DNA of 64,000 nucleotides from a virus. The notes under the pieces were generated by a model. It saw only the letters and a list, made by a program, of their open reading frames with translations, was not told where the DNA came from and did no database searches. Position numbers and translations under genes: made by a program. Where the stretch lies: the UHGV virus genome UHGV-1378817, one strand, 5' to 3'. This document shows, piece by piece, positions 1-64,000 of the stretch (the first letter of the stretch is position 1; the number at the start of each line of letters is the position of its first letter).

Positions 1-321
1 TGCAATAGTCATTACGACATCGGTATCAGCTGCGGCAGCAATACCTTTAAAATCTACAGTGGTCTTTTCTTTGGCCTGTCTGCCGATCATAACGTATTGT
101 GGAGGGAATACACCACCAAAAGCTTTTGCTGCAAACTCATACGCTGCAGAGCCTTGTGCGAAACCATCTTCCACCATCTGATCCAGCTCTGCATATACGC
201 GAGCTCGCTCAGTAAAGTTGTTGTGGATAGCGATGAACAGGGGAGTTTCGAAACCTACAGTGTCTATAGGCTGGGTTCCGAGGTTAACTGTAACATCTAC
301 CACTTTATCTAAATATGGCAT
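1..321 (-). CDS. virion structural protein, N-terminal part only (gene continues past window start); likely tail component by position
   Basis: ATG at 319-321 on minus strand preceded by AAGAGGA SD; frame stays open to the window edge; lies downstream of head/connector genes. Confidence 0.4.
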   Translation of the reverse strand, partial: MPYLDKVVDVTVNLGTQPIDTVGFETPLFIAIHNNFTERARVYAELDQMVEDGFAQGSAAYEFAAKAFGGVFPPQYVMIGRQAKEKTTVDFKGIAAAADTDVVMTIA

Positions 322-393
322 TTGTTTCCTCTTAATATCTGTGCACGGATATCAAACACGCAGTGTAATCATTACACTACACAATTATAACGA

Positions 394-945
394 TTACTGA
401 CCACTGTCTGTAACCGCTTTACCAGAATTGGGTGAAGGGAAGTGTGTGGTTATTTCAGCCTTAATTCCCTGAAGATCCTCAAAAGCCCCAATGTCTGTTT
501 CAACAAACCTTACGTTAAATGTCAGCATCACAGTGGCTCTATTTTCATACATCTGCTTATTCAACGGCACTCTTTGAGGTGAGATTGTTGAATTGTTAGA
601 GTAGGCAAAGCACGATCCCAGAGGGAAATACTTGTCATAAAACATTGGAAGGTTTATTGCTTGCAATACTCTGCTAAGTGCAGCATATGCCCTGCCACGA
701 TAAGCTGTTAACAGATAAGTAACAGTATAGCTGTGGGTGACGTAAGCATTACCCTCCGCGTCTTGAAACTCATTATCTTCCCAAGTGGTTGGATTGATCG
801 CCAAGGTTTGTAAAAGTACAAACTCACCTTCCGGCTTAGGTATGGTAGAGCTTTCTGCCAGAACTACAGTTCTTCCTGTGGCAACCTTGACGAGCTTGGC
901 AATGGTTGTTTCAAGATCAGAAAAAACTTTTTCGAAAGCTTCCAT
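394..945 (-). CDS. hypothetical virion protein (head-tail connector region)
   Basis: 183 aa ORF, co-oriented and tightly packed in morphogenesis block; stop/start overlap with next gene. Confidence 0.35.
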   Translation of the reverse strand: MEAFEKVFSDLETTIAKLVKVATGRTVVLAESSTIPKPEGEFVLLQTLAINPTTWEDNEFQDAEGNAYVTHSYTVTYLLTAYRGRAYAALSRVLQAINLPMFYDKYFPLGSCFAYSNNSTISPQRVPLNKQMYENRATVMLTFNVRFVETDIGAFEDLQGIKAEITTHFPSPNSGKAVTDSGQ

Positions 946-1370
946 CAGTTTTCTCCTTCAGGCTCTTCTACCACAAAAAATCTATATCTCCCACCACCAG
1001 AGGTAACATATGCATCGCATTTTAAAACAGTAAACCATTTCAAGTCACCACGGATGTCGGGCAGCTGAATTTGGTCAGCCATTGCATATGTTCCTTCATC
1101 CGGACTGTACAACTTGGTTGAGGAGTAAACTGTAAAAGCCTCGTACTGTCTGTCACCTTCAGGGTTTATTTGAGAGGAGTAATCTTTGGCTGCCCTTCCT
1201 GTCAACGGCTGCACAACACACTCTAAGACATCAAACTCTTCATACTCAAGTTCTAACCCCTCGTTGGCAAAAGGGCCACCAACTGTTTTGTTATACACTC
1301 TGTGGCGACCTTTGAATGTTTTACGAGGTATTAGTCTGTTCTTTCCTATCAGCTTATAACCTGCTGCCAC
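945..1370 (-). CDS. hypothetical virion protein (head-tail connector region)
   Basis: 141 aa ORF, co-oriented, packed between structural ORFs. Confidence 0.35.
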   Translation of the reverse strand: MAAGYKLIGKNRLIPRKTFKGRHRVYNKTVGGPFANEGLELEYEEFDVLECVVQPLTGRAAKDYSSQINPEGDRQYEAFTVYSSTKLYSPDEGTYAMADQIQLPDIRGDLKWFTVLKCDAYVTSGGGRYRFFVVEEPEGEN

Positions 1371-1385
1371 TCAACCCCCTTATTT

Positions 1386-1856
1386 TCACTGTCCGATTTT
1401 AAAGGTTGCAGATTCAAGCAGCACATCGTAATGCCGCATAGCCTCGTTGAAGCCCTTTTCTTGTGCCCACTGCTCACTAACAGTAGGATTACTAAACTGC
1501 CCAGCCTCAATAACAAACTGAATAGCTTTGGCCCCTGTGTCCCCCATCTGCTTAAGAATATCCTCTGCACTTGATCCTCTAGCCATAGCTCTCAACAATT
1601 TTTCTGTCAAGGTCTGTAGTTGAGTACTATGAAATGCAAAGGCTGTCTCCATGAAATTGCGAACAGGCAGCCCGTTCCAACCGAAGTTGTGAATGGCTGC
1701 CAATGTTGCCATATTTAAGCCTGACGGGTGAGGTTCGTCATAAAAGCCGTAGGTTATTGTTTTACTTTCAAGTCTCACAAGGTCTTTGTAGAAGCGATCT
1801 AAACGCTTTAGGTTGAACCTTGTTTGACATTTAACCTTTAGCATTATATCCCTCAC
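1386..1856 (-). CDS. hypothetical virion protein (head completion/neck region)
   Basis: 156 aa ORF in structural block. Confidence 0.35.
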   Translation of the reverse strand: MRDIMLKVKCQTRFNLKRLDRFYKDLVRLESKTITYGFYDEPHPSGLNMATLAAIHNFGWNGLPVRNFMETAFAFHSTQLQTLTEKLLRAMARGSSAEDILKQMGDTGAKAIQFVIEAGQFSNPTVSEQWAQEKGFNEAMRHYDVLLESATFKIGQ

Positions 1857-1897
1857 TAATGTATTTTACCACAAAGATACATCAAAAGCAACAATTT

Positions 1898-2518
1898 TTA
1901 AAAACTGCGTTTGCGTCTTGGGTGGCGAGGAGGTTGGTTATTTAGACCACTGATAGGTGTAATCCCCTGGACATCAAACGGTCCGTTGCTGTTTTCATTA
2001 AATTTAACCCGAATTCCTTCGTCTACACGAACACCACCAATGATAATCATTCTGCTGTAAGCATCCAGTTCAGAATCTACATAGTCAGGGTGTGCCAGCA
2101 GCCAATCAAGGAAATCTTTCCATTGGGCGTAGGAAGATCCACCACGAATCTCTATGGTCTCATCACCTATTTTTTCCAGACGGGAAGTTATACTTGCATT
2201 ACCGCTGGACACTTCCTGCATCATCAGCCACCTCACAAGCTGCACAAGCACATTGTACTTAAGCAGAGGTAGCTTATCAGGATCTGCCGGATAATTTAGT
2301 TTCAGCTTCTCCATGTCAAGGAATGTTTTAATTACCTCGTCAGGGAGGGTTTCCTCATCAACATTGCCAAGCAACAACCTCATAATATTAATAAGAGGTT
2401 GATCTGGATCAGGTTCCGGAGGTACAGGATCTTCTTTTGGTGGTTCTTCTGGGGTATCAACTACACCATCATGGTTAGGCGGGGACGGGATAATCTCTTC
2501 ATCTTCATACCATGCCAT
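1898..2518 (-). CDS. hypothetical virion protein
   Basis: ORF track 1898-2575 trimmed to internal ATG (MAWYEDEE...) that has a GAGGT SD and no longer overlaps the upstream gene. Confidence 0.35.
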   Translation of the reverse strand: MAWYEDEEIIPSPPNHDGVVDTPEEPPKEDPVPPEPDPDQPLINIMRLLLGNVDEETLPDEVIKTFLDMEKLKLNYPADPDKLPLLKYNVLVQLVRWLMMQEVSSGNASITSRLEKIGDETIEIRGGSSYAQWKDFLDWLLAHPDYVDSELDAYSRMIIIGGVRVDEGIRVKFNENSNGPFDVQGITPISGLNNQPPRHPRRKRSF

Positions 2519-2577
2519 TTGAAAATACCTCGTAAAAATAAAGCCCCATTCCTGATTTGGAAGGGGCCTTAACAAAA

Positions 2578-3426
2578 TTATGCCAGTGCAGCCTCAAAAT
2601 CTTTCATCATATTTTGGAAAGTTTTTGCCTTACTTAAGGTAACACCGTACTCTTTGGCGAAGGCTTGAAGTGCATCTTTTGAACCACTTTTGTCATCTTC
2701 GTTGTTAAGAGCTGCTGCCTGCTGTAGCAGGGCATCAACATCACTGCGAGAAGATCTTGATTCTTGTGCCTGTTCAGGATCCTGCTCAGTGCCTTCCTCC
2801 GGTACAGTCGGGCCTTGGGATTCTTCACCACCACCACCAGGTTCAGTAGGACCTACAGGCGGCTCCGGCTCTGGTTCAGGCGGTGGAGCTATCGTAGAGA
2901 CCAGTCCAAGATTTACAACCTGAGAACGTTTCTTAGGCCACTCAATGGTGAAAGTTTGGGTATCTTCTTCATAAACAATGCTGCATTGCTCATCGTTTAT
3001 GGTCACTTTTTTAGGCATCCCTACAGGGTCCCATAGATGGCCCTCTGCCACGGAAACTTGGAAAGCCGCATCTACCTCTTTAAACACTGACGGGGTGAGT
3101 GTGATATTGACATCCCCGCTTTGCAGTGTTAAAGTGCTTTCATCAAGGTTCTCTGTGAAGAACAGAAGAATAACACCCATACGGATAGTTGAAATACCAG
3201 TATCAATTGGCAGTCCTGTATGTTTTGCAATCTTCTCGAAGAAGTCTACAATCGTTCTGCACGGATAGTGAACACTGCCGATAACGAATTCTGTTGGTGG
3301 CAGCAGGGCTGATAAACCAACATTGATTTCTGGATTATATTGTGCTAAAAATTGATAAAAACTTAACTGATTGTTGAAAACTCTTAATAGAGGATCATAC
3401 TCAACTGGGTAGACGGTTCGCTTCAC
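2578..3426 (-). CDS. virion-associated protein with Pro/Glu-rich linker
   Basis: 282 aa; two domains separated by PPPEPEPEPPVGPTEPGGGGEE low-complexity linker; immediately downstream of capsid gene terminator. Confidence 0.35.
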   Translation of the reverse strand: MKRTVYPVEYDPLLRVFNNQLSFYQFLAQYNPEINVGLSALLPPTEFVIGSVHYPCRTIVDFFEKIAKHTGLPIDTGISTIRMGVILLFFTENLDESTLTLQSGDVNITLTPSVFKEVDAAFQVSVAEGHLWDPVGMPKKVTINDEQCSIVYEEDTQTFTIEWPKKRSQVVNLGLVSTIAPPPEPEPEPPVGPTEPGGGGEESQGPTVPEEGTEQDPEQAQESRSSRSDVDALLQQAAALNNEDDKSGSKDALQAFAKEYGVTLSKAKTFQNMMKDFEAALA

Positions 3427-3446
3427 GGGACACTCCTGTTAAACCC

Positions 3447-3484
3447 TAATAAATAAAAAGGGGAGGGGGAGAACCCCCTCCCCA
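3447..3484 (-). terminator. intrinsic terminator after major capsid gene
   Basis: GGGGAGGGGG-AGAA-CCCCCTCCCC hairpin followed on minus strand by TTTTTATTTATT. Confidence 0.7.
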
Positions 3485-3507
3485 TATGGGATGAATCACA
3501 TCAGTGA

Positions 3508-4518
3508 TTATTCACCACCTTTCAGAGTTGCTTTAACAACCAGCTCTGGACGGGTGTTAACTGCCAGCATGGAAGTTTCAGATTCAATCTTCTCTTCACG
3601 CAGGTATGCAGAGTGTTTATACCACATGTACAGTTCCTGTGCTGGAGTGTTTGCTTCGTTAACATCGTCTGCCGGAGCAAAGTGCAGCTGGAACATCTGA
3701 TCAATACCCATCGGCAGAATGCGAGCTTCTTTCTTAGGAATATTGCCAGAGATATCTTCAATAAAGGTGATACCTTTATGCTCAAACACACGGTATACGC
3801 TGTCTTGACCGCCAGCACCCAGACGGCGACGCAGAGGTTCCTGAGCAGAGCCGTAATAGGTGTATGCCAGTTCTACCAGCGGGTGATGAGTAACAGCACT
3901 GAAGAACTCCGGTGAGCACAGAGCTACAATGCGATAGCCAGCTGCGTTATCACCAGCTTGCAGTGCGATGTGCAGACGAGCTTCTTCCAGAACCTCCATA
4001 GGATCCTGATCTGCTTTTGCAGGGTCGATCTCAACAGACTTCTGAGACACACCCCACAGAGTGTAGTAATCATACTGGCAGGTAGCGTCACCAGGTGCAT
4101 AGGATTTACCAAGAATAGCCTGGAACAGCGCTTTCTCACGCAGTGCTTCATGGGAAACACGGATACGGCGAACAACGCGGGTTACTACGTCCTGAACAGT
4201 TTTCGGAGCATCAGGAGTGAAGTAACGACGGAAGTTCTGGACATCTGCAGCAGTGATACCTTTATCCAGAGGGAAGAACGGGATGTTCAGGTTTTTAACC
4301 TGAGCACGTTCATTACCAACGTAGTTACGCTCACCACCACGACGGCGTGCCGGAATGTCGGTTACAACTTCATCAACACGCTCAATCTGAGCAATTGTTG
4401 AGGTGCCAAGACGAGTTTCGAACAGATCCATGCCGGTAATCAGGCGAAATTGACGCGGAACAAGGTCCAGAGTAGCACCTAAATCGACAATGCCAAATTC
4501 ATCTTTACGAGTAATCAT
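3508..4518 (-). CDS. major capsid protein (putative)
   Basis: 336 aa ORF downstream of scaffold-like and decoration-like ORFs, followed by the strongest terminator in the block; position and size based. Confidence 0.5.
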   Translation of the reverse strand: MITRKDEFGIVDLGATLDLVPRQFRLITGMDLFETRLGTSTIAQIERVDEVVTDIPARRRGGERNYVGNERAQVKNLNIPFFPLDKGITAADVQNFRRYFTPDAPKTVQDVVTRVVRRIRVSHEALREKALFQAILGKSYAPGDATCQYDYYTLWGVSQKSVEIDPAKADQDPMEVLEEARLHIALQAGDNAAGYRIVALCSPEFFSAVTHHPLVELAYTYYGSAQEPLRRRLGAGGQDSVYRVFEHKGITFIEDISGNIPKKEARILPMGIDQMFQLHFAPADDVNEANTPAQELYMWYKHSAYLREEKIESETSMLAVNTRPELVVKATLKGGE

Positions 4519-4569
4519 TTATTTCTCCAAAGTAAAACTTAAATATTTTCCCGAACAATTTAGGGCTTA

Positions 4570-4956
4570 TTATTCACCAAGAGTCTGGACGTGAACTTTG
4601 TTACCTAAAGCTTCCAACTTATCCAGAATTCTTTGGTCTGCTTTAGCTCCATCTGCACCTAACAGCATGTCTTTTGCAAAGGTAACACCATGGACGGCAA
4701 CAACCAGGTTATAGGATTGGCCTACTTCTAACGGTTTTGCAAGATGGACCGTACCAGCATCTTTGACAAGAGCACGGTCAACAAGAACGCCGTACACATC
4801 AGAACCGTCTGCGTTAGCGATGGTACCAGTTTTTGTTACAACAGTGCCAGCGTGGTGATGCTCTGTCAGTGTTACCTTAATCTCTTTAAAATTGTAGCCA
4901 GCATCGCTAGAATCAACTTTGCCGAGCACGATATCAGAATATTGAGCGGTAATCAT
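4570..4956 (-). CDS. putative head decoration/auxiliary capsid protein
   Basis: 128 aa Gly/Val/Thr-rich ORF between scaffold-like and capsid genes. Confidence 0.3.
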   Translation of the reverse strand: MITAQYSDIVLGKVDSSDAGYNFKEIKVTLTEHHHAGTVVTKTGTIANADGSDVYGVLVDRALVKDAGTVHLAKPLEVGQSYNLVVAVHGVTFAKDMLLGADGAKADQRILDKLEALGNKVHVQTLGE

Positions 4957-4976
4957 TTATTTCCCCCGTTAATGTC

Positions 4977-5954
4977 TTATTTGGTAGATTCTGCACGTGC
5001 ACGAGCAAGTGCTTTTGCAACGTTTTCAGCAAGAATTTCTTCTGCGGATTTCGCAATATCATCCACAACAGGTTCGCCATCATTACCATGTTCAGTGGTG
5101 GCAAACTCTTCTTTGGTTTTATGCACCTCTGCTTCCAGCTCTTCAATTTTTGCTTGAGCTTTCTCCAGCATAGCTACGATAGGTTCGTTAGCTTTTTCCA
5201 GCATGAAGTCAACCAGGGTTGCATGATCTTCTTCACCAACAAAGCTTAAAGCTTGAGCCTTAGTCAGCATTTTAGCTTTTTCAACTTCAACCTGGGCCTT
5301 GATGATTTCTTCAGCTTTACTCTGGGTTGCTTTCAGCTCTTCTACTTGCTTCAGCAGATCCAGATACTCTTTAGTTTTGGTTACGTCCACCGGATTCTCC
5401 TCGGTATTTGCGGATTTTGCAACATCATCCACCTCGGCAGTTTTATCCACCTCAGCAGGTTCCTGTACCGCCTTGATCAGGTTCCCTTCTTTATCGAAGA
5501 GATCAGCGGTTACTTGTTCAAAAATCTGTTGTGTTTTTAACAGGCTGTACTGATCTACCACGCTAAGCTGCTTACCTTCTTTTGCAGCTTTATGAATGGT
5601 CACGTTATCACAACGCTCTTCCAGCCATGCAATACAAGACTCTGCGTCAGCTTGCGCCCATTCCCAATCAGGATGCTCTTTAGCCCAAGCCTCCTCTTCA
5701 ATCTCAAAACCAAGCATGTGTGCAAGTGCTTTAGCATCATCATACCACATATCAAAGAAACGACGCAGGTATTCTTCAAAACTAAGCTCCACAGTAACTT
5801 GGCGAAGTGCCTTAACAATATCGTCTGTTAACTGCTCAGGCTTAAGATCACTCTTCATCAAAAGAGATACAGGTCTGTTGTTAGCGCTATAGCCTTGCGC
5901 CTTATGGCACAGGGCAATCCCCTTCTCTTTAATAGTAATCGTTTTTTCAGACAT
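4977..5954 (-). CDS. putative head scaffolding protein
   Basis: 325 aa, highly charged with long predicted coiled-coil stretches (EELKATQSKAEEIIKAQVEVEKAK...); sits between portal-side genes and capsid. Confidence 0.45.
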   Translation of the reverse strand: MSEKTITIKEKGIALCHKAQGYSANNRPVSLLMKSDLKPEQLTDDIVKALRQVTVELSFEEYLRRFFDMWYDDAKALAHMLGFEIEEEAWAKEHPDWEWAQADAESCIAWLEERCDNVTIHKAAKEGKQLSVVDQYSLLKTQQIFEQVTADLFDKEGNLIKAVQEPAEVDKTAEVDDVAKSANTEENPVDVTKTKEYLDLLKQVEELKATQSKAEEIIKAQVEVEKAKMLTKAQALSFVGEEDHATLVDFMLEKANEPIVAMLEKAQAKIEELEAEVHKTKEEFATTEHGNDGEPVVDDIAKSAEEILAENVAKALARARAESTK

Positions 5955-6373
5955 TATTCATTGCCCTCTTCTACAACACTGATCCCGAAGTTTACGTTGG
6001 TAATTTCACCAGTTTCTTCATCAACATTACCTGTTGCCTGAATGCTTAGGCCACCAACAATGCCAGCCTTCTTAGCTTCCCATAATTCAGGATTATTGTA
6101 TTTAACTTTAGCAACCCAAGAGCCAGCCTTGATGACCTGCTCAGTGCCAATTACTACAACATCAAACTCTTCTTGAATCCACGTCTTTTCAATAGTGAAA
6201 GAATCTGTAGAGGTCAAGTGAAAAAGGTTTTCAGAAACTAGGCCTGCGGCGTATGCTGCGTCCCAGTTATCTTTAGCCTTTTTGATGGTGTCTTTACTCA
6301 TCCACTCACCGTGAGCATCTTTAGTGTCAGGTTCGTAGATGATTTCGTAGGAAATCATTTCTTCCTGTGGCAT
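5954..6373 (-). CDS. hypothetical head morphogenesis protein
   Basis: ORF track 5954-6529 overlaps portal; trimmed to ATG at 6373 (MPQEEM...); acidic 139 aa. Confidence 0.3.
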   Translation of the reverse strand: MPQEEMISYEIIYEPDTKDAHGEWMSKDTIKKAKDNWDAAYAAGLVSENLFHLTSTDSFTIEKTWIQEEFDVVVIGTEQVIKAGSWVAKVKYNNPELWEAKKAGIVGGLSIQATGNVDEETGEITNVNFGISVVEEGNE

Positions 6374-6440
6374 CTTATTCCCCATGTGGATTATTTTATC
6401 ACGCCAAAGGAGGTTTTGCAACCCCCTGTGTTGATAATTT

Positions 6441-7997
6441 TTAATTTTCCATGTTGGATATGGAATTATCTCTGGTTGATGACATCTTAGAAGTGCCGTT
6501 GCCAGTGGATCCTGCAGCCATTCCATCACCAGCCCTACTAATGTCCTGGCCCAAGAGCTTCATCAGCTCTTCCTGATCCATGTCCTCGTCAAATCTTTCA
6601 TCAAACCCGCCTACTTCAAGAATCTTATTAATTACTGCAGGAGTTTTTGGCAAGTAACCTACAGCACCGATCCTCTGGACAAACTTGGAGAAGCTCTCCA
6701 TATCCACTTCTTCAATCAGACCAGGTTTCAGTTTAGGCATATCATCATCTTCAAGGATGATACCATTCAATGCCAGAAGCTGTGGAATAAGATCTTTATT
6801 GAAGGCCTCAGTGATAATATCTATATCACGCTGAACAAAATGACCATGGATAGACTGTTTTGACTCAGACAGAGAGAAGGACCCAACGTTATCGTTACCG
6901 AGGTTAATAAAGCCAGCACCGAAACGGTCAAGAATCGCCTTCTTACGGGCATCAATCAAATCTTTAGTGGAATACTGCTTACCCATACCGTCAACCCCCT
7001 TCAGGGTCATGGAGTAAAGCTCTTTACCAGACTTATCTCTATCAGACGGAAGTATAAAGAAACTTTGCTCACCACTATGGGCGTTTGCTGCGTCAAGCAT
7101 AAGGTCTGCAACCATTCTCCCTTCCATTGAATTCGGGTCAATGCTGGCCTTGTTCAAAATATTGGAAGGAATTTTCAGCTCAAGCACACCACCAAGGTCT
7201 TTGGAACAGCCAACAACCTCAAGGTTTTCAATCAGAACTTTCTCACGGAAAGATCTGTAGCAACCTATCATCGGTGACACACCTGCAGGGTTAGATTCTG
7301 TTCCTGACAGGGTCATGAGCATAAGCTTTTTAGCAGGGATGAAAATTTCAGGCTCATTAAAGCCTTTTGAAGGCATTGCAGCAAGAGGTCCAGCCCAGCG
7401 TGCATTCTGAGTGTTTAGAAATGCATTAGGTGATTGATAAATACCTGTCAGTGTTCTACTATTCTTGTCAAAGACAAACGGCTCTGATCTGGACAAACTG
7501 GCCTGAGGTCGGAATGCAATTTTATCAATAAGAAGCATCCCGGTATATTTACCTTCTTTCTCTCTGCGGTATACTTTCTCAAACAGTGAAAAACCATACT
7601 CGTTAAAGGTAGCTGCGCTTCTTGCAATATCTCGAAGAGTTTGTTGGTTTGCCAAATTACGCAAAGAATACTCTATAAGCTCTGCAGCTTTCTTAGAGTC
7701 TTCACTTTTAACATTATAAAGGATCTTAAAATCATTGAATGCTTTCGTGATGAAAACATATTTTGTATCTAAGGCAGTAGCAACTGTGGAATCACATTTC
7801 ATAGTCTCCACTGTGGCAATCAGCTGAGGCCAACGCAATTCCTCAACCATCATAGATTGCGATTCTGCCATAATTTGGGAAAGTGCGCCAGAACCGATCT
7901 CACTCATACGAACATTATGAGTTGGTGCGCCTGCGTTCCCAGATTTATTCACAGTTTTGGCTGTGGCGTTGTGTTTCCTGCGGTTCTTTTTGGACAC
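6441..7997 (-). CDS. portal protein (putative)
   Basis: 518 aa ORF directly downstream of large terminase; size and position typical of portal. Confidence 0.55.
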   Translation of the reverse strand: MSKKNRRKHNATAKTVNKSGNAGAPTHNVRMSEIGSGALSQIMAESQSMMVEELRWPQLIATVETMKCDSTVATALDTKYVFITKAFNDFKILYNVKSEDSKKAAELIEYSLRNLANQQTLRDIARSAATFNEYGFSLFEKVYRREKEGKYTGMLLIDKIAFRPQASLSRSEPFVFDKNSRTLTGIYQSPNAFLNTQNARWAGPLAAMPSKGFNEPEIFIPAKKLMLMTLSGTESNPAGVSPMIGCYRSFREKVLIENLEVVGCSKDLGGVLELKIPSNILNKASIDPNSMEGRMVADLMLDAANAHSGEQSFFILPSDRDKSGKELYSMTLKGVDGMGKQYSTKDLIDARKKAILDRFGAGFINLGNDNVGSFSLSESKQSIHGHFVQRDIDIITEAFNKDLIPQLLALNGIILEDDDMPKLKPGLIEEVDMESFSKFVQRIGAVGYLPKTPAVINKILEVGGFDERFDEDMDQEELMKLLGQDISRAGDGMAAGSTGNGTSKMSSTRDNSISNMEN

Positions 7998-8099
7998 AAG
8001 CTTTACCCCTCAAAACAGTATAACAAAATAGCCCTCGTGTTAGAGGGCTAGTATCTCCGATTACTCTATTCTACCACATCTAATTAAGATTGGCAACAC

Positions 8100-9647
8100 T
8101 TAGATAAAACGCTTGAACATAGAAGGTGATGAGATTGATGGAATCACACAAGGAAGTGCTACCTCCTCTTTCTCCAGGAAATTAATCGCAGAAGCTACAC
8201 AGTCGGCCCAGTCGTCTTTTCTATTAAATGTTGATCTTTCCCCGTTGAATTTTTCAAGTTCAGTCAGAAATGCTTCCAGAGTATCAGGATGGAAACTGGA
8301 TTTTACAATCCTCACCATTCCTTGTTGGGCAAGATTGGCAAAAGGTGAGAACCTTGTCAGTTTAGATTTGTTGGAAGGCATTGGGTCTTCTTCAACCCTA
8401 AACCCTTCGGCGAGCAAGGATCTAGAGGAGGTTAAGAACTCACTCTTACCTGCCTGACCTGGGTCCACAGAGAAGACGATTATGCAATCATCACCATCAA
8501 ACTGCGCCTGTTTCCTGATGATCACATCTCGTTCACCAGCCTTTTTACAGAACTTGCCTTCCAGACCTGTGGAATACCTCCCGTCATCCACGTTCTCAGG
8601 ACAATAATCACCGGACAGGTAATAAAAGCCGTCGCTATCTTTACTTACCTTAACACTGGCGGTAAAGTCAGGAAACTTATTACCAGAAGTTCTCTCGGTT
8701 CCTGCCTTATCCCATGCCCTACAAGATACTGATCCAAGGGGCACTCTGTCGGCATCACGAAGGAAAGATCTTTGAAAATAGTTTGCACCCTCAGGCTTTG
8801 CAAACCAGTTACCATGGAGAAGCTGAGCTTTTTCAAGCTCGGGCAGACCTTCAAGGAAAGCAAGGTATTCTGGGTTGTCTCTTAAGCAGACAGGATTATC
8901 GAATATTGTTGCGCCTATAAACGAGAATGACAACGGTCTTGGCTTGATCTCCACACCCAGTCCGTTAACCGTGGTGTATTTCTCTATCAACTCTTCTTTA
9001 GAGTCTCCCCAGATAAATTCACCGTCGCGTCGGATAAAATATCTTTTCTTACCACATTTCTCCGGATCTGGATACCCTTCATCGTCCAACCACCATCTAA
9101 CCAGTTTGGCAAGCATGTGTTCTGAATCGGGGTTACAGCTGATAACCATTCTTGATGGATACTTTGACTGAGATCGCAGACGAGACATCAGATAGTCTAT
9201 CTGCTCCCATTCGAACTGCGTGCCCTCATCGAAGCAAACCATGGTATACTCAAGCCCTTGATGGTTAAGCTTATCTTGTACATACTCCATGTGGCAGTAT
9301 TTTACAACAGCTCCCTTTTTGCTTCTATCCCACTTGCCAGTGTTCGGATCAAACCGTGGAAAAATGAACTTATGATCCTTCTCTCTGAACTTTGGCTTAA
9401 TGTTTTCAGGCAGATCACTATAAATAGCTACTGCTTTAGGCCATAGTCCACCCTCACCTTCCAACTGTGGGGTTGTTCTTCGGAACATAACCACAGAGCT
9501 GTGGGGGTCATCAATAATTTTAAGTGGCATCAATTGCAAGAGGAACGACTTGCCAGACCCTGCGGCACCGCCGATTACCAAAATATCTGCATCGTTTTCG
9601 AGGATCATCTTCTGCTTTTCAGAACACGGTCCGTAAATCTTAGACAT
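8100..9647 (-). CDS. terL: terminase large subunit
   Basis: 515 aa; N-terminal Walker A VIGGAAGSGKS, central acidic motifs, C-terminal nuclease-like half; first gene of morphogenesis block. Confidence 0.8.
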   Translation of the reverse strand: MSKIYGPCSEKQKMILENDADILVIGGAAGSGKSFLLQLMPLKIIDDPHSSVVMFRRTTPQLEGEGGLWPKAVAIYSDLPENIKPKFREKDHKFIFPRFDPNTGKWDRSKKGAVVKYCHMEYVQDKLNHQGLEYTMVCFDEGTQFEWEQIDYLMSRLRSQSKYPSRMVISCNPDSEHMLAKLVRWWLDDEGYPDPEKCGKKRYFIRRDGEFIWGDSKEELIEKYTTVNGLGVEIKPRPLSFSFIGATIFDNPVCLRDNPEYLAFLEGLPELEKAQLLHGNWFAKPEGANYFQRSFLRDADRVPLGSVSCRAWDKAGTERTSGNKFPDFTASVKVSKDSDGFYYLSGDYCPENVDDGRYSTGLEGKFCKKAGERDVIIRKQAQFDGDDCIIVFSVDPGQAGKSEFLTSSRSLLAEGFRVEEDPMPSNKSKLTRFSPFANLAQQGMVRIVKSSFHPDTLEAFLTELEKFNGERSTFNRKDDWADCVASAINFLEKEEVALPCVIPSISSPSMFKRFI

Positions 9648-9934
9648 TAACCTCTCTCCTTTGGAAACAGTGTTCTAATATAGTCTTGCAAAATGATCAA
9701 TTTAGCTCTATCATTGCTACAAGACAGATTATTATCCCTCATAATGCCAGAATTCACTGCATCTGGAGCACCTTTCTTCAAAGGCATAGCTTTAGCAGGT
9801 GGTTTCATGGCACCTTCCGGGGGTTTAACAATCAACCTTCCTACATCCGGAGGGTCAATCTTGTATTCTCTCTCAACGCTGGTTGCACACCCACATAATA
9901 ACAAGCACACAATAAACAGTGTAGCAACTCTCAT
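9647..9934 (-). CDS. putative o-spanin (Rz1-like outer-membrane lipoprotein)
   Basis: 95 aa; signal peptide with Cys-containing lipobox-like LLLCGCATS, Pro-rich mature part; overlaps preceding gene by 4 nt. Confidence 0.5.
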   Translation of the reverse strand: MRVATLFIVCLLLCGCATSVEREYKIDPPDVGRLIVKPPEGAMKPPAKAMPLKKGAPDAVNSGIMRDNNLSCSNDRAKLIILQDYIRTLFPKERG

Positions 9935-10329
9935 CGATCCTCCTGATTGATACTCTCATTATAAATATCTATAAGCTGATCAGGGAGTGTTGACTTCTTG
10001 CCTTCAGGTGATTGGAGGTAGATAATCTGCTTTTCTTTACCTGCCCTCTCAGCCATATTTAATTTATCCTGCAGATCAGAAAGAGATTTTTCAAGGTTTT
10101 TAACCTCCTCTGCGTGGCCCATTTTAATTTTGTCGGCCTGCTTTTGTTGCTGATCAAGGATCCGTTCCCACTTTAACTCTGTTGCTGACACACCCTCTTG
10201 GTAGGCATCATTAAGCTTGGAGTTAAACCAATACACGGCCCCAAGATAAGCTGTACCTATCGCAGCTGCAAAAACTAAACCTTTTATGATCCCTCTATAC
10301 CTACTCAGCCATGTTAAAACTGAAATCAT
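9931..10329 (-). CDS. putative i-spanin (Rz-like)
   Basis: 132 aa; N-terminal TM helix (GLVFAAAIGTAYLGAVYWF) then charged coiled-coil; immediately upstream of o-spanin candidate. Confidence 0.5.
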   Translation of the reverse strand: MISVLTWLSRYRGIIKGLVFAAAIGTAYLGAVYWFNSKLNDAYQEGVSATELKWERILDQQQKQADKIKMGHAEEVKNLEKSLSDLQDKLNMAERAGKEKQIIYLQSPEGKKSTLPDQLIDIYNESINQEDR

Positions 10330-10434
10330 TTTAAGGCTCCAGAAACGAAAAAACCCCGCAGCTATACAGCTAACGGGGCGGGTTAAAATTGAGTAACCTA
10401 AATAGATCGAAACTAACTAAAAGGAGACTAATAC

Positions 10435-10704
10435 TTATCGAGGCACTCGGTGGATGATTCTAACAGTAACTGCATTTTCATTCATCAAGTATGCATCTAC
10501 ATCTCTGTAAATATAAAACTTCTGCTCACTATCAACAACACAAGCTACCGCCCCTTCAGAGTTGTCTTCAAAAAAGACCACCACTGCATCGCAGCTGAGT
10601 TCATGATATGACTCTCGAAGATTTACAGCCAGAGGATTGAAATCGTCACGAAAATCTACGGTATGGGTTGGATTTACACGCTCTACAATTTTAAGTGTAT
10701 ACAT
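10435..10704 (-). CDS. hypothetical protein
   Basis: ORF track 10435-10794 runs into tRNA-Pro; trimmed to ATG at 10704 (MYTLKIV...) with AAGGA SD. Confidence 0.4.
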   Translation of the reverse strand: MYTLKIVERVNPTHTVDFRDDFNPLAVNLRESYHELSCDAVVVFFEDNSEGAVACVVDSEQKFYIYRDVDAYLMNENAVTVRIIHRVPR

Positions 10705-10750
10705 TTTAAAGGTTCCTTTTGTTTGTATATGTTTAAAGTATAACTGAAAG

Positions 10751-10827
10751 TGGTCTCCACGGAGTGATTCGAACACTCGACCTCCTGATCCCAAATCAGG
10801 CGCTCTACCAAGCTGAGCTACGCGGAG
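10751..10827 (-). tRNA. tRNA-Pro (anticodon UGG)
   Basis: Cloverleaf read by hand: 7-bp acceptor, D arm GCTC/GAGC, anticodon arm CCTGA-TTTGGGA-TCAGG, T loop TTCGAAT, encoded CCA. Confidence 0.8.
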
Positions 10828-10838
10828 TATTTATTATT

Positions 10839-10913
10839 TGGTGGCCCTGGGTGGAATTGAACCACCGTCTGGCGATTATGAGTCGCTTGCTTGAACCTTC
10901 CAGCTACAGGGCC
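10839..10913 (-). tRNA. tRNA-Met or Ile2 (anticodon CAU)
   Basis: Acceptor GGCCCTG/CAGGGCC, anticodon arm GCGA-CTCATAA-TCGC, T loop TTCAATT, encoded CCA. Confidence 0.7.
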
Positions 10914-10914
10914 A

Positions 10915-10990
10915 TGGTGCTGATAGCAGGACTCGAACCTGCAACCTATTGATTACAAATCAATTGCACTACCAATTGTGCTACATCAGC
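10915..10990 (-). tRNA. tRNA-Thr (anticodon UGU)
   Basis: Acceptor GCTGATG, D arm GCAC/GTGC, anticodon arm ATTGA-TTTGTAA-TCAAT, T loop TTCGAGT, CCA. Confidence 0.75.
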
Positions 10991-10995
10991 AAAAA

Positions 10996-11094
10996 GGTGC
11001 TAGGTGATGGAATCGAACCACCTATGTATTCAACGACTACCTCGTCTATTTTCAGGATTAAAAATCCTCGCCCTTGCCAAAGGGCTTACCTAGC
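10996..11094 (-). tRNA. atypical long tRNA-like element (~99 nt; anticodon loop reads UUU with 4-bp stem; long extra arm)
   Basis: Acceptor GCTAGGT/ACCTAGC and canonical T arm GGTGG-TTCGATT-CCATC are clear; anticodon arm and a 30-nt variable region are non-canonical; 3' end ACC not CCA. Confidence 0.35.
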
Positions 11095-11192
11095 TCAGTA
11101 TGTTGACCATGTTGCTAGTCGGCGATGACGACTGTAACATTTGATAATCCGGTTCTGCTTCCGGCTTTCGCTTAATTACAAGGTCAACAATA

Positions 11193-11283
11193 TGGCTGAG
11201 GGTAATGGAATCGAACCATCATCGAGTCATCCTCAACGGGACGGTTTTCAAGACCGCTTGAGCACCATTGCTCCCTACCCTCA
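11193..11283 (-). tRNA. tRNA-Ser (anticodon UGA), type II
   Basis: Acceptor TGAGGGT/ACCCTCA, 3-bp D stem, anticodon arm GCGGT-CTTGAAA-ACCGT, long variable arm, T loop TTCGATT, CCA. Confidence 0.75.
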
Positions 11284-11397
11284 TTTATAAACAATACTGA
11301 TAATGACACTGATTTTCGAGCAGTTAGTGACTAGTATAAACGACGATAAATATCAATGCCATTATCTGTATGATTTATGCATTTAAAACTATAAATT

Positions 11398-11484
11398 TGG
11401 TGGGGAGTGGTGGAGTCGAACCACCCGAGTCGCAATGACAATAGATTTACAGTCTACACCGCTACCTCTACGGGATAACTCCCC
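11398..11484 (-). tRNA. tRNA-Tyr (anticodon GUA), type II
   Basis: Acceptor GGGGAGT/ACTCCCC, anticodon arm GTAGA-CTGTAAA-TCTAT, variable arm, T loop TTCGACT, CCA. Confidence 0.75.
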
Positions 11485-11488
11485 AATT

Positions 11489-11563
11489 TGGCACCCCGTA
11501 CTGGACTCGAACCAGTGTCAACGGCTTAGAAGGCCGCTGCTTTATCCACTAAGCTAACAGGGC
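11489..11563 (-). tRNA. tRNA-Arg (anticodon UCU)
   Basis: Acceptor GCCCTGT/ACGGGGT (two G-U pairs), D arm GCTT/AAGC, anticodon arm GCGGC-CTTCTAA-GCCGT, T arm ACTGG-TTCGAGT-CCAGT, CCA. Confidence 0.7.
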
Positions 11564-11659
11564 ACTGGGTGGCTTTCTTTTACACCTTAGCCGCCAGAAA
11601 AGGTGGGAGACCATGTTTACAATATTACACTGTTAAGCAAAGTTTGTCAAGAAAATATT

Positions 11660-11998
11660 TTAGCTATTGCCAACAGGTTGTATTTCTGTGGTAAATGGCA
11701 TAAAAGGTGCTGGTTTTTCAGCCTCTTCTACTACCACCTCTTCCTCTTCACCAAACATCTCATCATATTCTTCCTGCATTCGGTCTGCCTTATCAAGAAC
11801 ATACTCTGCAATGCTTTGACGAATATTTTGTTTGGTTTTCGGGTCCAACATCAGCTCTCTTAAAACTTTGTGAGCTTCTGGAACCATCGCTATAAAAGAT
11901 TCCTTCATATCAAGGATGTTCTTCTCTAGCTGAATGGCGTTGGACTCCTCTTTCAGAGGTCTGCCTCTACGGCGACGCTTTTTAGTTGTATCCGCCAT
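11660..11998 (-). CDS. small basic/acidic DNA-binding-like protein (AT-hook-like KKRRRRGRP motif)
   Basis: ORF track 11660-12151 trimmed to ATG at 11998 (MADTTKKRRRRGRPLKEES...) with GGAGG SD; acidic C-terminal tail. Confidence 0.45.
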   Translation of the reverse strand: MADTTKKRRRRGRPLKEESNAIQLEKNILDMKESFIAMVPEAHKVLRELMLDPKTKQNIRQSIAEYVLDKADRMQEEYDEMFGEEEEVVVEEAEKPAPFMPFTTEIQPVGNS

Positions 11999-12009
11999 GT
12001 TTCCTCCAT

Positions 12010-12021
12010 TATCACGTGATA
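12010..12021. promoter_or_regulatory. 12-bp perfect palindrome TATCACGTGATA just upstream of AT-hook-like gene
   Basis: Perfect dyad 12 nt upstream of the SD of the 11660-11998 gene. Confidence 0.35.
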
Positions 12022-12039
12022 GGTGGATTTTATCATAGC

Positions 12040-12260
12040 AAATACTGATTGTCAAGTTCGCCGCAGGGTGGTATTCCCTGCGACTTGCCCAGCGTCCTGG
12101 ACCAGCAAGACCCAACAAGTGGGTTTTCCAGCTATACCCATTACCGCACACAGGCTCGACCTTATTACAGGTTGGCTGGGGTCACATCGTCATGTGCTGG
12201 CTGCCCCTACCATTTTAAGTGTGGTGCACTATCAAGCCCTCTAAGGGGAACTCAGCCTTC
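12040..12260. other. GC-rich ORF-poor structured segment (candidate ncRNA)
   Basis: Local GC visibly well above flanks; several perfect hairpins (CGCAGGG-tggtatt-CCCTGCG; ACCCA-acaag-TGGGT; CACA-tcgtca-TGTG); only short multi-frame ORFs without SD. Confidence 0.3.
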
Positions 12261-12346
12261 TCCGAACCCTGTTTCAAAGCATCCGGAGATAAAGCCATCA
12301 AATTCATCTTTAAATTGGATATTCATCATAATACACGAAAACAACC

Positions 12347-12589
12347 TCATTGTAAAGCACAAATAAATAAAACATACTTAATTTGTTTGTTATCAGGCTC
12401 AGGGTAGAAGTAGAAGATCTTGCTATCACCGATCTGAACACCACCATCCCAACAGCATAGCCCATAACCCGTATTCATACAAGCTAAGTCGTTGGCAAAA
12501 TCTATTGCATCATCCAGTGCACGAAATTCACCTTCATCTTCTAAATAATCCTCATTCATGGAACGAAAAACGAGCTTAACCTTAAACAT
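12347..12589 (-). CDS. hypothetical protein
   Basis: 80 aa ORF, co-oriented with neighbours. Confidence 0.4.
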   Translation of the reverse strand: MFKVKLVFRSMNEDYLEDEGEFRALDDAIDFANDLACMNTGYGLCCWDGGVQIGDSKIFYFYPEPDNKQIKYVLFICALQ

Positions 12590-12665
12590 AGCATTACCTG
12601 TAGACCTCGTAAGTTAAAATTGTATCACATCATATTGCAGATCTTATCAGGTAACATTATTTTTG

Positions 12666-12875
12666 TCAACAGATTCCGGCCTTATCTCGCCTGTCTGCGT
12701 ATTCTTTAATCGCAACCTCCTCGGCATGGGTGACTAAATCTTCAAAGTAACTCTCAAGCTCCTCGTCAATGTCAGGAAACCAACTCTTTTTCCTGTCAGT
12801 GTGAATCGCAGACTTGTTGAATTTATTACAGTTCTTTGCTACCGGATTGTTCATTAATCGCCCCTCAGCGTTCAT
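12666..12875 (-). CDS. hypothetical protein
   Basis: 69 aa ORF; overlaps upstream gene by 11 nt. Confidence 0.35.
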   Translation of the reverse strand: MNAEGRLMNNPVAKNCNKFNKSAIHTDRKKSWFPDIDEELESYFEDLVTHAEEVAIKEYADRRDKAGIC

Positions 12876-13443
12876 AGTAAATCTTATTTAACATTACCTC
12901 ATCCTTTGCAGAGAGAATACCGAGATATGCATCACCGAACCTACCTGCAACAACCTCTACATGATACATAACTTCGTTAATATCGTCAAGAGTGATAACT
13001 GGATGACCGTATCTCTCTGAGTATTGTCTCAGAGTGCGATGTAGGGAATCATCATCGTAGGCAGACTTTTTAATATCACAAACACGACGAATAGCCTTGA
13101 TGTCGAAAAACCCTGTGCGATACCAACCAAGAAAAAGGTTTCGTACAGTGTCAACACCTACATCAACACCGTCAAGAACCTTATCTACAAGATAGCTGTC
13201 ATCCTTTGGACCTGCTTCCTTAGTTCGAATGTAGTTGCCATCTTTTCCAGGTGACAGCTCCTTCTCATCACCAACCTGAATGCCATCATTTGGCGGTGTT
13301 AACCACTTATCCGGATGCTTACGATCACGAGCGTTAGAATGATTACGCTGGAAACCTGGCTTCCACTTGAAAGTTTTCTCCATCTGTTCTTCATTCTGAT
13401 AACGTTTTGCAATCTTTTCACGGTCATCTTTGCGTGGACTCAT
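12865..13443 (-). CDS. hypothetical protein
   Basis: 192 aa ORF with complex composition; first gene downstream of GC-rich segment. Confidence 0.45.
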   Translation of the reverse strand: MSPRKDDREKIAKRYQNEEQMEKTFKWKPGFQRNHSNARDRKHPDKWLTPPNDGIQVGDEKELSPGKDGNYIRTKEAGPKDDSYLVDKVLDGVDVGVDTVRNLFLGWYRTGFFDIKAIRRVCDIKKSAYDDDSLHRTLRQYSERYGHPVITLDDINEVMYHVEVVAGRFGDAYLGILSAKDEVMLNKIYYER

Positions 13444-13559
13444 AACTACCTCCTCTTCAAGTTATAGAAAAACTCACTGTATCGCTTTGTAACGAGCTTT
13501 TCTATCAAACTGGTGCGATTGCCTTACCTGGTATAGTTTATATAGCTGTGGAGCGATTT

Positions 13560-13810
13560 AGGTGCCTTCTTGTCCGTTTCCACACATAAACTTCATCCAA
13601 GCTCGCGCGGGAGACTCTCAACCGACTCCTTACGGCGCTGGCAAGCTTTCGTCGGTGGTCCACATCAGTGCTCGGCCTTTGGCCTGCGCTATCGCTTCGC
13701 TCCCACACATGTTAACAGACCTGCATGTATGCACTTCTGTTATTGTGTGCACCAGGGAGGCCCGGCATCTCGCCCCTCGTAGGCGAGTGCCAATGAAGGG
13801 CCGACACTAC
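13560..13810. other. GC-rich ORF-poor structured segment (candidate ncRNA)
   Basis: About 250 bp of high GC in an AT-rich genome; hairpins such as GGCC-ttt-GGCC and CGCC-cctcgtag-GCG; the two ORFs called here overlap in different frames and lack SD. Confidence 0.3.
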
Positions 13811-13947
13811 CCATAGTAAGTAATAAATTTAAAACATGGTACTTAGGATCTAGTATATTCTACATAAGTTAAGTATATGTACTTAGTACCATAAGTACTA
13901 GATCTTTTATTTTTTATTATTTAGTTATTTTAGTTATATTCTTTATG

Positions 13948-14028
13948 TGTCCGTATCACGGACAGTTAGTGTCCGTATTACGGGCAGATGTGTCCGCGTG
14001 ACGGACAGTAGTGTCCGTATCACGGACA
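13948..14028. promoter_or_regulatory. array of four 17-bp palindromic operator-like sites (TGTCCGT-N3-ACGGACA)
   Basis: Sites at 13948-13964, 13970-13986, 13991-14007, 14012-14028; 21-22 bp centre-to-centre; sites 1 and 4 identical. Confidence 0.5.
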
Positions 14029-14103
14029 GTTACTAACCTCTGTTCCATAGCGAACATAAAACATACGAATCCTTATAGTACAGATATTTAAGTTTTTACT
14101 GGT

Positions 14104-14454
14104 CTAACCAGTTGTTGACATTCGAATAACCTCTTCTGGTGGCAAAACTTTGGAAAATGTGCATCTTTTACCTCTCCCTTGTGTGGATATTTCAACCACT
14201 CCTGCACATTCTAAAGTTTTAACGCACGCTGCTGCTTTTGTTTTCTTTATCCCAACATCTGCTGCAATTTTCCTTGTGCTGGGTGTGAAGCGTGAACTTC
14301 CTCCAAGCTTATACCAGTTGTGCAGGTAGCAGTATACGATCTTGTCATACAAGTCAAGAACAACAACCTCCCCAGTTGTGTCATTCAAAACTTTTGACAT
14401 AGACAGTATTTCAAGGGGGACTTTAAGATATAGCAGCTTATCCCCATCTTTCAT
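14104..14454 (-). CDS. hypothetical protein (possible DNA-binding protein)
   Basis: 116 aa basic ORF immediately upstream (on minus strand) of the palindrome array. Confidence 0.4.
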   Translation of the reverse strand: MKDGDKLLYLKVPLEILSMSKVLNDTTGEVVVLDLYDKIVYCYLHNWYKLGGSSRFTPSTRKIAADVGIKKTKAAACVKTLECAGVVEISTQGRGKRCTFSKVLPPEEVIRMSTTG

Positions 14455-14501
14455 ATCTCCTGATTCTCCTTGTGTGGCAATTTTCTTTAAAATAGCAGGG
14501 A

Positions 14502-15056
14502 TTACTCCCCGCTGTCAATAGCAAGACTCATTGCAATACTGTATGCCTCTTCTAATGGTAAGAGTCTACCCCACACATCCCAACCGACATCAAACTGCCT
14601 GCCAAACAACTGTTGTGTGGTTCCGTGAGCATGACCGAACAGTTGTACTGATCCGTGAGGCTTTCTGTTCCACTTTGCAAACTGGTAATGGCTCATACAG
14701 ATCAAATTCTTGTTGTGGCGAAGCTCGTAATAATCTACAACCTCATGATAGAACTCTTTCATAATTCTGACAGTCGTCCTTGTGTCATGGTTGCCACGAA
14801 CAAGAATAATATGTCCGTTCAACATATTTAGAATATCTGGAAGTAAGTTGTTGATATTTTTATCAGTAGTGCACGCAATATCTCCCAAGTGGAACACAGT
14901 GTCTGCAGGTGACACAACAGAGTTCCACTCGGCGATGATTCCCGCATTCATACTGTCAAGATTGTGATCATACTGAGATCTGTGTTTTTGACATGAATCA
15001 AACTCCATGACCCGCTGGTGGAGAAAGTGTGTGTCGCTTGTTACAAAGTATTTCAT
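14502..15056 (-). CDS. calcineurin-like metallophosphoesterase (candidate 2',3'-phosphatase/phosphoesterase)
   Basis: ORF track trimmed to ATG 15056 (MKYFVTSDTHF...) with GAGGA SD; motifs SDTHF (D-x-H), LGDIA (GD), GNHD, GHAHG. Confidence 0.7.
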   Translation of the reverse strand: MKYFVTSDTHFLHQRVMEFDSCQKHRSQYDHNLDSMNAGIIAEWNSVVSPADTVFHLGDIACTTDKNINNLLPDILNMLNGHIILVRGNHDTRTTVRIMKEFYHEVVDYYELRHNKNLICMSHYQFAKWNRKPHGSVQLFGHAHGTTQQLFGRQFDVGWDVWGRLLPLEEAYSIAMSLAIDSGE

Positions 15057-15063
15057 ACATTCC

Positions 15064-15474
15064 TCATTTAAGTTTAATGCAGTTTTTAAGCTGGCGTTCC
15101 ATACGATCCACAACCCTGTCTGGAACATCATGAATGCTTTTATTACCGTGTCGGTTTTCAACCACGATTACGGTATAATTATACCCATGGCTGATTGCCA
15201 TGTCAACATATTCTTGCACATGTTTTTCTTTTGTAAACGTATTACTTACCACGATACGGTCGTATCCCATACGCATCATATCTTCTACGTTATCTTTGCA
15301 CCATTTTGCTGCAAGTGTTACTTTACTTGCATCCCAGTTGTAATTGCCGTCATCGTCGTACCAGAACATGTCGTTCTCAAAATGTGGATACAGACCTTCT
15401 AAAGATAGCGCATTTGCCAGTGTTGATTTGCCAGACCCTGGTAGACCACGCACGATATATAGCATTTTAGACAT
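15064..15474 (-). CDS. polynucleotide kinase-like P-loop kinase
   Basis: Trimmed to ATG 15474 (MSKMLYIV...) with GGAGG SD; Walker A GLPGSGKST; layout resembles T4 Pnk kinase domain (IVVSNTF..., VPDRVVDRM). Confidence 0.6.
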   Translation of the reverse strand: MSKMLYIVRGLPGSGKSTLANALSLEGLYPHFENDMFWYDDDGNYNWDASKVTLAAKWCKDNVEDMMRMGYDRIVVSNTFTKEKHVQEYVDMAISHGYNYTVIVVENRHGNKSIHDVPDRVVDRMERQLKNCIKLK

Positions 15475-15592
15475 AGTAATCCTCCGTTTTAATTTCAAAG
15501 ATAGTATACCTAACTGTTTTGTTAATTTCAAGTGTTGACACTAGGTTATTTGTGTGGCAGGATAGACTGACAAAATGACAAATGAGGAACGT

Positions 15593-16510
15593 ATGATGAA
15601 GTATTTTAATGCAGACGACCTAGTTGACAAAGGTCTTGTAACCAGTAGATATTACCCAGATCTTGGGTTAAAGATCTATAAATACGCCAGAAAAGTATTT
15701 TACAACAATTTATGGCATTTGTCCCCTCGTTTACTGGAGTGCCGAGGCATTGTTGTCGGTAATGAAGGAAATGTTGTGGCATGGCCCTTCACAAAAGTGT
15801 TTAACTTGGGAGAAAACTCCACCAACCTGCCTGACAATAAGCTTGTGACGGCGGTAGAGAAAAAGAACGGATTCCTTGGTGTGGTATCATCTCATAAAGG
15901 TGAACTATTGTTCTCAACAACCGGATCTCTTGATTCTCCATATTGTAACCTTGCAAAGGAAACCATCCAGGAGCAATGCGGTAATTTAGATCTTATCAAG
16001 AAGGTTATGGGCAATGAAAACATGACATTCATGTTTGAAATTTGTCACCCTTCAGATCCGCATATTGTTCAGGAAGATCATGGCGCATATTTGATAGGTT
16101 GCAGGTATAATGATTCTGGAATAATGCTACCAGAGGCAGCTTTAGATGGGATTGCCAAATACCTTGGTGCAAAACGTCCTCACACTGTGCGTGAAATTCC
16201 GTTCAGCTATGCAAAAGAATTGGCTGCAGAAACAAGAGGTGAAGGGTATATGATTCGTAAGCCTTACTATCCTTATGATCTGCAGCTGAAGATCAAGTCT
16301 CCATACTATCTGGCACGGAAGGCCGTAATGAGGGGTAAAGCTTGGAAGATTTGGGATGATGATATCTTTAAACGTGTTGACGAAGAGTTTTACGGCATGG
16401 TAAACTTCATTCGCAACAACTACACAGAGGATGTATGGAACTGCCTCCTGGAGCAGGAACGCCGTGAGATACTTGACTACTATTTCCACAACGAGGACTA
16501 TATGCAATGA
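15593..16510 (+). CDS. RNA ligase-like nucleotidyltransferase
   Basis: Motif I K-x-N-G (EKKNGFLG), motif IV EGYMIRK, motif V LKIKSP; start moved to ATG 15593 with GAGGA SD; divergent from kinase/phosphatase pair. Confidence 0.55.
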   Translation: MMKYFNADDLVDKGLVTSRYYPDLGLKIYKYARKVFYNNLWHLSPRLLECRGIVVGNEGNVVAWPFTKVFNLGENSTNLPDNKLVTAVEKKNGFLGVVSSHKGELLFSTTGSLDSPYCNLAKETIQEQCGNLDLIKKVMGNENMTFMFEICHPSDPHIVQEDHGAYLIGCRYNDSGIMLPEAALDGIAKYLGAKRPHTVREIPFSYAKELAAETRGEGYMIRKPYYPYDLQLKIKSPYYLARKAVMRGKAWKIWDDDIFKRVDEEFYGMVNFIRNNYTEDVWNCLLEQERREILDYYFHNEDYMQ

Positions 16511-16857
16511 AGAAGTTGATTGTGTGGCTGGATGACTTGAGAGACCCGTCAAATTATGGGCTCCCAGACGCTATTTGGCTAAAGAATTCCTCCGAGTTTA
16601 TGGATTTTATTAACGATAATAGAAAGCTCTACAGACGCGTTTCTGAGTGGCATATGGACAACGACCTTGGAGAGGTATTAGAAGGGTACGATTGTCTATC
16701 TATGTTGGAGGAAAAATTTGTATTTGGTAAGCCTCCTGTAGTTGACAACGTGAAGATTTTCGTGCATACTTCTAACCCATCAGCTGCTCGTAAATTCATG
16801 CTTGCAGCTGACTCGTTTAAAAAGTTTGGAATAGAGATTAAACAAAACATCTACTGA
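16507..16857 (+). CDS. hypothetical protein
   Basis: 116 aa; ATGA start/stop overlap with RNA ligase gene; N-terminus MKKLIVWLDDLRDP. Confidence 0.45.
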   Translation: MKKLIVWLDDLRDPSNYGLPDAIWLKNSSEFMDFINDNRKLYRRVSEWHMDNDLGEVLEGYDCLSMLEEKFVFGKPPVVDNVKIFVHTSNPSAARKFMLAADSFKKFGIEIKQNIY

Positions 16858-16865
16858 GGACACTT

Positions 16866-17627
16866 ATGCGACGACTTATTATTATCTCCGGTGCTGGTTT
16901 GAGCGCTGAATCTGGTATTCCCACTTTCCGATCTGGTAGCACTGCAATGTGGGAGAATTTCAGCATCGATGAGGTGTGCAACATCCACACCTTTGCCAAG
17001 AACTACTATAAGGTGCATGACTTTTACAATGCACGTCGTGTAGCTCTAGGCAGTGTTGAGCCTAACCTTGCACATCTTCGGATCGCTGAGTGGTATTCCC
17101 GCTGGTCTGGTCGTGTGATCAACCTTACCACCAATGTAGATGATTTGCTGGAGCGTGCTGGTGTAAAACATGAAGATATTTTACATGTCCACGGGTATTT
17201 GCCAGAAATAGTCTATGAGGACGATGAAGGAAGTGACGTCATTAAGGACATTGGATACTCTGAGGTAGACGCAGGAAAGTATACCTGGGTTAAGCCTAAT
17301 GTGGTGTTCTTCGGAGAAGTAGCTCCGAAGTATACAGACATGTATGACCTGTTGACTTCTCTTACGAGCAATGATATGGTTATCCTTGTAGGGTGCTCCA
17401 ACACAGTTATCAATTTTAACTGGGAGCTATTCCCTGCCTGCAATAAGGGAACAAAACTGCTGATCGTTAACAAATACGACTCACAGCAGCTAGGGGAGAA
17501 TGGCATTTCACGTAGTGATATTTACCAATATGAGGATCGCGGCATCCCAGTTTGGTTTAACGGGGCGGTTGATGCTTTCTCTGATAAAACATTCATTGAG
17601 ACCGTAGAAAACTTTATGGAACTTTAA
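16866..17627 (+). CDS. Sir2-family NAD-dependent deacylase/ADP-ribosyltransferase
   Basis: Sirtuin motifs GAGLSAESGIPTFR, TTNVDDLLERAG, catalytic HG (LHVHGY), VILVGCSNTV; no CxxC zinc module seen. Confidence 0.75.
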   Translation: MRRLIIISGAGLSAESGIPTFRSGSTAMWENFSIDEVCNIHTFAKNYYKVHDFYNARRVALGSVEPNLAHLRIAEWYSRWSGRVINLTTNVDDLLERAGVKHEDILHVHGYLPEIVYEDDEGSDVIKDIGYSEVDAGKYTWVKPNVVFFGEVAPKYTDMYDLLTSLTSNDMVILVGCSNTVINFNWELFPACNKGTKLLIVNKYDSQQLGENGISRSDIYQYEDRGIPVWFNGAVDAFSDKTFIETVENFMEL

Positions 17628-17640
17628 AAGGAGACCTTTA

Positions 17641-18354
17641 ATGCTGAATACCAAATTAATTGACAACCTGGAAAAACTGTCCCAACCTGAAAACTACCTT
17701 TGGTCTGCCAACTGGGTGGAAAACTGGAACCGTGTGGCAGCTAAAGTGAAAAAATCATACACACCATTCGAATTACAGCTTAGCTTCATTGAGGAAGAGT
17801 TCAATGAAGTTTTGGAAGAGCTGGAGAAAGGTGATGGCGGAGATCACCTGCTAAAAGAGGCCTGCGATCTTCACGTTGTCACAAGTTATGCCGCTTATCT
17901 TGTTAATGATAATCACGAAAAGTGGTCAAACCTGTTTGATAATCCACAGGGTCTTAAGTTCAAGATCGGTGAGTTCTATGATACACTGATCGCTGCGAAA
18001 AACACCTCTAAGCAAAAAGCGTCCGCTTACCGCTTAGCAGAGTTGTCAACAGCTTTGCTGTTCCAGCTTCGCGGCGATGTGTGCGGGATGATGCGTAAGG
18101 TTCTCAAATCGAATGACAGCAAGTTTGCACGGGTCAACCATCTACGGTATTCACACGGTGCCAGTGCAGATATGCCTGCTGAACAACTCATCGAGTTGGA
18201 GATTAAAGATCTTGAGCGACGCTTTGATGGTCGATATGAAGGTTTTGTTGCTAAGGAAGAATTCTACAACGGTAATAAAGTTATCATATTCCTTGACAGC
18301 AAAGGTAAGATCATGAAGCCTTCGAGCTTCAAGGATGTAACAGAGTATATTTAA
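17641..18354 (+). CDS. MazG-like nucleotide pyrophosphohydrolase domain protein
   Basis: N-terminal EEEFNEVLEELEKGD...EACDL acidic motifs resembling MazG/HisE fold; 237 aa with an extra C-terminal domain. Confidence 0.4.
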   Translation: MLNTKLIDNLEKLSQPENYLWSANWVENWNRVAAKVKKSYTPFELQLSFIEEEFNEVLEELEKGDGGDHLLKEACDLHVVTSYAAYLVNDNHEKWSNLFDNPQGLKFKIGEFYDTLIAAKNTSKQKASAYRLAELSTALLFQLRGDVCGMMRKVLKSNDSKFARVNHLRYSHGASADMPAEQLIELEIKDLERRFDGRYEGFVAKEEFYNGNKVIIFLDSKGKIMKPSSFKDVTEYI

Positions 18355-18360
18355 CAACAT

Positions 18361-18387
18361 AGCCGGGATTACCCGGCTTTACTTGTT
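18361..18387 (+). terminator. intrinsic terminator-like hairpin
   Basis: AGCCGGG-att-ACCCGGCT followed by TTTACTTGTT, 7 nt after stop of 17641-18354. Confidence 0.45.
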
Positions 18388-18726
18388 GTGGAAAGTATGC
18401 AAGTGAGGAAGATAGTTATGTACAAGCACTCTAGAGATCTTGAAAACGATGCTGTGTTTGGGGATCAGATGAAAGAGTTGGTTAAACTCATAGGCAGGAT
18501 AGAGGATAAGTTTGACACTAAGATCTACATCGACAGCAAAGTATTCAACCACAAAATATGGACAAATCTGTGTGTTGGACTACATGGAGATAAAGATGTG
18601 GTAAATTTAGTTGTAATTAAGTTCATAGTGTGGCAGAATAAAACTATAAATTATTACGATCCACACCTGCTTGTTTACCCGATAAAAGACCTATTAGATA
18701 AGGAGGACTGCAGTGCCGTTATTTAA
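18388..18726 (+). CDS. hypothetical protein
   Basis: 112 aa ORF. Confidence 0.35.
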   Translation: MESMQVRKIVMYKHSRDLENDAVFGDQMKELVKLIGRIEDKFDTKIYIDSKVFNHKIWTNLCVGLHGDKDVVNLVVIKFIVWQNKTINYYDPHLLVYPIKDLLDKEDCSAVI

Positions 18727-18982
18727 TCTTGCTAAACCTGTAGAAGCACACCAGTTTGACGGAAGCTCTTCATCAGTATCTGATCTGCAACGGTGGATTG
18801 ATACAGGTGTGTTTACATCGTCACCTGTTCGTACCAGAGATCTTCGTCGCATGTGTGAGCTTGTCGAGCCGTTTGGTAACCTGGTCTTGTACCAGGGAGA
18901 TTGGTTAGTTGACTTTATGGGAGACTGGTTGGTAATGAGTAAAGAAGAGATGTTTAACATTTTTAAGGAAGAGGCCGAGTAA
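18713..18982 (+). CDS. hypothetical protein
   Basis: GTG start with AAGGAGG SD 6 nt upstream; 89 aa. Confidence 0.4.
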   Translation: MPLFNLAKPVEAHQFDGSSSSVSDLQRWIDTGVFTSSPVRTRDLRRMCELVEPFGNLVLYQGDWLVDFMGDWLVMSKEEMFNIFKEEAE

Positions 18983-20265
18983 TGCATCAGATCAAAACAA
19001 CACTGTACGCACTGAACAAAGATGGCAGCTACCAACAGTGGAAAGTATTCACGGATGGTGATAAGGTTATCGTAGAGTTTGGCAAGCTTGATGGTAAACT
19101 GCAATACAAAGAGACGGTATGCACGCCTAAGAACGTAGGTCGTGCCAACGAGACTACCGCTGAGCAACAGGCCGAGCTTGAGGCTATTAGCAAGTGGGAA
19201 AAACAAGTCCGTCTTGGGTATGTTGAGAATATGGAAGATTGCGAGCAGGGTGTTGACCTTTTACCCATGCTGGTGCATGACTACCTGAAGCGTGGCAAGG
19301 CTCTTAAATTACCTTGCTGGATCTTGCGTAAGTTAGATGGCCTTCGTCTACTTGTTGTTTTCCAGAATGGTGAGCCCAAATTTATTTCCCGTGGTAATAA
19401 GTCCTACCCTATTCAAGGAAAGCTTCTGGAGCAACTTCGCTCTTTCCACCTCACCACTGGGATTAAACAGCTCGACGGAGAGCTCTATATTCATGGTCTG
19501 CCTCTGCAGAAAATAGTTTCTCTTGCTAAACGATGGCGCACACAGGAAGAAATTCAGGCCGAGATCGATAAAGACTACAAGGCAGATAAAAAACGCCGTC
19601 AGGCTGCTATTAAGGCAGGTTTAGCAACATACAAAAACTTCAATAAGATGGACATTCCTGTTGATGTTGAGCCTGTTCGTGATGATTTGCGTTACGGAGG
19701 GTATTGCAGCTACGACTTAGAGTATCATATTTTCGATATCCCTAGCGATAAGGTGTGGTGGGATCCTGAAACAGAGTCTGGGCGCTGTAAGGATCTTATG
19801 GAGGCAAATGGTGCCATTTCTTCTTTGATGCTTGATCATATTAAGGTTGTTGATGCAGAGCTTGCATATACAGTTGATCGGTGCGAAGAGTCTGTTGGTA
19901 TATTTATGTCTGAGGGATATGAAGGTACCATTATGCGTAACTTCTGTGGTAAGTATGAGTATGGTCAGCGAACATCTGAAGCATTGAAATGGAAAAAGTT
20001 CAACGACGCAGAGGTGAAAGTTATTGACGTTGAGAAAGATAAGAATGATGAAGGTGTTCTTATCTGTGTTGACAAGGAGGGTGTTGTTGTTAAAATGAAG
20101 ATGAAAGGCACGCACGAGGAGCGTAGCTATGACAGGATGCAGGAAATGATCGGCAAGTTTGTCACCTTCAAATATCAAGCAAGGACAGAAGACAACAATT
20201 ACCAATTCCCTGTCGGTATCTGCGTCCGAAATGTTAACCCGGACACTTGGGAGGTGCTGGAATGA
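18982..20265 (+). CDS. ATP-dependent DNA ligase
   Basis: Motif I KLDGLR (K-x-D-G), EGTIMR motif IV-like, LKWKK motif V-like; 427 aa. Confidence 0.65.
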   Translation: MHQIKTTLYALNKDGSYQQWKVFTDGDKVIVEFGKLDGKLQYKETVCTPKNVGRANETTAEQQAELEAISKWEKQVRLGYVENMEDCEQGVDLLPMLVHDYLKRGKALKLPCWILRKLDGLRLLVVFQNGEPKFISRGNKSYPIQGKLLEQLRSFHLTTGIKQLDGELYIHGLPLQKIVSLAKRWRTQEEIQAEIDKDYKADKKRRQAAIKAGLATYKNFNKMDIPVDVEPVRDDLRYGGYCSYDLEYHIFDIPSDKVWWDPETESGRCKDLMEANGAISSLMLDHIKVVDAELAYTVDRCEESVGIFMSEGYEGTIMRNFCGKYEYGQRTSEALKWKKFNDAEVKVIDVEKDKNDEGVLICVDKEGVVVKMKMKGTHEERSYDRMQEMIGKFVTFKYQARTEDNNYQFPVGICVRNVNPDTWEVLE

Positions 20266-20389
20266 TGTAGTGAGGTTCAGTAGGTAACGGTAGCCAATTG
20301 AATGATGGTTTTTCAATTGGCACCTACATAACCACACTATGTAGTGTTGTTGATCGGGTTAGTTATGAGTAAACTGGAGAGTATGAAAG

Positions 20390-20860
20390 ATGAAACTTGA
20401 TAAAAATGTTCAACGAAAAGCTTTCTTGGATATGATCGCATATTCGGAAGGCACAGATAATGGTAGACAACCTACCAAGGATCGGGGGTACGATGTCATA
20501 GTCGGAGGCAAGCTGTTCAGCGATTACAGCAAGCATCCCGGTGTTTACGTTAAGCTAAATGCTAAGCTTACCTCCTCCGCTGCTGGGCGTTACCAGGTTT
20601 TGGAGAAGTTTGCTAAACACTACATGAAACAGTTAGGATTACCAGATTTTGGCCCTGCCAGTCAGGACAAGATTGCGTTGCAACTGATCCGTGAGTGCAA
20701 GGCTCTCGCCGACATTGACGAAGGGCGTATCCACGAAGCTATCCGCAAATGCCGTTCCCGCTGGGCTTCGTTACCCGGTGCCGGATATGGTCAGCATGAA
20801 CAGAAGATCGAGAAGTTGATCGAGGTGTTTAAAAAGGCAGGCGGCATTGTTCTGGATTGA
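20390..20860 (+). CDS. endolysin, lambda R-like lysozyme/lytic transglycosylase
   Basis: Near-colinear with lambda R as recalled (QRKAFLDM.A.SEGTDNGRQ...GYDVIVGG...AGRYQ...WASLPGAGYGQ). Confidence 0.8.
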   Translation: MKLDKNVQRKAFLDMIAYSEGTDNGRQPTKDRGYDVIVGGKLFSDYSKHPGVYVKLNAKLTSSAAGRYQVLEKFAKHYMKQLGLPDFGPASQDKIALQLIRECKALADIDEGRIHEAIRKCRSRWASLPGAGYGQHEQKIEKLIEVFKKAGGIVLD

Positions 20861-20923
20861 TCATTGACATAACCACACGGACGTGGTATTGTTACCTCAT
20901 AAGATGTTCAGGAGGGTTTAACC

Positions 20924-21130
20924 ATGAAAGATTTTCTGTTGGCAATTTTGTTCATGGCAGCATGTCTGTCCTGTGGTGTCGTGTTTGCAGGTGAAACAGC
21001 GTATCTTGTCGATGTGTATCGGGACAATGGTAAACGTATTTGCCTTTATGAGACAAGCCAAGGTGAGCTCTACGAGCTTGTGAAACAAGGCGAGGCAGGT
21101 TCCTGCCCTCGCACCCATTTCTTTGAATAA
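20924..21130 (+). CDS. small secreted protein
   Basis: 68 aa with N-terminal signal-peptide-like hydrophobic segment (LLAILFMAACLSCGVVFA). Confidence 0.4.
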   Translation: MKDFLLAILFMAACLSCGVVFAGETAYLVDVYRDNGKRICLYETSQGELYELVKQGEAGSCPRTHFFE

Positions 21131-21139
21131 GGGGGATAC

Positions 21140-21604
21140 GTGGAAGACGGACGTTTAATGAAGTCTGAACGCAGGCTTATTGTGCAACTGATCCCAGAAA
21201 CAGCTTGGTATAATAACCTCCGAAACGCTGTGAAGAAGAGTGAGTGGGATAAGATCCGTAAGAAGTGCTACAGAGAAGCCAACTACACTTGTGAGGTGTG
21301 CGGCGGTAAAGGCAGCAAACATCCAGTGGAATGTCATGAACTTTACACTTTCGAAGAGGGAGTGATCCGGCTTGTCGGACTGATAGCGTTGTGCCCAGAT
21401 TGTCACACATCTGTGCATCCTGGGTTAGCAAATATCCGTGGAAAGTATGCTCAGGCAGTTAGTCAGTTGGCTAAGGTGAATAAGATCACTAAGGGTATGG
21501 CAGAGGCGTATTACCGAGACTGCTTTGCAGAGTGGCGTGAGCTTAGTAAAGTTCCGGAATGGAAGACTGACTTTTCTTGGATACATCAGTATTTGGAGAG
21601 TTAA
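21140..21604 (+). CDS. HNH endonuclease
   Basis: CEVCG...HELY...CPDCH zinc-finger HNH pattern. Confidence 0.55.
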   Translation: MEDGRLMKSERRLIVQLIPETAWYNNLRNAVKKSEWDKIRKKCYREANYTCEVCGGKGSKHPVECHELYTFEEGVIRLVGLIALCPDCHTSVHPGLANIRGKYAQAVSQLAKVNKITKGMAEAYYRDCFAEWRELSKVPEWKTDFSWIHQYLES

Positions 21605-22461
21605 GTGTGGTATACTACAATGACAATGATAAAGATGCAGTTGCTTGGTTGAAGAATCTAATATCTTTAGGACTACTTCCTCAAGGCGAGGTGGATGATC
21701 GTTCTATTACAGAGGTTACTGTAGAAGATCTTAGAGGTTTCACTCAGTGGCACTTCTTCGCTGGCATAGGTGGATGGCCTTTGGCCTTGAAACTTGCTGG
21801 CATTCCAGAAACTTGGTCGGTATGCACAGGATCTCCGTGCTGCCAACCTTTCTCTCAGGCAGGTAAGCAACGTGGAAAATTTGACCCAAGACATCTTGCA
21901 CCAACATACCTCCGGCTCGTTAAACAGCTTAAACCTGAGTTCATGTTTGGAGAGCAGGTTGCAAAAGCGGTTGAATCTGGATGGCTCGACGATATGCAGA
22001 ATGAAATGGAAAACTCTGGTTACAGCTTCGGGGCTTCCATACTTAATGCTGCAATCCTCAACGCCCCGCACCGCCGCGAACGACTTTACTTCGGGGCAGT
22101 TAGCAACGTGGTTAACCCCTACGGTAACTCAGGTAGGGTGCAGATCTCAGGAAGCGATGGAAAGGCGCAAGCAACAACGCTTAGCAACTGGCAGGAAGTC
22201 ATTAAGTCCTGGGAATCTGTGGGAGCAGGTGAGGATGTATTACGGGTGTGGGAGCATACAAGACAGTATCTATGCCGAGACGGAAAATGGCGTAAACTTC
22301 CTGAACCCGGCATTCCCTTGTTGGTTGATGGGCTATCCACCCCAATGGGATTGTCTCGCCACAAAGGCTTCGGTAACGCTATAGTTCCGCAAATAGGGGC
22401 ACTTTGGGTGCAAGAGTTTATGAAGTCAGTGGATGATTGTGTAAGAGGTGAGTATGGCTAA
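21577..22461 (+). CDS. DNA (cytosine-5)-methyltransferase
   Basis: Motif I FFAGIGG, motif IV PCCQPFSQAG, ENV-like FGEQV, motif X GNAIVP; start uncertain (overlaps HNH gene by 28 nt). Confidence 0.75.
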   Translation: MDTSVFGELSVVYYNDNDKDAVAWLKNLISLGLLPQGEVDDRSITEVTVEDLRGFTQWHFFAGIGGWPLALKLAGIPETWSVCTGSPCCQPFSQAGKQRGKFDPRHLAPTYLRLVKQLKPEFMFGEQVAKAVESGWLDDMQNEMENSGYSFGASILNAAILNAPHRRERLYFGAVSNVVNPYGNSGRVQISGSDGKAQATTLSNWQEVIKSWESVGAGEDVLRVWEHTRQYLCRDGKWRKLPEPGIPLLVDGLSTPMGLSRHKGFGNAIVPQIGALWVQEFMKSVDDCVRGEYG

Positions 22462-22744
22462 GAAACCTGTAAAAGAGAAATTTGATAAGACAGCTTTTGT
22501 ATTCGATACACCTCTGGACGACATCATCAGAGGTATGCAATCCTTGTATCGGAAGGCTGAATCTGAGCAGTTGTCTGAATCAGAACTTTACTGGCTTGGT
22601 TGGTGGGAGTTAAACCTGCCTAAAGCTGAAAGTTCTTGTCTGAGAACTGTTAAAACGTGCGCCCAAGAAAACGCTGCACTTGGAATCTACCACAAAAGGA
22701 AAAGATCAACAAAAAGCTCTCCAAGAAAGACCAAAAAGTCTTGA
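22448..22744 (+). CDS. hypothetical protein
   Basis: 98 aa ORF with basic C-terminus. Confidence 0.4.
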   Translation: MSMAKKPVKEKFDKTAFVFDTPLDDIIRGMQSLYRKAESEQLSESELYWLGWWELNLPKAESSCLRTVKTCAQENAALGIYHKRKRSTKSSPRKTKKS

Positions 22745-22770
22745 CAAAAGTGTTATTAATCTGATATTAT
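22741..22770 (+). promoter_or_regulatory. sigma70-like promoter
   Basis: TTGACA, 17-18 nt spacer, ATATTA/TATTAT; upstream of 22804 gene. Confidence 0.55.
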
Positions 22771-22803
22771 CGGTCAGATATCTATAAACTAGGAGAACTA
22801 GAT

Positions 22804-23112
22804 ATGCTTAAAATTTTTATTGTTGAAGATAAAGATATTGTCCAGTTGTATGCAAACGAGAATCATAAAGGTATGATTCTGAAGAAGGCAAGCAACCTTC
22901 ATGAAAACACAATTCAACCTGGCGATGTAATTAAGATCTGTGGTTATATGATATCAGACTCCTTGATGAAAATAACCCACCACTGGGGGTCTAATCCGTT
23001 CCTTTTTGAAAAGTATTGGGATGTTGAGTCACTTATTGCAGAGAGTGATGATGCATTCCATTACAGCATCCAACCATCTTGCAGAATAACTAACAGGAGG
23101 GTCTTTGAGTAG
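22804..23112 (+). CDS. hypothetical protein
   Basis: 102 aa ORF after promoter and AGGAG SD. Confidence 0.4.
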   Translation: MLKIFIVEDKDIVQLYANENHKGMILKKASNLHENTIQPGDVIKICGYMISDSLMKITHHWGSNPFLFEKYWDVESLIAESDDAFHYSIQPSCRITNRRVFE

Positions 23113-24244
23113 AGAATATCCACTTATTGAGTCCATAGATTGTCTGGCTGATCTTCTTGAACCTGACGCTATAGTTTATTATGACTTCGATCAAGTTGCA
23201 TATCAAGCTGCAGCAAGTTGTGAAAAAAGGACAATTGAGGTAACACACAAAGCCTCCGGACGTAAGAAGATGTTTAAAACACGAACAGAGTTCTGGGGGC
23301 GGCAGAAGAACACCGTTGGTGGTTGGTTAAAAGCTGAGAATACCAACCGTGAAGCTGCATGTAAAAAGGCTGGCAAGGAGTTTATTCCGTGGACACGAGA
23401 AGATTTCGATGTCTTGGATATCCAAACCCCTGATCCTGTAGAGAACTGCTTGCACACAATTAAGTGTAAAGCTAATGCAGTCCTTAATTATCTCGGTATT
23501 CCGGAAGATCGGTGCGTGGGGGTACTTGGAGGCACAGGTAATTTCAGACTAGATCTTCCCATGCCGGAAAGATATAAAGCCAACCGTAACAATACTCTTC
23601 GACCACTGCTGCTTGGAGATGCAAGACAGTATCTCCAAAAGCAGTATAATGCTCAAGTGATCAACGGTATCGAGGCTGACGACTGGTTAGCTATCCAGCA
23701 ATTTGAAGGTTGGAACCACTACCAAAAAACAGGTAAGTTCAACAAGTTTATTATCTCTATTGATAAGGACCAAAGAACACTACCGGGGCTTGTGTTCGAT
23801 CCCATGCGAAACGATAAGGGAGATTTTGTAAGAGAAACCCCTATGCTGATCGATAACGGTATGGGAAACATCTTCATGAAGCCTAATGGAGAGGTTGGTG
23901 GTTACGGAATGCTGTTCTTCGGATACCAAATGCTGTGTGGTGATTCTGCTGACAACATCAAGCCGTATCAGGGACTTATCGGTAAGGGTAAGTTCGGAGA
24001 TGCCTCAGCATTCTACCTACTGTCTCAGTGCAGCACTCCAAAGGAGATGTGGATGGCTATTATTGATCAGTACAAGAAGTGGTTCCCGAAAGGTGTTGTT
24101 AAGTATACTGACTTCAATGGTATTGATCGTAGAATTTCCGTAGGTCAATGGATGAGTATAATTTTTGACTGTTTGTATATGAAGCGAACATTCAATGATC
24201 AAACAAAACTTGTTAACGTTCTTAGAAATGTTGGAGCAATTTGA
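23105..24244 (+). CDS. 5'-3' exonuclease / flap endonuclease (RNase H-like)
   Basis: Acidic metal-binding clusters (GIEADDW, IDKDQ) and H3TH-like GDSADNIKP. Confidence 0.6.
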   Translation: MSREYPLIESIDCLADLLEPDAIVYYDFDQVAYQAAASCEKRTIEVTHKASGRKKMFKTRTEFWGRQKNTVGGWLKAENTNREAACKKAGKEFIPWTREDFDVLDIQTPDPVENCLHTIKCKANAVLNYLGIPEDRCVGVLGGTGNFRLDLPMPERYKANRNNTLRPLLLGDARQYLQKQYNAQVINGIEADDWLAIQQFEGWNHYQKTGKFNKFIISIDKDQRTLPGLVFDPMRNDKGDFVRETPMLIDNGMGNIFMKPNGEVGGYGMLFFGYQMLCGDSADNIKPYQGLIGKGKFGDASAFYLLSQCSTPKEMWMAIIDQYKKWFPKGVVKYTDFNGIDRRISVGQWMSIIFDCLYMKRTFNDQTKLVNVLRNVGAI

Positions 24245-24576
24245 TGACTAAAAATTCTGTAGATAACGCAATTATGGAAGCTGTTTTTGAGGATGATCAC
24301 ACAACAGGGACACTTAAAACAAAAAATACATTCGTTGTTGCCACAGGTATGTGGCGGTTGTATGAAGATGACACCATTTCATACATCCTGTACACGGATG
24401 ATTACGCAGATGACCGTGTATGGTCTGCTGTTTTAAAAGAGGATTGTGAGCTGATTGAGGGCGAGCGGTTATGCATGTTCACCAGTGTGGAAACAGATGT
24501 TAAGCTTTGCTCTCTCGTATTGTTCAAAGATAAGGCTTATGCTCCTGATGAAGGAGAGGAGGATGAGGAAGCATGA
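24241..24576 (+). CDS. hypothetical protein
   Basis: 111 aa acidic ORF. Confidence 0.4.
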   Translation: MMTKNSVDNAIMEAVFEDDHTTGTLKTKNTFVVATGMWRLYEDDTISYILYTDDYADDRVWSAVLKEDCELIEGERLCMFTSVETDVKLCSLVLFKDKAYAPDEGEEDEEA

Positions 24577-25202
24577 GAGAGCGTCTATTATCCATAGACC
24601 AGTCGTTGACACACACAGCTTGCGTTGTATGGGACGATGGAAAGCCTGTTCATAAGGTTGTGTTACGAACTCAAAGCTCATCTGCAAAAGAGAAGAAACC
24701 AGGGACGGTTTCTTTTGCAACAGCTGCTGAGCGTATTGACTGGATCTGCAAACAGGTCAGATATTATATCCACACGCACGGCGTTGACACCGTAGTTATG
24801 GAAGGGCTTTCCTTTGGATCACGCGGGGATGCCACACGTGAACTGGCTGGGTTGTTTTACGGTCTTGAAGTTATGCTTTGGGATGCCTTAGCTGATTGTG
24901 AAAATGACGGCCTGTTTAAGGTCCACACAGTGACACCAACAACTGCCAAAAAGTTTGCTCGTAGTCATCTTCCTGAGGAACTGGCTTTCGAGGAGAAGAA
25001 AAAGCTTGACAAAAAGACAGGTAAAGAGCATACTGTGAAGAAACCTGTTACAATGGATAAAAAGTTGATGGTTAAGGCCTGCGAAGTATCTGAACCTGGG
25101 TTCCTAGATGGGATCAATTTGGTACAAGGTAAGGCCGATCTCGCAGATGCTTATTGGATAGGCAGGGCGCATCTGGAGGGATTATCGCAAAGCGTAAAAT
25201 AA
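24573..25202 (+). CDS. RuvC-like Holliday junction resolvase
   Basis: LSIDQSLTHTA (catalytic Asp), VVMEG (Glu), DLADAYWIG acidic motif. Confidence 0.55.
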   Translation: MRERLLSIDQSLTHTACVVWDDGKPVHKVVLRTQSSSAKEKKPGTVSFATAAERIDWICKQVRYYIHTHGVDTVVMEGLSFGSRGDATRELAGLFYGLEVMLWDALADCENDGLFKVHTVTPTTAKKFARSHLPEELAFEEKKKLDKKTGKEHTVKKPVTMDKKLMVKACEVSEPGFLDGINLVQGKADLADAYWIGRAHLEGLSQSVK

Positions 25203-25759
25203 GAAAGAAAGCTGTCAAAGCCCCCGTTCATAACGGGTGGTTAAAAGATTCTAAGGACATAGCCAACTTTCGAAAAGAATTGTCAGAGGAGCAGGATGGT
25301 CTTGATCCGATCTTGTGCGAGCCACTTCGTAAGCCTTGTTTGGATCATGACCATCTGACTGGTCGTTGCAGGGGTGTTTTGTCACAATGCACTAATACCT
25401 TTGAGGGGTATGTGCTTAAATACTGGATGAAATACTGTAACGAGTATACAGATTGCAGTTTATCAGAGGCGTTGCGCCGGATGGCTGACTATTTGGAGAA
25501 AGACTACAGCGACTTCCCGCTCCACAAAAACTACAGAGATGATATGACAAAGTTCTTGAGGAGATGCTCTAAAGCTACGATCATTGCACGAGCAGAATCA
25601 GATCTCAATCTTGTCATTAATCCAGAGTGCACCAAGCATGAGGCTATTGAGTTCTACATGCAGGAGTTTATAAAGAAAACTGAGGAGAGAGATTTCTATG
25701 GGGATGAAAAAGGTATTCAATCCTTGCGACTCAGTCCTGATCAGGATGAAATACCGTAA
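25154..25759 (+). CDS. endonuclease VII-like (HNH-type) nuclease
   Basis: C...CLDHDHLTGRCRGVL.QCTNTFEG matches T4 endo VII zinc/active-site pattern; start unresolved (track start is TTG overlapping upstream gene). Confidence 0.55.
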   Translation: MDRQGASGGIIAKRKIRKKAVKAPVHNGWLKDSKDIANFRKELSEEQDGLDPILCEPLRKPCLDHDHLTGRCRGVLSQCTNTFEGYVLKYWMKYCNEYTDCSLSEALRRMADYLEKDYSDFPLHKNYRDDMTKFLRRCSKATIIARAESDLNLVINPECTKHEAIEFYMQEFIKKTEERDFYGDEKGIQSLRLSPDQDEIP

Positions 25760-25919
25760 CTGGAAAGGTGTTGTTGCAGATCGCTGCGTTACTGAGCCTA
25801 ATTTATGGTTTGGCTCTACAGAGTATCATAAAGAAGAGCAGTGGTTGATGCGTGCCTTCGATGTAGACAAGGGCGAATATCGTGACTTCGCTTTAAAAGA
25901 CATTCTTCAGTTTTACTAA
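25698..25919 (+). CDS. hypothetical protein
   Basis: 73 aa ORF overlapping end of previous gene in another frame. Confidence 0.3.
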   Translation: MGMKKVFNPCDSVLIRMKYRNWKGVVADRCVTEPNLWFGSTEYHKEEQWLMRAFDVDKGEYRDFALKDILQFY

Positions 25920-25931
25920 GGAATCTTAACG

Positions 25932-26915
25932 ATGATGACAAAGTTAACTCTTGAGCAAATTTTAACACTAAAGCAACAGGGATACACTAATAGACAAATT
26001 GCTCGTGAATTTTTAGGCCGTGAGTCACGTGAGAGCTGGATCCGACTACAGCTTAAACGTGCACAAGAGAATATGTCAGAGATTGTAGGAGAAGCAACGG
26101 AGCGCTTCCTTGAAGAGCACAAAGGTGCTAAAGTTTGGGTGTATGATACAGAGACATCTCCAACAAACGGCTGGTTCTTTGGGCACTATAAGACCAACAT
26201 TCAAACCTGCGGTATTGAAATTATGCCCTACATGCTAACTTTCGCAGGTAAGTGGTTAGACAGTCCTAGTGTGGTTGACTGCGCTCTTCCTGATTACAAA
26301 ATGTGGGATGAGGATATTCACAATGATCTCGAATTGATTCAGGATTTGTGGTATTATCTGGATACATGTGATGTCGCAGTAGCCCACAATTCAGGTTTTG
26401 ACTGTGGGTGGGCCAACCAACGATTTGCATTTCACGGATTGCCTCCAACAAGCCCCTACAAAGAGGTTGACACCCTTAAAATGATCAAGAAGGCATTCCG
26501 TTTGAATGCAAACACTTTGGAGTATGCATGCAAATACTTCCAACTTGCCCGACAGAAACTGATTGACCACACATTTGAAATGTGGATCAAGTGTGTTCAC
26601 GGTGATCTTGAGGCGTTTAAACAGATGCGGGAGTACAATGTTGGCGATATCCTATCTCTGGAAGGCCTGTATTTGCTGGCTCGCCCGTTTGCTAAGCAGC
26701 ACCCCAACATGTCATTGTACTACCAGGATGAGGAGCCAAAAGTTCGTTGCCCACGCTGTGGTGGAGAACACCTTCACGAGGAAGAAGCTTTGGCGTATAC
26801 TCAACTGAGTGCATTTAAAACATACCGCTGCGAAGGTTGTGGATCTGTTGTTCGTGACCGTAACAACATCCGCACCAGAGAAGAAATGAAAAATACCCTG
26901 ATTCAGATAATCTAA
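25932..26915 (+). CDS. DnaQ-like 3'-5' exonuclease with C-terminal zinc ribbon
   Basis: Exo I VWVYDTETS, Exo II VAHNSGFDCGW, Exo III YNVGDILSLEGLY; C-terminal CPRCGG...CEGCG. Confidence 0.7.
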   Translation: MMTKLTLEQILTLKQQGYTNRQIAREFLGRESRESWIRLQLKRAQENMSEIVGEATERFLEEHKGAKVWVYDTETSPTNGWFFGHYKTNIQTCGIEIMPYMLTFAGKWLDSPSVVDCALPDYKMWDEDIHNDLELIQDLWYYLDTCDVAVAHNSGFDCGWANQRFAFHGLPPTSPYKEVDTLKMIKKAFRLNANTLEYACKYFQLARQKLIDHTFEMWIKCVHGDLEAFKQMREYNVGDILSLEGLYLLARPFAKQHPNMSLYYQDEEPKVRCPRCGGEHLHEEEALAYTQLSAFKTYRCEGCGSVVRDRNNIRTREEMKNTLIQII

Positions 26916-26923
26916 CAATTATA

Positions 26924-26951
26924 GGGAGGCTTGCGCCTCCCTTTTCCTTTT
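26924..26951 (+). terminator. intrinsic terminator
   Basis: GGGAGGC-ttgc-GCCTCCC followed by TTTTCCTTTT, 9 nt after exonuclease stop. Confidence 0.65.
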
Positions 26952-26960
26952 GGAGGCACT

Positions 26961-27779
26961 TTGAGCAAGAAAGAGTCCAACGACAAATACTACACAAACC
27001 CTGAGTATGCAGAATATCTTGTTGGTAAAGTAAAAGATAAGTATGGGAATTGTGCATACGTTGAGCCTTCTGCTGGAAGGGGTTCTTTTTCAAAACTATT
27101 TTCAGAGATACTGTCGTACGATTTAGTACCAGATCCTGAATTTGAAGGACCAACACCGTGCATTCAGGCAAACTTCTTGGAGGTGCATCCCAAGGCAGAT
27201 GTCTTCATAGGTAACCCACCATTTGGCAAGAATTCATCCTTAGCTTGCAAATTCTTTAACCATTGTGCATCATTGCTAGAGCTTGGAGGGGCTATAGCCT
27301 TCATCTTGCCACGGACATTTGAAAAAATATTTTTTGCAAACAAACTGGACATGTCGATGCACCTTGTCTACAGCGAAAGGTGCCCTAAGAATTCGTTTTT
27401 ACTTAATGGCAAACCTTATGACGTGCCATGTGTTTTCCAAATTTGGGAGAAAAAGGCGTGCAATAGGGATCCTGTAGAGATTGGAGAGAATAAGTTATTT
27501 TCTTTTAGCACACCAGATGACTACGACTTCTGTGTAAGACGTGTTGGGTATAATGCTGGAAAAGTATTGGGGGATGATGACCCAAAATCTGAAGAATCAA
27601 CATATTTCATAAAATCTTTAGTTAACGGTGTTGACAGAGTGTTTGCTGAATGCTATTCTTCTTTTCAAGAAGAAGCAGGTAAGACTGCTGGAATGAAGAG
27701 TATAGGTAAGAAAGAACTACAATACATTTTGGAGACCAGGTATGATCAAAAGCATAGACTTGACCAAAGAACTTACTGA
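26961..27779 (+). CDS. DNA N6-adenine (or N4-cytosine) methyltransferase
   Basis: SAM motif VEPSAGRGSF and catalytic NPPF; track start (TTG 26931) lies inside the terminator, moved to TTG 26961 with GGAGG SD. Confidence 0.65.
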   Translation: MSKKESNDKYYTNPEYAEYLVGKVKDKYGNCAYVEPSAGRGSFSKLFSEILSYDLVPDPEFEGPTPCIQANFLEVHPKADVFIGNPPFGKNSSLACKFFNHCASLLELGGAIAFILPRTFEKIFFANKLDMSMHLVYSERCPKNSFLLNGKPYDVPCVFQIWEKKACNRDPVEIGENKLFSFSTPDDYDFCVRRVGYNAGKVLGDDDPKSEESTYFIKSLVNGVDRVFAECYSSFQEEAGKTAGMKSIGKKELQYILETRYDQKHRLDQRTY

Positions 27780-28200
27780 TGCAAAAGCTTTTGGTGAGAC
27801 AGCGGTACAAAGAGGACAGGCGATGGGACTGGCACTACCTTTCGTCTTAAAAGAGCACTTTACAGATTTTCAACTTATCAAAGGTGATAAGGGAATGCTT
27901 ATCCTGGAGCATAAGTTGAGTAAGAAACGCTATAAAGTCGTTTTTAATTCTAAAGCTCCAACAAAACTGGGATTCAGAACTTACAATCTTAACCCTTCCT
28001 ACACTAAGGGTGTTGGAAGGGTAGAACAACAGCATTTCAGTGCCAGAGCTTCTTTAGCCCCTTTGATGCTAAATTTCTCAGGGGTGGCTTTAGGATACCT
28101 TGATAAGAAAAGGGTTCTTCATGTTCGTTTCACAGACTTTGTAACGCTTTTAGCTAACAACGAGGTTGATGAGAAGGGACGTGTAAAAACAAACTTCTAA
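27742..28200 (+). CDS. hypothetical protein
   Basis: 152 aa ORF. Confidence 0.4.
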   Translation: MIKSIDLTKELTDAKAFGETAVQRGQAMGLALPFVLKEHFTDFQLIKGDKGMLILEHKLSKKRYKVVFNSKAPTKLGFRTYNLNPSYTKGVGRVEQQHFSARASLAPLMLNFSGVALGYLDKKRVLHVRFTDFVTLLANNEVDEKGRVKTNF

Positions 28201-28215
28201 TAACGCATAGTATGA

Positions 28216-28419
28216 TTGGAGACCGAAATGACACTAGAGTTAACAATTCCAGACAGCTTTTCAGAAAACTTTATCCCAGAAATGATGAGTAAGATGCGAT
28301 CATTGCTTGATCAGATTGAGGAGGCTGTTTGGGAAGACGATGCTGTAGTGGCTAACGAGCTGGTAGATAAGTGTAAAAGTATTATTGATGCAGTTGAAGA
28401 ATACCACGGAGGTTTTTAA
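28216..28419 (+). CDS. hypothetical acidic protein
   Basis: 67 aa ORF. Confidence 0.4.
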   Translation: METEMTLELTIPDSFSENFIPEMMSKMRSLLDQIEEAVWEDDAVVANELVDKCKSIIDAVEEYHGGF

Positions 28420-29033
28420 TGGATATTATTGTTCTTAACGCCCCACCCAGCAGTGGTAAGGATCACATTGCAGATCTCTTGTTGGAAGCTATTCCTAACT
28501 CACACCACCGTGAGGTTAAGGAAATGCTCTTCAGTGTGGCAATTAAGGCAGCTGGTGTAACTCCTCAACTCTGGAATGCACTTTATGACCGCCACTACAA
28601 AGAAGAGCCTTGCCCTTTCTTAATGATAGACGGCAAGCATGTTTCTCCGCGAGAATGGATGATCCATTGTAGTGAAAATCTGATTAAACCTATCTTTGGT
28701 GAAGATGCTTTCGGTAAAGCCGCAGTCGCATCTTTGAAGAAAGATTTCCCTGAAGGTAAAGGGGTTATTGTTTACTCCGATGGGGGATTCAAAGAGGAGC
28801 TGGCATGCCTTAGCGAGTACGCATACAGCACAGGTGGAGATCTGTTGTTGTTCCGTATTCACCGTGTAGGATATGACTGGGGAAATGATTCCAGAACCTA
28901 TCTAAGTCTGGAAAAGAACGGAATAAAAGGGGTTGAGTTTGATGTTGTAAACCCTGAAGGTGCACCTTGGGAGTGTGCATCGGAGATTGTGTGCAAGTAT
29001 ATTGATGCTAAAGAGGCCCAAGAAGAATGTTAA
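28419..29033 (+). CDS. P-loop kinase, dNMP kinase-like
   Basis: Walker A-like NAPPSSGKDHIAD at N-terminus, as in phage deoxynucleotide monophosphate kinases. Confidence 0.45.
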   Translation: MDIIVLNAPPSSGKDHIADLLLEAIPNSHHREVKEMLFSVAIKAAGVTPQLWNALYDRHYKEEPCPFLMIDGKHVSPREWMIHCSENLIKPIFGEDAFGKAAVASLKKDFPEGKGVIVYSDGGFKEELACLSEYAYSTGGDLLLFRIHRVGYDWGNDSRTYLSLEKNGIKGVEFDVVNPEGAPWECASEIVCKYIDAKEAQEEC

Positions 29034-29620
29034 TCGGAATTGATGTAGATCTGACACTGGTAGATTCAGGAACAGCATGGTGGGAGTGGTTGGAGCGTTT
29101 GTATGGTCCAGCCAGTAAGACAGTAGCTAAACCTTCTAATGGGCTAATGTATTACGATTTGTCAAAGTATTGGCCTGATCGTCCCAAAGAAAACATCATA
29201 GGACCTTTTGATTTCTGGAGTGATCCGTTCCTCTACGACTTCCTTAAGCCTGAAGAGGGGGCTATTGAGGTTATGAAAGATTTGGTGGCTCGTGGTCACA
29301 AGCTTGCATTTATCTCGGTATGCAAGAAAGGTCACCTTGCATCTAAATCAAGGTTCTTAAAGCGTTGGACCAGTGATTTTATGGACCTGGACGATCACAC
29401 CCAGGGCCACGGCTTCTACGCCACACATTTCAAAGGGAATGTGGCTGTAGATGTTATAATTGACGACAGGCATGAATACCTGAACCAATTCGCTTCACGA
29501 CCTGAAGTTATTAAAATCCTAAAAGATACGCCTTATGAGCAATTCGAGGAGTTAAAGGTCAGTGTTGACTATACCGCTAATAGCTGGTATAAAATAGGAA
29601 AATTTTTAGAAGGTATTTGA
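29027..29620 (+). CDS. HAD-superfamily 5'(3')-deoxyribonucleotidase-like hydrolase
   Basis: Motif I GIDVDLTLVD (DxD), later IIDD. Confidence 0.55.
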   Translation: MLIGIDVDLTLVDSGTAWWEWLERLYGPASKTVAKPSNGLMYYDLSKYWPDRPKENIIGPFDFWSDPFLYDFLKPEEGAIEVMKDLVARGHKLAFISVCKKGHLASKSRFLKRWTSDFMDLDDHTQGHGFYATHFKGNVAVDVIIDDRHEYLNQFASRPEVIKILKDTPYEQFEELKVSVDYTANSWYKIGKFLEGI

Positions 29621-29621
29621 A

Positions 29622-29822
29622 ATGGGCAGATGTTCTAAAGGTGGCGATCCTGTAGTCAGATACGGTGACTGGCTAGAGGTGTATGATCTAGGAGGTAAGC
29701 TAGTGTATGCCTCTAGGATCACCCAAGATATGTGCTCTGACATGTTCAACAGATACCTTGCATTTAAGGCCAACATAAACCCAGACGAAATTTCCAAAAT
29801 TAAAACAAGGAGAGCTAAATAA
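29622..29822 (+). CDS. hypothetical protein
   Basis: 66 aa ORF. Confidence 0.4.
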   Translation: MGRCSKGGDPVVRYGDWLEVYDLGGKLVYASRITQDMCSDMFNRYLAFKANINPDEISKIKTRRAK

Positions 29823-30805
29823 TGCTAAAACTGTGCACTGCAAAGATTATTGCTGACAGCATTTCCGAGAAAGGTAAGCGTATCACCACTTTTGAACTAG
29901 AGTATCCTCGAATTATTCACTCAGAGCTTATGACGCACCGAGTGTTCAGCCGAAACGCCATGTCTTCCCGTGCAGTACCTGTCGGCAAGATGCTGCAACA
30001 GATTGTGGAGAATCCGGCAATGCCAGTTCGCTTCGGTGTAAATAAGCGAGGAATGGAAGATGGTGGGGAACACGATCAAAAGATCCGTGTAGAGTACACT
30101 GACATGGAGCTAACTCCTGAAGAGTTTTGGAAAGAAGCTGCAAAAAACGCCGCTTGGCATGCAGAGAAGTTCGCCCTTGCTGGTTACCATAAGCAAGTAT
30201 GTAACCGCTTAGTGGAGCCGTTCCAGCGCATGAAAACAGTTGTAACAAGCACCGAGTGGAATAATTTTTTCCACCTCCGTTGCTGGCACGATGCGGATCC
30301 TACGATTCAGATGTTAGCTAATTGTATGTGGGAGGCTCTTGAGAATAGCACTCCTGAAATCCTTAAACCGGGTCAATGGCACACCCCATATGTAGAGCAC
30401 GTTTATTTGGACGGAGAGTTTAACTACGCTGTACGTGACACAGAAGGAAAGCTCTGCATTCTCGATACTAAAGAAGCTCTGTCTATCAGTGCTAGTTGCT
30501 GTGCACAAGTATCTTATCGAAATATTGACAGCACGTTTGAAAAGGCAGATAGTGTGGCTAAAAAATTGATTGGTGGGGATCGTATTCATGCAAGCCCTTA
30601 CGAGCACCAGGCAACACCTATGGATCACGATAACGCAATGGAACGTTTAAACTACTACCTGTCTTCATGTGAAATCACACAAGACATCAGTACTTGGCAG
30701 GAAGGTGTAACCCATCAAGACCGTGATGGTAAATTCTGGTCTGCCAACTTTTGTGGGTGGGTTCAGCACAGACAACTGCTTAATAACCACTTCGTGAAAG
30801 GTTAA
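29822..30805 (+). CDS. thyX: flavin-dependent thymidylate synthase
   Basis: ThyX signature RHR-x7-S present as THRVFSRNAMSSR. Confidence 0.8.
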   Translation: MLKLCTAKIIADSISEKGKRITTFELEYPRIIHSELMTHRVFSRNAMSSRAVPVGKMLQQIVENPAMPVRFGVNKRGMEDGGEHDQKIRVEYTDMELTPEEFWKEAAKNAAWHAEKFALAGYHKQVCNRLVEPFQRMKTVVTSTEWNNFFHLRCWHDADPTIQMLANCMWEALENSTPEILKPGQWHTPYVEHVYLDGEFNYAVRDTEGKLCILDTKEALSISASCCAQVSYRNIDSTFEKADSVAKKLIGGDRIHASPYEHQATPMDHDNAMERLNYYLSSCEITQDISTWQEGVTHQDRDGKFWSANFCGWVQHRQLLNNHFVKG

Positions 30806-30834
30806 TCCTATCACAGTGATAGGTAACTTTTGTG

Positions 30835-30863
30835 TTGACTAATAGTATTAGATAATCTATAAT
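30835..30863 (+). promoter_or_regulatory. sigma70-like promoter (consensus)
   Basis: TTGACT, 17-nt spacer, TATAAT. Confidence 0.65.
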
Positions 30864-30891
30864 AATGGCTCACTTTGTTGGTGAGCCAGAA

Positions 30892-31365
30892 ATGGAGACA
30901 GATATGAGTAATGTTATGATTCCTAAAAAGACATTTATTTCAGTTACTTTAGATTTTCTATCTACCGTCCCCGGGTTTAACGTTCGCACACGAAACGGTC
31001 TCCGAGCTGCACTCTTTGCCGTAGGGTTTGATTTAAAAAGTATTGATGTTCTTCGTGGAAAAAACGTTCGATGCAAAAATAAGCCAACACATTATCGAAA
31101 GGCAGATGTATTTGCTGGTGTCATGCGTGCAGACTTTAGATACCCACAAATGTATAACGGTGTAGATATTTTAGATGTAGATAAAGCACCTGGTGAGGCA
31201 ATGCTTGTTCAAGATCTCCCGTATGATATCCCCGTAGAGGATCGTGTTAATGTAAGAAAGTATACAAAACAATCTGAAAAGGCTGAAGATATTCATATTG
31301 TTGATGAACCTTTCAATTTTGAAGATCTGCATCGCCTGGAAAAATTATTCGGTATTGAAAGCTAA
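30892..31365 (+). CDS. hypothetical protein
   Basis: Track start 30865 lies at or upstream of predicted TSS; start moved to ATG 30892 (alternative 30904). Confidence 0.4.
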   Translation: METDMSNVMIPKKTFISVTLDFLSTVPGFNVRTRNGLRAALFAVGFDLKSIDVLRGKNVRCKNKPTHYRKADVFAGVMRADFRYPQMYNGVDILDVDKAPGEAMLVQDLPYDIPVEDRVNVRKYTKQSEKAEDIHIVDEPFNFEDLHRLEKLFGIES

Positions 31366-31375
31366 GGTGGTGAAG

Positions 31376-31606
31376 ATGAATCATAACTCCAAGTGGAAGG
31401 ATCTTGGTTTTGCAAGTCGGGCAGAATATGTTGGTTGGCTTTGGTTCAACGGCCTGACAAACGATATTAAAATGTATGATGATGTTTATTATGACGAGTA
31501 TACAGGTAAAATTATAAATATCTCTGTAGAAGAGGATACCTTTATCCAGCAAGATACTGATACCTGCCTTGATAAATACGTTAATGAAGTGGAGGAAGCA
31601 AATTGA
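31376..31606 (+). CDS. hypothetical protein
   Basis: ATG 31376 with AAGGTGG SD; track 5' extension overlaps previous gene. Confidence 0.4.
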   Translation: MNHNSKWKDLGFASRAEYVGWLWFNGLTNDIKMYDDVYYDEYTGKIINISVEEDTFIQQDTDTCLDKYVNEVEEAN

Positions 31607-33918
31607 TCACCAAGGTAATTAAAAGCAACGGATGTGAAGTGGCATTCGATCCAGAACGTTTAAATAAGGCAGCTATTTTCGGTGACGACGGTAACGGCAA
31701 TTGGTCACACATTGCACTGGATGCATACAAACGACTGTATGATGGATGTACAACCAAAGAAGTTAACCAAGCTATCATAGACTCCTGTGTTAGCCGTAAA
31801 GACGAAGCACATTCCCGTATGGCTGGTCGTGTTCTTATTGGTCAGATTTATAAAGAGGCTTTTGGAGGGTTTACAAAGATCCCTTCCTTACCATCATTTT
31901 ACAATGACATGGTTGAGAAAGGTTATTGGGAGGATATGGGTTATAGCTTTACCGAGCTAAACACTTTAGACGCTGTTATTGACCACAGTAAAGATCTCGG
32001 TTATGGCTATGCAGTCCTTAAACAGTTTCGCGACAAATACGGGATCAAGGATACTCTTAAAGACACCTTGTTTGAATCTCCCCAGATGATGTTTATGGGG
32101 ATAGCAATGGCTGTCATGAAGAATATGCCGAAAGAACGTCGTATCAACGATGTTGTAAAATTATACACTTATCTGTCCGACTTAAAGATCAATGCCCCGA
32201 CACCGTACTTAAACGGGCTACGCACAGGTAAGACAGGGTATGCATCTTGTTGTGTAATAAAAGCTGACGATACAGCAAAATCTATCGGTGTGGCACGTGA
32301 AGTTGCGTACACAATGACGGTTAACCAAGCAGGTATCGGCTACTATTTATCATCAAGATCTGCAGGCGATGGTGTTCGTGGTAACACTATTAAACATATG
32401 GGTAAGATTCCATATTATCGAGGTATTGATGCTGGGGTTAAGGAGAACAGACAACAATCACGTGGCGGTTCTGCAACAGTATCATTCCTTGCACTGGACC
32501 CGCAGATTGATGAGCTAATCCGTTTGAGAAACCCTATGACTGTTGCTTCAAAAAGAATCAACACCATGGACTACTCCATCGGTATTAATAGGTCGTTTAT
32601 CAACCGTGTGGCTAAGAATTTAGATTGGATGCTTGTTTCTTATAAGCACGCGCCTCAACTGCATGAGGGTATCTTCACCATGTCTATGGAGGAGTTTGAT
32701 GCAGAGGTTGATCGTATTGCTAAAGATGACAGTATTCCTAAAACATGGATCCGAGCTAGAGATCTTGCTGTTGAACTGATCACGCAGCGCACTGAGGTGG
32801 GAAGGCTGTACGTATACTGGACAGATGAGATGAATAGACATACACCTTTTAAAGATGTGATCTATTCAAGCAACCTGTGTGCAGAAATAGCCCTCCCGAC
32901 AAAAGGCTATTCAGATATGCGTAATATCTTCAAGTACGATGCTGATGATGGAGAGGTTGCATTGTGCTTCCTGTCATCTCTTGTAGCTGGGAGGGTTACT
33001 CCAGAGGAGTATGAGGATGTTGCATACTATACGGTGCTTATGATTGACAATGTTATGGAAATCATGACATATCCGTATGAAAATATGGAAAGCACAGTTA
33101 AAAAACGCAGATCCATCGGGGTTGGCCTTACCAATGTTGCACATTTTATTGCCAGCCACAAGGTTACTTACGGGTCTCCTGAAAGTAAACAGCTCGTTCA
33201 CGATCTTGCAGAACTTCACAGCTATAGCTTGCATAAGGCAAGTTTACGGTTGGCAAAAGAGCGTGGTGTCTGCGAGTGGATGCATAAAACAAAATATCCA
33301 GAAGGTTGGTTACCAATCGACACCTATAACAAAGAGGTCGATAGCGTGGTGAAAGATCCTTCTCTTAAACAGAATTGGGAAGGGTTACGTAAAGAAATCA
33401 TTGAGAATGGTGGGCTACGTAATAGCGTTCTTGAAGCATATATGCCTAATGAAAGCTCTTCGCTGGCAACAAACACCACTAACGGGGTTTATCCTGTCCG
33501 TGAGCACATTATCTTTAAAAAGTCGCCACAAGGGCAGGTGCTGTTTATCGTTCCTGACTATGATGAGTTGAAAGAGTATTACACCTCGGCTTGGGACGTT
33601 GATACTAACGACATGATCGATATGTATGCCGTGATTCAAAAATTCACAGGTCAGGCAATCAGCGCGGATTTATACATAGACTACACCAAGTTGAAAGATG
33701 GTAAAATTTCAATGAAGGAGCAGTTAGGGTACCTTATCCGTGCCACTAAATTCGGGATGAAGACATGGTATTATTTAAACTCTAGGGTTGGTGCTGGTGA
33801 CTCCTTGGCAGAGGAACTTCATGCCAAGAAACAGGCTGAAGATGAAACCAGAAAGAACTATCCTTTGATTGCAGATAGTTCAGTTGAAGATCCGTATTGC
33901 GAAAGCTGTGCACTATAA
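31603..33918 (+). CDS. nrdA: ribonucleotide reductase class Ia alpha subunit
   Basis: 771 aa; active-site NLCAEIALPT, C-terminal Cys pair CESCAL. Confidence 0.9.
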   Translation: MITKVIKSNGCEVAFDPERLNKAAIFGDDGNGNWSHIALDAYKRLYDGCTTKEVNQAIIDSCVSRKDEAHSRMAGRVLIGQIYKEAFGGFTKIPSLPSFYNDMVEKGYWEDMGYSFTELNTLDAVIDHSKDLGYGYAVLKQFRDKYGIKDTLKDTLFESPQMMFMGIAMAVMKNMPKERRINDVVKLYTYLSDLKINAPTPYLNGLRTGKTGYASCCVIKADDTAKSIGVAREVAYTMTVNQAGIGYYLSSRSAGDGVRGNTIKHMGKIPYYRGIDAGVKENRQQSRGGSATVSFLALDPQIDELIRLRNPMTVASKRINTMDYSIGINRSFINRVAKNLDWMLVSYKHAPQLHEGIFTMSMEEFDAEVDRIAKDDSIPKTWIRARDLAVELITQRTEVGRLYVYWTDEMNRHTPFKDVIYSSNLCAEIALPTKGYSDMRNIFKYDADDGEVALCFLSSLVAGRVTPEEYEDVAYYTVLMIDNVMEIMTYPYENMESTVKKRRSIGVGLTNVAHFIASHKVTYGSPESKQLVHDLAELHSYSLHKASLRLAKERGVCEWMHKTKYPEGWLPIDTYNKEVDSVVKDPSLKQNWEGLRKEIIENGGLRNSVLEAYMPNESSSLATNTTNGVYPVREHIIFKKSPQGQVLFIVPDYDELKEYYTSAWDVDTNDMIDMYAVIQKFTGQAISADLYIDYTKLKDGKISMKEQLGYLIRATKFGMKTWYYLNSRVGAGDSLAEELHAKKQAEDETRKNYPLIADSSVEDPYCESCAL

Positions 33919-33925
33919 TTTTAAA

Positions 33926-33946
33926 GGGGCTTCGGCCCCATTTTAG
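33926..33946 (+). terminator. hairpin between nrdA and nrdB (possible attenuator/partial terminator)
   Basis: GGGGC-ttcg-GCCCC followed by ATTTTAG. Confidence 0.35.
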
Positions 33947-33956
33947 AGGTAGAATA

Positions 33957-35045
33957 ATGGCTGTATTTAATGCTGAGAACACCGCTCATAAAACTGGTGA
34001 CTATCCGCTGTTTCTGGGACAGCAAATGGGTATGTACGATTCTATCAACAAAAAATATCCACAACTGTTTGAACTATACAAAAAACAAAAAGAGCAAGAT
34101 TGGGCAGAGGATGAAGTGGATTTGTCGCAATCTATTTCAGATTTTGTAACATGCTCAAAGTCAACTTATGACGTGATGGTGCAGACCTTGATGTGGCAAT
34201 GGGAGGCTGATAGCGTTGCGGCAAGATCGATCATCTGCCTCTTTTCACCATTCATCACTAATAGTGAGCTTTTCACTCTATTGATGAAACAGTCGGAGAT
34301 TGAAGTTCTTCACGCACTAACTTACTCAGAGATTGTTAGACAATGCCTCCCCAATGCCCGTGAGATTATAGAAGAGATTCAGGAAAACCAAAACGTTCTG
34401 AGCAGATCCGGCGTTATTGTCAAATACATGCAAGAGCTTGAGGTTATTGGTGCAAAATACCGACTGGATCCTTCTAGTGTTGAAGAAGATGTTGTGCGGA
34501 AATGCATTCTTAGAGCGCTTTTTGCACTTTTAGCTCTGGAAAGTATTGAGTTTATTGCAAGTTTTGCATGCACTTTTGCAGTAGCTGAACAGGGTATCTT
34601 TGTTCAGGTGGCGCAGCTTGTTCAAAAAATCATGCTTGACGAAATGCTACATTCGAAAGGGGATTTTGCCATCATTGATATCCTGCTTAATGATCCCGCA
34701 TGGGAGAAAAGCTTCCTTGAGATAAAGGGGGAGTTAAAAGAGATTCTTGATGAAGTACGAACCAAAGAGTACGGTTGGAGTGACTATATTTTCAGCGAAG
34801 GAAGAGCGATTATAGGTCTTAACTCCCCGTTGCTTAAAGAGTGGGTTGACTATAACTGCTCACCGATTTATGATTACTACGACATCGACAAAGACTTTGT
34901 GCCGCCAACAAAGGACCCGCTACCGTTTATGCAGGTGTGGATGAAACCTTCATTGCAACAGACGGCGAACCAAGAAATGTCGAACACTGACTACCGCGTC
35001 AACACAACTGTTAACGACGCTGAAGAAGAAATTTGGGAGTTTTAA
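33957..35045 (+). CDS. nrdB: ribonucleotide reductase class Ia beta subunit
   Basis: Di-iron ligand motifs (EVLHALTYSEIV, EFIASFACTFAV...E, MLDEMLH); start set to ATG 33957 with GAGGT SD. Confidence 0.85.
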   Translation: MAVFNAENTAHKTGDYPLFLGQQMGMYDSINKKYPQLFELYKKQKEQDWAEDEVDLSQSISDFVTCSKSTYDVMVQTLMWQWEADSVAARSIICLFSPFITNSELFTLLMKQSEIEVLHALTYSEIVRQCLPNAREIIEEIQENQNVLSRSGVIVKYMQELEVIGAKYRLDPSSVEEDVVRKCILRALFALLALESIEFIASFACTFAVAEQGIFVQVAQLVQKIMLDEMLHSKGDFAIIDILLNDPAWEKSFLEIKGELKEILDEVRTKEYGWSDYIFSEGRAIIGLNSPLLKEWVDYNCSPIYDYYDIDKDFVPPTKDPLPFMQVWMKPSLQQTANQEMSNTDYRVNTTVNDAEEEIWEF

Positions 35046-35048
35046 TAT

Positions 35049-35327
35049 ATGAGCTGCGAAAAATCTTTTTTCATCATCATTTACGGTAAGGATAACTGCC
35101 CACATTGTGTCAGAGCAAAAGAATTTGCAATCAGCAAAGGTCTGCCTTTTGTATATAAGACACTTGGCGAGGGCTACACAAAAGAAGAGCTTATTGAGAA
35201 GTGCAGTCCAATTGTCCCTAGAACGTTGCCGCAGATCTTCTTAGAAAGCGATCTTGACAGTGTCCATATAGGCGGTGCCGACGATTTCATCTCTTTTGTT
35301 AAGAATGGTTTTGGAGAGAAAAAGTGA
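35049..35327 (+). CDS. glutaredoxin-like protein (NrdH/NrdC-type redoxin)
   Basis: CPHC active site in KDNCPHCVRAKEF; 92 aa; between nrdB and nrdD. Confidence 0.7.
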   Translation: MSCEKSFFIIIYGKDNCPHCVRAKEFAISKGLPFVYKTLGEGYTKEELIEKCSPIVPRTLPQIFLESDLDSVHIGGADDFISFVKNGFGEKK

Positions 35328-37447
35328 AAGTTGTAAAACGGGACGGTAGAGAAGAGTTCTATAACGGAATTAAGGTGATCAAGGCGGCAGAGTCCGCCTT
35401 ACTTGAGTCTGGGCATACTGAAGAAGAAGCTTACCGGATCGCCTGCGCGGTTAATGAAGTTGTTGCTAACAATCTACCAACCGACCAGTGCACGATCTCT
35501 GTAAAAAATATCCATATCCTTGTTGAAGATGCTCTTATGGATATGGGTTTAAAATGTGCAGCCAGAGAATACATCCAGTATAGACAGACAAGAGATAATA
35601 ACAGAGAGGCAGGTGGAAAACTGCTTGCAGATATTAGTGGCTTCTTGGATCGAACTTGTGATGAATTTACAAAAGAAAACGCAAATAAGCCTACTAATCA
35701 TGTACACACTCATCGCGACCTGCTTGCGGGTATTCTTAGCAAACACCTTGCATCAACACAGATCCTGCCAGACCGTGTCTCCGAAGAGCACAATAAGGGC
35801 TTCATCCATGTGCATGATCTTGACTACTTGATCAGTCCGTTAACAAACTGTTGTTTGGTAAACTATCCAGATATGTTGGAAAACGGATTCAACATTGGTA
35901 ACGCCCATGTCAGTAAGCCGAAGTCAATAGGGGTTGCAACAACAATCCTTAGCCAAATCTCTAGTGCGGTAGCTAGTGCTCAATATGGTGGTCAGACTAT
36001 GAGCCATATTGATCATTATCTGGCACAGTATGCTGAAGCAACCTATGAGAAGAACCTTAAATTTTGCCAGGAACATTGGTTGCCAGATGCTGAGAGTGTT
36101 GCAATGCAAATGACAGATAAAGACGTATTTGACAGCATGCAGACTTTGCTCTATCAAATCAATACGTTAACTTCTGTCAACGGGCAAACTCCATTCATCA
36201 CATTGAGTTTAGGACTGGATACCTCGGTCTTTGGTAGAATGATTACCAAAAACTACCTGAAAGTCCACAAAATGGGTCTTGGTGAAGAACGTATTACACC
36301 TGTGTTTCCTAAAGTGCTGTTCTTCCTAGAAGAGGGTGTCAACATGAACCCTGGGGATCCTAACTATGATTTGAAACGATTAGCTCTGGAATGCTGTGCA
36401 GAACGTATCTACCCTGACTTCGTGTCTGTACCACTAAATAGAAAAGTGACAGGCTCGACAGATGGCAAAGTAACGAGCATGGGTTGCCGGAGTTTTCTTA
36501 GCAAATACAATGACTTGGAAACAGGCGAGGAGAAATATCTTGGCAGATTTAACTTAGGCGTTGTTAGCCTTAACCTGCCAATGATTGCGGCAAAAGCTAA
36601 GACGGAAGGTGTTGATTTCTTTGCAGTTCTTGACGAATACTTGGATCTTGCATACGAGGCTCACCTTGTAAGGGTTAATCGTCTAAAAGGAACAAAGGCA
36701 GGGCAGAACCCCATCATGTGGTGTGAAGGCGCTCTTGCTCGCCTGGATCCTGAAGAGAGTATTGATAAACTCTTCTATGACGGGTACGCTTCCATCAGTA
36801 TTGGGTATATCGGTGTGTATGAAACCTGTCAGATTTTGGGTAGAGAGGGTGACAAGGCTTTAGCTCTTGGAATCCTTCAGCACATGAGAGATGCTTGTGA
36901 GCGATACAAGAAGGAAAGTAGACTAGCATTTAGCTTGTACGGCACTCCTTCTGAGAGTCTATGCTATAAAGCTGCAACCTGTCTGGATCGTGAATATCCG
37001 GAAGTGTTAAAGCACGATCATGAATATCTCACCAACAGTTTCCATCAGCCAGTATGGATAAATAGCTCTCCTTTTGATAAGTGGGAGTATGAGGAAGGTT
37101 TTGCTATGATCTCCTCTGGTGGCAACATCGGATACGTAGAGACACCTAACCTGAAAAACAACCTGGATGCTTTAGAGGCTCTTGTTGACTTCGGGTATAA
37201 ACACATTATGTATTTTGGTATTAACCAACCTGTGGATAAATGTCTCAAGTGCGGTTTCTCTGGTGAGTTCAGTGCAACAGCTAAAGGCTTTGTATGCCCA
37301 GAGTGTGGAAACCATGAAGAGGGAACGATCAGTGTAATTCGACGTGTGTCTGGATACCTTTCCAGTCCTAACTCCCGTCCTTACAATAAAGGTAAGCAAG
37401 CGGAAGTTATCGAGCGAGTTAAGCACTACGGAAGTTGTGGTTGCTGA
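35324..37447 (+). CDS. nrdD: anaerobic ribonucleoside-triphosphate reductase
   Basis: 707 aa; C-terminal zinc ribbon CLKCG...CPECG and glycyl-radical motif RVSGYL. Confidence 0.9.
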   Translation: MKVVKRDGREEFYNGIKVIKAAESALLESGHTEEEAYRIACAVNEVVANNLPTDQCTISVKNIHILVEDALMDMGLKCAAREYIQYRQTRDNNREAGGKLLADISGFLDRTCDEFTKENANKPTNHVHTHRDLLAGILSKHLASTQILPDRVSEEHNKGFIHVHDLDYLISPLTNCCLVNYPDMLENGFNIGNAHVSKPKSIGVATTILSQISSAVASAQYGGQTMSHIDHYLAQYAEATYEKNLKFCQEHWLPDAESVAMQMTDKDVFDSMQTLLYQINTLTSVNGQTPFITLSLGLDTSVFGRMITKNYLKVHKMGLGEERITPVFPKVLFFLEEGVNMNPGDPNYDLKRLALECCAERIYPDFVSVPLNRKVTGSTDGKVTSMGCRSFLSKYNDLETGEEKYLGRFNLGVVSLNLPMIAAKAKTEGVDFFAVLDEYLDLAYEAHLVRVNRLKGTKAGQNPIMWCEGALARLDPEESIDKLFYDGYASISIGYIGVYETCQILGREGDKALALGILQHMRDACERYKKESRLAFSLYGTPSESLCYKAATCLDREYPEVLKHDHEYLTNSFHQPVWINSSPFDKWEYEEGFAMISSGGNIGYVETPNLKNNLDALEALVDFGYKHIMYFGINQPVDKCLKCGFSGEFSATAKGFVCPECGNHEEGTISVIRRVSGYLSSPNSRPYNKGKQAEVIERVKHYGSCGC

Positions 37448-37510
37448 TTCTTGACAAAAGCCACAAGGATGTGGCATATTATTGACACACAGTGAGCTAG
37501 GAGGTGCAGT

Positions 37511-37627
37511 ATGTCATCAGGTATTTATAAAATTTGCAAGTGCGGCTGTAGTTGCAATCTTCGTTGGTGCAAGGCACTAGACGATTTTATTTGGCATTGC
37601 CCTAAATGTGATGCGGAGTATCTATGA
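37511..37627 (+). CDS. small Cys-rich zinc-ribbon-like protein (38 aa)
   Basis: MSSGIYKICKCGCSCNLRWCKALDDFIWHCPKCDAEYL; GGAGGTG SD 6 nt upstream; ATGA overlap with nrdG; below ORF-track size cutoff. Confidence 0.4.
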   Translation: MSSGIYKICKCGCSCNLRWCKALDDFIWHCPKCDAEYL

Positions 37628-38097
37628 ACATTGTCGGATACACAGAAATATCTTACACCGAAGGGCCAGGTATTAGAACTGCCTTGTGGGTATCTGGGTG
37701 CCCACACGCTTGCCCTGGTTGCTTTAATCAGGCATTTTGGTCAAAAGATAAGGGGAGGGAGTTCACTGAAGAAGACTTGCAAAAAATCTTGTCAGATTTA
37801 GATAACCCGTCTGTGTGCGGTATCTCTCTACTGGGTGGAGAACCCTTAGCATACTATAATGAGCCAGATATTATTAGCCTGATGGAGAAAATTAAGGAAA
37901 AATTTGGTGACAAGAAAACTATTCTTGTATATACTGGGTTCACATTTGACCATATCTCTAGTGATGTTCTTAAACTGGCTGATATCATCATTGACGGTAA
38001 GTATGTAAAAGATTTACCAACCAAGAAACCGTTCAGAGGCAGTGATAACCAAAGAATGTTTAAAAAAGTATCAGGCGGTTGGGTTCAGGTAGACTAG
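37624..38097 (+). CDS. nrdG: anaerobic ribonucleotide reductase activating protein (radical SAM)
   Basis: Cys cluster GCPHACPGCFN near N-terminus. Confidence 0.85.
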   Translation: MNIVGYTEISYTEGPGIRTALWVSGCPHACPGCFNQAFWSKDKGREFTEEDLQKILSDLDNPSVCGISLLGGEPLAYYNEPDIISLMEKIKEKFGDKKTILVYTGFTFDHISSDVLKLADIIIDGKYVKDLPTKKPFRGSDNQRMFKKVSGGWVQVD

Positions 38098-38100
38098 TTG

Positions 38101-38130
38101 TTGACAAAGCTTTGTTGAGTTGGTTATAAT
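38101..38130 (+). promoter_or_regulatory. sigma70-like promoter
   Basis: TTGACA, 18-nt spacer, TATAAT. Confidence 0.6.
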
Positions 38131-38159
38131 TGCCGTAATGAAAGCAGAGGAGGTGCAAA

Positions 38160-38273
38160 ATGGCTAAAAAAGCCTTGAAGAAGGCGTACAAGAAAGAGAT
38201 TGCGCTTGAGCTTAAGAAAAAACACAAGCGTGAAAAGAAACATCATGAAGATGAAGAGGGGGTGCAACAGTGA
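38160..38273 (+). CDS. small highly basic protein (37 aa)
   Basis: MAKKALKKAYKKEIALELKKKHKREKKHHEDEEGVQQ; AGAGGAGGTG SD; below ORF-track cutoff. Confidence 0.35.
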   Translation: MAKKALKKAYKKEIALELKKKHKREKKHHEDEEGVQQ

Positions 38274-38620
38274 CACAAGAACGTATCGATTTGGCTAATA
38301 AGTTTGTAGACCTCATTTTGCCACGGTTAGTTACTCAACATGCAGATGCTATTTCTACTAATCTTGATGGCTTACGCCTAATGCTGAATCGCACAGATGA
38401 CCCTCGTATTCGGGCTGATTTAGAAGCCTCTGCCAACAAACTGGAAAAGTTCTTGCAAGTAGACACGCAAGAAGCCTTGCACAAGATTATGGTGGAAGGT
38501 TTCTCTAAAGAATTTACCATTAAAGAGCTTAAGGAGCTGATCCACCAAGAAGAGATGAATATCCGAGTTCAGGCTGTTGCAAGCAGCATGGAAGCGGCTA
38601 TTGAAAAACTGTTGCAGTAA
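38270..38620 (+). CDS. hypothetical protein
   Basis: GTG start overlapping stop of previous small ORF; 116 aa helical. Confidence 0.4.
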   Translation: MTQERIDLANKFVDLILPRLVTQHADAISTNLDGLRLMLNRTDDPRIRADLEASANKLEKFLQVDTQEALHKIMVEGFSKEFTIKELKELIHQEEMNIRVQAVASSMEAAIEKLLQ

Positions 38621-38658
38621 AAGTACTTGGCACATCTCAATCTGAAAGGAGTCCCAAC

Positions 38659-39447
38659 ATGGGTCGAGCTAAAGAAACAAAACGCATGCGTGATGAAGCT
38701 AGAGAGGCTCGCAAATCTGATCGCCTGCGTAAGGCTGCTGAGAAATTTGCTGACGAACGAGAGCACACTGCTCCAGCTCTCCGACCAATGAATAAGAAGC
38801 AGCAAAAGTATCTTGATTATCTAGGGTCACGTAAGATTATTATTGTAAACGGTGTGTTTGGATCCGGTAAGACATTCATGGCATCTGCATATGCAGGTGA
38901 TCTTCTGCGTAAGAACGAGATTGATAAGATCATTGTTGCACGTCCTTACGTTCAGACAGGAAAGACTTCAGGATTTAAACCTGGAAATGCAATGCAGAAA
39001 TTGTGGCCCTATCTTCGAAGCATGATGGACACGATTTGTCGTCGTGTTGGCAAAGGTGCTTTTGCCGCAATGCTGGGAGACGGTCAGAACAGCCGTATCG
39101 AGATTTGTGAAGTTGAAAGCATTCGTGGTCGTAGTTTCGATGAGCGATGCTTTGTCCTGATTGACGAGGCACAGCAAACTAACCCTGAAGAAATGTTGTC
39201 AATTATCACAAGGATCTCTGATCAAGCCACCCTTGTAATTATGGGTGATAATAGCCAACGTGACATCCCTGGTAAATCTGGCCTTGCATGGGTGACGGAT
39301 TTCTTTACTCGTCATCCAGATCCTGAGGTTGGAATGATCAGCTTTGATAGTCCAGACGATGTCGTTCGTTCCGGGTTGGGTCGTCAGATCGCACTCAATC
39401 TTATTGAGGATCGTGCAAATCATATTTGGACCCCTGTTTCCGAGTAA
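38659..39447 (+). CDS. phoH: PhoH-like ATPase
   Basis: Walker A GVFGSGKTF, Walker B VLIDEAQ, PhoH-type C-terminal region. Confidence 0.8.
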   Translation: MGRAKETKRMRDEAREARKSDRLRKAAEKFADEREHTAPALRPMNKKQQKYLDYLGSRKIIIVNGVFGSGKTFMASAYAGDLLRKNEIDKIIVARPYVQTGKTSGFKPGNAMQKLWPYLRSMMDTICRRVGKGAFAAMLGDGQNSRIEICEVESIRGRSFDERCFVLIDEAQQTNPEEMLSIITRISDQATLVIMGDNSQRDIPGKSGLAWVTDFFTRHPDPEVGMISFDSPDDVVRSGLGRQIALNLIEDRANHIWTPVSE

Positions 39448-39492
39448 TACAGAAGGGTGGTTATTCCACCCTTAAAATGTCTAAAACGGTTG

Positions 39493-39521
39493 TTGACAAA
39501 TAGGTAAGCTTTAGATATTAT
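39493..39521 (+). promoter_or_regulatory. sigma70-like promoter
   Basis: TTGACA, 17-nt spacer, TATTAT. Confidence 0.6.
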
Positions 39522-39549
39522 TATCGGACAAAACAGAGAGAAGGACAGT

Positions 39550-39861
39550 ATGGCTACAATACAAGAGAAACTGAATAAAATATACTGCCTGTTTGTCTAT
39601 AACGGCGAGACAATTTTGGCAAATAAAGGATCCAAGAATGTGTGGATCAAGGACAGCGGTGGTAACATAATTAACTTAGCGTTGCTACGTGAGCGCCGAC
39701 ACAGATTCTTTATCGAGTCTCGAATTATTGAAAGCAGCACTTGCTACAGAACAGGCGATAAAGTAATTGTTGACAATGATACGTGGTATGTGGTAGACTG
39801 GCAATCATTGAGTTGTGATGCTTCTGACAATCGTAAGTATTCCATAGTGATTGCTAAATAA
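39550..39861 (+). CDS. hypothetical protein
   Basis: 103 aa ORF after promoter. Confidence 0.4.
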   Translation: MATIQEKLNKIYCLFVYNGETILANKGSKNVWIKDSGGNIINLALLRERRHRFFIESRIIESSTCYRTGDKVIVDNDTWYVVDWQSLSCDASDNRKYSIVIAK

Positions 39862-39921
39862 AGGTAAATGTGAATCAGGTTTAAATAAATAGCTTTCAAC
39901 TTCCAATATTAAGGATTTCTC

Positions 39922-40971
39922 ATGAATTTAACACCTCGCAGCACCATGGTACACGGCATGAAAGAAAAACAGAACGGTTTCGAACCTATGAGTAATAAAA
40001 TGTTTGGTATGCCGGGCGGTATTATGGAAACATACAGCTACCCAACACCTGTTGTTGACCACGTTCTTTATATCGACGATTTGGAGGACCTGCAGGATCA
40101 TATGTCTCGTCTGCAGACGATTCGTATGGCTCAGCCGGAAGAAAGCATTCGCGTGATCATCAATAGCCCCGGGGGTTGCGTGCACATTGCAATGGCTTAT
40201 CTGCAGGCATTCCGCGAGTCTCAGGCAAGCGTTGTTGCACATGCTGAAGGGATGTGCTGCTCTGCTGGAACAATCTTATGGCTTGGTTGCAAAGAACGTA
40301 CTGTGGCTCCGGACACAGAATTTATGTTCCACTACTATCAAGGTGGCACTTATGGTAACGGTGTTAACATGAATATTCAGGTCAGCTACTGGAAAAAACG
40401 TTTTGAACACCTGATCGAAAAATACTACGGTGGGGTGCTGACAGAAGATGAGATCGCATCCATCACAGCTGGTGGCGAAGTGTGGTTGGACGGAGAAGAG
40501 TTGGCAGCACGTACTGGAGCTATTATTCTGGATGAAGGTAACATACAACGCATCCAGAATGGACAAAAACCGAAAAAGCTTCTGGCAAAAGGGGATGAAG
40601 AAGGCGTGTTAGGTGAAGCAGGTCTTCCGGAGATTCACCAGTGCACCTCTTTAGATGAGTTAGTTCATGCTGTTGAATCTGCAAAAGCGGGTGGTTCGAA
40701 AGGTGATGTTCACACTGTGTTCCTGAACCTGCAGATGGAAAGTGGTGAGACCGTTAAGATTGCCTTAGGTGAGATCACCTCAGAAGATTTGCAGCGATTC
40801 TCTGTTGTTGAACTTCAAGACATTCTGTCCCAATTGAAGACAACCCTGAACGGCGGTGAAGAGGTTAAGGTAAAAGATAAGACTCGTAAGCGTCTGGTGG
40901 ACAATATTATTAAAACAGCAAAAGAGCTTAATGAAAAAATCCTGGGTGCAGGAATTGTCGAAGAAGCTTAA
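39922..40971 (+). CDS. ClpP-like serine peptidase with C-terminal extension
   Basis: INSPGG and catalytic-Ser context GMCCSAGT resemble ClpP/S14; about 150 aa extra C-terminal region. Confidence 0.6.
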   Translation: MNLTPRSTMVHGMKEKQNGFEPMSNKMFGMPGGIMETYSYPTPVVDHVLYIDDLEDLQDHMSRLQTIRMAQPEESIRVIINSPGGCVHIAMAYLQAFRESQASVVAHAEGMCCSAGTILWLGCKERTVAPDTEFMFHYYQGGTYGNGVNMNIQVSYWKKRFEHLIEKYYGGVLTEDEIASITAGGEVWLDGEELAARTGAIILDEGNIQRIQNGQKPKKLLAKGDEEGVLGEAGLPEIHQCTSLDELVHAVESAKAGGSKGDVHTVFLNLQMESGETVKIALGEITSEDLQRFSVVELQDILSQLKTTLNGGEEVKVKDKTRKRLVDNIIKTAKELNEKILGAGIVEEA

Positions 40972-40983
40972 ACATTAATTCTA

Positions 40984-41006
40984 AAGCCCTCTTCGGAGGG
41001 CTTTTA
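40984..41006 (+). terminator. intrinsic terminator
   Basis: AGCCCTC-ttcg-GAGGGCT followed by TTTATGAT, 13 nt after ClpP-like stop. Confidence 0.55.
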
Positions 41007-41022
41007 TGATCTGGAGATTTGC

Positions 41023-41556
41023 ATGACTTGTGCTAGAAAACCTGATGAACAACGTAACGCCTACGACGAGTATGTGACACCGGAGTGGTGTGCAGAAGGG
41101 CTGTATGACCTTATTCCGTTCCCAGAAGACTGGACCTACTTAGAGCCTTGCAGGAATAGTGCCTCAGGTGTGTTTTACTCCCGTATGCCGTTAGGATCTG
41201 CATGGGGAGAAATCCAAGAAGGTGTTGACTATCTGAATACAGAATACAACCATGTTGACTGTATTATCACCAACCCACCATACAGCCTAGCTCGTGAGTT
41301 TGTAGACAAGGCGTTGAAAGATGCTGACGTAGTTATTATGCTTTTGCGTCTTAATTTTCTGGAAAGCAAAGCCAGATTTGAATGGTGGCTTGATAATGCA
41401 CCCACTACTGTGATCACAATATCTAAGCGTCCATCATTTCAATCAAATGGTAGAACTGACGGGCAAGCATATGCGTATTTTGTGTGGGATAAGAAAAACC
41501 GTTTAGGCTTGCCGCCATTTATGTGGTTGGCACCACCAGAGGTGGACCTGAAATGA
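41023..41556 (+). CDS. small N6-adenine methyltransferase-like protein
   Basis: Catalytic-type motif IITNPPY; 177 aa. Confidence 0.5.
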   Translation: MTCARKPDEQRNAYDEYVTPEWCAEGLYDLIPFPEDWTYLEPCRNSASGVFYSRMPLGSAWGEIQEGVDYLNTEYNHVDCIITNPPYSLAREFVDKALKDADVVIMLLRLNFLESKARFEWWLDNAPTTVITISKRPSFQSNGRTDGQAYAYFVWDKKNRLGLPPFMWLAPPEVDLK

Positions 41557-41837
41557 AAATGAGTGCTAAGGACAAATTACACCAGTTAGCGCTAAAACGT
41601 CCTGTAACGCTCCCTGACGAGCTTAACTCCATTTATGATGCGATTGTAGGGGAGATACAAAATAAAGCGTTAGCAGGCTTTCTGGGATGCGGATTTTCGA
41701 TAAATCTACCCTCGCATCTCTCAGACTACTTCCCGCACATTGTTGGAGATTTAAGGGCAGGAGGTCTGCAGGTAGATGTTGTTGGCATCTCCCCAGAGAA
41801 AAATAATACGGTTGCCTACTTGACAGTAACCTGGTAG
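41553..41837 (+). CDS. hypothetical protein
   Basis: Start set to ATG 41553 (ATGA overlap; GAGGTGG SD). Confidence 0.4.
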   Translation: MKMSAKDKLHQLALKRPVTLPDELNSIYDAIVGEIQNKALAGFLGCGFSINLPSHLSDYFPHIVGDLRAGGLQVDVVGISPEKNNTVAYLTVTW

Positions 41838-41873
41838 TTGTGTATTGTTGTTTTCAACAAGAGGGGGTCATTT

Positions 41874-42113
41874 ATGTACAAGTCATTTTCAATCTACTCA
41901 AGACAGGCGAAACACTACACAGAGATCCTGATCACTCAGAAAAAATCTGTGGAAGGTGAGTGGGAATATCACCATAAAATGTTGCGTCCAGACTGGGTTT
42001 TTGATAGACTTATTGCTATGATCCCTCTCGGAGAAGTATACCCTCTGACAGCCCATCGCGATGCTTGGGATTTAATTGATTACATAGATTCATTTAAGGA
42101 GCCTAGATTATGA
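41874..42113 (+). CDS. hypothetical protein
   Basis: Start set to ATG 41874 with AGAGGGGG SD. Confidence 0.4.
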   Translation: MYKSFSIYSRQAKHYTEILITQKKSVEGEWEYHHKMLRPDWVFDRLIAMIPLGEVYPLTAHRDAWDLIDYIDSFKEPRL

Positions 42114-42508
42114 AGATTGAGATTACTAAAGAAGGTAATAAAGTGTCCGGCAACTATGCAACAGTAATTCGGGATTTAATGTTTGAAGCCACCAAGATCG
42201 GTACATCTAAAGTTGGTCAAACTGTTAGTGTGAAAAGTAATATCGCCACAGGAGAGAAGGTATTCATTGTGGTCAAAGGGCAGGATCCCGTGGAAGGAAC
42301 AGTGGGCCGAGGTGGCTACCTGTGCATTTCTGAAGAGCCGCGTATGTTAGTGGCTGACGCTACTATGGGTGGGAAACGTGTGTGCGAGGCGGATGAGGTA
42401 ATGATTATCCAACCTGTTGATCCAGATGACCCAGCAACTTGGGTGGTAGGAAATGAAATCTTCTCTTTAGAAGAGTTATCCTTCCCAGCACCGCGCTCTG
42501 TTCAGTAA
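42110..42508 (+). CDS. hypothetical protein
   Basis: 132 aa; ATGA overlap with previous gene. Confidence 0.4.
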   Translation: MKIEITKEGNKVSGNYATVIRDLMFEATKIGTSKVGQTVSVKSNIATGEKVFIVVKGQDPVEGTVGRGGYLCISEEPRMLVADATMGGKRVCEADEVMIIQPVDPDDPATWVVGNEIFSLEELSFPAPRSVQ

Positions 42509-42545
42509 TAATTTATCTTACCAGGGACGGTAGGTAGGAGGTAGC

Positions 42546-42779
42546 ATGAAAGTTAAATTTCTTACAGATTTAGGGTACCCTTCCTTGGTTGACTGTGTTG
42601 GTAAAATTGTGGAAGCAAAACGGCTATCTGCAAACGAGAATGTTGTCCTGGTTAAAGGGAAGGATTTACTAGCTGCAGGTGCAGAGTCTGGCAGGATCTC
42701 TCCTGATTATATGTATTACCTATCTTTAAGTAATCTGCCAGAGCGAGGCGGTAAAGGCCTTGAAGTTGTGGAGGAGTGA
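42546..42779 (+). CDS. small protein, paralog family A (MKVK...G.DL[IL]AAGA...VEE)
   Basis: Shares N-terminal MKVKFL, central KGKDLLAAGAESG and C-terminal EVVEE with 46201 and 46418 ORFs. Confidence 0.45.
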   Translation: MKVKFLTDLGYPSLVDCVGKIVEAKRLSANENVVLVKGKDLLAAGAESGRISPDYMYYLSLSNLPERGGKGLEVVEE

Positions 42780-42784
42780 CAGGT

Positions 42785-43309
42785 ATGCTTCTGATTAACT
42801 GGGAAGACCTCTATGGGGACAAAGACCCTGTTGCGTTTGTTGATCGTAGGTGGAGATACACTGAAGAACAACTGGCGGCAAAAAATTTAACTGCAAAACG
42901 CAGAAAGATCATCCAGTGCAAGTACAAATACGCACAGTTTGCTGCAAAAGTGTCTCCACAAATCGAGAGCTTTGTGCTTAAATTGTATGACGAGTACCTC
43001 AAATTCCAATTGGATTTTGTGCAGGTGTACCGTGCACAGGTACGACCAGATACCAACATATGTAGATGGAAGGTTGTTTGTGAAGGTAAAGATTTGCCGC
43101 TCAGCTTGACAATTGAGTGGCGTTATGGGTATCATGAGTGTGGTCTGTATGATATTTGGGATGTCATTGTAGATCCTGCTAAGCATCTGAACACAGAGGA
43201 GCTGGAATATATCAATAAGGTTATTCTCGATATGTTTTTCAGCTACACACATGAAAACTCTGAGAAAGAACGGGATAATTTTCTTGACACCCTCAGCGAC
43301 CATTTGTAG
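42785..43309 (+). CDS. hypothetical protein
   Basis: Start at ATG 42785 with GGAGGAG SD; 174 aa. Confidence 0.45.
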   Translation: MLLINWEDLYGDKDPVAFVDRRWRYTEEQLAAKNLTAKRRKIIQCKYKYAQFAAKVSPQIESFVLKLYDEYLKFQLDFVQVYRAQVRPDTNICRWKVVCEGKDLPLSLTIEWRYGYHECGLYDIWDVIVDPAKHLNTEELEYINKVILDMFFSYTHENSEKERDNFLDTLSDHL

Positions 43310-43339
43310 TATACAATTTAACCTACAAAGGGAGGACCA

Positions 43340-43567
43340 ATGAGTATAAATGTTGTGCTAATAGGTTACCTGGTAATGTCCGTTATAACAGCGGTATTCT
43401 TGACAGGTGTATGCATCGTGTCCAGACGAAGGGTGAAGTTTGATGATTTTATCACCATCATCACTGCTGCACCTTTTTGGCCTGTTGTTATCTTCATCGT
43501 AATAATGTGCCTAGTTGATTACTACAAGAATATCAGGAAGGAGAGTAGGGATGGAGGCCGCACCTAA
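43340..43567 (+). CDS. small membrane protein (two predicted TM helices)
   Basis: 75 aa; hydrophobic segments VVLIGYLVMSVITAVFLTGVCIV and ITAAPFWPVVIFIVIMCLV. Confidence 0.45.
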   Translation: MSINVVLIGYLVMSVITAVFLTGVCIVSRRRVKFDDFITIITAAPFWPVVIFIVIMCLVDYYKNIRKESRDGGRT

Positions 43568-43786
43568 AACTATCTATACTGTTCTTAAAGAGATTGCGTT
43601 CTACGCAGATCTTAGCCAGGCACCTTTATGGGAAAAGAGCATGTATTTAAAATGGTGCGTTAATTTAGGGAGACCTTCCAGTGTTTCAAGCCATGTTTAT
43701 TGAGATGCTATCTGGGATATTGTTACTGGTAGCCATCTTAGGTGGTGCAGTTCTGATGTATAACTATCTTGAAAAAGGAGACAGCA

Positions 43787-43972
43787 ATGGTAAAAAATAA
43801 ATCTTTAGAGCAGGCTGAAAACCTTCTCCACGAGCTGGTAAAGGAGTGGAAAGTTGAATACTCAGATTTTAATGCACGAGAGGGTGAAGATTATTGGCCT
43901 ACGGAGCGCTCAGAGGGCGAATGGTATCAAGATTTTATAGAGTGGTTATATCAGACGTGCGATGAGGGGTGA
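43787..43972 (+). CDS. hypothetical protein
   Basis: ATG 43787 with AAGGAG SD (track start is upstream TTG). Confidence 0.35.
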   Translation: MVKNKSLEQAENLLHELVKEWKVEYSDFNAREGEDYWPTERSEGEWYQDFIEWLYQTCDEG

Positions 43973-43974
43973 CG

Positions 43975-44439
43975 ATGTTTGTTAAATATGTAAAAACGTG
44001 CCTCAACAGTCTTGGCAGAGAGCATTGGTACACCTTGCTTGAAAAAGGGGAAATTTTAACAAAATCTGGAAAGATAACTTTGATACCTCTTGATAGTAAA
44101 GGTAAAGACCCGTCACGACTTGTTATAGATGATTACGTTACAGGTGTGACGTTCGAGGTCTCTGTGGAGAGGTTAATACGCAGAGCTGGCGGCCCTTATG
44201 ACCGAAGAGAGTATGTTTTCGATTCCGTTACAGAGATGGGGGAGCATCCGTCTTTAATGTTCAGGATGGTAATCAGAGATATGAGGTCATCTATAGATAG
44301 GATCGTAAAGGACATTAAGGAACCTTTTAGAGTAAAAGTTAAGAAGTTTTTCGATTCTAAGATTAACATACTCGCCGTTGCACTAGGTGTAGTTCAACTT
44401 CTGTTAATTTTGCACTATTTTGAACTACTATTTAAGTAG
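43975..44439 (+). CDS. hypothetical protein
   Basis: ATG 43975 with GAGGGG SD; C-terminal hydrophobic segment. Confidence 0.4.
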   Translation: MFVKYVKTCLNSLGREHWYTLLEKGEILTKSGKITLIPLDSKGKDPSRLVIDDYVTGVTFEVSVERLIRRAGGPYDRREYVFDSVTEMGEHPSLMFRMVIRDMRSSIDRIVKDIKEPFRVKVKKFFDSKINILAVALGVVQLLLILHYFELLFK

Positions 44440-44501
44440 TAGTTGAGATATGGCACAAAGGATGTGCCATAGTGAAATAAACTAAGAAAGAGGTAGAGAG
44501 A

Positions 44502-44849
44502 ATGCCAAAGATTAAAACGTTATTACTGTGGGTAGCTGTTTTAGCTTTTATAGGGTACTGGACTTGGGAAACTGAATTAAAAGATATCGGATATACCAGT
44601 CTTGAGAGCAAGGCGTGCATTGGCATAACCGATGCGTTCAGGCAAAATGCTATGGATCACGAATGTGTTGATGCAGATATAGATGAGAAACTGTCTAAGG
44701 ACAAAGATTTTTACCATGGGCATGCTTTACTTGATAGTGGTGACACTGTAGAGTTCTGGTCGTGGTTTCGTGAAGATGGAACAATAAAAACAGCAGTAAA
44801 GATCTCTAACAAAGAGTTAATGCTGTTGCAGCAAAAGGAGGCTCAATGA
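44502..44849 (+). CDS. membrane-anchored hypothetical protein
   Basis: N-terminal TM (LLLWVAVLAFIGYW); 115 aa. Confidence 0.4.
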   Translation: MPKIKTLLLWVAVLAFIGYWTWETELKDIGYTSLESKACIGITDAFRQNAMDHECVDADIDEKLSKDKDFYHGHALLDSGDTVEFWSWFREDGTIKTAVKISNKELMLLQQKEAQ

Positions 44850-45133
44850 TCTGGATATCCTATGCTGATGGCACCATGCTGTATACTGCAGGTACCAGAT
44901 ATGAAGTTCAGGAGAACGATAAAAAATTTATCGTAAAAACATTTGACAAGGACGACAACCTTTTGCTAGAATTGACTTACAAGGTTGGAGAGGTATCCAA
45001 TATCCAATTGGATTGTGGTCATAAAGATAATCCACTCAAAAAACCTGGAATAGGCAAGGCTTCAGAAGAACGTTTGTCTCGTATTGCAGAAAGCGTTTCT
45101 ACACAAAAATCTAAGAAGGGGACTAGAAAATGA
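44846..45133 (+). CDS. hypothetical protein
   Basis: 95 aa; ATGA overlap. Confidence 0.4.
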   Translation: MIWISYADGTMLYTAGTRYEVQENDKKFIVKTFDKDDNLLLELTYKVGEVSNIQLDCGHKDNPLKKPGIGKASEERLSRIAESVSTQKSKKGTRK

Positions 45134-45324
45134 AAAACTTACGTTTTAACACTTATTACTACAACACATTAAATGATTTGTACTATATTGTTCGAAGTAA
45201 AAGTCCTGAAACAGTCCTATTCTGCCGTGAACCCTTCAAAGGGGAGGAAGTAGAGTCTGAGATGAATGTTAGCCAAATCACCTCTTTGTTGCTCTCAGGC
45301 GCAATGGAAGAAGTAATATTCTAA
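45130..45324 (+). CDS. hypothetical protein
   Basis: 64 aa; ATGA overlap. Confidence 0.35.
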   Translation: MKNLRFNTYYYNTLNDLYYIVRSKSPETVLFCREPFKGEEVESEMNVSQITSLLLSGAMEEVIF

Positions 45325-45342
45325 ACCAGGCGGGAGGGTTTT

Positions 45343-45528
45343 ATGAAGCACTATTGCCTGTCTGGTAGAATGGGTGCAGATTGTGATTGGGTTTTCTTAA
45401 AACTTGTCAGCATTCGAGAGTTCATCCCAGAGGAAGAGCAAGAAAGTGAGCTGATGTCATGGATCAACCATTACGGTAACACTTTTCGACATGTTAAGGT
45501 AGAAGAGTTGCCAAGCGAGGCTGATTGA
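45343..45528 (+). CDS. hypothetical protein
   Basis: 61 aa ORF. Confidence 0.35.
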   Translation: MKHYCLSGRMGADCDWVFLKLVSIREFIPEEEQESELMSWINHYGNTFRHVKVEELPSEAD

Positions 45529-45530
45529 CT

Positions 45531-45620
45531 ATGATTGCATCAATATTAACGTTTATGGGTGGCGTGGCATTCGGATTCATTGTTTGCCTGTTTATAGTGA
45601 TTATGTCTATGCGAGGCTGA
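45531..45620 (+). CDS. small hydrophobic peptide (29 aa, single TM)
   Basis: MIASILTFMGGVAFGFIVCLFIVIMSMRG; starts 3 nt after previous stop; below ORF-track cutoff. Confidence 0.3.
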   Translation: MIASILTFMGGVAFGFIVCLFIVIMSMRG

Positions 45621-45623
45621 ATT

Positions 45624-45920
45624 ATGAAACTTTTTGAGTGGTTTAAAAAGTTTAAATATAAAGCTGTAGCCATCGTGCCGTGGTCAATTCAGTGGGTTGA
45701 TGAAGGTGGTCTACCAATACCTGGTGACAAAGATACTGGGTACTGGATTATGATGGAGAACGGGTTTGGAAAGCGAAAGTATACGTGCACAAACTCTACT
45801 CGATCTGCACTTAATAGAGTGCCTGGTTACAAACTTATGGTTGTGTGGAAAATGTCAGGCGTCCCTCCAGCCAATGCTCAATTTCTTACTGACAATCCTA
45901 CCACGGTAGAGGGAGATTGA
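45624..45920 (+). CDS. hypothetical protein
   Basis: 98 aa ORF. Confidence 0.4.
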   Translation: MKLFEWFKKFKYKAVAIVPWSIQWVDEGGLPIPGDKDTGYWIMMENGFGKRKYTCTNSTRSALNRVPGYKLMVVWKMSGVPPANAQFLTDNPTTVEGD

Positions 45921-46204
45921 TAATGAAAAAGATTAACAGTAGTGAAGTCGAGTTTAAACTTGTCGGAAAAGGCACTTACTGGGAAGTTCGTCAAAAGGTA
46001 TATTTGTTCGGTCTTATTCCTTACTGGTCTAAATTCTACTGGGGAGCTAACGAGTGGGGAAGATACGCCACCAAATCAATGGCACTTATTGGTATAGCAG
46101 AGTACATTGCAGCCAGAGATAGGGTTGGAGACACTTATTACTATACTGCGGACGATATTCGTAACAGTGTTTACGTCCCACAACCACCTGATGGAGACCG
46201 TTGA
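45917..46204 (+). CDS. hypothetical protein
   Basis: 95 aa; ATGA overlap. Confidence 0.4.
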   Translation: MIMKKINSSEVEFKLVGKGTYWEVRQKVYLFGLIPYWSKFYWGANEWGRYATKSMALIGIAEYIAARDRVGDTYYYTADDIRNSVYVPQPPDGDR

Positions 46205-46428
46205 TGAAAGTTAAAGTTTTAGATTCAAGCTTCTATATTGGTCAGGAGCCCTTAGTGGGGAAAGTGTTTACTGCTGTCCCTAACGAAGATTACCCCGACC
46301 TTTTAAAAATAAAAGGGGCAGATCTTATTGCCGCTGGTGCATCTCAGGAATGCTTTGACAGTCAGTGGACCTACAACTTTGCCCTAGGTGAGGATGTAGA
46401 GATAGTGGAGGACAATCATGAAGGTTAA
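46201..46428 (+). CDS. small protein, paralog family A
   Basis: MMKVKVL...KGADLIAAGASQE...VEIVED; paralog of 42546 and 46418. Confidence 0.45.
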   Translation: MMKVKVLDSSFYIGQEPLVGKVFTAVPNEDYPDLLKIKGADLIAAGASQECFDSQWTYNFALGEDVEIVEDNHEG

Positions 46429-46672
46429 AATTCTTGATTCTAACGTCTACTTGGGACAATCCTTCCTGAAGGGAAAAGTCGTTCCTGCGGTATACTTTGA
46501 AGGGTTGCCGTGGGATGATCCTGTTCGGCAACATCACAGTTATGTAGGCCACAACGTAGTGTTTATCTTAGGAGCAGACCTGATCACCGCTGGTGCACCT
46601 GAATATTATTTCGGGGAAGAGTCCTATTATGCCTTTGGGGTAGGGTCAGATGCAGATATTGTAGAGCTGTGA
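46418..46672 (+). CDS. small protein, paralog family A
   Basis: MKVKIL...LGADLITAGAPEY...DIVEL. Confidence 0.45.
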   Translation: MKVKILDSNVYLGQSFLKGKVVPAVYFEGLPWDDPVRQHHSYVGHNVVFILGADLITAGAPEYYFGEESYYAFGVGSDADIVEL

Positions 46673-46684
46673 TGGGTAACCGTT

Positions 46685-47083
46685 GTGAAAAATAAACTGT
46701 TCAAAGTTACAATGAAAATTCGCGGAGCTTGGAGCGTAAAGCAAGGGCGTATTCCAGAATTTGAGAAAGACTTCTACGTAGTCTCCACCTCGGAGGAGGC
46801 TGCATGCTGGCAAGCTGGCTATGCCTATGCAAGAACCTGGTACGAAGGATACCAGACTGGGGGCTATGACGGAGAAATTATCAGCAAGAGTGTAGAAGAA
46901 ATTAATGTGTTGACAAGTGAAAAAGTTTTTGTTATAGTGCATCCAGATTCCAGAGTGAAGCATTACTGGAATGCCAGAACAAAAACTTGGACACCGTTTG
47001 CAGATTCTGCTACGCCACTTTTAAACCAGAAAGCTCTTGACTCTGCCCCAAGTTATGGGGTTGTTGAAGAAAAGCTAAACTGA
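46685..47083 (+). CDS. hypothetical protein, paralog family B
   Basis: Paralogous to 48894-49289 (FVIVHPDSRVKHYWNARTKTWTP vs FVMRHPHSNIAYYWDVLNNEWTP); GTG start. Confidence 0.45.
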   Translation: MKNKLFKVTMKIRGAWSVKQGRIPEFEKDFYVVSTSEEAACWQAGYAYARTWYEGYQTGGYDGEIISKSVEEINVLTSEKVFVIVHPDSRVKHYWNARTKTWTPFADSATPLLNQKALDSAPSYGVVEEKLN

Positions 47084-47100
47084 AACAGTGAGGTGCCACT

Positions 47101-47391
47101 ATGATGGATTTAGTTCTGAATATTGATAACGCAGGAGAGCTTAAAGACGATGGTGTAACAAGTATGGACAAACCCTGCTCTGCCGAGGTTGACTCAAAAT
47201 GGACCTACAAGTTTGACGGAGAGATCTTCGCAAATGATGAGAAGGTTGTAGATGCTGCAGCCATTTTGAACGCTTTAGGGTACGACCCTGTGAATTCTTT
47301 GATCAAGGATCCTGTTGAGTTTGCAGAGTATGTTCGAAAAATGGCAGATCTTGCTGTAGATATTTTAAGAACTATCGACAACAAGCTATAA
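47101..47391 (+). CDS. hypothetical protein
   Basis: 96 aa acidic ORF. Confidence 0.4.
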   Translation: MMDLVLNIDNAGELKDDGVTSMDKPCSAEVDSKWTYKFDGEIFANDEKVVDAAAILNALGYDPVNSLIKDPVEFAEYVRKMADLAVDILRTIDNKL

Positions 47392-47396
47392 AACTG

Positions 47397-47425
47397 TTGA
47401 CACAACGCTTCGGCTATAGTATTAT
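47397..47425 (+). promoter_or_regulatory. sigma70-like promoter upstream of hpf-like gene
   Basis: TTGACA, 17-nt spacer, TATTAT. Confidence 0.6.
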
Positions 47426-47474
47426 TGTTTTCAAAGAGAGATAGTTATTCCCTCTTCCTTAAAAGGAACACGTT

Positions 47475-47795
47475 ATGCAAATTGAAATCACTGGCAACAA
47501 TGTAGAAATCACAGAAGGTATGGTATCTTTTATTTCCCGCAAAATGTCCAAGCTGGAGCGTTTACATCCCTCTGTTAACTATGCACGTGTGAGTGTAAAA
47601 GTTGAAAATGATCACCAGGAAGTTATGGCGTTCATTTTTGACAATTCTGGAAAAGAAGTTATTGCCAAGGCTAAAGGCAGTGATGCTTACGAGGCAACTG
47701 ACCGTATGGTAGATGTTGCAGCACGTCAGCTGGCTAAATGCGGTGGAAAGAAAGGTAAGGGGAAAGGCAAAGTAAAGATTGACTTTGGAGAATGA
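47475..47795 (+). CDS. hpf: ribosome hibernation promoting factor / RaiA-like protein
   Basis: N-terminus MQIEITGNNVEITEGM...KLERL...VKVE close to E. coli HPF/RaiA as recalled; Lys/Gly-rich C-terminal tail. Confidence 0.7.
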   Translation: MQIEITGNNVEITEGMVSFISRKMSKLERLHPSVNYARVSVKVENDHQEVMAFIFDNSGKEVIAKAKGSDAYEATDRMVDVAARQLAKCGGKKGKGKGKVKIDFGE

Positions 47796-47804
47796 GGTGC
47801 TACA

Positions 47805-47906
47805 ATGGGTGTGATTAAGAAATTAGTCCCAAATGTAGAGATTGCATGCTTTGAAATTATGTTTGCAATCGCAGTTGTAGTTAATGTGTTAGGTTACGGC
47901 TATTAA
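47805..47906 (+). CDS. small hydrophobic peptide (33 aa)
   Basis: MGVIKKLVPNVEIACFEIMFAIAVVVNVLGYGY; GAGGTG SD; below ORF-track cutoff. Confidence 0.3.
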   Translation: MGVIKKLVPNVEIACFEIMFAIAVVVNVLGYGY

Positions 47907-47932
47907 TATCAAATAATTGAGGAGACCTCTAA

Positions 47933-48202
47933 ATGAAAATTAAATTATTCAAAACTGAGCTGGCAGACAAAAACTGTGGACTGGTTGAAGGCATGATTGT
48001 TGAAGCACAACCAGTGGACTATATGAAGGTGGTTCGTGATGCCCTGGGTGAAGGTTTTGATCTGATGGAGCCAGCTCTGCGAGAAGATGTTATCGAGATG
48101 GCTAAAAAGCACACACCTGAAGGTTTGGTGGTGTTTGTTGCACCGGGTAACGGAGAAGAGTTGATTGTAACTCCTGATGTGTATGAGATTGTAGAGGAAT
48201 AA
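47933..48202 (+). CDS. small protein, paralog family A-like (C-terminal EIVEE)
   Basis: MKIKLFK... N-terminus and ...YEIVEE C-terminus. Confidence 0.4.
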   Translation: MKIKLFKTELADKNCGLVEGMIVEAQPVDYMKVVRDALGEGFDLMEPALREDVIEMAKKHTPEGLVVFVAPGNGEELIVTPDVYEIVEE

Positions 48203-48293
48203 TCCTACTTGGATTAGCATACTTCCTCGATAAGGAAGATCTGTAATTATTTGTGGGAAAGGAATCCCAATCTCTTACCAGAGGTGATACTAT

Positions 48294-48557
48294 ATGATTG
48301 TTTATTTTAAAACTTCAGGTGGATACCCTGATTCTCAAAGTTTGATCGGAAAAACGTGCACAGCATACTCACCTCTTGATGAGGAGGTAAGCGATATTCT
48401 ACGAAATATGTATCGGATTGACCCACAAGAAGCCTTTGATCAAAACCTTGTATTTGTCAAGGGCTCAGACATGAAGTCTTTGGGAGCATTCCCTGAAGCA
48501 GATGATGATGCCGTTTATTCGTTCATGACCCCTTTTGAAGCTATGGTTGTTGGGTGA
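48294..48557 (+). CDS. small protein, family A-like
   Basis: 87 aa; VFVKGSDMKSLGAFPE resembles the family A central motif. Confidence 0.4.
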   Translation: MIVYFKTSGGYPDSQSLIGKTCTAYSPLDEEVSDILRNMYRIDPQEAFDQNLVFVKGSDMKSLGAFPEADDDAVYSFMTPFEAMVVG

Positions 48558-48561
48558 TAAT

Positions 48562-48894
48562 ATGAAAGTACGCTTTATTGGTGAAACAATTCCTGTGCAT
48601 CTCCGGTCTCCTGAGGATTCTGCAGATCTTGCATCTCAAAAGGCGAGAGGTTATGATAAGAAAGTAACCTCAACCGATGTAGTGCTTGAGGCTACCAGTC
48701 TACCTGACCCTGCTGCATTCTTTAATCATTATGGGTACTATTTCAGCAATCTGATGAATATCGGTGAGCTTGTGTTTATCAGTGGTGGAGAGATTGTTAG
48801 CAAGCTTGGCGGCGATCCGGATGTCTTTCATGAAACCTGTCCTTTTGCATTTGTGGTAGGTTCAGATGTGGAAGTTATTGAGGAGGTGCGGTAA
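48562..48894 (+). CDS. hypothetical protein (C-terminal VEVIEE)
   Basis: Start at ATG 48562 (MKVRFIGE...); track 5' extension overlaps upstream gene. Confidence 0.4.
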   Translation: MKVRFIGETIPVHLRSPEDSADLASQKARGYDKKVTSTDVVLEATSLPDPAAFFNHYGYYFSNLMNIGELVFISGGEIVSKLGGDPDVFHETCPFAFVVGSDVEVIEEVR

Positions 48895-49289
48895 TGGTAA
48901 GCCTATACCGTGTTGAGTATAGCTCAGATACTGTATACAACGTAAGAAGCAAAGATCGCAGCGACAGAGTGCAAGAAATGTATGTTCTTGCCGACAGTCC
49001 GTTATCTGCAGCGTTCAAGGCAGGGGCTCTTGCATCTCGTTGGAAATTCGAAGGTGGATCTTTCTATGAAGAAACCCTTGAAGATTCTGTTGTTATTTCT
49101 TCTGTAGAGGTTTCAGATGACTACGAAGGGAAAAAGTTCGTAATGCGGCACCCACACAGCAACATTGCGTACTACTGGGATGTTCTGAACAACGAGTGGA
49201 CCCCAGATCTTCAGAAGGCTACTGTGCTAACACCGTTTTTGGCAGATAAGTTCCCACCAGAAGGTAATTTATCCGCACTGTTTCAGTAA
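48894..49289 (+). CDS. hypothetical protein, paralog family B
   Basis: Paralog of 46685-47083; GAGGAGGTG SD. Confidence 0.45.
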   Translation: MVSLYRVEYSSDTVYNVRSKDRSDRVQEMYVLADSPLSAAFKAGALASRWKFEGGSFYEETLEDSVVISSVEVSDDYEGKKFVMRHPHSNIAYYWDVLNNEWTPDLQKATVLTPFLADKFPPEGNLSALFQ

Positions 49290-49308
49290 TTTTCTTGCAC
49301 ACAGGTGT

Positions 49309-49337
49309 TGACAACGCCAACCCTGTGTGAAATAATA
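49309..49337 (+). promoter_or_regulatory. sigma70-like promoter
   Basis: TTGACA, 17-nt spacer, AATAAT; embedded in inverted repeat CACAGG...CCTGTG. Confidence 0.45.
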
Positions 49338-49365
49338 CCTTCATCTTAACAAGACAGGAGACCGA

Positions 49366-49626
49366 TTGATGAAGATTAAATTGAAAAACCTTGAAACGGC
49401 AGAGATTCAGGACGGTGTTGATTTCCGTTCTAAAGATGGTGACATCTTAGAGGTAAATATTCCAACCTACGAGCTGATTAAAGGTTTTGGCAACGTCCCA
49501 GAGGAAGGTATCGCAGACGTTCTTCTAATGTTAATCGTTAGTGGGACAGTGTTCTTGGGTGAAGGTGAGAACGCTATTGCAATCCCAAGCCATTTTTATG
49601 AAGTAGTTGACGAAGAGGTGCTGTAA
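49366..49626 (+). CDS. small protein, family A-like
   Basis: MMKIKLKNL... N-terminus and ...YEVVDEEVL C-terminus. Confidence 0.4.
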   Translation: MMKIKLKNLETAEIQDGVDFRSKDGDILEVNIPTYELIKGFGNVPEEGIADVLLMLIVSGTVFLGEGENAIAIPSHFYEVVDEEVL

Positions 49627-49977
49627 ATGAAAGTAGAAATTACCGGTTTTGATATTAATATGGTTCCGGAAGATATTTTAGCTAAATTGCCGGAAGGTTT
49701 TGGTAACGGTGTTGTGGTGGATGCTGTTCCTCCTACCAAAGACATTCTGCTGCAGTATGGTGTAGCAGAGGAAGATGTCGATAAAGTTCTTACAATGATG
49801 GCAATCGATCGTGTTGTCGTTGTTAAAGGTCTCGATAATTTTGAGAGTGATCCCCTGATTATTCGTGGAGATGACTACAAAATCATCGATAATGAAGGCC
49901 AAGAGTTCTATGAGCCTTGTGCAGAAGATATTCTTAACTTATTACTGGAAGCAGGTACCGAAGAGGAGGACGAATAA
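49627..49977 (+). CDS. hypothetical acidic protein
   Basis: 116 aa, MKVEITG N-terminus, acidic tail. Confidence 0.4.
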   Translation: MKVEITGFDINMVPEDILAKLPEGFGNGVVVDAVPPTKDILLQYGVAEEDVDKVLTMMAIDRVVVVKGLDNFESDPLIIRGDDYKIIDNEGQEFYEPCAEDILNLLLEAGTEEEDE

Positions 49978-50306
49978 TGAAGATTGACCCGTTACTGAAG
50001 GCTCGTGCAGAAAAAGCGTACACCATTAAGCTGACCAACCTGGTTCCTACTTGTCATCCAGATGTAGGTTGGCCTGAAGGTCTGGTAGAGGGGACTGTAA
50101 CAGCTGCATACCTCCCTAACATCAAATACCTCATGGAGATCTTAGAGATGGATGAGGAAACTGCAGAACAGTTCCAGTTGGACATGAAACAAAGTGGGAC
50201 TCTGGTTATTCACGGGTGGTACAATACTAAAGATGCAGAAGACCCTCTTGTAACTTCTAATCTGGCATATGAAATCTTAGGACCTTTGAACCTGGGGGAA
50301 GACTAA
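49977..50306 (+). CDS. hypothetical protein
   Basis: 109 aa; ATGA overlap. Confidence 0.4.
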   Translation: MKIDPLLKARAEKAYTIKLTNLVPTCHPDVGWPEGLVEGTVTAAYLPNIKYLMEILEMDEETAEQFQLDMKQSGTLVIHGWYNTKDAEDPLVTSNLAYEILGPLNLGED

Positions 50307-50593
50307 TGAAAGATCTGGTTAAGATTAAGATTAAAGATACCAACGGCGAACTCAGCCATTTTGGAATTAATGATGGTGACGAGCTGATCGCACACCTACC
50401 TACCAAGGAAGTTGTAAGCAAAGCAGTTGCCGGAGAAGAAGATGCAATGCAGGCTGCAGGTGTGGATGAAAACTATGTAGCCATGTGTATGTGCCGAGAT
50501 CAGGTTGTTCTGTATAAAGCGTATCGACCAAACGGAGCCACGGAGTGGCTTGTATTCCGACCTGAAGGATATGAAATCCTAGAGGCACTATGA
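50306..50593 (+). CDS. hypothetical protein
   Basis: 95 aa; ATGA overlap. Confidence 0.4.
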   Translation: MKDLVKIKIKDTNGELSHFGINDGDELIAHLPTKEVVSKAVAGEEDAMQAAGVDENYVAMCMCRDQVVLYKAYRPNGATEWLVFRPEGYEILEAL

Positions 50594-50682
50594 TAAATCT
50601 TGCCAAGGTTGCAATGGTCCTGCTAATTATTTGCTGGTCAGTAACCTTAACACTGTGTCTTGTATTTCAGTAAGGTGCTTAT

Positions 50683-50946
50683 ATGAACATCCTGATGTGG
50701 GTTGTAGCAGTGGCGTTTGTTGCATGTTTTTGCTGCTGGGTTGCGGTGAGGATTTCTGTAGCTACCCTTCGGAAGTTGGGGTTCTCAGAGTGGGATATTA
50801 ATATTCTTTCTTTTCGCAATGAAACAATCTCAGCCGCCCTGCTCTGTAAGAAATTCAAGTGGGAACCTTGTGAGGTCATGAGCTATCTAAGAACAGGTGA
50901 TATCCCTGAAAGATTTAAAAAAGTTCTTGACGGCGATGATAAATGA
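50683..50946 (+). CDS. membrane protein (N-terminal TM)
   Basis: 87 aa; MNILMWVVAVAFVACFCCWVAV hydrophobic N-terminus. Confidence 0.4.
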   Translation: MNILMWVVAVAFVACFCCWVAVRISVATLRKLGFSEWDINILSFRNETISAALLCKKFKWEPCEVMSYLRTGDIPERFKKVLDGDDK

Positions 50947-51101
50947 CAGTATAGTGACTAACAAGAGGTGGTGAGTGATTGATTTTACTGAAGCTTTAAT
51001 GATGGCCTTGTCTGTTTTAGCGCTATCGGTGTGTTTTGGGGCGTTATTCACATCTCTGGTTAAAGTTTTACATACAGTATTATTACCCAAGGAGCGCAGT
51101 A

Positions 51102-51353
51102 ATGACGAAGATTGACTTGAATGCTGGCGACCATGTTGTTGTCAAATGCATTGGAGATTATCTTGGATTCACAATCGGCAATACTTACGAAGCGGTAGTG
51201 GCGAAGGTTTATCATGATAAAGTCCTCAGTCTTGTATTTGACTGCGATGATGATGGGGATGACCGATACGTCTGTGAGGTGCTGGCACGAGACGATAGTG
51301 AAGACCAGAAATTCCTGGTTATTGAACTGAACGGTATTTTTGTAGAACGTTAA
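51102..51353 (+). CDS. hypothetical protein
   Basis: ATG 51102 with AAGGAG SD (track start is further upstream). Confidence 0.4.
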   Translation: MTKIDLNAGDHVVVKCIGDYLGFTIGNTYEAVVAKVYHDKVLSLVFDCDDDGDDRYVCEVLARDDSEDQKFLVIELNGIFVER

Positions 51354-51381
51354 TTTAAAACAACATAAGGAGACTCTTACT

Positions 51382-51687
51382 ATGGCTAAATCTAAAGTTG
51401 AACTGTTCACCTCTCTTCCTTCTGACACTGCAGAACGTGATCGCCTTCGCAAAACAATCGAAGAGCTGGTGGAACTCCAGCTTCAGATTAAAGATCTGAA
51501 AGATGCCATCAAGGATATCATTCTCGTTGAGAAGCAGGATCATCTGTATTCTCCTAAATTCATCAAATCTCTGGTGGCTACAGAGTTCGATATTCGCTAT
51601 GAGGCTGAAAAACGTCGCGCTAAAATCGAAGAAGAGGTTGAGCACATGTCTGAGGCAGACATTCTGTTCAAACGCTCTGTAGAATAA
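51382..51687 (+). CDS. hypothetical protein
   Basis: 101 aa helical ORF. Confidence 0.4.
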   Translation: MAKSKVELFTSLPSDTAERDRLRKTIEELVELQLQIKDLKDAIKDIILVEKQDHLYSPKFIKSLVATEFDIRYEAEKRRAKIEEEVEHMSEADILFKRSVE

Positions 51688-51692
51688 TGACA

Positions 51693-51725
51693 AAGAGAGG
51701 GGCCTGGGCCCCTCTTTCACTATTT
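51693..51725 (+). terminator. intrinsic terminator-like hairpin
   Basis: AGAGGGGCC-tgg-GCCCCTCT followed by TTCACTATTT, directly after 51687 stop. Confidence 0.5.
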
Positions 51726-51741
51726 GCAAAAGGAACCAGCT

Positions 51742-52068
51742 ATGAGAATGCCAATCACTGTGAAAGAGCTAAATGAACGTGATGCAGGTGGTCTATGGCC
51801 TGCACGAAAAATCCGCTGCGTCTATATGAAAGAGAATCTTGAACATCTTGATCAACAGATCAAGGTCGGTGATATTTTTGAGGTCTTCTATTCCAATCGT
51901 CGTAACTGGGAAACCATTCAGCCTTCTGGTTTTGTTCTTGCCAAACTTGACACTGGAGAAGTGATTATCCCTGGGTTGGATATTGTCTTCGAAATTATCC
52001 AGGAGTGGGATCCGGATAAGATTAGATACGAAGAATTATTCGGTAAAGGTATTATCAAACCTGTGTGA
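51742..52068 (+). CDS. hypothetical protein
   Basis: ATG 51742 with AAGGA SD. Confidence 0.4.
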   Translation: MRMPITVKELNERDAGGLWPARKIRCVYMKENLEHLDQQIKVGDIFEVFYSNRRNWETIQPSGFVLAKLDTGEVIIPGLDIVFEIIQEWDPDKIRYEELFGKGIIKPV

Positions 52069-52076
52069 GGTGGATT

Positions 52077-52376
52077 ATGTCTACAAAGGCGGCTAAATAC
52101 TCCTACATGCCATCAACCTCTGCAGAGGTAGACTTTAGTTTCGATGTGTTTCCACTGTTTGAGGCGGTTCTGGCATACCCAACAATACTATCTACTCCTG
52201 AATCACTTGTGCCTGTTAAGTTGCAGAACGCTATGCATTCTATGCACTACAACAATAAATGTAGGCACAGATGGTGTCAGGACGAGGAAAAAGATTTGGA
52301 CAGTTTGAGAGATTTTGACAGTCACCTTTTGACACCTTTCAGCTACTCCAACCTTGATAAGCCCTCATGGGTATAG
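52077..52376 (+). CDS. hypothetical protein
   Basis: ATG 52077 with GAGGTGG SD. Confidence 0.4.
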   Translation: MSTKAAKYSYMPSTSAEVDFSFDVFPLFEAVLAYPTILSTPESLVPVKLQNAMHSMHYNNKCRHRWCQDEEKDLDSLRDFDSHLLTPFSYSNLDKPSWV

Positions 52377-52531
52377 CAAAATATCAAATTTAAGACACCT
52401 AGGACGCTCTGTGGCGTCCTTTTCTTTATCTGGTGCACGATTGCATACCTTGGACAGGTAATCTCATTATAGAGCGCTTTAGAAAGAATTTGACTGTTTT
52501 CCTAAACCACCAACATCTTGAGGTATCATTT

Positions 52532-52753
52532 ATGAAAATTGTTCTATACGACGATAACGATATTGCTCTCAGTACTGTATATTTTGAAGATGATGATCTG
52601 CCAGATTTTCTACGTGTCTCCACATTTGCTGCAGAATACGGTGTGAGCCGTCAGGCAATGCATAAGTACCGAGAGTATCAGAATTGCTCATGGGCTGAGA
52701 CCTTTATGCACTTTATCCAACGTAAGCAGGCTCTGGACCGCAAAAAGCTTTAA
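52532..52753 (+). CDS. hypothetical protein
   Basis: ATG 52532 with GAGGT SD (track start is far upstream). Confidence 0.4.
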   Translation: MKIVLYDDNDIALSTVYFEDDDLPDFLRVSTFAAEYGVSRQAMHKYREYQNCSWAETFMHFIQRKQALDRKKL

Positions 52754-52853
52754 GTGTATATACTTTTTATTTCGAGCGTAGCGAGAACGCACGTCCGTTT
52801 TGACCCAAATCACCATACGCTCGGATTTTAACCAAACCCTCGCGGCGTTTCTG

Positions 52854-52882
52854 TTGACACATTACCGCTCTCGTGATAGTAT
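52854..52882 (+). promoter_or_regulatory. sigma70-like promoter
   Basis: TTGACA, 17-nt spacer, TAGTAT. Confidence 0.5.
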
Positions 52883-52902
52883 CCACACATCGTTTGGAGA
52901 AT

Positions 52903-53004
52903 ATGGGATACACAATGAGAACATTGTCCGAAGTTTTAGTGGTGATCCTGATGATCATTACGTCCATAGCGGCTGTTGCCGGAATACTCACGGGTGGAAC
53001 ATGA
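52903..53004 (+). CDS. small membrane peptide (33 aa)
   Basis: MGYTMRTLSEVLVVILMIITSIAAVAGILTGGT; GGAGA SD; ATGA overlap with next ORF; below ORF-track cutoff. Confidence 0.35.
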   Translation: MGYTMRTLSEVLVVILMIITSIAAVAGILTGGT

Positions 53005-53213
53005 TCAACACGCATGCATCTGAAGAGACATCTGAAGGAGTGACCATATGTCCATTGGCTGATCCAGTGAAAGGGGAAAACTTCGATTCTGAAGATTCTC
53101 CATCTTCGCTCCAGATAGATCCTGAGGCTGATGACTTGACGTGGGGAGACATCGTAGATATCTGGTTCTCTATTATGCCTGAGCACGAAGAGTTCAGAGG
53201 TGGTAGACTATGA
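53001..53213 (+). CDS. hypothetical acidic protein
   Basis: ATG 53001 overlapping stop of the small TM ORF; the track ORF 52800-53213 begins upstream of the promoter so was trimmed. Confidence 0.35.
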   Translation: MINTHASEETSEGVTICPLADPVKGENFDSEDSPSSLQIDPEADDLTWGDIVDIWFSIMPEHEEFRGGRL

Positions 53214-53334
53214 AGCACCGAGCCCACACAGGTTCCTCATGCTAAAGCATGGCCTGAAGAGGCAAACGTGCATAATTCCCGTGCATTGGAACGTATAAAA
53301 CCCTGTTCACACTCTCATTTCCAGAGGAGATTTC

Positions 53335-53550
53335 ATGAAGATAGAAATATTTGGTGGGGCTGACAACACTCGTGGCCTGATTTACCTTGAATTTGATGAA
53401 TCATACCTGCCAGAGGTGTTAAATATAGACTCTGTTGCTGAGGCTTTGGGAGTAAACCCTAAAGAACTCCACTCTTGTGCTGAGATCGATGGTTGGGAAG
53501 AGACCATGAACATTGATTTCAGTGAAGTAGAGGACGAACCGCTGGACTGA
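53335..53550 (+). CDS. hypothetical acidic protein
   Basis: 71 aa; MKIEIFGG N-terminus; last plus-strand gene before non-coding region. Confidence 0.4.
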   Translation: MKIEIFGGADNTRGLIYLEFDESYLPEVLNIDSVAEALGVNPKELHSCAEIDGWEETMNIDFSEVEDEPLD

Positions 53551-53679
53551 CACACAATTAGCTGCCCGGCTAAAGTGCTGGAAGCGCACCTATAACACAT
53601 CTTTCAACTAAATTTCCTACCACCACAATCACTTACCTCCAACACATGACTGTTTGCTTGTTTAGTGAGCAGTCATGCC

Positions 53680-53707
53680 TTGACATTCTTGCCTATCCTG
53701 ATAAAAT
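53680..53707 (+). promoter_or_regulatory. sigma70-like promoter firing into ORF-poor region
   Basis: TTGACA, 16-nt spacer, TAAAAT; no convincing ORF downstream. Confidence 0.4.
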
Positions 53708-55021
53708 TAAGTTCTTCTCTTTTCTTTTACCGAGTAATTCGGGTTTTCTGTTCTCTTCGGTTTGAAGGGGTATGGAGATACACCTGAGTGAACAGGGTGA
53801 ACAACCGAACCATTGGCTATGGCATTAGCATGGCGAAGCGGACGGGTGACGAAAGAGGGGCCGGAGGACACCAGTCACTGCCATATGATATATGGGTGAT
53901 AACCTGAAGAGTCTGAATAAGTGTTTAAGTACCAGTCAGAGGAAAAGGTGAATGGTAGCCGAAGGGGGAGGGGGGTTTCTTGTATCTTTAATTTGTATAT
54001 TATGTATACACTTGTAAACCAATATCATCTAGATCTGTTTACCACACAAAGTGGATAGAGACAAATATTACCTATTAAACTTGAATTATTTATAGAAAAT
54101 ACCACAACACCACTTAAGTCTTTGATTTTACACACAAATCTTACAGATATTCAACCTCCATATTTAACATACCTGTAACATATTCCATACTCTACCTGCC
54201 TGATCAATTTCCCCAACTACATCCCTCATATTTCCCCTGTCTGTACTACCCTGCCCCACCGGGAGTCCCGTCATATCTGGCTTTCCAGCAAATATCACAC
54301 CCACAAATATCATGCCTGAAGAGGGTTTCATCCCATAATACCTGCCTTGCCTGAAGAGCGCTTCATACACCACGTAAATTTTTTAATTGACCTCCCCTGC
54401 CCCGCCGGAGAGGTTGGCTTTTCCCACACAGACCTGAAGAGTCAGCCAGAAATATCTGAATAGGCCCAGTTCTACCACGATTTTGACCTGACCTACAGGA
54501 GCGCTGCCAGGCGGACGAAATGGGAATACTTCTCATTCTTATAACAATTCTCAAATATCGAGGCAGTGAGGCAAATTAATAGGCCAGGCCGTTCACACAG
54601 TGGCACAACATTTGCAACCTATCTTGTGGGGGTGAATGAGAATACCTATCATTGTGAGAACCATTATCATTACGGGCAATTTAACATAATACCCATTATG
54701 CGCACCACTGGTGATACATACAGGGATTGATAACACGAGTTACAGTTTACGCATATAACAATCATATTTCTTACTATTTGTGTGGGATATAGTTAGCAGC
54801 CGATAGATTAGATATTGACCTGTGGACTTCCAACCGTCTAGACGTCTAAGCGCCCACACAACAAGGCTTATACATACATTACTGAATGTAAACAGGGCCG
54901 CAAAAATGCTACCATACCAGTTTGTAAATTTTCATGCAGCACTTGACAAAGAGGAGGAAAACTTGTCTGACACAATGTCACACAATATGACACAATAACG
55001 GCTGTTACCATTCCATATCTC

Positions 55022-55077
55022 ACTGTTTACGCATAGACTGTTTACGCCTGGATAGTTTACACCTTGACAGTTTACAC
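55022..55077. repeat. four direct iteron-like repeats with exact 15-bp periodicity (ACTGTTTACGC x2, ATAGTTTACAC, ACAGTTTACAC)
   Basis: Repeat starts at 55022, 55037, 55052, 55067; further copies of the core at 54742-54752 and 55493-55502. Confidence 0.7.
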
Positions 55078-55150
55078 AGATATGATAAGCCATGACATTC
55101 GTTTGCATGAAAACAATTAGCAAGTTAACAATTAACAAGTTAATAATATA

Positions 55151-55303
55151 TGACATAATATAAAAGCAGGGCAACTATTAGAAGATCTATAGTTGCCTTG
55201 CTTGTTATGTCATGATTAACTAAATACAAGGCAACTATGATCTGATTAATAGTTTGCAGACAAACTATCACGGGGGTGATGGTTACTGCTTTTATATTAT
55301 GTC
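55151..55303. repeat. ~150-bp element bounded by perfect 18-bp inverted repeats, containing internal GGCAACTAT palindromes
   Basis: Left arm GACATAATATAAAAGCAG (55152-55169), right arm CTGCTTTTATATTATGTC (55286-55303); inside, GGCAACTAT-N10-ATAGTTGCC. Confidence 0.6.
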
Positions 55304-55946
55304 GCGACTCCGTCGCGCCATGCCATTCGTTTGCATAGTTGCCTTATTGTTACAGATAAAATAATTGTATTGTTAATTATTTCTTATCTTTCTATTAGTC
55401 ATCTAATGATTCCGGTTAGTATAGTAACGTACAGTAAACATTAGACGACTAAATATTTCTATGTTTATGATAACCTATCGTGACAATTCCGGACTGTTTA
55501 CGAAAAATGTTGACACCTGAGCTGATTTATGTTATGCAATTTAAACGAATAATTATTTTATGCAGGTATTGACTATTCCGTTATTCTATGGTTGGAATAA
55601 ATACTTAGCAAGCTATAGAATGGTGAGCGTACGTAAATTCTGAGATTTGTCGGCTATAGTTATACTCGATTTTTCACGTAGAACACGCTTTTTGGTTTGT
55701 GTAAGTGTATGACTTATAAAGATTTTTAGTTGTTGACAAGATATTGAAGATGTGCATCAGGTTAAATTTTGTGCAATAGCTGCATTACGTGCAATTTTGG
55801 AAGGAAAACTGGTAAAAATAGCACCGATACCACACAATGAAAGGTTATGCAATAGCTATTTTATATGTATATTTGTACAGTGTGCAGGATTGATGGCTCG
55901 TCAATTATTCCACTTGCCAGGTAGGGCCGTTTATGGTAGGGGAAGA

Positions 55947-55977
55947 GCAGACAAAAAGAAAGGGGCCTAAGCCCCTT
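55947..55977 (-). terminator. intrinsic terminator closing the minus-strand gene block
   Basis: AGGGGC-ctaa-GCCCCT hairpin followed on minus strand by TCTTTTTGT, about 20 nt after stop of 55996-56415. Confidence 0.6.
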
Positions 55978-55995
55978 GATAATTCAGTTAAAAAA

Positions 55996-56415
55996 TTATA
56001 ATGATTCGTATATTTCAAAAATCCGATTTGCCAGGTCGTTACGGTAGCGGAATTTTTCCTCACGTTTGATCATCAGATCTTTAAAGCCGTATTCTTTAAG
56101 CACTTCATTAACTTTATGGCGGCATACCTTCATATTATCTTGAGCGTCACCAATAAACTTGTTGCTGTGGTGCATTGCTTTAATTTCTTCTTCCAGGACC
56201 AGGGCAACTACCCGTACCGGATCAAGCTGGTAGGCGGTAACATCGATGCGGCATTGTAGACGGCTTTTAACGTCTGCCACCGGATATACTGCAACCTCTT
56301 CCCCGTCAACATTGACAATAATTAGTTTACCATCGATTTCGAATCCTTTCGCCGCCGGACCGTGACAAAAAGCGTTATCAAAGCTATATGCCGGATTATT
56401 AGATTTAATGTTCAT
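55996..56415 (-). CDS. hypothetical protein
   Basis: 139 aa ORF with own promoter and terminator. Confidence 0.45.
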   Translation of the reverse strand: MNIKSNNPAYSFDNAFCHGPAAKGFEIDGKLIIVNVDGEEVAVYPVADVKSRLQCRIDVTAYQLDPVRVVALVLEEEIKAMHHSNKFIGDAQDNMKVCRHKVNEVLKEYGFKDLMIKREEKFRYRNDLANRIFEIYESL

Positions 56416-56464
56416 GGTGTTTTTACCTCTTAGTTAATTTTCTTACAACTTCCCTTCAAAAAAG

Positions 56465-56493
56465 AATATAGCAAAACTGCCGATCCCTGTCAA
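56465..56493 (-). promoter_or_regulatory. sigma70-like promoter (minus strand)
   Basis: On minus strand TTGACA, 17-nt spacer, TATATT; upstream of 55996-56415. Confidence 0.55.
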
Positions 56494-56559
56494 CCAAGGA
56501 TGGCATAATTTTTATGTGATCAAGGGGCTTTATTGCCCCTGACCATGTAACTTGTTGTA

Positions 56560-56823
56560 TTATTTGTTATTCATCCAGTTTTCCCAAGCTGCCTGATAAT
56601 CTGCCTCACTGCGGCGGATCTCTTCTTGCTCTTCAAGCCGGATCTCTTCTTCTAGGTACCCCAAGATATCGGCTTTTTTGGTCTGGCGTAACATCCAATC
56701 ATCTTTTTTACGGGTAAAGATCTTATATGCTTTCTCGCAAACCTCTTTTTTGCTACCTTTTTGGACTTCAAGAACTTTGTAGGCCATGTACTGAACTAGT
56801 TTGAGCTGATCAAGACGTTTCAT
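56560..56823 (-). CDS. hypothetical protein
   Basis: 87 aa charged ORF. Confidence 0.4.
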   Translation of the reverse strand: MKRLDQLKLVQYMAYKVLEVQKGSKKEVCEKAYKIFTRKKDDWMLRQTKKADILGYLEEEIRLEEQEEIRRSEADYQAAWENWMNNK

Positions 56824-56886
56824 GATGTTTACCTCTTTATGGGGTTCTGGTTTGGTGTGGGCCTTTTGGCCCGTGTCATTATCTTA

Positions 56887-57159
56887 TTACTTACGGCGGC
56901 AAAATTCAAGTGTTTTTAATTGATAATCTTCCTCAGCTTGGAGTACAACCGCCTCGATCATTTCGTTGGCATTGGTGAAGCCATACCCTTGAGCGAACTC
57001 ATCCGCGCCACCTTCGTGATCATGTTCTGCGTTCATCGCTTCCACAAAATGGAATTCAAGATTATTGAGGTAAGGGCTTGATGTTCCGTCCTCTTTTTCG
57101 ATGAGATCCCAGATAGCATTAAAACGTGATTCGACTTCTTGATTAATCCAGCTTGACAT
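56887..57159 (-). CDS. hypothetical acidic protein
   Basis: 90 aa ORF. Confidence 0.4.
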   Translation of the reverse strand: MSSWINQEVESRFNAIWDLIEKEDGTSSPYLNNLEFHFVEAMNAEHDHEGGADEFAQGYGFTNANEMIEAVVLQAEEDYQLKTLEFCRRK

Positions 57160-57321
57160 AATGTTTTCCTCTCTTCTGGTTGTTGTGTGGGCACTTTTGC
57201 CCCTTCAAGATAAATGATACCCCCACCACCTGGCAGATGTCAACGGTTTTTATAGTTTTTTATATAACAGGCACCCCCGGTGATTGTCTCCCCCCGTCGC
57301 CAGGTGCCTGCCGTGAAACAA

Positions 57322-57356
57322 GTATAACAAAAAACAGGACCATTGCAAGCCCTGTT
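57322..57356 (-). terminator. intrinsic terminator
   Basis: AACAGGGC-ttgcaatgg-TCCTGTT hairpin followed on minus strand by TTTTTGTTAT, after stop of 57373-57564. Confidence 0.55.
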
Positions 57357-57372
57357 TTGTAGTTTATAAATA

Positions 57373-57564
57373 TTATATTTTTTCGCCTATGTAGTCCGGT
57401 CGGTTTTTCTCTGTCATGCGCTTTAGCAATTCTTGCATGTTGCTTATGGCTTGTAGTGTATCCCCTTCCAGGCTTGAATCGACATAATCAGGATCGTCTA
57501 TGACCTTTCTATGATTATGATAACGCAGTACCGCCAATACCTTTCTAACTTGTTCGATATTCAT
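57373..57564 (-). CDS. hypothetical protein
   Basis: 63 aa ORF. Confidence 0.4.
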   Translation of the reverse strand: MNIEQVRKVLAVLRYHNHRKVIDDPDYVDSSLEGDTLQAISNMQELLKRMTEKNRPDYIGEKI

Positions 57565-57713
57565 TTTTACCGCTCTTTAAAACAAGGTGCCAACCGTTTC
57601 CAATAGATCACTAACTATCAGGACAATACTGATCAGCACATATCTAACCATAAGGGGAAAGAGCGCCAGCGATCCCGCCACAATCCCCAAGGTGATGATT
57701 ATCTTTCTCATGG

Positions 57714-57998
57714 TTAACGGTTTACGTAAGTTTTCCCGTTCACGGTTATGGGCAGATCCTCCAGGTCTGGATCTTCCTTAAGGTCGCGAGCAAGCTCACC
57801 GCACCGGATACCCTCGAATCCGTAGTACTCTGTCGTGCCGTCCTTAAAAGTTTTAGCGGCAAGGCATAAGCGATAAGTAACCCCGATTCGATTGACGGCA
57901 TGAATATCCGTTAGATTAACCTCTTTTGCCAGCTCTTTAGCCATTACAGGCGCATTAAGTCCAACAACCAGGGCAACCACTGCGATCATCTTTTTCAT
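57714..57998 (-). CDS. secreted/periplasmic small protein
   Basis: 94 aa; signal-peptide-like N-terminus MKKMIAVVALVVGLNAPVMA. Confidence 0.45.
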   Translation of the reverse strand: MKKMIAVVALVVGLNAPVMAKELAKEVNLTDIHAVNRIGVTYRLCLAAKTFKDGTTEYYGFEGIRCGELARDLKEDPDLEDLPITVNGKTYVNR

Positions 57999-58089
57999 TG
58001 TGTCTATCCTCTTTCTGCTACGTTTAAGGCGGAGGTAACCGCCTGTTTATGCTTTGTTGGTTAATTTTCGGGTATCGGTATAAATTAAA

Positions 58090-58305
58090 CTATGCTGTAC
58101 GTTCAACTATAACAACGGTTTGGGGGATCTCACCTTCCACCACTAATAAGGCCTTTTTCTGCGTGATGGATATCTTTACCCGTTGCAGCGTGGCGGTGAA
58201 GTCTTTCATTTCGTCACGTGGTGTTTTAGTGCAATACCAGATCTCAGGCTTGCCGATCTGTAAGTTGCGTAAAAATTCCGTTTTGCCTGTTTTGTTAGTG
58301 ATCAT
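58090..58305 (-). CDS. hypothetical protein
   Basis: 71 aa ORF. Confidence 0.4.
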   Translation of the reverse strand: MITNKTGKTEFLRNLQIGKPEIWYCTKTPRDEMKDFTATLQRVKISITQKKALLVVEGEIPQTVVIVERTA

Positions 58306-58314
58306 TTGCCAACC

Positions 58315-58419
58315 TCACCCGATACCGTTGGAAGACAAGATCACATTAGCCATGGTTGCAATCAGGCCAATACCCAGGGCAATAACCAGGATCACCGCAT
58401 CAATTAATTTCTGTTTCAT
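58315..58419 (-). CDS. small membrane peptide (34 aa)
   Basis: MKQKLIDAVILVIALGIGLIATMANVILSSNGIG; below ORF-track cutoff. Confidence 0.3.
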   Translation of the reverse strand: MKQKLIDAVILVIALGIGLIATMANVILSSNGIG

Positions 58420-58496
58420 GGTGTTTATTCTCTTCTGTTAGTAACCTTATTCATGGGGCCGCTACTACAGCCCCAGGGTAAGGCGGCTATGTGCTT

Positions 58497-58742
58497 TTAG
58501 TGTTTCATTCCAACCATCGCGGCACGGATCGCCGTAGTGCTGTACTTGAAGCCGTCCGGGGTCTTATCTTGTCCGGTTAGCTCCAGAAAAAGCATCATAT
58601 CCCGCGCCGCATCATTACGATTAGCATTAGCGTTAATAAAGCCTTGGGCCAACCGGTACAATGACTCATCGTTATTAATCCAAAGGCTTACATTCCAATG
58701 AGTTTTGTTTTTGTAACCGTTATAACCTTTATTGCTTTTCAT
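58497..58742 (-). CDS. hypothetical protein
   Basis: Start set to ATG 58742 (MKSNKGYNGYKNKTHW...) with AGAGGT SD. Confidence 0.4.
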   Translation of the reverse strand: MKSNKGYNGYKNKTHWNVSLWINNDESLYRLAQGFINANANRNDAARDMMLFLELTGQDKTPDGFKYSTTAIRAAMVGMKH

Positions 58743-58833
58743 GGTGTTTACCTCTTCTTTGTTCCAGGTGGCGGACCATTCCACCGCCTTATGTATTATG
58801 CTTTGTTAGATGGTTGTTTGTTGTCAAACTATT

Positions 58834-59013
58834 TTAACGATAATCATCGTACGCTTTATTAACCTGGCGAATATAACATTCAAAAGCCAGATCAATAGAT
58901 TTATATTCACGGATATATTCACCATAGGAAACCACATACATTTCTATAGCTTCCTCATATGCGAGGAGAATAGAATCTAAGCCTACGATCTCAGTCTTTG
59001 CAATAATAGCCAT
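58834..59013 (-). CDS. hypothetical small protein (59 aa)
   Basis: MAIIAKTEIVGLDSILLAYEEAIEMYVVSYGEYIREYKSIDLAFECYIRQVNKAYDDYR; GAGGATAAAAATC-ATG; below ORF-track cutoff. Confidence 0.35.
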   Translation of the reverse strand: MAIIAKTEIVGLDSILLAYEEAIEMYVVSYGEYIREYKSIDLAFECYIRQVNKAYDDYR

Positions 59014-59088
59014 GATTTTTATCCTCTTTGTGGTTGGTGGGGCTTGTTGCCCCCTTTGATTTATATACTACAGTCTTATATGGTCATG

Positions 59089-59322
59089 TCAACTATTTTC
59101 AAAAAATTTTTCTGCTGTAATATTTTTCCCGGTAGGGTTCGCTACTTTCAAAATTTTATCATGCACTGGACGCCCAAAAGAATAAGCGCCGTACACAGTG
59201 CACCAATAATCGCCGTCAGGCTGTACTATTACCGCCGCATAGGGTACGCCTTTTTCGTTTTTGCTGACAAAATAGATCACGTTGCCATTAATAGCCTCGG
59301 CGCGTTTAATTTGTTCCATCAT
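59089..59322 (-). CDS. hypothetical protein
   Basis: 77 aa ORF. Confidence 0.4.
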   Translation of the reverse strand: MMEQIKRAEAINGNVIYFVSKNEKGVPYAAVIVQPDGDYWCTVYGAYSFGRPVHDKILKVANPTGKNITAEKFFENS

Positions 59323-59378
59323 GATGATTTGCCTCTCTTTATTTTCATAATTGGGGGGCCTTTTCGGCCCAGCCAGGT

Positions 59379-59663
59379 TTATTTATTGATAGCGTGCAGC
59401 GGGAAAGGTACGCCAGGTTGATAGATAACTTTTACAACCTCATCAGGACAAAAGAAGTTGCAGAACTCACCGCAATAGGCCTCATCCTCTTTCAACTCTT
59501 CATCAATATACTCAAAAAAGTAGTCGATGCTTGGATAATCTTGCCCTGGGTTATAGTCAACCATTGTCAGGACCAGTTCAAGATCGTTGCGTAGGATATG
59601 CATACCCGCTTTTAAGTATTTTGCTTCCATTTCTACTACATCGCCAGCGGTAACAATAGCCAT
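59379..59663 (-). CDS. hypothetical protein
   Basis: 94 aa ORF; promoter-like TTGCAT/GATAAT plus G-rich hairpin upstream. Confidence 0.4.
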   Translation of the reverse strand: MAIVTAGDVVEMEAKYLKAGMHILRNDLELVLTMVDYNPGQDYPSIDYFFEYIDEELKEDEAYCGEFCNFFCPDEVVKVIYQPGVPFPLHAINK

Positions 59664-59890
59664 GGTTTTAACTCCTATCTATCCGGTTAATGATTGGGGG
59701 CCGCCCCCCTGATGAGTCCTATTATCCATATTGTAGGGCTTGATGCAAGTACTTATTTAAAAAATTTTTTAAGCGCTCCGTATGCCGTTGTAACGCCAAA
59801 ATAATAAAGGCCATGCAACCGCATAGCCTTTATGTGATTATATCGCTGCAGGCCCTGCCAGGGGCCTTATTTTGCATCATTTTACCGGAA

Positions 59891-60199
59891 CTATACAGAG
59901 AAAACATCGTTCACAATAGCGATCACAATGCCGCCCACCTTGTCACGGTCAACAATGCACAAATCACCATAAATCATGTGGTAGTCTGGATGATCTTTCA
60001 CGGAATAGTCAATGAGTGTTTTCTTGTCGTCCAGCTTTGTAACTTCCATTCTCATAACGATATGAGAATCATCAAAGGCATTATTCCGAAAAGTCATAGC
60101 CTGACCACCAGGGCACCCAGTGATCTCAACTTCCACACCGTCTACGATCTGACCATCAAAGAAATAAAGATTATTAGCCGGGATAAACATGTTTATCAC
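59891..60199 (-). CDS. hypothetical protein
   Basis: 102 aa ORF with AAGGAG SD; preceded by conserved 40-bp intergenic element. Confidence 0.4.
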   Translation of the reverse strand: MINMFIPANNLYFFDGQIVDGVEVEITGCPGGQAMTFRNNAFDDSHIVMRMEVTKLDDKKTLIDYSVKDHPDYHMIYGDLCIVDRDKVGGIVIAIVNDVFSV

Positions 60200-60240
60200 T
60201 CCTTGTTAACTGCGTGTTATTTTACCACGATTAAAATTTA

Positions 60241-60280
60241 CTTTACCGATGGCCCTGAAGTCAAGGCCATCTAAAAATAA
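60241..60280. repeat. conserved intergenic element, copy 1 (hairpin GATGGCC...GGCCATC with TTGACT in loop)
   Basis: 37/40 identical to 63961-64000; perfect 7-bp stem GATGGCC/GGCCATC enclosing TTGACTTCAG on minus strand. Confidence 0.6.
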
Positions 60281-60282
60281 AT

Positions 60283-60483
60283 TTACAGGCCTACAATCTC
60301 TTTGATTCGTTTTACTGCTGCCTCAGCGCCTTGGGGGTAGAAATTATGGTAACCGATCACGCGAGTGATACTAATCGCCGTTTGATGATCTTCATAATCG
60401 CCCTTGAAGATTTCTTGACCGTCAATCAGCACGGCAATTTTTTCTTCTTTTTTGAAGTTAATAACGCGGATATTGTTGCTCAT
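60283..60483 (-). CDS. hypothetical protein
   Basis: 66 aa ORF. Confidence 0.4.
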   Translation of the reverse strand: MSNNIRVINFKKEEKIAVLIDGQEIFKGDYEDHQTAISITRVIGYHNFYPQGAEAAVKRIKEIVGL

Positions 60484-60621
60484 TTTGTTTCTCCTTTCTG
60501 GTTTTTGTGTTGGTGGGGATTAGCTCCCCGTTGATTGTCATTATCCACATTCTGGACCGGATTGCAACACCCCGGAAGAAAAATTTTTTAAAAAGATAGG
60601 CCCCATGATCGGGGGCTGTTC

Positions 60622-60741
60622 TTAGTTACTTACTGCGATAAAGTACATCCCTACGCCTAGCAATATTTCAAGGGCGATGATCTCAAGCCATACCATAACC
60701 CGGCGCGCCTTATCGGTGCGGGGCTTATCCTTGGTTGTCAT
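60622..60741 (-). CDS. small membrane peptide (39 aa)
   Basis: MTTKDKPRTDKARRVMVWLEIIALEILLGVGMYFIAVSN; strong SD AGGAGGAAAGGGGGAG; below ORF-track cutoff. Confidence 0.35.
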   Translation of the reverse strand: MTTKDKPRTDKARRVMVWLEIIALEILLGVGMYFIAVSN

Positions 60742-60910
60742 CGTCTCCCCCTTTCCTCCTGGTAGTAGTGACGCGATCTACAATGACCCCCAGGAGTCCT
60801 ATCACGACACACATCACGAGAAAAATTATCTCCGCTGTTGTTCGGTCCATTATTATAAAAGTCCTCAAGATCAGGCCTGAAAATAAAGCTTTCGTTATTG
60901 AATCCATCAC
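60725..60910 (-). CDS. small membrane protein
   Basis: 61 aa with hydrophobic core (IIFLVMCVVIGLLGVIV). Confidence 0.3.
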   Translation of the reverse strand: MMDSITKALFSGLILRTFIIMDRTTAEIIFLVMCVVIGLLGVIVDRVTTTRRKGGDDDNQG

Positions 60911-60960
60911 GCCAGGCGGCTGGCTTCAAATCTTCATTAAAGGGATTAATTAACGTGGTA

Positions 60961-61332
60961 TTATTTAAACGGCTGGCCCACATATTTTCTATTCCTCTCA
61001 AATAGGCGATCCGCCTCAGTTAAACATATCTCATGGGCTTGATCTCTGGTTTTAGCTTCATCAAAAACCTGTTGCGCCAGGCTGCAACGTAGGGAGACTG
61101 GAAGATCACTATAATAGGCGTTGACAAACGTTTGAGCGTCGTACAGGTCTGAAAATACTTTACCCTTTCTATTATCGCCTTTGTCAACAATTGCAAGGAT
61201 AACAAGTACAATAGTTGCAACCACCCCCAGGAAAATAGATATAATAAACCATAAAAAGGCGGATCTACCTATCTTGCCAGCGATCCAGGCGTTGAACAAG
61301 GCAACTACTACAGCCAAAATAATAAATTCCAT
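60961..61332 (-). CDS. membrane protein
   Basis: Start set to ATG 61332 (MEFIILAVVVALF...) with AAAGAGG SD; two hydrophobic segments. Confidence 0.4.
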   Translation of the reverse strand: MEFIILAVVVALFNAWIAGKIGRSAFLWFIISIFLGVVATIVLVILAIVDKGDNRKGKVFSDLYDAQTFVNAYYSDLPVSLRCSLAQQVFDEAKTRDQAHEICLTEADRLFERNRKYVGQPFK

Positions 61333-61396
61333 TCTATGTACCTCTTTTGTAGTTCTGTTTAACAATAAGGCGGCAAATATGCCGCCTGTTACCTGA

Positions 61397-61777
61397 TTAA
61401 AAATTATCGCCGTAAATCTTTCCGCTTTCTACCCATACCACCACGCGAGGCATACTATCCCACACGTCTTGTTTTAGATTGAGCGCGTGCAATTCTTCGG
61501 TGGTGCTCATACCGGGCACGGGCTGATTGTATACTGCAAAACGACCGCCTGCATAATCATAGGCCAGGGTTAAATCACACTGGATCATCTTTTTGATCAT
61601 GGCATTAAGCATGGCGTTAGCCGCATATTGATCACGTTTTAAAGGCAACTCTTTGATTAGTTTGCGATAGTTTTCGATATGGTCGCACACTGTTTCACGA
61701 GGAAGATCTTTCATATCTTCACGGAATGTAACCAGGTTAAACATAACGGTGTCAATAGCCTTGGTAGTGTTTTTCAT
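61397..61777 (-). CDS. hypothetical protein
   Basis: 126 aa ORF; promoter TTGCAA/TATATT and 5' hairpin upstream. Confidence 0.4.
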   Translation of the reverse strand: MKNTTKAIDTVMFNLVTFREDMKDLPRETVCDHIENYRKLIKELPLKRDQYAANAMLNAMIKKMIQCDLTLAYDYAGGRFAVYNQPVPGMSTTEELHALNLKQDVWDSMPRVVVWVESGKIYGDNF

Positions 61778-61867
61778 GATGTTATCCTCTTTGTTTTGTG
61801 TTGGGGCAAACGTCTTGCCCCCTTGAGTTTTAATATAGCAGGTTTTTAGGTTATTGCAACACTTTAT

Positions 61868-62491
61868 TTATGAAAAAGTCATCTCACCATATTCATCGAC
61901 ATCAAACCGCCAATCATTGGCCTCGATAAGGCCGATCAGGTTTTCTGCGGTGAACTGTTCTAGATAGGCCTCCTTCAGGTCTACGTAAACCTTGCGGGAT
62001 AGCTCCCGTACCGTCTCGGTGATCAGTTCTTCCAGGTCTTCCACTTTGTTTTCTTGTTTGGCGGTCAGATCTAGCCAAGTGGTATCAATGTACCCGCTTA
62101 CAGTGTTTTCATGGCTGTAATGGCTGTACTTGTCGCGTTCAACACTGGCTGATAACTCGCCATCGTGCATTGTGCCGAACAAGTGACGAATTGATCGGAA
62201 CTTGGTCAGGGCCTTTACTTTACGCAAAAATTTTTCTAAATCCACGTTTTCAGCACTGATTGACGCGCCGTCACCCTGGCACCAAAAGCCGGACCAATGT
62301 ACTTCGGTATCTTCAAGGCCGTACTCTGGAAAGATATATTCTTTGTAGTGTTCAATTACACTTTCTGCAAAAAAGTTATCCCCGCTGTGTTCTTCTCTTT
62401 CGCGGACCATTTCAATAGCTTTTTCTTTTTGTTCGTCGGTCAGCACGTCGAAAGATAAATTGTAACCTGTGGTAATGTTAACGGTGGTCAT
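61868..62491 (-). CDS. hypothetical protein (207 aa)
   Basis: Largest gene of the block; conserved-looking HWSGFWCQGDGASI motif; own promoter. Confidence 0.45.
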   Translation of the reverse strand: MTTVNITTGYNLSFDVLTDEQKEKAIEMVREREEHSGDNFFAESVIEHYKEYIFPEYGLEDTEVHWSGFWCQGDGASISAENVDLEKFLRKVKALTKFRSIRHLFGTMHDGELSASVERDKYSHYSHENTVSGYIDTTWLDLTAKQENKVEDLEELITETVRELSRKVYVDLKEAYLEQFTAENLIGLIEANDWRFDVDEYGEMTFS

Positions 62492-62548
62492 GATATTTTC
62501 TCCTATTTTCTTTGTTAGTGGCGGGAAAACTTCCCGCCTGTGTGCTTA

Positions 62549-62576
62549 AGTATACTTATTGAGATTTACTTGTCAA
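62549..62576 (-). promoter_or_regulatory. sigma70-like promoter (minus strand) with 5' leader hairpin
   Basis: On minus strand TTGACA, 16-nt spacer, TATACT, then GGCGGGAA-gttt-TCCCGCC hairpin before SD. Confidence 0.55.
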
Positions 62577-62826
62577 CACTATTTTTTAAATTATTGTGGC
62601 GTAAAATATTCAAGATCTCTTCAACGTCATCAACACGGCGGCAATTTTTAAACGCTACCAATTGCCCCAGGATTTTAATCACTGGACGGCCTTGCCAGTG
62701 CCCTTGGAGAAAGCGCGCTTTAACTTTATCGGTGGAACTATCACGCCACCAAATAGCCTTGTTGTTGCAGTAGTAAAAATTATTCAGGATAACATCAACT
62801 TTATCAAAATTTTTTAATTTACGCAT
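62566..62826 (-). CDS. hypothetical protein
   Basis: 86 aa basic ORF. Confidence 0.4.
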   Translation of the reverse strand: MRKLKNFDKVDVILNNFYYCNNKAIWWRDSSTDKVKARFLQGHWQGRPVIKILGQLVAFKNCRRVDDVEEILNILRHNNLKNSVDK

Positions 62827-62858
62827 GGCGTTTACTCCTTTCTCTCTTTGATGTGGTT

Positions 62859-62886
62859 AGTATAGCTAACCTGTTGACGATGTCAA
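62859..62886 (-). promoter_or_regulatory. sigma70-like promoter (minus strand)
   Basis: On minus strand TTGACA, 16-nt spacer, TATACT; upstream of 62566-62826. Confidence 0.55.
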
Positions 62887-63002
62887 TGATATTTTTAACG
62901 CCATGAAACGGCCCTGGGCGATGTTTTCAGGTTAAAGGGGGCGATTGCATAGGTGGGGCCTTTTTGGCGCTTACAGGGCCAACCAGGGGCGCTATTCGTA
63001 GG

Positions 63003-63036
63003 ATAGAAATAAAAAGCCCCGCACAATGGCGGGGCG
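63003..63036 (-). terminator. intrinsic terminator
   Basis: GCCCCGC-acaatg-GCGGGGC hairpin followed on minus strand by TTTTTATTTC, just after stop of 63044-63265. Confidence 0.65.
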
Positions 63037-63043
63037 TTGGTTG

Positions 63044-63265
63044 TTATTTGCCTTTGTGGCGGTATCGTTCCGCCTGTCGTTCACGTTCCAAAAGCAGGCC
63101 CGGTAATTTGCGATCATAATGATTCCGCCAGATCTTCCCAAATCTTTTTGGCTTATTCAGTTTATTGTTGCGCTGGCGGCGTTCCGGCAGCTCTTCGGAA
63201 GCATGAGATCGCTTTACAATCTTCTCAAAATTAATCTTCATATATTCCCCCCTTGCTAACTTCAA
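63044..63265 (-). CDS. hypothetical basic protein
   Basis: 73 aa, Arg/Lys-rich. Confidence 0.35.
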   Translation of the reverse strand: MKLARGEYMKINFEKIVKRSHASEELPERRQRNNKLNKPKRFGKIWRNHYDRKLPGLLLERERQAERYRHKGK

Positions 63266-63584
63266 TATTGGCCTGAATAGCCCGGATACGGCGCTTTATA
63301 ACTTCCTGATCTGTGTGATCGTATCCCCAAAAGTCTACGATTTTTGCGCCTCCAGCCTTTAGGCGGTATAGTGTTTCTTGCATCTTGTAAGCCGGGATCG
63401 GTCGCGGTGTTACCTGGTCGCCCTTCTCATTCTTGTACTTGATAATGTAGTCTTCATTGTCGTTGAATACCCAAAATGGGTATTCTGTGAGCGCGTTGCT
63501 CTCTTTTTCGTTTTTAGATTGGATCTTGTTTACAATTAAAGCCGTAGCAATAGCGCCAATAATAAAACTTGCCCCGCTGATCAT
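63231..63584 (-). CDS. membrane-anchored hypothetical protein
   Basis: Start set to ATG 63584 (MISGASFIIGAIATALIV...) with AAGGAG SD. Confidence 0.4.
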   Translation of the reverse strand: MISGASFIIGAIATALIVNKIQSKNEKESNALTEYPFWVFNDNEDYIIKYKNEKGDQVTPRPIPAYKMQETLYRLKAGGAKIVDFWGYDHTDQEVIKRRIRAIQANIEVSKGGIYED

Positions 63585-63659
63585 GTACTTTCTCCTTTCA
63601 TTGTGTTGATAAACTGTCTTTATAGATGGCCCTGCTACCAGGACCACCGAAAAAACAGC

Positions 63660-63905
63660 TTATTTGACGATACCGACAAAACAGATCCCGCCTTCCCCTA
63701 TATAGGCAATATCGGTAATTTTATAATTTGTCAAGATCCGCGTGTTCAGATCATTAATAAAATCGGTCATCGCGTTGGTGTAGTTGTCTTCCGTGTCTAA
63801 GGCATAATCCCAGGTGTAAACCTTTTTACGTCCGAAGCCTTTTACCATGATACGGGCGCTTTTGGTGTTGGTAGGGGCATAATATTTAGTGATTAGTGCT
63901 GCCAT
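63660..63905 (-). CDS. hypothetical protein
   Basis: 81 aa ORF preceded by copy 2 of the conserved intergenic element. Confidence 0.4.
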   Translation of the reverse strand: MAALITKYYAPTNTKSARIMVKGFGRKKVYTWDYALDTEDNYTNAMTDFINDLNTRILTNYKITDIAYIGEGGICFVGIVK

Positions 63906-63960
63906 GGTTTTAACTCCTATGCATTAGTTCAGTGTTAACAGTATAAAGTTTACTTTATTG

Positions 63961-64000
63961 ATGGCCCTAAAGTCAAGGCCATCTAAAAATAATCTTACTC
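63961..64000. repeat. conserved intergenic element, copy 2
   Basis: 37/40 identical to 60241-60280, including GATGGCC/GGCCATC hairpin and TTGACT. Confidence 0.6.

Follow-up and report, generated by a model that had tools for sequence, protein, structure and literature searches.

A four-gene operon of an rV5-like phage, encoding an Rnl1-family RNA ligase, a cREC domain protein, a sirtuin (Sir2) and a MazG-like protein, would constitute, together with a divergently oriented kinase and metallophosphoesterase, an RNA-break repair cassette of rV5-like phages. We put the probability of this explanation as a whole, including the roles of Sir2, cREC and MazG, at roughly 0.5, and consider it likelier, with a fair margin of doubt, that damaged RNA ends are the substrate of the cassette. 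The operon lies in a window of 64,000 nucleotides (UHGV virus genome UHGV-1378817) that belongs to a Vequintavirus (rV5-like phage), with GenBank phages 98.8% identical to it.

A type-2 sirtuin-centred RNA-repair neighbourhood of phages has been described, with Escherichia phage V5 and Proteus phage Mydo as prototypes, and its sirtuin was predicted to take off RNA 2'-phosphates as Tpt1/KptA does (Iyer, Burroughs, Anantharaman, Aravind 2022; Viruses 14:1977, section 3.7.3, PMC9503650). The window, itself rV5-like, holds every component listed there (sirtuin, T4-like RNA ligase, cREC, nucleotide kinase, MazG-superfamily pyrophosphatase, and calcineurin-like phosphoesterase) and shows no substantive difference from the published neighbourhood. 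The genes, the neighbourhood and the RNA-repair hypothesis are already known, as a prediction (PMC9503650), and our scan adds little: the operon boundaries, the loss of the zinc ligands and the retained Y-x-x-R motif and, beyond that paper, the observation that in ~150-kb phages cREC and MazG keep to the ligase cluster and not to Sir2, and the bringing in of published essentiality data. The features of the locus are as follows.

14502-15056, minus strand: calcineurin-like metallophosphoesterase, 184 aa (start as in relatives); Pfam Metallophos, E 1e-6; PHROG 547 phosphoesterase, E 2e-52
15064-15474, minus strand: polynucleotide-kinase-type P-loop kinase, 136 aa; Pfam AAA_33, E 1e-10; PHROG 2071, E 9e-59
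15475-15592, no strand: intergenic region separating the ligase operon from the divergent kinase/phosphoesterase pair; contains TTGACA
15593-16510, plus strand: Rnl1-family RNA ligase, 305 aa, operon gene 1 (ORF opens at 15575); Pfam RNA_lig_T4_1; PHROG 562, E 1e-66
16507-16857, plus strand: cREC domain protein, 116 aa, beginning MKKLIVWLDDLRDP...; Pfam cREC_REC
16866-17627, plus strand: Sir2/sirtuin, 253 aa, class-III-like, without zinc ligands; Pfam SIR2
17641-18354, plus strand: HisE/MazG-superfamily pyrophosphohydrolase, 237 aa, last operon gene; PHROG 671, invariant EExxE...D
18361-18378, no strand: G+C-rich hairpin with 6 G-C pairs out of 7 and a T-rich tail behind it, 7 nt past the MazG-like stop; likely operon terminator
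18418-18982, plus strand: two small overlapping ORFs (18418-18726 and 18713-18982); PHROG 7684 and PHROG 14585, of unknown function
18982-20265, plus strand: ATP-dependent DNA ligase; Pfam DNA_ligase_A_M and DNA_ligase_OB_2

Operon layout and RNA-end enzymes

The three genes at 16507-18354 are closely packed, and the ORF list bears out the coordinates, sizes and plus strand given for them in the original prediction, in which the context of the operon, with the ligase upstream and the kinase and metallophosphoesterase divergent, was absent. The operon runs from the ligase through cREC and Sir2 to the MazG-like gene and terminates at the hairpin, the site at which an ARNold terminator is annotated in phage Gotham. 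The ligase stop and the cREC start overlap by 4 nt (ATGA), and it is here, rather than between the small protein and Sir2 as had been proposed, that a coupling overlap is found: cREC and Sir2 are separated by 8 nt, with GAGGA overlapping the cREC stop codon. Sir2 and the MazG-like gene are 13 nt apart, and a Shine-Dalgarno sequence precedes each of the two. The stop/start overlap, short gaps, Shine-Dalgarno sequences and hairpin mark the four genes as one transcription unit. In Gotham the kinase-ligase intergenic region carries an annotated promoter for the minus-strand genes; in the window the sign of the GC skew flips at this region, between 14-16 kb and 16-18 kb.

The RNA_lig_T4_1, AAA_33/PNK-like and Metallophos genes all lie within 2 kb. 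At 56 bits (cut-off 28.3) the ligase matches Pfam RNA_lig_T4_1 over the full length of the model, positions 1-227 of 227. The kinase has the Walker A sequence GLPGSGKST, also matches PHROG 505 'polynucleotide kinase' (E 6e-10) and has a counterpart annotated as polynucleotide kinase in phage Bas54, which makes it a candidate 5'-OH kinase. The metallophosphoesterase, identical to bas54_0211 at 176 of 184 residues and with the motifs DTH, GD, GNHD and GHAH visible in its translation, is a candidate 3'-end healing enzyme. Single-sequence searches of the PDB with the ligase, the kinase and the MazG-like protein gave no matches.

T4 Pnkp and Rnl1, which counter the anticodon nuclease PrrC, likewise comprise a kinase for the 5' end, a phosphoesterase for the 3' end and a ligase of the Rnl1 family. 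Unlike in T4 Pnkp, kinase and phosphatase are two proteins in the window; the phosphatase belongs to the metallophosphoesterases, like that of Clostridium thermocellum Pnkp, and not to the HAD/DxD enzymes as in T4; the ligase falls far under the T4 RnlA equivalog cut-off (39 bits only, against 242); and in T4 there is no partner of the sirtuin, cREC or MazG kind.

Downstream of the operon, the two small ORFs have no Pfam match, and their homologues occur in the cassette loci of most sampled 135-150 kb phages in varying gene order. The DNA ligase is a constant neighbour, found at every cassette locus.

The sirtuin, cREC and MazG-like proteins

Sir2 matches Pfam PF02146 (SIR2) at 96.2 bits (cut-off 24) over model positions 1-178 of 180. 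The NAD-binding and catalytic motifs credited to it in the original prediction are present and, among the 29 members of its clade, invariant or nearly so: G9-A-G11, S16, G17, F21, R22, N90, D92, H109, F148-F149-(G)-E151, G176-x-S178-N179 and N202. Among solved structures it is closest to SIRT5 and E. coli CobB (E 2e-21). With human SIRT5 and CobB it shares GAGxS, PTFR, FYNARR (the Y-x-x-R motif), N-x-D, the catalytic His and FGE, and by these sequence matches it is best classed as CobB/SIRT5 type (PF02146) and not SIR2_2 type. Unlike them it has TTNVD for TQNID (Gln to Thr), lacks the zinc cysteines, and belongs to a phage-restricted clade linked to RNA-end enzymes. The identity of a CobB orthologue was rejected, the protein scoring under all curated NCBIfam CobB cut-offs (NF001753 / NF040867): the subfamily model gives 122 bits (cut-off 243) and the CobB equivalog model 103 (cut-off 320), and the protein fails every equivalog model.

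The zinc-ribbon module, described earlier as missing, is missing in one sense. The zinc cysteines are absent in 29 of 29 clade sequences: the segment from the catalytic His to the FGE strand (H109-K143) has 0-1 Cys in each, no CxxC occurs anywhere in the protein in any of them, and there is no four-cysteine zinc ribbon. The segment itself is kept, at the length of its CobB counterpart and alignable with it, so that what is lost is the ligands and not the segment.

FYNARR (Y54/R57) is identical in CobB and aligns with Y102/R105 of SIRT5, and Y54, R57 and R58 are invariant in the clade. The Y-x-x-R pocket of SIRT5 and CobB holds an anionic group, and that of the phage protein could accommodate phosphate. 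Tpt1/KptA is an ART-fold family, which no cassette protein matches in Pfam; the Rossmann fold of Sir2 is unrelated, and the comparison with Tpt1 is one of functional analogy only.

The 116-aa protein, previously called uncharacterised, carries a cREC domain (Pfam cREC_REC, PF20274; 55 bits, cut-off 27), as do all of its close homologues in precomputed annotation. It has a receiver (CheY-like) fold with conserved acidic residues ending strands 1 and 3, and no histidine kinase lies in its neighbourhood in the window, where its gene overlaps that of the RNA ligase, in keeping with a domain uncoupled from histidine kinases and associated with RNA ligase or NAD-processing genes. The domain was defined in PMC7824862, and its role in cyclic-phosphate processing, as a cyclic phosphodiesterase, is a prediction (PMC7824862, PMC9503650). 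A PDB sequence search with the protein gave chance matches only. At distant cREC-like loci from IMG/VR and bacterial genomes (L072-L109), neighbours are unrelated or unannotated and do not separate the two proposed roles of cREC; one such locus adjoins a histidine-kinase-like ATPase, and the protein there may be an ordinary receiver.

The MazG-like call with its EExxE motif stands, because of matches in the wider family and the invariant EExxE...D motif, with the 237-aa protein itself under the Pfam threshold (PRA-PH, 13.7 bits where 21.3 are required, E 0.085). It matches PHROG 671 'nucleotide pyrophosphohydrolase' (E 6e-22). In place of structure, the family was characterised by a deep search with HMMER and by the Pfam matches of its members: PRA-PH is matched by 49 of 69 members and MazG by 16, and among the 69 representatives E53 and D76 never vary, with E52 and E56 at least 90% conserved. 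This metal-binding motif aligns to HisE (1yvw) and MazG (3crc). Further invariant residues are N158, K161, K223 and K226, and a family-specific C-terminal extension has a conserved GKIMKP. An AF2 model from an 11-sequence alignment is mostly helical and of low confidence (pLDDT 61.6); a Foldseek search of the PDB with it gave no match at E <= 0.001, the weak matches being to dimeric dUTPases, HisN2 and a MazG.

Proposed repair scheme and distribution among phages

The cassette would probably serve to restore RNAs, tRNAs among them, after cleavage by those host ribonucleases whose products end in a 2',3'-cyclic phosphate and a 5'-OH, which include anticodon nucleases and toxin RNases. In order, the kinase would phosphorylate the 5'-OH; the metallophosphoesterase and/or cREC would open or remove the cyclic phosphate; the RNA ligase would seal the break; the sirtuin would use NAD+ to take off the leftover 2'-phosphate; and cREC, as a cyclic phosphodiesterase, and the MazG-like enzyme, as a pyrophosphatase, would dispose of the Sir2 by-product. 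We infer every substrate and the order of steps. The logic proposed is that of fungal and plant Trl1 with Tpt1/KptA, in which opening of a cyclic phosphate yields a 2'-phosphate, an Rnl1-type ligase joins the ends, NAD+ serves to remove the 2'-phosphate, and the by-product, a cyclic ADP-ribose phosphate, is hydrolysed; but the window has no Tpt1/KptA homologue, the predicted substitute being a sirtuin of unrelated fold, and the predicted cyclic phosphodiesterase is a cREC domain and not a 2H enzyme.

The ligase, kinase and phosphoesterase context, cREC, and the repair partners of the sirtuin in T5-like and jumbo phages together point to RNA-end repair. The full set (Rnl, cREC, kinase, phosphoesterase, Sir2, DNA ligase and MazG-like) is present in 11 of 58 IMG/VR loci of the sirtuin clade, where protein identity is only 45-60% and gene order is shuffled. 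In T5-like phages (28 loci, T5 included) a HAD_SAK_2 'Swiss-army-knife RNA repair' phosphatase lies immediately 3' of the sirtuin. A 607-kb jumbo phage has an Rnl1 ligase two genes upstream of a clade sirtuin, and a 279-kb jumbo phage has RlaP and Thg1-like tRNA repair genes within ~3 kb of one. Overall, the clade adjoins RNA-end enzymes in four phage groups that share no common gene order, though many of the compared phages are related and the shared neighbourhood is partly inherited synteny. At one Phapecoctavirus-like locus (L033) the neighbours of the sirtuin have no Pfam matches. Seven phage tRNA genes lie beside the cassette neighbourhood.

In four ~150 kb phages, cREC, the phosphoesterase, the MazG-like gene and the DNA ligase lie 31-33 kb from Sir2. 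Rnl and the kinase may or may not accompany this ligase cluster; in two of the four they went undetected while the remaining cassette genes are kept. cREC and MazG track the ligase cluster rather than Sir2, which weakens the idea that both exist for processing the Sir2 product.

That the sirtuin is specifically a 2'-phosphotransferase is doubtful. The kinase, metallophosphoesterase and ligase make up a complete T4-like healing and sealing pathway, which leaves no 2'-phosphate, so such an activity is not obviously needed; and, against a role on RNA, the closest sequence relatives of Sir2 are true protein deacylases. We hold equally tentatively the fuller proposal that this clade contains the first RNA-acting sirtuin, a convergent, Tpt1-like NAD+-dependent 2'-phosphotransferase with its Y-x-x-R pocket re-used for phosphate, that cREC is a new cyclic phosphodiesterase fold, and that the MazG-like enzyme clears the ADP-ribose by-product. 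The literature that we searched held no experimental report on phage sirtuins or cREC and no biochemical or genetic test of the components. If the predicted chemistry is right, nucleic acid would join the substrates of sirtuins, removal of 2'-phosphates from RNA would have arisen on two separate occasions, receiver domains would acquire an enzymatic branch, and large virulent coliphages of the rV5-like, T5-like and jumbo kinds would have in common a tRNA-repair counter-defence arm beside their own tRNA genes.

Alternative functions and dispensability

The strongest competitor, itself rather improbable, is that Sir2 is an ordinary CobB-like NAD+-dependent deacylase (deacetylase or desuccinylase) that resets the acylation of host or phage proteins, its RNA-repair neighbours reflecting inherited gene order and no shared function. 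The match to SIRT5 and CobB, the conservation of all deacylase catalytic residues, of the FGE substrate strand and of the class-III Y-x-x-R, and database annotations all agree with this. It is opposed by the NCBIfam scores, by the loss throughout the clade of the zinc cysteines, on which the peptide-binding small domain relies for support, and by the association with RNA-end enzymes in four phage groups of differing gene order.

The original prediction had favoured depletion or protection of NAD, degradation of signals, the countering of Thoeris, DSR or CBASS, or modification of host proteins. A role in phage-host conflict is likely, but the evidence (the lack of a PADLOC match, cREC, and the RNA ligase operon with its kinase and phosphoesterase) does not point to these particular ones. 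Sir2 does share the NAD+-binding, Sir2-type Rossmann fold and a setting of phage-host conflict with the defence SIR2 NADases (ThsA, DSR1/2, SIR2-HerA, SIR2-pAgo). Unlike them it is phage-encoded rather than host-encoded and has no fused sensor or partner ATPase; it is single-domain, with no HerA, TIR, SLOG or pAgo neighbour in the window, and in PADLOC it matched no defence-type SIR2 model, the sole line being a sub-threshold 13.6 bits to an unrelated candidate model, on which ground the identity of a defence-type NADase was rejected. It is accordingly improbable, well below the deacylase alternative, that Sir2, cREC and the MazG-like protein make up an NAD/ADP-ribose module for breaking down immune signals, NAD-derived or nucleotide (Thoeris, CBASS and others), or for manipulating the NAD pool. 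Such a module would fit the processing of ADP-ribose derivatives that the literature predicts for cREC and nucleotide pyrophosphatases, the hydrolysis of nucleotides by MazG-family enzymes and the non-essentiality of the cassette on a laboratory host; but Sir2 is of PF02146 and not SIR2_2, a sirtuin uses up NAD and not a signal, sensor and sponge domains are lacking, the first operon gene is an RNA ligase, and cREC and MazG remain with the RNA/DNA ligase cluster even where Sir2 is far away.

We give similarly little credence to Sir2 as an ADP-ribosyltransferase that marks rather than repairs, with a host translation or RNA-processing protein or the 5'-phosphate ends of RNA or DNA as its target. 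Tpt1 enzymes can cap 5'-phosphates with ADP-ribose, and the NAD-binding and catalytic residues of Sir2 are intact. Some sirtuins ADP-ribosylate proteins (cited in PMC9503650), but, as argued there, known sirtuin ADP-ribosylation systems have a Macro, ARG or NADAR partner, unlike this locus, and the context gives no hint of a protein target. Least probable of all, Sir2 would remove acyl groups set on aminoacyl-tRNA by GNAT-type toxins (TacT/AtaT-like), or another RNA acyl adduct, as might be reasoned from a deacylase chemistry encoded among tRNA-repair genes, with seven phage tRNA genes alongside; the partner enzymes all handle phosphates, and we know of no sirtuin that acts on acyl-aminoacyl-tRNA.

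The repair explanation should be easily testable, given small proteins, phages that can be grown on E. coli K-12 and an existing saturated transposon library of the near-identical phage Bas54 (published data), in which the cassette proteins have 95-99% identity to their counterparts in the window. Against that explanation, in resampling of competitive fitness between K-12 and a clinical E. coli strain, no cassette gene of Bas54 was conditionally essential (adjusted p at least 0.75 among the cassette genes with a visible value). On K-12, transposon insertions were tolerated in all six cassette genes in the published data. T4 Pnkp and Rnl1 are likewise dispensable on ordinary E. coli K-12, and dispensability is as would be expected for a conditional counter-defence module such as T4 pnk/rnlA.

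Gene organization of the cassette

The window belongs to a Vequintavirus, an rV5-like myovirus of E. coli, and its 15500-18800 segment aligns over its full length at 98.8% identity with Escherichia phages vb_EcoM_bov10K2 and RudolfGeigy (121 phage records match this segment). The original prediction of a Sir2-family gene flanked by genes for a 116-aa protein and a MazG-like protein was correct as an observation: all three open reading frames have exactly the boundaries and the plus-strand orientation proposed. They form part of a larger set of features.

Features of the RNA ligase, sirtuin, and MazG-like gene cassette
14502-15056, divergent from the ligase operon: calcineurin-like metallophosphoesterase
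15064-15474, divergent from the ligase operon: P-loop kinase of the polynucleotide-kinase type
15593-16510, plus strand: Rnl1-family RNA ligase (Pfam RNA_lig_T4_1, 56 bits; PHROG 562, E 1e-66)
16507-16857, plus strand: open reading frame, cREC protein, 116 aa
16866-17627, plus strand: open reading frame, Sir2/sirtuin, 253 aa
17641-18354, plus strand: open reading frame, MazG-like protein, 237 aa
18361-18378: G+C-rich hairpin with a T-rich tail, after the MazG-like stop codon

The ligase lies directly upstream of cREC, its stop codon overlapping the cREC start (ATGA). Translational coupling had been proposed for the 116-aa protein and Sir2, but these are separated by an 8-nt gap, with GAGGA over the cREC stop codon, and the ATGA overlap is that of ligase and cREC. 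A 13-nt gap with AAGGAG separates Sir2 from the MazG-like gene, and the hairpin site is an annotated terminator in phage Gotham. The overlap, the short gaps, and the terminator hairpin together indicate a four-gene operon; the kinase and metallophosphoesterase share the operon's upstream intergenic region and are transcribed in the opposite direction. Downstream are two small overlapping open reading frames on the plus strand (18418-18726 and 18713-18982), which match PHROG 7684 and 14585, families with no assigned function, and have no Pfam match. Their homologues accompany the cassette in most 135-150 kb phage loci, in differing gene order, and they may be further cassette components.

Sequence features of the cREC, Sir2, and MazG-like proteins

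The 116-aa protein, originally called uncharacterised, belongs to an existing family: it matches Pfam PF20274, the "cyclic-phosphate processing receiver domain" (cREC), at 55 bits (cut-off 27). Iyer et al. (2021; PMC7824862), who defined the domain, predicted it to be a cyclic phosphodiesterase, an activity for which we found no experimental work in the literature searched. Receiver-type acidic positions are conserved at D9/D10, following strand 1, and at D51, which ends strand 3; T88, closing strand 4, is likewise retained, and R12, D53, H87, S89, N90, P91, and K96 are family-specific invariants.

Against Pfam SIR2 (PF02146), the 253-aa protein scores 96 bits (cut-off 24); among proteins of solved structure, human SIRT5 and E. 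coli CobB come nearest to it (E 2e-21). Across an alignment of 29 members of its clade (50-99% identical), the sirtuin NAD-binding and catalytic motifs originally described are present and invariant, including G9-A-G11, S16, G17, F21, and R22, the catalytic H109, and N90 and D92; F148-F149-(G)-E151, G176-x-S178-N179, and N202 are likewise invariant. The clade departs from canonical sirtuins in two respects. N90 and D92 lie within TTNVD, where canonical sirtuins have TQNID, and the four zinc ligands are gone, since the H109-K143 stretch holds at most one cysteine in any member and CxxC is absent from all 29 proteins. The absence of a zinc-ribbon module, as first described, thus holds for the ligands but not for the stretch itself, which matches CobB in length and can be aligned to it, so that "zinc-less remnant" is the better wording. 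The class-III motif FYNARR is invariant in the clade, identical in CobB, and aligned with Y102/R105 of SIRT5; in SIRT5 and CobB, a motif of this type holds succinyl or malonyl groups by their carboxylate. The window protein scores well below the CobB cut-off (122 bits against 243) and is not a CobB orthologue; it also matches none of the defence-type SIR2 models in PADLOC.

The 237-aa MazG-like protein falls below Pfam thresholds (PRA-PH, E 0.085) and matches PHROG 671, "nucleotide pyrophosphohydrolase", at E 6e-22. Searching 1.8 billion representative proteins with a profile yielded 166 relatives, 69 of which were aligned; 49 of these 69 match PRA-PH (HisE) and 16 match MazG in Pfam. The resulting profile reaches HisE and MazG structures through an EExxE...D metal site, bearing out the EExxE motifs originally noted. 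Invariant positions in the alignment are E53, D76, N158, K161, K223, and K226, the last two within a family-specific C-terminal extension (GKIMKP). A fold search with a structure model of poor quality gave nothing significant.

Association with RNA-end enzymes across phages

We compared 58 IMG/VR loci encoding members of the sirtuin clade. Eleven carry an RNA ligase, kinase, phosphoesterase, MazG-like gene, and DNA ligase within 8 kb (eight of them also cREC), with protein identities of only 45-60% and differing gene order. In 28 T5-like loci, T5 included, the gene directly downstream of the sirtuin instead encodes a HAD_SAK_2 "Swiss-army-knife RNA repair" phosphatase. A 607-kb phage has an Rnl1 ligase two genes upstream, and a 279-kb phage has RlaP and Thg1-like tRNA-repair genes within about 3 kb. 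The link between this clade and RNA-end enzymes therefore holds without shared synteny. In the 607-kb phage, the gene between ligase and sirtuin is of the arginase family (locus L057, 5582-8708); in the 279-kb phage, the sirtuin is more distant (42% identical) and sits between DUF4326 and nucleoside 2-deoxyribosyltransferase-like genes (locus L058, 7721-12642), a different NAD/RNA-repair combination.

Four phages of about 150 kb carry a cluster of cREC, phosphoesterase, DNA ligase, and MazG-like genes (with ligase and kinase in some) 31-33 kb from the sirtuin, so that cREC and the MazG-like gene follow the ligase cluster, not Sir2. As far as can be told, this is a new nuance. In two of the four (loci L067 and L071), neither an RNA ligase nor a kinase is detectable; at 7900-12500, both retain cREC, metallophosphoesterase, an ATP-dependent DNA ligase, and the MazG-like gene, with the sirtuin on the same contig. 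The cREC and MazG-like proteins may additionally support the DNA ligase, or else a ligase of the host.

A candidate RNA-repair pathway

Genes, neighborhood, and leading hypothesis have each appeared in the literature, so that as a prediction the finding is not new. Iyer et al. (2022; PMC9503650) described a neighborhood of sirtuin, T4-like tRNA ligase, cREC, nucleotide kinase, and MazG pyrophosphatase, sometimes with a calcineurin-like phosphoesterase. They proposed that the sirtuin removes 2'-phosphates as KptA/Tpt1 does, while partner phosphoesterases would open the cyclic phosphate, or else act on the resulting ADP-ribose cyclic phosphate (PMC9503650). We found no experimental test of this sirtuin role in the literature searched. 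A 2025 preprint (10.1101/2025.11.20.689424) mapped gene essentiality in the related phage Bas54, whose cassette proteins share 95-99% identity with their window counterparts. There, on E. coli K-12, the MazG-like protein, sirtuin, RNA ligase, kinase, and phosphoesterase are non-essential and cREC is "intermediate" (insertions at 16 of 21 TA sites); competitive-fitness assays were also run on two clinical E. coli strains, and one resampling table lists no cassette gene as conditionally essential (adjusted p of at least 0.75 for those with a visible value). The cassette remains an attractive experimental target. This HIDEN-SEQ preprint mentions a transposon-free intergenic region of about 2 kb; by collinearity, window positions ~51400-53900, close to the cumulative GC skew peak, correspond to 92.8-95.3 kb of Bas54, 2.5 kb with no annotated gene; repeat and open reading frame scans found nothing striking.

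The cassette is most likely an RNA healing-and-sealing system directed against host-nuclease cuts that leave a 2',3'-cyclic phosphate and a 5'-OH, with tRNA probably the RNA served; we put the probability that it acts on damaged RNA ends at roughly 0.65. The kinase would prepare the 5' end and the metallophosphoesterase, cREC, or both the 3' end, after which the RNA ligase would seal the break, the sirtuin would use NAD+ to take off a residual 2'-phosphate, and cREC and the MazG-like enzyme would break down the by-product.

The sirtuin step is the more tentative part. By analogy the chemistry is plausible: in sirtuins and Tpt1 alike, a substrate oxygen first attacks C1'' of NAD+ and the ADP-ribose 2''-OH then forms a 1'',2''-cyclic species, and a phosphate could fit into the anion pocket that the protein keeps (Y54/R57). 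However, kinase, phosphoesterase, and ligase by themselves amount to a complete pathway of the T4 kind, with no 2'-phosphate left over, some phages carry cREC and MazG apart from Sir2, and the nearest sequences are true deacylases; a 2'-phosphotransferase is thus possible but doubtful. A plain protein deacylase, to which those nearest sequences point, seems unlikely for a clade that keeps company with RNA-end enzymes. The NAD or immune-signal module originally envisaged was partly right in spirit about phage-host conflict and NAD use but missed the RNA-repair context of ligase, kinase, and phosphoesterase, and we consider it improbable, as we do an ADP-ribosyltransferase marking a target. Deacylation of a modified aminoacyl-tRNA is pure speculation and very improbable.

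Seven tRNA genes (Pro, Met/Ile-CAU, Thr, an odd Lys, Ser, Tyr, and Arg-UCU) lie on the minus strand at 10751-11563, 3 kb from the cassette; a single counter-defence strategy may combine spare tRNAs with tRNA repair. PrrC- and PARIS-type anticodon nucleases act on tRNA-Lys. The odd tRNA (97 nt; 10998-11094, minus strand) has an anticodon loop, UUUUUAA, that reads Lys(UUU) and an extra arm of about 26 nt; it scores 35.5 bits over the full Rfam tRNA model. ARAGORN labels it tRNA-???, giving it an anticodon of four bases, and its Bas54 equivalent is annotated as tRNA-Lys. A tRNA-Lys of class-II-like form is unusual.

What the first reader, a model, noticed from the sequence alone, without database searches (positions are those of the whole stretch)
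21140..22461. HNH endonuclease overlapping the start of a cytosine-5 DNA methyltransferase
A zinc-finger HNH nuclease gene overlaps by 28 nt a C5 methyltransferase whose motif I lies unusually far (about 60 residues) from the annotated N-terminus. This could be a compact phage restriction-modification-like pair, a homing endonuclease invading the methyltransferase locus, or an orphan anti-restriction methyltransferase with an extended N-terminal domain.
Basis: partly seen in the sequence, partly recalled or inferred. Interest (0 to 1): 0.5.

Follow-up and report, generated by a model that had tools for sequence, protein, structure and literature searches.

The report
Mobile cytosine methylase cassette behind HNH
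In this rV5-like coliphage, an optional, horizontally transferred cytosine-5 DNA methyltransferase gene sits in the tail of a conserved HNH nuclease gene; the two are not a restriction-modification pair, and the methylase belongs to a large phage family whose conserved motifs are in a rearranged order.

Summary
Both genes are real, but the 28-nt overlap is an artefact of taking the longest ORF. The methyltransferase starts at GTG 21607, 2 nt after the HNH stop; homologues start at the same codon.

The window is a Vequintavirus. The HNH gene (21140-21604) is a core gene, found in all 121 close relatives and 240 phage records. The methyltransferase is in only 4 of those 121.

The methyltransferase travels as a roughly 0.9-kb cassette (about 21551-22453) that includes a replacement HNH C-terminal tail. 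A copy with 80% aa identity lies at the same position in a second Vequintavirinae lineage. There the flanking genes are only 56-59% identical and synonymous sites are saturated, so the cassette was transferred horizontally.

The HNH occurs without the methyltransferase, and the methyltransferase family occurs without this HNH, so they are not a restriction-modification pair.

The "long N-terminus" is shared by at least 3,000 clusters. It appears to be the motif II-III segment moved ahead of motif I. An in-silico de-permutation raises the Pfam score by 16-18 bits over shuffled controls.

Most likely function: an orphan, early-expressed, anti-restriction C5 methylase. Its specificity is unknown. 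Published plating data show no protection against EcoRI, EcoRV, EcoP1I or EcoCFT_II.

Interest is modest.

The parts
20864..20892 (+). Sigma-70-like promoter (TTGACA-17-TATTGT), equivalent to rV5 promoter P90. It probably drives the small membrane protein gene, the HNH gene, the methyltransferase gene and the gp088-like gene as one unit.
   Evidence: Promoter scan; annotated as promoter P90 in rV5 at the homologous place; no + strand terminator-like site before 22741.
20924..21130 (+). Small membrane protein gene (68 aa), first gene of the unit.
   Evidence: phrog_4641, E 2e-28; annotated as a transmembrane protein in rV5, pangalan and HdK5.
21140..21604 (+). Core HNH (His-Me finger) zinc-finger nuclease gene, 154 aa. 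Zinc ligands are C51/C54/C85/C88; putative catalytic residues are H66, H89 and H93.
21551..22453 (+). Horizontally mobile cassette tract: a replacement HNH C-terminal tail (last ~17 codons, of which only the last six differ in amino acid from the rV5-type tail), stop codon, ribosome-binding site, and nearly the whole methyltransferase gene. Left breakpoint lies at 21551-21556; right breakpoint between 22454 and 22463.
   Evidence: All alleles specific to methyltransferase-carrying phages lie between 21556 and 22453, while the window's flanks carry the haplotype of phages lacking it. The tract is absent from rV5 and 116 other relatives. The same structure occurs in a second lineage.
21595..21600 (+). 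Ribosome-binding site GGAGAG, 6 nt before the methyltransferase start codon.
   Evidence: Read directly from the sequence.
21607..22461 (+). Orphan cytosine-5 DNA methyltransferase gene, 284 aa, GTG start. Motif positions: II-like YYND 21613-21624; III-like VDDRSI 21691-21708; I FFAGIGG 21754-21774; IV SPCCQPFS 21832-21855; VI GEQV 21949-21960; VIII PHRRER 22066-22083; X GNAIVP 22372-22389.
   Evidence: PF00145 72.7 bits; phrog_363 E 1.8e-59 over aa 2-278; 5,029 homologues; profile match to M.HhaI E 2e-17; Foldseek top hits are M.HhaI and M.HaeIII; motif coordinates; dN/dS 0.23 against the second-lineage copy.
22454..22744 (+). gp088-like gene (96 aa, unknown function). Its ATG overlaps the methyltransferase stop (ATGGCTAA). 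In phages lacking the methyltransferase, the same ATGGCTAA overlaps the HNH stop.
   Evidence: phrog_6208 E 1e-45; junction alignments; no Pfam support for the 'transposase-like' label.
22741..22770 (+). Next sigma-70-like promoter (TTGACA-18-TATTAT), equivalent to rV5 P93. It marks the end of the unit.
   Evidence: Promoter scan, 11 of 12 matches; rV5 annotation.

Best explanation
There are two independent genes in one early transcription unit.

The first is a conserved zinc-finger HNH nuclease. It is a core gene of Vequintavirinae-type myoviruses and has no dependence on the methyltransferase.

The second is an accessory orphan cytosine-5 DNA methyltransferase carried on a roughly 0.9-kb cassette. 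The cassette was recombined into the last ~17 codons of the HNH gene. It supplies a substitute HNH tail and stop codon, its own ribosome-binding site, and the methyltransferase ORF. That ORF ends at the same stop codon, overlapping the downstream gene's start, that terminates HNH in cassette-free genomes.

The cassette moves horizontally. It is found on different backbones within Vequintavirus and in a second Vequintavirinae lineage.

The enzyme belongs to a very large phage and prophage family. In this family the beta2/beta3 (motif II-III) part of the SAM-binding fold precedes motif I in the sequence, giving the order II-III-I-IV...X.

Inferred mechanism: the gene is expressed early from the sigma-70 promoter at 20864. 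The enzyme then methylates C5 of cytosine in a short, still unknown sequence on replicating phage DNA. This would protect progeny from host restriction systems that cut that sequence. The likely cost is exposure to methyl-dependent restriction, which would explain the patchy distribution.

What is shown: gene structure, true start codon, sporadic distribution, horizontal transfer, purifying selection, family membership, and sequence-profile and secondary-structure support for the rearranged motif order (not a test of 3D topology).

What is inferred: enzymatic activity, target sequence and the anti-restriction benefit.
For: Identity and context:
- The window is a Vequintavirus, 97-98% identical to pangalan, CarlMeissner and HdK5.

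Distribution:
- The methyltransferase is present in 4 of 121 related records, and the next-best phage hit is below 60% aa identity.
- The HNH is present in all of them and in other genera at 45-51% identity.

Junctions:
- In rV5, the HNH stop overlaps the gp088 start. In the window, the methyltransferase stop occupies that same ATGGCTAA.

Transfer within the genus:
- The window's flanks are closest to phages that lack the methyltransferase (nom, JeffSchatz; 98.3-99.5%). They are less close to the four phages that carry it (96.0-97.9%).
- Across 21596-22461 the window differs from those four at only 10 positions.
- Alleles specific to carrier phages are confined to 21556-22453.

Transfer between lineages (contigs L003-L006):
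- The methyltransferase is 79.5% aa identical and lies directly after the orthologous HNH, while neighbouring genes are only 34-59% identical.
- For the methyltransferase, dS is 0.59 and dN/dS 0.23. For the HNH and exonuclease genes, pS is 0.87-0.99, i.e. saturated.
- The nearest GenBank phage, TH18, lacks the cassette. Identity to L003 falls from 94.8% to 45% at the AGTAAA site in the HNH gene and returns to 97.8% right after the methyltransferase stop.
- The last 18 nt of the L003 methyltransferase match the TH18 HNH tail at 13 of 18 positions. This is the only such match in 17,694 positions scanned.

Start codon.

Motif order:
- M.HhaI residues 34-69 have no counterpart between motif I and motif IV in this family.
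- TIGR00675 and PADLOC PDLC03378 place residues 2-5 at profile positions 24-30.
- AF2 predicts beta-alpha-beta-alpha before the motif I strand, with pLDDT 81-92.
- Moving the motif I segment in front of the N-terminal 42 aa raises the PF00145 score from 72/70/62 to 94/91/84 bits, with one contiguous alignment over profile positions 5-165. The same construct with a shuffled N-segment scores 76/75/69 bits.

Family size: 5,029 homologues and 3,025 clusters at 50% identity with E<=1e-10 to the first 80 aa.

Transcription unit.
Against: - No methylation data exist for any of these phages, so activity and target are unproven.
- In the BASEL raw data, CarlMeissner (carries the gene) is as sensitive as EmilHeitz (lacks it) to EcoRI (EOP about 5e-4), EcoRV (below detection), EcoCFT_II and EcoP1I. 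The paper calls the whole group exceptionally susceptible to restriction-modification systems (PMC8594841). These systems need not be sensitive to C5 methylation at the unknown site.
- The proline before the catalytic cysteine is replaced (SPCCQ versus SPPCQ in 116 of 120 relatives). The effect on catalysis is unknown.
- The target-recognition region is short and poorly modelled (pLDDT below 50 for aa 169-256).
- The motif II-III assignment of the N-terminus is not supported by stand-alone searches with that segment.
Confidence: 0.65

Rival explanations
1. The HNH nuclease actively mobilises the cassette by a homing-like mechanism. It, or a particular allele of it, cuts cassette-free genomes near the S-K codons about 50 nt before its own stop. 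Repair from a cassette-bearing co-infecting genome then copies in the replacement tail plus the methyltransferase as cargo.
For: The cassette sits at the same place, the 3' end of the orthologous HNH gene, in two lineages whose flanks are too diverged (55-57% nt) for ordinary homologous recombination. The left breakpoints in the window (21551-21556) and in L003 (right after AGTAAA) fall within the same two codons. The cassette always replaces the HNH tail, as a cleavage-resistant allele would. Conversion tracts are short and sharp.
Against: The HNH is present and about 95-98% identical in both allele types. A self-targeting nuclease would therefore cut its own cassette-free genome in 117 of 121 phages. 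The empty-site sequences of the two lineages are not conserved beyond AGTAA. There are only two independent breakpoint observations. The cassette is rare, not sweeping. The HNH family sits in replication modules of unrelated large phages with no methyltransferase nearby.
Confidence: 0.1
2. The HNH and the methyltransferase form a restriction-modification-like or addiction pair. The HNH cuts unmethylated DNA (host or competitor phage) and the methyltransferase protects the phage's own genome.
Against: The HNH exists without the methyltransferase in 117 of 121 close relatives and in all other Vequintavirinae genera. Methyltransferase homologues in other phages have no such HNH nearby. HNH homologues in large and jumbo-size phage-like contigs are not next to methyltransferases. 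The McrA-like hits reflect only the generic HNH core.
Confidence: 0.03
3. The methyltransferase is ancestral to Vequintavirinae at this position and has been lost repeatedly by precise deletion. There was no horizontal transfer.
For: The position is the same in two lineages. The HNH and methyltransferase ORFs share a stop-codon and overlap structure that a deletion between the two gene tails could regenerate.
Against: Methyltransferase synonymous divergence between lineages (dS 0.59) is far below that of the flanking genes, which are saturated. Its aa identity of 79.5% compares with 34-59% for eight neighbouring genes with a match. The window has a cassette-free type backbone up to a few nt from the cassette on both sides. 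Carrier and non-carrier genomes hold different but both authentic HNH tails, and L003 keeps a relic of the local tail at the end of the methyltransferase ORF, which indicates insertion.
Confidence: 0.07
4. The methyltransferase is catalytically impaired, or it has another role: gene regulation, blocking a non-restriction defence, or modifying host DNA. In that case phage DNA is not usefully protected from restriction.
For: No difference in plating between CarlMeissner and EmilHeitz on four type II/III restriction systems. The Pro-to-Cys change next to the catalytic cysteine is shared by both Vequintavirinae copies and is otherwise nearly absent from the family. The target-recognition region is minimal and poorly ordered.
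Against: dN/dS is 0.23 over 19% nt divergence, and the ORF is intact in the window, four GenBank phages and the four L003-type loci examined (P0002 is carried on 13 contigs). All catalytic residues are present: Cys79, Glu116, Arg157, Arg159 and GNAIVP. The restriction systems tested are not known to overlap the unknown target site.
Confidence: 0.12

Closest known systems
Canonical bacterial type II C5 DNA methyltransferases (M.HhaI, M.HaeIII; Pfam PF00145)
   Same: Same catalytic fold and motifs: FxGxG SAM loop, PCQ catalytic cysteine, E of motif VI, RxR of motif VIII, GN(A/S)(I/V)VP of motif X. Best sequence and fold matches are M.HhaI and M.HaeIII.
   Different: The motif II-III segment lies N-terminal to motif I, with only about 15 residues between helix A and the motif IV strand. 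Motif VI reads EQV rather than ENV, and motif VIII reads HxRxR rather than QxRxR. The target-recognition region is short and hypervariable. There is no partner restriction enzyme.
Naturally circularly permuted C5 methyltransferases (M.BssHII, M.Alw26I, M2.Eco31I, M.Esp3I, M2.BsaI)
   Same: These are natural exceptions to the I-to-X motif order in active C5 methyltransferases (PMC5944983).
   Different: Those enzymes are true circular permutations, with IX-X preceding I-VIII. Here the order II-III-I-IV...X is not a rotation of the canonical order. This arrangement is not among the types listed in that survey, and I found no description of it in the searchable literature.
Orphan phage-encoded DNA methyltransferases used against host restriction (for example T1-like Drexlerviridae Dam/Dcm-type genes, P1 Dmt, Bacillus SPbeta/phi3T C5 methylases)
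   Same: A phage gene with no cognate nuclease, early expression and patchy distribution. The presumed role is self-protection (established knowledge; the Drexlerviridae case is discussed in PMC8594841).
   Different: Specificity and protective effect are unknown here. The one tested carrier, CarlMeissner, is not detectably protected against six laboratory restriction systems. Like this case, the BASEL authors found no simple link between methyltransferase genes and restriction resistance in Drexlerviridae.
Free-standing homing endonuclease and 'moron' cassettes of large lytic phages (T4 seg/mob genes and their co-converted flanks)
   Same: Presence/absence polymorphism between near-identical genomes, precise intergenic or gene-end insertion, short co-conversion tracts, and transfer between diverged relatives. 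A genuinely sporadic HNH homing endonuclease gene sits about 0.3 kb upstream of the HNH gene in some relatives.
   Different: The sporadic element here encodes a methyltransferase, not a nuclease. The adjacent HNH is fixed in every genome, not sporadic.
HNH / His-Me finger nucleases (McrA HNH domain, phage GVE2 HNH, ZRANB3 HNH, group II intron maturase HNH)

Membership tests
C5 cytosine DNA methyltransferase (PF00145) | Profile score above the curated threshold | tested here: met
   PF00145 72.7 bits against a cut-off of 22. phrog_363 E 1.8e-59 over nearly the full length. TIGR00675 scores 54.8, below its 100.65 cut-off.
C5 cytosine DNA methyltransferase (PF00145) | Motif I FxGxG SAM-binding loop | tested here: met
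   FFAGIGG at aa 50-56. F50, F51, G53 and G56 are invariant and A52, I54 and G55 nearly invariant in 54 homologues. Aligned to M.HhaI FAGLGG.
C5 cytosine DNA methyltransferase (PF00145) | Motif IV Pro-Cys catalytic dipeptide (PCQ) | tested here: inconclusive
   The catalytic Cys79-Gln80 is present and invariant. The preceding Pro is Cys in this phage clade (SPCCQ), whereas 116 of 120 relatives have SPPCQ. The effect on catalysis is unknown.
C5 cytosine DNA methyltransferase (PF00145) | Motifs VI (ENV), VIII (QxRxR) and X (GN..VP) | tested here: met
   GEQV, PHRRER and GNAIVP. E116, R157, R159, G256 and N257 are invariant in the family. N to Q (motif VI) and Q to H (motif VIII) are family-wide variants.
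C5 cytosine DNA methyltransferase (PF00145) | Canonical linear motif order I-II-III-IV...X | tested here: not met
   The order is II-III-I-IV. The M.HhaI 34-69 segment is absent between motifs I and IV. The N-terminus aligns to profile positions 24-30. The de-permuted construct gains 16-18 bits over a shuffled control in three family members. The fold is retained.
C5 cytosine DNA methyltransferase (PF00145) | Produces 5-methylcytosine in DNA at a defined sequence | not testable with these tools
   No methylome data found for pangalan, CarlMeissner, HdK5 or Alma.
HNH / His-Me finger nuclease | Beta-beta-alpha-metal core with a catalytic His and metal-binding His, framed by a Cys4 zinc site | tested here: met
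   [not shown]
HNH / His-Me finger nuclease | Curated profile match (PF01844) | tested here: not met
   13.9 bits against a cut-off of 21.4. Only the PHROG HNH families match (phrog_5200 E 2.6e-71, phrog_119 E 5e-13).
HNH / His-Me finger nuclease | Nuclease activity | not testable with these tools
   No experiment is available for this family.
Homing endonuclease gene (free-standing) | Sporadic presence/absence among close relatives | tested here: not met
   The HNH is present in all 121 close relatives and in 240 phage records across genera, always in the same module. By contrast, the methyltransferase cassette is sporadic.
Type II restriction-modification system | Obligate co-occurrence of nuclease and cognate methyltransferase | tested here: not met
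   117 of 121 relatives have the HNH without the methyltransferase. Ten loci with methyltransferase homologues outside these two Vequintavirinae lineages (L007, L009-L017) lack the HNH. Seven HNH loci in other phage lineages lack a methyltransferase.

The most novel reading that the evidence does not exclude
The replacement HNH tail plus the methyltransferase is an actively homing module. The conserved HNH nuclease would cut cassette-free alleles inside its own 3' end, at the shared breakpoint about 50 nt before the stop. Double-strand-break repair would then install a cleavage-resistant tail together with an anti-restriction methyltransferase as cargo. That would be a homing system in which the nuclease is fixed and the cargo is what spreads. 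Separately, and more probably (about 0.5), the II-III-I-IV motif order is a previously undescribed, non-circular topological class of C5 methyltransferase shared by thousands of phage and prophage enzymes.
Probability: 0.1. Interest if true: 0.7.

Novelty: new variant of a known kind. Interest (0 to 1): 0.35.

Why it matters
- It corrects the annotation logic. The gene overlap is not real, and this is neither a restriction-modification pair nor an invading homing endonuclease.
- It gives a clean natural example of an anti-restriction-type gene moving as a small cassette between lytic phages. Both breakpoints are mapped to within about 10 nt, in a phage group considered for therapy that is known to be very sensitive to restriction.
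- Isogenic-like natural pairs already exist in public collections: CarlMeissner or pangalan against JeffSchatz, nom or nimi. The benefit and cost of phage C5 methylation, including exposure to McrBC, are therefore directly testable.
- If the rearranged motif order is confirmed structurally, it adds a non-circular permutation to the known architectures of C5 methyltransferases. It would also explain why standard profiles cover only part of these thousands of proteins.

Tried and rejected
- The N-terminal 46-aa segment searched on its own gave nothing. Pfam returned no PF00145 hit. A 19-sequence profile against PDB sequences returned only chance hits. The motif II-III assignment therefore rests on the de-permutation test and on profile coordinates, not on a stand-alone match.
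- Foldseek with the HNH model against the PDB found nothing below E 0.4.
- IMG/VR held no close relative of the methyltransferase (best 60% over part).
- E. coli complete genomes held no plausible donor (two hits, 68% over 240 nt).
- Literature searches found no methylome or specificity data for these phages and no description of this motif order.
- A relic of the local HNH tail at the end of the methyltransferase ORF is significant in lineage 2 but not detectable in the window's lineage beyond ATGGCTAA.
- The 'transposase-like' labels on the two downstream genes, which could have suggested a transposon, have no profile support.
- Target specificity could not be inferred. REBASE is not available, and close relatives with and without the gene are too similar for site-avoidance analysis.
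Full report
**What is at the coordinates**

The ORF listing gives a 154-aa ORF at 21140-21604 and a 294-aa ORF at 21577-22461 on the + strand.

The first ORF carries CEVC...ECHE...CPDCHTSVH. It matches PHROG HNH families strongly (phrog_5200, E 2.6e-71) but Pfam HNH only below threshold (13.9 bits against 21.4).

The second ORF matches PF00145 at 72.7 bits and phrog_363 over almost its whole length. Both genes are real.

The 28-nt overlap is not real. It exists only if translation starts at TTG 21577. Four points favour GTG 21607, which lies 2 nt after the HNH stop:
- Fifty-three homologues start MNYYNEWD..., aligned with MVYYNDND at GTG 21607.
- The 80%-identical copy in a second lineage has ATG at exactly that codon.
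- Four GenBank annotations start there.
- GGAGAG lies 6 nt upstream.

The HNH start at GTG 21140 is supported by conservation of MEDGRL in diverged homologues.

**Genomic setting**

The window is a Vequintavirus, an rV5-like coliphage. It is 97-98% identical to pangalan, CarlMeissner, HdK5 and Alma across the locus.

The gene order is: ligase, endolysin, promoter, small membrane protein, HNH, methyltransferase, gp088-like, promoter, gp089-like, 5'-exonuclease. Sigma-70-like promoters at 20864-20892 and 22741-22770 correspond to rV5's annotated P90 and P93. No + strand terminator lies between them. The HNH and methyltransferase genes are therefore probably co-transcribed.

**The methyltransferase is the sporadic element and the HNH is fixed**

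Of 121 phage records matching the locus, only 4 contain the methyltransferase. The other 117 match in two pieces that skip about 860 bp. A tblastn search confirms this: 4 records at 95-99% identity, and everything else below 60%.

In rV5 the HNH stop overlaps the start of gp088 (ATGGCTAA). In the window, the methyltransferase stop occupies that same ATGGCTAA.

The HNH is found in 240 phage records, including the Salmonella, Cronobacter, Klebsiella, Pectobacterium and Enterobacter members of the group at 45-51% identity. It also occurs in replication modules of unrelated large phage-like contigs, including jumbo-size ones. None of those contexts has a methyltransferase beside it. Ten loci encoding methyltransferase homologues outside these two lineages have no such HNH within 4-5 kb.

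This distribution rules out a restriction-modification pair. It also reverses the 'HNH invading the methyltransferase locus' idea.

**The cassette moves horizontally**

Within the genus:
- The window's flanks are most similar to phages that lack the methyltransferase (nom, JeffSchatz, RudolfGeigy; 98.3-99.5%).
- They are less similar to the four phages that carry it (96.0-97.9%).
- Across 21596-22461 the window differs from those four at only 10 positions: one in the last HNH codon, six synonymous and three non-synonymous in the methyltransferase.
- Site by site, every allele that separates carriers from non-carriers lies between 21556 and 22453. At 21538-21550 and from 22464 onward, the window carries non-carrier haplotypes.

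Between lineages:
- Metagenomic contigs L003-L006 belong to a second Vequintavirinae lineage. Their nearest GenBank relative is vB_EcoM_TH18.
- They carry a methyltransferase 79.5% identical to the window's. It lies directly after the orthologous HNH (59% identical) and before the exonuclease (56% identical).
- The eight other neighbouring genes with a match are 34-59% identical.
- Synonymous divergence is 0.59 for the methyltransferase but saturated for the HNH and exonuclease genes (pS 0.99 and 0.87). The methyltransferase dN/dS is 0.23.
- TH18 and its three GenBank relatives lack the gene.
- Identity between L003 and TH18 is 94.8% through the HNH gene up to an AGTAAA site. It is 45% for the next 42 nt, and 97.8% again immediately after the methyltransferase stop.

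In both lineages the imported tract therefore begins inside the HNH gene, about 50 nt before its stop, within the same two codons. It brings a different but authentic HNH tail.

In lineage 2, the last 18 nt of the methyltransferase ORF match the local TH18-type HNH tail at 13 of 18 positions. That is the only such match in 17,694 positions scanned. The methyltransferase ORF ends at the very stop codon that ends HNH in TH18. This looks like an insertion into the HNH tail, not a deletion. In the window's lineage, the relic is not detectable beyond ATGGCTAA.

**The 'long N-terminus'**

Motif I (FFAGIGG) lies at residues 50-56 of the real protein. This placement is normal for the family. The first 80 residues match 3,025 cluster representatives at E<=1e-10, and among the 150 best the match nearly always starts at residues 1-12 of the protein. 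The N-terminal 46 residues are highly conserved: Y3, W14, L15, G27, V29, D30, R32 and I34 are invariant.

Evidence that this segment is the displaced motif II-III region:
- Against M.HhaI, the family profile aligns residues 36-67 to HhaI 2-33 (motif I and helix A) and residues 68-166 to HhaI 70-171 (motifs IV-VIII). HhaI residues 34-69, which hold motifs II and III, have no counterpart in between.
- Two canonical profiles place residues 2-5 of the phage protein at profile positions 24-30, just after motif I (TIGR00675; PADLOC PDLC03378).
- AF2 predicts strand 2-4, helix 9-20, strand 28-30 and helix 39-42 before the motif I strand 47-49, helix 56-63 and the motif IV strand 72-74. pLDDT is 81-92 across this region. 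That gives the four strands expected before the catalytic loop, in a different order.
- I moved the motif I segment (aa 44-67) in front of residues 2-43 for the window protein and two homologues. PF00145 scores rose from 72.4/70.3/61.6 to 93.9/91.0/84.1 bits, with one contiguous alignment over profile positions 5-165. The same constructs with the N-segment shuffled scored 75.9/75.4/68.5 bits.

The N-terminal segment therefore contributes 16-18 bits in the motif II-III register. Searched alone, it is too short to be detected.

Known natural permuted C5 methyltransferases all have IX-X ahead of I-VIII (PMC5944983). I found no description of a II-III-I-IV order. I cannot exclude that REBASE curators know of it.

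**Is the enzyme likely to be active?**

All catalytic residues are present: Cys79-Gln80, Glu116, Arg157, Arg159 and GNAIVP. The ORF is intact in the window, four GenBank phages and the four L003-type loci examined (P0002 is carried on 13 contigs), and it is under purifying selection.

Three features argue for caution:
- The Pro before the catalytic Cys is replaced by Cys (SPCCQ) in both Vequintavirinae versions. In the family, 116 of 120 members have SPPCQ.
- The region between motifs VIII and X is short, hypervariable across the family and poorly modelled.
- In the BASEL raw data, CarlMeissner (a carrier) plates on EcoRI, EcoRV, EcoCFT_II and EcoP1I hosts no better than EmilHeitz (a non-carrier).

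The plating result does not test C5-sensitive systems at the unknown target. It does show there is no broad protection.

**The HNH protein**

I conclude it is a His-Me finger nuclease of a phage-specific family. Its role is unknown, probably in DNA metabolism given its neighbours. It is independent of the methyltransferase.

**Verdict**

The locus is an orphan C5 methyltransferase cassette, horizontally mobile among Vequintavirinae, and integrated into the tail of a core HNH gene. Its most likely function is sequence-specific self-methylation against host restriction (confidence about 0.65; inferred).

The homing-with-cargo reading remains possible but weak (about 0.1).

The rearranged motif order of this large methyltransferase family is the most generally interesting by-product. 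It needs a structure to confirm it.

Noticed in passing
window 20861-20923 (between the endolysin stop and the small membrane protein gene); L022 2269-2952, L024 2269-2952, L025 2269-2952, L023 2200-2961: Some close relatives (nom, RudolfGeigy, nimi, DrSchubert) carry an extra 684-762-bp gene here, together with a different endolysin 3' end. It is annotated as an HNH or homing endonuclease. The window and rV5 have the empty site. This is a genuinely sporadic homing-endonuclease-like insertion about 0.3 kb upstream of the core HNH gene, so the locus is a hot spot for mobile genes.
   Followed up: partly
window 10751-11563, minus strand: A cluster of seven tRNA genes (Pro, Met, Thr, Ser, Tyr, Arg). 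It includes a 99-nt ARAGORN call at 10996-11094 with an undetermined identity and a four-base anticodon (atcc).
   Followed up: no
window 22454-22744 and 22804-23112: In rV5 and derived annotations the two genes downstream of the methyltransferase are labelled 'transposase-like protein' and 'transposase'. They have no Pfam or PADLOC support; the only matches are phrog_6208 (unknown function) for the first gene and, for the second, a sub-threshold Pfam PRS2_N hit (E 0.0048, 17 bits against a cut-off of 27). The labels look like annotation carry-over.
   Followed up: partly
L007 3398-4852; L031 1743-3489: In a 141-kb contig of unidentified lineage, a 57%-identical methyltransferase follows a metallophosphatase gene directly. 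In another lineage, the slot after the homologous metallophosphatase holds an HNH_3 homing endonuclease plus the core-type HNH. The methyltransferase, homing endonucleases and this HNH family repeatedly occupy the same variable slots of DNA-metabolism modules.
   Followed up: partly
[not shown]
   Followed up: partly
phage collection hits to window 20900-22700: Nineteen records named 'Campylobacter phage' (17 with host given as Campylobacter jejuni) match this E. coli Vequintavirus locus at 90% or more nucleotide identity; one of them, Campylobacter phage C2, encodes an HNH 96.1% identical at the protein level. The host labels look doubtful, or the samples were contaminated.
   Followed up: no
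PMC8594841 supplementary file 7: CarlMeissner plates on the wecB (ECA-less) mutant at EOP 0.03-0.5, whereas EmilHeitz gives 0.001-0.005. This receptor-dependence difference is unrelated to the methyltransferase.
   Followed up: no

What the first reader, a model, noticed from the sequence alone, without database searches (positions are those of the whole stretch)
26961..27779. Multiple DNA methyltransferases in one phage (NPPF at 26961-27779, NPPY at 41023-41556, plus the C5 enzyme)
Three separate methyltransferase-like genes, two with amino-methyltransferase catalytic motifs and one C5, suggest extensive self-methylation as an anti-restriction strategy. The small 177-aa NPPY protein may be a stand-alone catalytic module needing a partner. 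The first gene apparently starts on TTG inside the T-tail of the upstream terminator.
Basis: partly seen in the sequence, partly recalled or inferred. Interest (0 to 1): 0.45.

Follow-up and report, generated by a model that had tools for sequence, protein, structure and literature searches.

The report
Orphan DNA methyltransferases of rV5-like phage
The window comes from a well-known rV5-like E. coli phage, and the flagged genes are its already-annotated putative DNA methyltransferases (two in nearly every relative, one rare insertion); phages of this group are experimentally very sensitive to restriction enzymes, so the methylation is not a broad shield.

Summary
Three methyltransferase-like genes exist at or near the stated coordinates, and their homology is far beyond chance. 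The window is a Vequintavirus (rV5-like phage, 99.7% to slur16/rV5 variants).

- **NPPF gene (26961-27779, 272 aa).** It is a full-length member of a type II restriction-modification adenine methyltransferase family. Bacterial homologues are followed by a type II restriction endonuclease gene. The phage copy has none, so it is an orphan. The TTG start is correct and forced. It lies 10 nt after the terminator's T-tract, behind a GGAGG ribosome-binding site, not inside the tail.
- **NPPY gene (41023-41556, 177 aa).** It is a M.TaqI-like catalytic domain with all cofactor motifs but no target-recognition domain. It belongs to a phage-wide family with no conserved neighbouring partner.
- **C5 gene (21607-22461).** It is an 870-bp foreign insertion found in only 4 of 121 related genomes.

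Public records already annotate all three genes, and Murica's annotates both terminators. BASEL phages carrying both adenine enzymes are "exceptionally susceptible" to six tested restriction systems. "Extensive anti-restriction" is therefore only partly supported.

The verdict is ordinary. Two side observations are worth a look: the recognition-domain-less enzyme, and an apparently permuted motif order in the C5 family.

The parts
26923..26951 (+). Intrinsic-terminator-like hairpin (stem 26923-26942, loop TTGC) with T-tract TTTTCCTTTT, placed after the DnaQ-like exonuclease gene (25932-26915).
   Evidence: it is the strongest terminator-like site in 25-45 kb.: -19.2 kcal/mol, z=-3.5; annotated as 'terminator' in phage Murica; stem invariant in 6 phages, loop inverted to GCAA in DrSchubert.
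26952..26956 (+). GGAGG ribosome-binding site, 4 nt before the TTG start.
   Evidence: Sequence. Annotated as an RBS in Murica. Invariant in the six-phage alignment.
26961..27779 (+). NPPF gene: a 272-aa orphan gamma-class N6-adenine DNA methyltransferase with a TTG start. Motif X (YYT) is at 26988-26996, motif I at 27063-27089, NPPF at 27213-27224. The C-terminal ~105 aa carries family-invariant R194, G196, G200, G244, S247 and E252.
40983..41007 (+). Second terminator-like hairpin (AAAGCCCTC-TTCG-GAGGGCTTT) with U-rich tail, between the ClpP-like protease gene and the NPPY gene. GGAG at 41013-41016 precedes the ATG at 41023.
   Evidence: sequence.: -14.9 kcal/mol, z=-2.5; annotated as terminator plus RBS in Murica. 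The simple scan did not flag it, because the T-run is absorbed into the stem.
41023..41556 (+). NPPY gene: a 177-aa M.TaqI-like catalytic-domain-only methyltransferase. YVTP is at 41071-41082, EPCRNSASG at 41143-41169, GEIQ (motif II acid) at 41206-41217, VDYL (motif III) at 41224-41235, NPPY at 41272-41283.
21584..22453 (+). 870-bp insertion relative to slur16, where 13 bp occupy the same place. It carries the C5 gene and has 48.5% GC against 42.8% for the window.
   Evidence: BLASTN boundaries and GC; only 4 of 121 records cover it.
21607..22461 (+). C5-cytosine methyltransferase-like gene, 284 aa from GTG 21607 (the mechanical ORF starts at TTG 21577). The motif I-like FFAGIGG is at 21754-21774, SPCCQPFS at 21832-21855, GEQV at 21949-21960, RRERLYF at 22072-22092, GNAIVP at 22372-22389.
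21140..21604 (+). HNH endonuclease gene whose 3' end abuts the C5 insertion.
   Evidence: (phrog_5200, E=2.6e-71).

Best explanation
The window is part of an rV5-like Vequintavirus genome. It encodes two core orphan N6-adenine DNA methyltransferases of the gamma (M.TaqI-like) motif order. In this isolate it also carries an accessory C5-cytosine methyltransferase acquired as an 870-bp cassette.

The 272-aa NPPF enzyme derives from a compact type II restriction-modification methyltransferase family. The phage kept the M gene without the R gene. It most likely uses S-adenosylmethionine to methylate adenine in one short specific motif on replicating phage DNA. That would protect progeny only against restriction enzymes sharing that motif.

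The 177-aa NPPY enzyme keeps every cofactor and catalytic motif but has no separate recognition domain. It most likely acts alone, with relaxed or loop-encoded specificity.

Both adenine-methyltransferase genes sit directly behind terminator hairpins. One also has a weak TTG start, which suggests low expression through read-through.

Shown here: homology, fold, motif integrity, gene context, distribution and start codon. Inferred: DNA as substrate for NPPY, the specificities, the protective role and the expression level.
For: **Identity of the phage**
-.

**NPPF protein**
- PADLOC type II MTase models match over the full length, with E=3.3e-34 and 1.5e-25.
- 794 homologues share invariant motifs X, I, II and IV.
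- The AF2 model has pLDDT 92.7.
- In Poseidonibacter, a 273-kb metagenomic contig and Paracoccaceae loci, the gene is followed, overlapping or within about 10-20 nt, by a 199-227-aa ORF. These ORFs are mutually homologous (E=5e-14 and 2e-18) and match PADLOC REase_II (E=5e-11 to 6e-4).
- The phage's downstream ORF is unrelated. Other phages have other neighbours.

**NPPY protein**
- PHROG 799 matches at E=5.5e-67.
- The family profile's best match to a solved structure is M.TaqI (E=1.4e-5), aligning YxTP, EPxxxxG, E (motif II), D-F/Y-L (motif III) and NPPY.
- Homologues sit in replication modules of unrelated phages.

**Distribution and annotation**
- Core status: 118 of 122 records for NPPF and all 119 matching records for NPPY.
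- The C5 gene scores 72.7 bits against PF00145 and is an insertion found in 4 of 121 records.
- Terminators and ribosome-binding sites.
Against: - No methylome or biochemical data for any of the three proteins were found.
- BASEL Vequintavirinae are 'exceptionally susceptible' to all six RM systems tested. Any protection must be narrow, and the real role may not be anti-restriction at all.
- Some sources name NPPF homologues 'predicted RNA methylase'.
- Both curated libraries fail to reach their cut-offs for the two adenine enzymes.
- In the window's NPPF protein, the motif III aspartate is asparagine.
Confidence: 0.72

Rival explanations
1. The NPPF protein is an RNA (rRNA or tRNA) m6A methyltransferase of the METTL5 / COG2263 type that modifies host or phage RNA, not DNA.
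For: - The best solved-structure profile hits are Ta1320 (E=2.8e-4) and METTL5 (E=0.018), ahead of M.TaqI (E=0.09).
- Its motifs NPPF and 'DQYYT' resemble METTL5's NPPF and 'EQYPT'.
- JGI names several homologues 'predicted RNA methylase'.
- One homologue passes the Pfam RrnaAD cut-off.
- The phage encodes its own tRNAs.
Against: - PADLOC type II DNA MTase models match over the full length at E=3e-34.
- A restriction-endonuclease gene immediately follows the gene in at least three independent bacterial contexts.
- Only DNA MTases align with 229-250 of the 272 residues. RNA MTases cover just the ~150-aa core.
- The C-terminal ~105 aa carries family-invariant residues that are absent from the ~200-aa METTL5 proteins.
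Confidence: 0.07
2. The 177-aa NPPY protein is not a free-standing DNA methyltransferase. It could be a catalytic subunit that needs an unlinked specificity or activator partner, as METTL5 and Mtq2 need Trm112 or as type I M subunits need S. Alternatively, it could methylate RNA or a protein glutamine.
For: - It has no target-recognition domain and is only 177 aa.
- NPPY is also the catalytic motif of HemK-type glutamine methyltransferases, with a weak TIGR00536 hit.
- A small ORF (41523-41837) overlaps its 3' end.
Against: - Neighbouring genes differ completely between phage lineages that carry homologues: an 88-aa ORF, a primase, or a PDDEXK protein.
- The genes consistently sit among DNA replication genes.
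Confidence: 0.18
3. The genes are decaying relics with no methyltransferase activity. The susceptibility of the phage group to restriction would then reflect inactive enzymes.
For: - Vequintavirinae are highly restriction-sensitive.
- The genes have weak expression signals: a TTG start and a position immediately after a terminator.
- The window proteins have the substitutions D to N in motif III of NPPF and PPCQ to PCCQ in the C5 enzyme.
Against: - Both adenine MTase ORFs are intact in 118-119 related genomes at 90-100% identity.
- By construction of the alignments, every family-invariant residue is present in the window proteins.
- N at motif III and PCCQ also occur in homologues at 53% (NPPF) and 79-80% (C5) identity, which argues for selection rather than decay.
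- Restriction sensitivity is equally explained by specificities that do not overlap the six systems tested.
Confidence: 0.05

Closest known systems
M.TaqI / M.BseCI / CamA (gamma-class N6-adenine DNA methyltransferases with solved structures)
   Different: M.TaqI (421 aa), M.BseCI (585 aa) and CamA have large C-terminal target-recognition domains. The NPPF protein has only a ~105-aa C-terminal subdomain. I could not determine whether that subdomain corresponds to a recognition domain or to the periphery of the M.TaqI catalytic domain. The NPPY protein has nothing beyond the catalytic core. Sequence identity is 15-21%.
Compact type II RM adenine methyltransferase family (PADLOC MTase_II PDLC03255/03256) paired with REase_II PDLC03460
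   Same: The NPPF protein matches over the full length (residues 8-253 against profile positions 2-249 of 269, E=3.3e-34). Bacterial homologues at 38-41% identity sit in M-R operons.
   Different: The phage copy has no adjacent endonuclease, so it is an orphan. The recognition sequence of the family is not known from the tools available here.
METTL5 / Ta1320 / PH1948 (COG2263) rRNA m6A methyltransferases
   Same: They share the NPPF catalytic motif, an N-terminal (D/E)QY(Y/P)T motif and the closest Rossmann core.
   Different: Those proteins are about 200 aa and lack the extra C-terminal subdomain. METTL5 works with TRMT112 and is not linked to restriction genes (general knowledge). The NPPF family is linked to endonuclease genes.
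Phage orphan Dam-type methyltransferases (Pfam PF05869, TIGR01712, e.g. the phage T1 / VT2 Dam group)
   Same: They are small phage-encoded orphan adenine methyltransferases without an obvious recognition domain. NPPY gives weak hits to them (E=0.001 and 0.006).
   Different: The scores (19.2 and 16.1 bits) are far below the cut-offs (28.1 and 97 bits), and only the region around the catalytic motif aligns. The NPPY family (PHROG 799) is a separate family.
M.HhaI-type C5-cytosine DNA methyltransferases (Pfam PF00145)
   Same: Motifs IV to VIII align with M.HhaI residues 69-176 (E=4.5e-13). Motif X (GNAIVP) and a motif I-like FFAGIGG are present.
   Different: Motif I lies only about 20 residues before motif IV. 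The N-terminus resembles M.HhaI motifs II-III instead. The window copy has PCCQ where the family has PPCQ. The variable region is short.

Membership tests
Gamma-class N6-adenine DNA methyltransferase (M.TaqI-like): NPPF protein | Linear motif order X, I, II, III, IV with (N/D)PP(Y/F) after the SAM-binding motifs | tested here: met
   YYT at aa 10-12, EPSAGRGSF at 35-43, D54, NPPF at 85-88. All are invariant or nearly invariant in 43 homologues.
Gamma-class N6-adenine DNA methyltransferase (M.TaqI-like): NPPF protein | Class I Rossmann methyltransferase fold | tested here: met
Gamma-class N6-adenine DNA methyltransferase (M.TaqI-like): NPPF protein | Separate C-terminal target-recognition domain | tested here: inconclusive
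   A ~105-aa C-terminal subdomain exists, and 229-250 residues align to M.TaqI, MmeI, CamA and M.BseCI. The tool gives no residue ranges, so equivalence to a recognition domain is unresolved.
Gamma-class N6-adenine DNA methyltransferase (M.TaqI-like): NPPF protein | Curated family cut-off (Pfam Eco57I / N6_Mtase, NCBIfam) | tested here: not met
   Eco57I scores 15.5 bits against a cut-off of 25.3. There is no NCBIfam hit.
Type II restriction-modification methyltransferase (PADLOC MTase_II PDLC03255) | Full-length profile match | tested here: met
   E=3.3e-34, residues 8-253 against profile positions 2-249 of 269.
Type II restriction-modification methyltransferase (PADLOC MTase_II PDLC03255) | Adjacent cognate restriction endonuclease gene | tested here: not met
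   The phage's downstream ORF 27742-28200 has no REase_II hit and does not align with the bacterial R candidates. The bacterial homologues do have one. The phage gene is therefore an orphan.
Any DNA methyltransferase (all three genes) | SAM-dependent methylation of DNA at a defined base and motif | not testable with these tools
   No methylome or enzymology was found for Vequintavirus.
METTL5-type rRNA m6A methyltransferase: NPPF protein | About 200-aa single-domain protein with an RNA substrate and no link to restriction genes | tested here: not met
   The protein is 272 aa with an extra conserved subdomain, and its homologues are linked to endonuclease genes. The core similarity is real.
Gamma-class N6-adenine DNA methyltransferase: NPPY protein | Motifs X, I, II, III and IV in gamma order with cofactor-binding acids retained | tested here: met
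   YVTP at 17-20, EPC at 41-43, E63 in GEIQ, D69 in VDYL, NPPY at 84-87. These align to M.TaqI residues 21-110.
Gamma-class N6-adenine DNA methyltransferase: NPPY protein | Target-recognition domain | tested here: not met
   The protein is 177 aa and the model ends with the core sheet. Family members are about 160-230 aa.
Phage Dam family (PF05869 / TIGR01712): NPPY protein | Score above the curated cut-off | tested here: not met
   19.2 bits against 28.1, and 16.1 against 97.
C5-cytosine DNA methyltransferase (PF00145): ORF 21607-22461 | Pfam gathering score | tested here: met
   72.7 bits against a cut-off of 22, but only residues 80-177 are matched.
C5-cytosine DNA methyltransferase (PF00145): ORF 21607-22461 | Canonical motif order I, II, III, IV ... 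X | tested here: not met
   - Residues 46-76 align to M.HhaI 3-33 and residues 76-180 to M.HhaI 69-176. M.HhaI 34-68 has no counterpart between them.
- The N-terminus aligns to M.HhaI 37-64 (E=0.003). About 5 of 2000 shuffles score as well.
- The whole family shares this order.
C5-cytosine DNA methyltransferase (PF00145): ORF 21607-22461 | Pro-Cys catalytic dipeptide in motif IV | tested here: inconclusive
   The window and its 80%-identical relative have SPCCQ where the family has SPPCQ. A Cys precedes Q, but the residue before it is Cys rather than Pro.

The most novel reading that the evidence does not exclude
Two unconventional enzymes may be hiding under routine annotations.

(a) The 177-aa NPPY family (PHROG 799) could be a minimal DNA adenine methyltransferase that works without any recognition domain. 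It might be non-specific or DNA-structure-specific, or it might borrow an unlinked partner. If so, it would be among the smallest DNA methyltransferases I know of.

(b) The accessory C5 enzyme belongs to a widespread phage and prophage family whose SAM-binding motif I appears to have moved to between motifs III and IV (order II-III-I-IV). I did not find this permutation described in the literature searched. In the Vequintavirus copies the catalytic Pro-Cys is also changed to Cys-Cys.
Probability: 0.25. Interest if true: 0.5.

Novelty: already known. Interest (0 to 1): 0.2.

Why it matters
As stated, the finding matters little.
- These genes are annotated as putative methyltransferases in more than 100 public rV5-like genomes.
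- Multiple orphan methyltransferases are commonplace in phages.
- Published work on related Vequintavirinae already lists several methyltransferase genes per genome.

The useful corrections are these:
- The enzymes cannot be a broad anti-restriction shield, because BASEL phages that carry them are highly restriction-sensitive. Their specificity or role is still open.
- The NPPF enzyme can be traced to a real type II RM family, which gives a route to its recognition site.
- One 'DNA methyltransferase' annotation circulating in RefSeq for this phage group is really the prohead protease.

If followed up, the recognition-domain-less NPPY enzyme and the permuted C5 family could be of modest interest to methyltransferase enzymologists and as epigenetic tools.

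Tried and rejected
- **Pfam and NCBIfam on the two adenine enzymes.** Only sub-threshold hits.
- **Single-sequence search of solved structures.** Nothing for NPPF and only noise for NPPY.
- **Direct BLASTP of NPPF against NPPY.** Marginal (E=0.028). The two are at most remote paralogues, although both touch PHROG 799.
- **The phage ORF downstream of NPPF (27742-28200) as a restriction enzyme or conserved partner.** Rejected. It has no PADLOC or Pfam hit, does not align with the bacterial R candidates, and other phages have different neighbours.
- **A conserved partner next to NPPY homologues.** None found.
- **Naming the bacterial endonuclease or the recognition sequence.** Solved structures, Pfam, NCBIfam and plasmid annotations gave no name.
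- **A profile of the C5 family's N-terminal 47 aa against all solved structures.** No C5 methyltransferase hit. Only the targeted comparison with M.HhaI was suggestive.
- **Literature searches for a Vequintavirus methylome or a described permuted C5 family.** Nothing specific.
- **The RefSeq 'DNA methyltransferase' slur16 gp118 (window 5954-6529, minus strand) as a fourth methyltransferase.** Rejected. It is an XkdF-type prohead protease.

Full report
**Source of the window.** A 5-kb stretch around the finding is 99.7% identical to Escherichia phages slur16, slur12, rV5_ev147/156 and APECc02. It matches 122 phage records at 90% identity or more, nearly all Vequintavirus (rV5-like myoviruses). 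Gene order matches the slur16 RefSeq record. There the same coordinates (window 26961-27779) are annotated 'SAM-dependent methyltransferase', and window 41023-41556 is annotated 'DNA methyltransferase'.

**Observation.** All three ORFs exist.
- The catalytic tetrapeptides lie at nt 27213-27224 (NPPF) and 41272-41283 (NPPY).
- The C5 motif IV lies at 21832-21855.
- Only four [ND]PP[FYW] strings occur in the six-frame translation of the whole window.
- More importantly, the family matches are strong:

| Gene | Library match | Score |
|---|---|---|
| NPPF | PHROG 5172 | E=2.6e-129 |
| NPPY | PHROG 799 'DNA methyltransferase' | E=5.5e-67 |
| C5 | PF00145 | 72.7 bits (cut-off 22) |

**NPPF gene: start and upstream signals.**
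- The protein's invariant motif-X residues D8 and T12 force the start upstream of nt 26982.
- The only in-frame start codons there are TTG 26931 and TTG 26961.
- Homologues from unrelated phages and bacteria begin MSK(K/L)N... exactly at the 26961 position.
- A GGAGG sits 4 nt upstream of 26961.
- TTG 26931 lies in the loop of the hairpin 26923-26942.
- In an alignment of six Vequintaviruses the stem, T-tract, GGAGG and TTG 26961 are invariant. DrSchubert has the loop inverted (GCAA), which removes TTG 26931.
- The hairpin is the strongest terminator-like site in 25-45 kb. It folds at -19.2 kcal/mol with z=-3.5.
- GenBank record KT001917 (phage Murica) already annotates the terminator, the RBS and this CDS start.

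It lies 10 nt after the T-tract rather than inside it.

**NPPF gene: what it is.**
- Curated libraries give only sub-threshold hits.
- A database search returns 794 homologues of about 250-290 aa. They share invariant D8, T12, E35-P36-x-A38-G39-x-G41-x-F43, D54, G84-N-P-P-F-G89 and a conserved C-terminal part (R194, G196, G200, G244, S247, E252).
- The family profile's best solved relatives are Ta1320 and METTL5 (rRNA m6A enzymes that also have NPPF), ahead of M.TaqI.
- The hits aligning 229-250 of the 272 residues are the DNA adenine methyltransferases M.BseCI, MmeI, CamA and M.TaqI.

Context and PADLOC decide between RNA and DNA.
- The protein matches PADLOC type II methyltransferase models over the full length (E=3.3e-34 and 1.5e-25).
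- In three independent bacterial contexts the homologue is followed at once by a 199-227-aa ORF. The contexts are a Poseidonibacter ostreae defence island beside type I M and S genes, a 273-kb metagenomic contig, and Paracoccaceae loci behind an IS1595 transposase.
- These ORFs are homologous to one another and match the PADLOC type II restriction enzyme model PDLC03460 (E=5e-11 to 6e-4).
- The phage's own downstream ORF (27742-28200) is unrelated.
- NPPF homologues in other phages sit among nucleotide-metabolism genes with different neighbours.

The gene is therefore an orphan copy of a compact type II RM adenine methyltransferase. Its recognition sequence could not be named.

**NPPY gene.**
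- The 177-aa protein belongs to a family of about 160-230-aa proteins found almost only on phage-like contigs.
- Conserved motifs are D-x-Y-x-T-P, E-P-C, T-N-P-P-Y, LLRLNFLES..R, RPSF and YAWFVW.
- The family profile's best match to a solved structure is M.TaqI (E=1.4e-5). The alignment runs through motif X, motif I, the motif II glutamate, the motif III aspartate and NPPY.
- The model (pLDDT 89.2) is a bare Rossmann core.
- The window's 'EPCRNSASG' lacks GxG, but so does M.TaqI's own motif I 'EPACAHGPF'.
- The 'needs a partner' idea gains no support from gene neighbourhood. Across three lineages the downstream gene is an 88-aa ORF, a primase, or a PDDEXK protein.
- A search of viral predicted structures found no characterised relative.
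- This gene too sits directly behind a hairpin plus U-tract (40983-41007; -14.9 kcal/mol, z=-2.5), followed by GGAG and ATG. Murica's record annotates a terminator and RBS there.

**C5 gene.**
- It is a precise 870-bp insertion (21584-22453) relative to slur16, at 48.5% GC against 42.8% for the window. It abuts the 3' end of an HNH endonuclease gene.
- Only 4 of 121 related records contain it. rV5 itself lacks it.
- The likely start is GTG 21607, which agrees with the 284-aa database entry and with the family N-termini.
- Motifs IV-VIII align with M.HhaI 69-176, and FFAGIGG with M.HhaI motif I. M.HhaI residues 34-68 (motifs II-III) have no counterpart between them.
- Instead, the family's N-terminal 'YYNEWDK...SITEV' aligns with M.HhaI 37-64 (E=0.003). 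About 5 of 2000 shuffles score as well.
- Two independent profiles begin their alignment at residue 8-10 against profile position 20-25.
- A stand-alone N-terminal profile against all solved structures was not significant.
- I could not fold the protein. The motif order II-III-I-IV is therefore a lead, not a result.
- The window copy and an 80%-identical relative carry PCCQ where the family has PPCQ.

**Function.**
- BASEL Vequintavirus isolates (JohannBauhin, WalterGehring, RudolfGeigy, JeffSchatz, MaxBurger, EmilHeitz, DrSchubert) carry one or both of the adenine methyltransferase genes in the searches made here.
[quoted passage not shown] The systems tested were EcoKI, EcoCFT_I, EcoRI, EcoRV, EcoCFT_II and EcoP1_I (PMC8594841).
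- The methyltransferases therefore do not give broad protection. At most they mask motifs that were not tested.
- The position behind terminators and the TTG start suggest low expression.
- I found no methylome or enzymology for this genus.

**Prior knowledge.**
- The genes are annotated as putative N6-adenine or DNA methyltransferases in many records.
- Papers on other Vequintavirinae already list several methyltransferase genes per genome and infer adenine and cytosine methylation (PMC12210895, PMC7344957, PMC11370258).
- One of the 'DNA methyltransferase' labels in RefSeq (slur16 gp118, window 5954-6529 minus strand) is actually an XkdF-type prohead protease (PF14550, 64 bits).

**Verdict.** The strategic interpretation is overstated, and the finding is already known at the annotation level. 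The recognition-domain-less NPPY enzyme and the apparently permuted C5 family are the only parts with some potential for novelty.

Noticed in passing
window 21607-22461 (motif I-like 21754-21774; motif IV 21832-21855): The whole C5 methyltransferase family of this gene, including prophage copies in E. coli and Pantoea and Klebsiella phage Seifer, has motif I only about 20 residues before motif IV. Its N-terminus resembles M.HhaI motifs II-III, so the apparent order is II-III-I-IV. The Vequintavirus copies have PCCQ instead of PPCQ.
   Followed up: partly
window 21584-22453: The C5 gene is an 870-bp higher-GC insertion placed exactly at the 3' end of an HNH endonuclease gene. It is present in only 4 of 121 related phage records (for example pangalan and HdK5).
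   Followed up: yes
window 26923-26951 and 40983-41007: Both adenine methyltransferase genes start within about 20 nt of a terminator-like hairpin, with the ribosome-binding site squeezed between the T-tract and the start codon. In the first case the T-tract can also pair with the GGAGG.
   Followed up: partly
window 5954-6529 (-): The orthologue of this ORF is named 'DNA methyltransferase' in RefSeq slur16 (gp118) and matches PHROG 1530, which has the same name. It is an XkdF-type prohead serine protease (PF14550), sitting between the portal and scaffold genes. The name is likely a propagated misannotation.
   Followed up: yes
L008 3242-5650, L009 90-2498, L010 169-2577 (Paracoccaceae): An IS1595-family transposase gene overlaps the start of the methyltransferase-endonuclease pair. 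This suggests that the RM cassette travels as transposon cargo. In Poseidonibacter (L003) the island splits an amino-acid permease gene.
   Followed up: no
homologues P0009, P0012 and others; L016 3501-4292: About a third of the NPPF homologues carry a precomputed hit to Pfam PF26055 'Mtase_EDM2', named after the methyltransferase-like domain of the plant protein EDM2. The local Pfam copy lacks this model, so the window protein could not be scored against it.
   Followed up: no
public records MG0656xx: About 20 GenBank records named 'Campylobacter phage', with host given as C. jejuni, are 95-100% identical to E. coli rV5-like phages. The host label looks doubtful.
   Followed up: no
window 35324-37447: The anaerobic ribonucleotide reductase gene nrdD is one uninterrupted 707-aa ORF here. 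In slur16 it is split by an HNH endonuclease gene. This is another homing-endonuclease presence/absence polymorphism.
   Followed up: no
plasmid record CP057073.1: A 137.6-kb 'E. coli plasmid' record encodes a 99.6%-identical NPPF protein. It is probably an rV5-like phage genome deposited as a plasmid.
   Followed up: no
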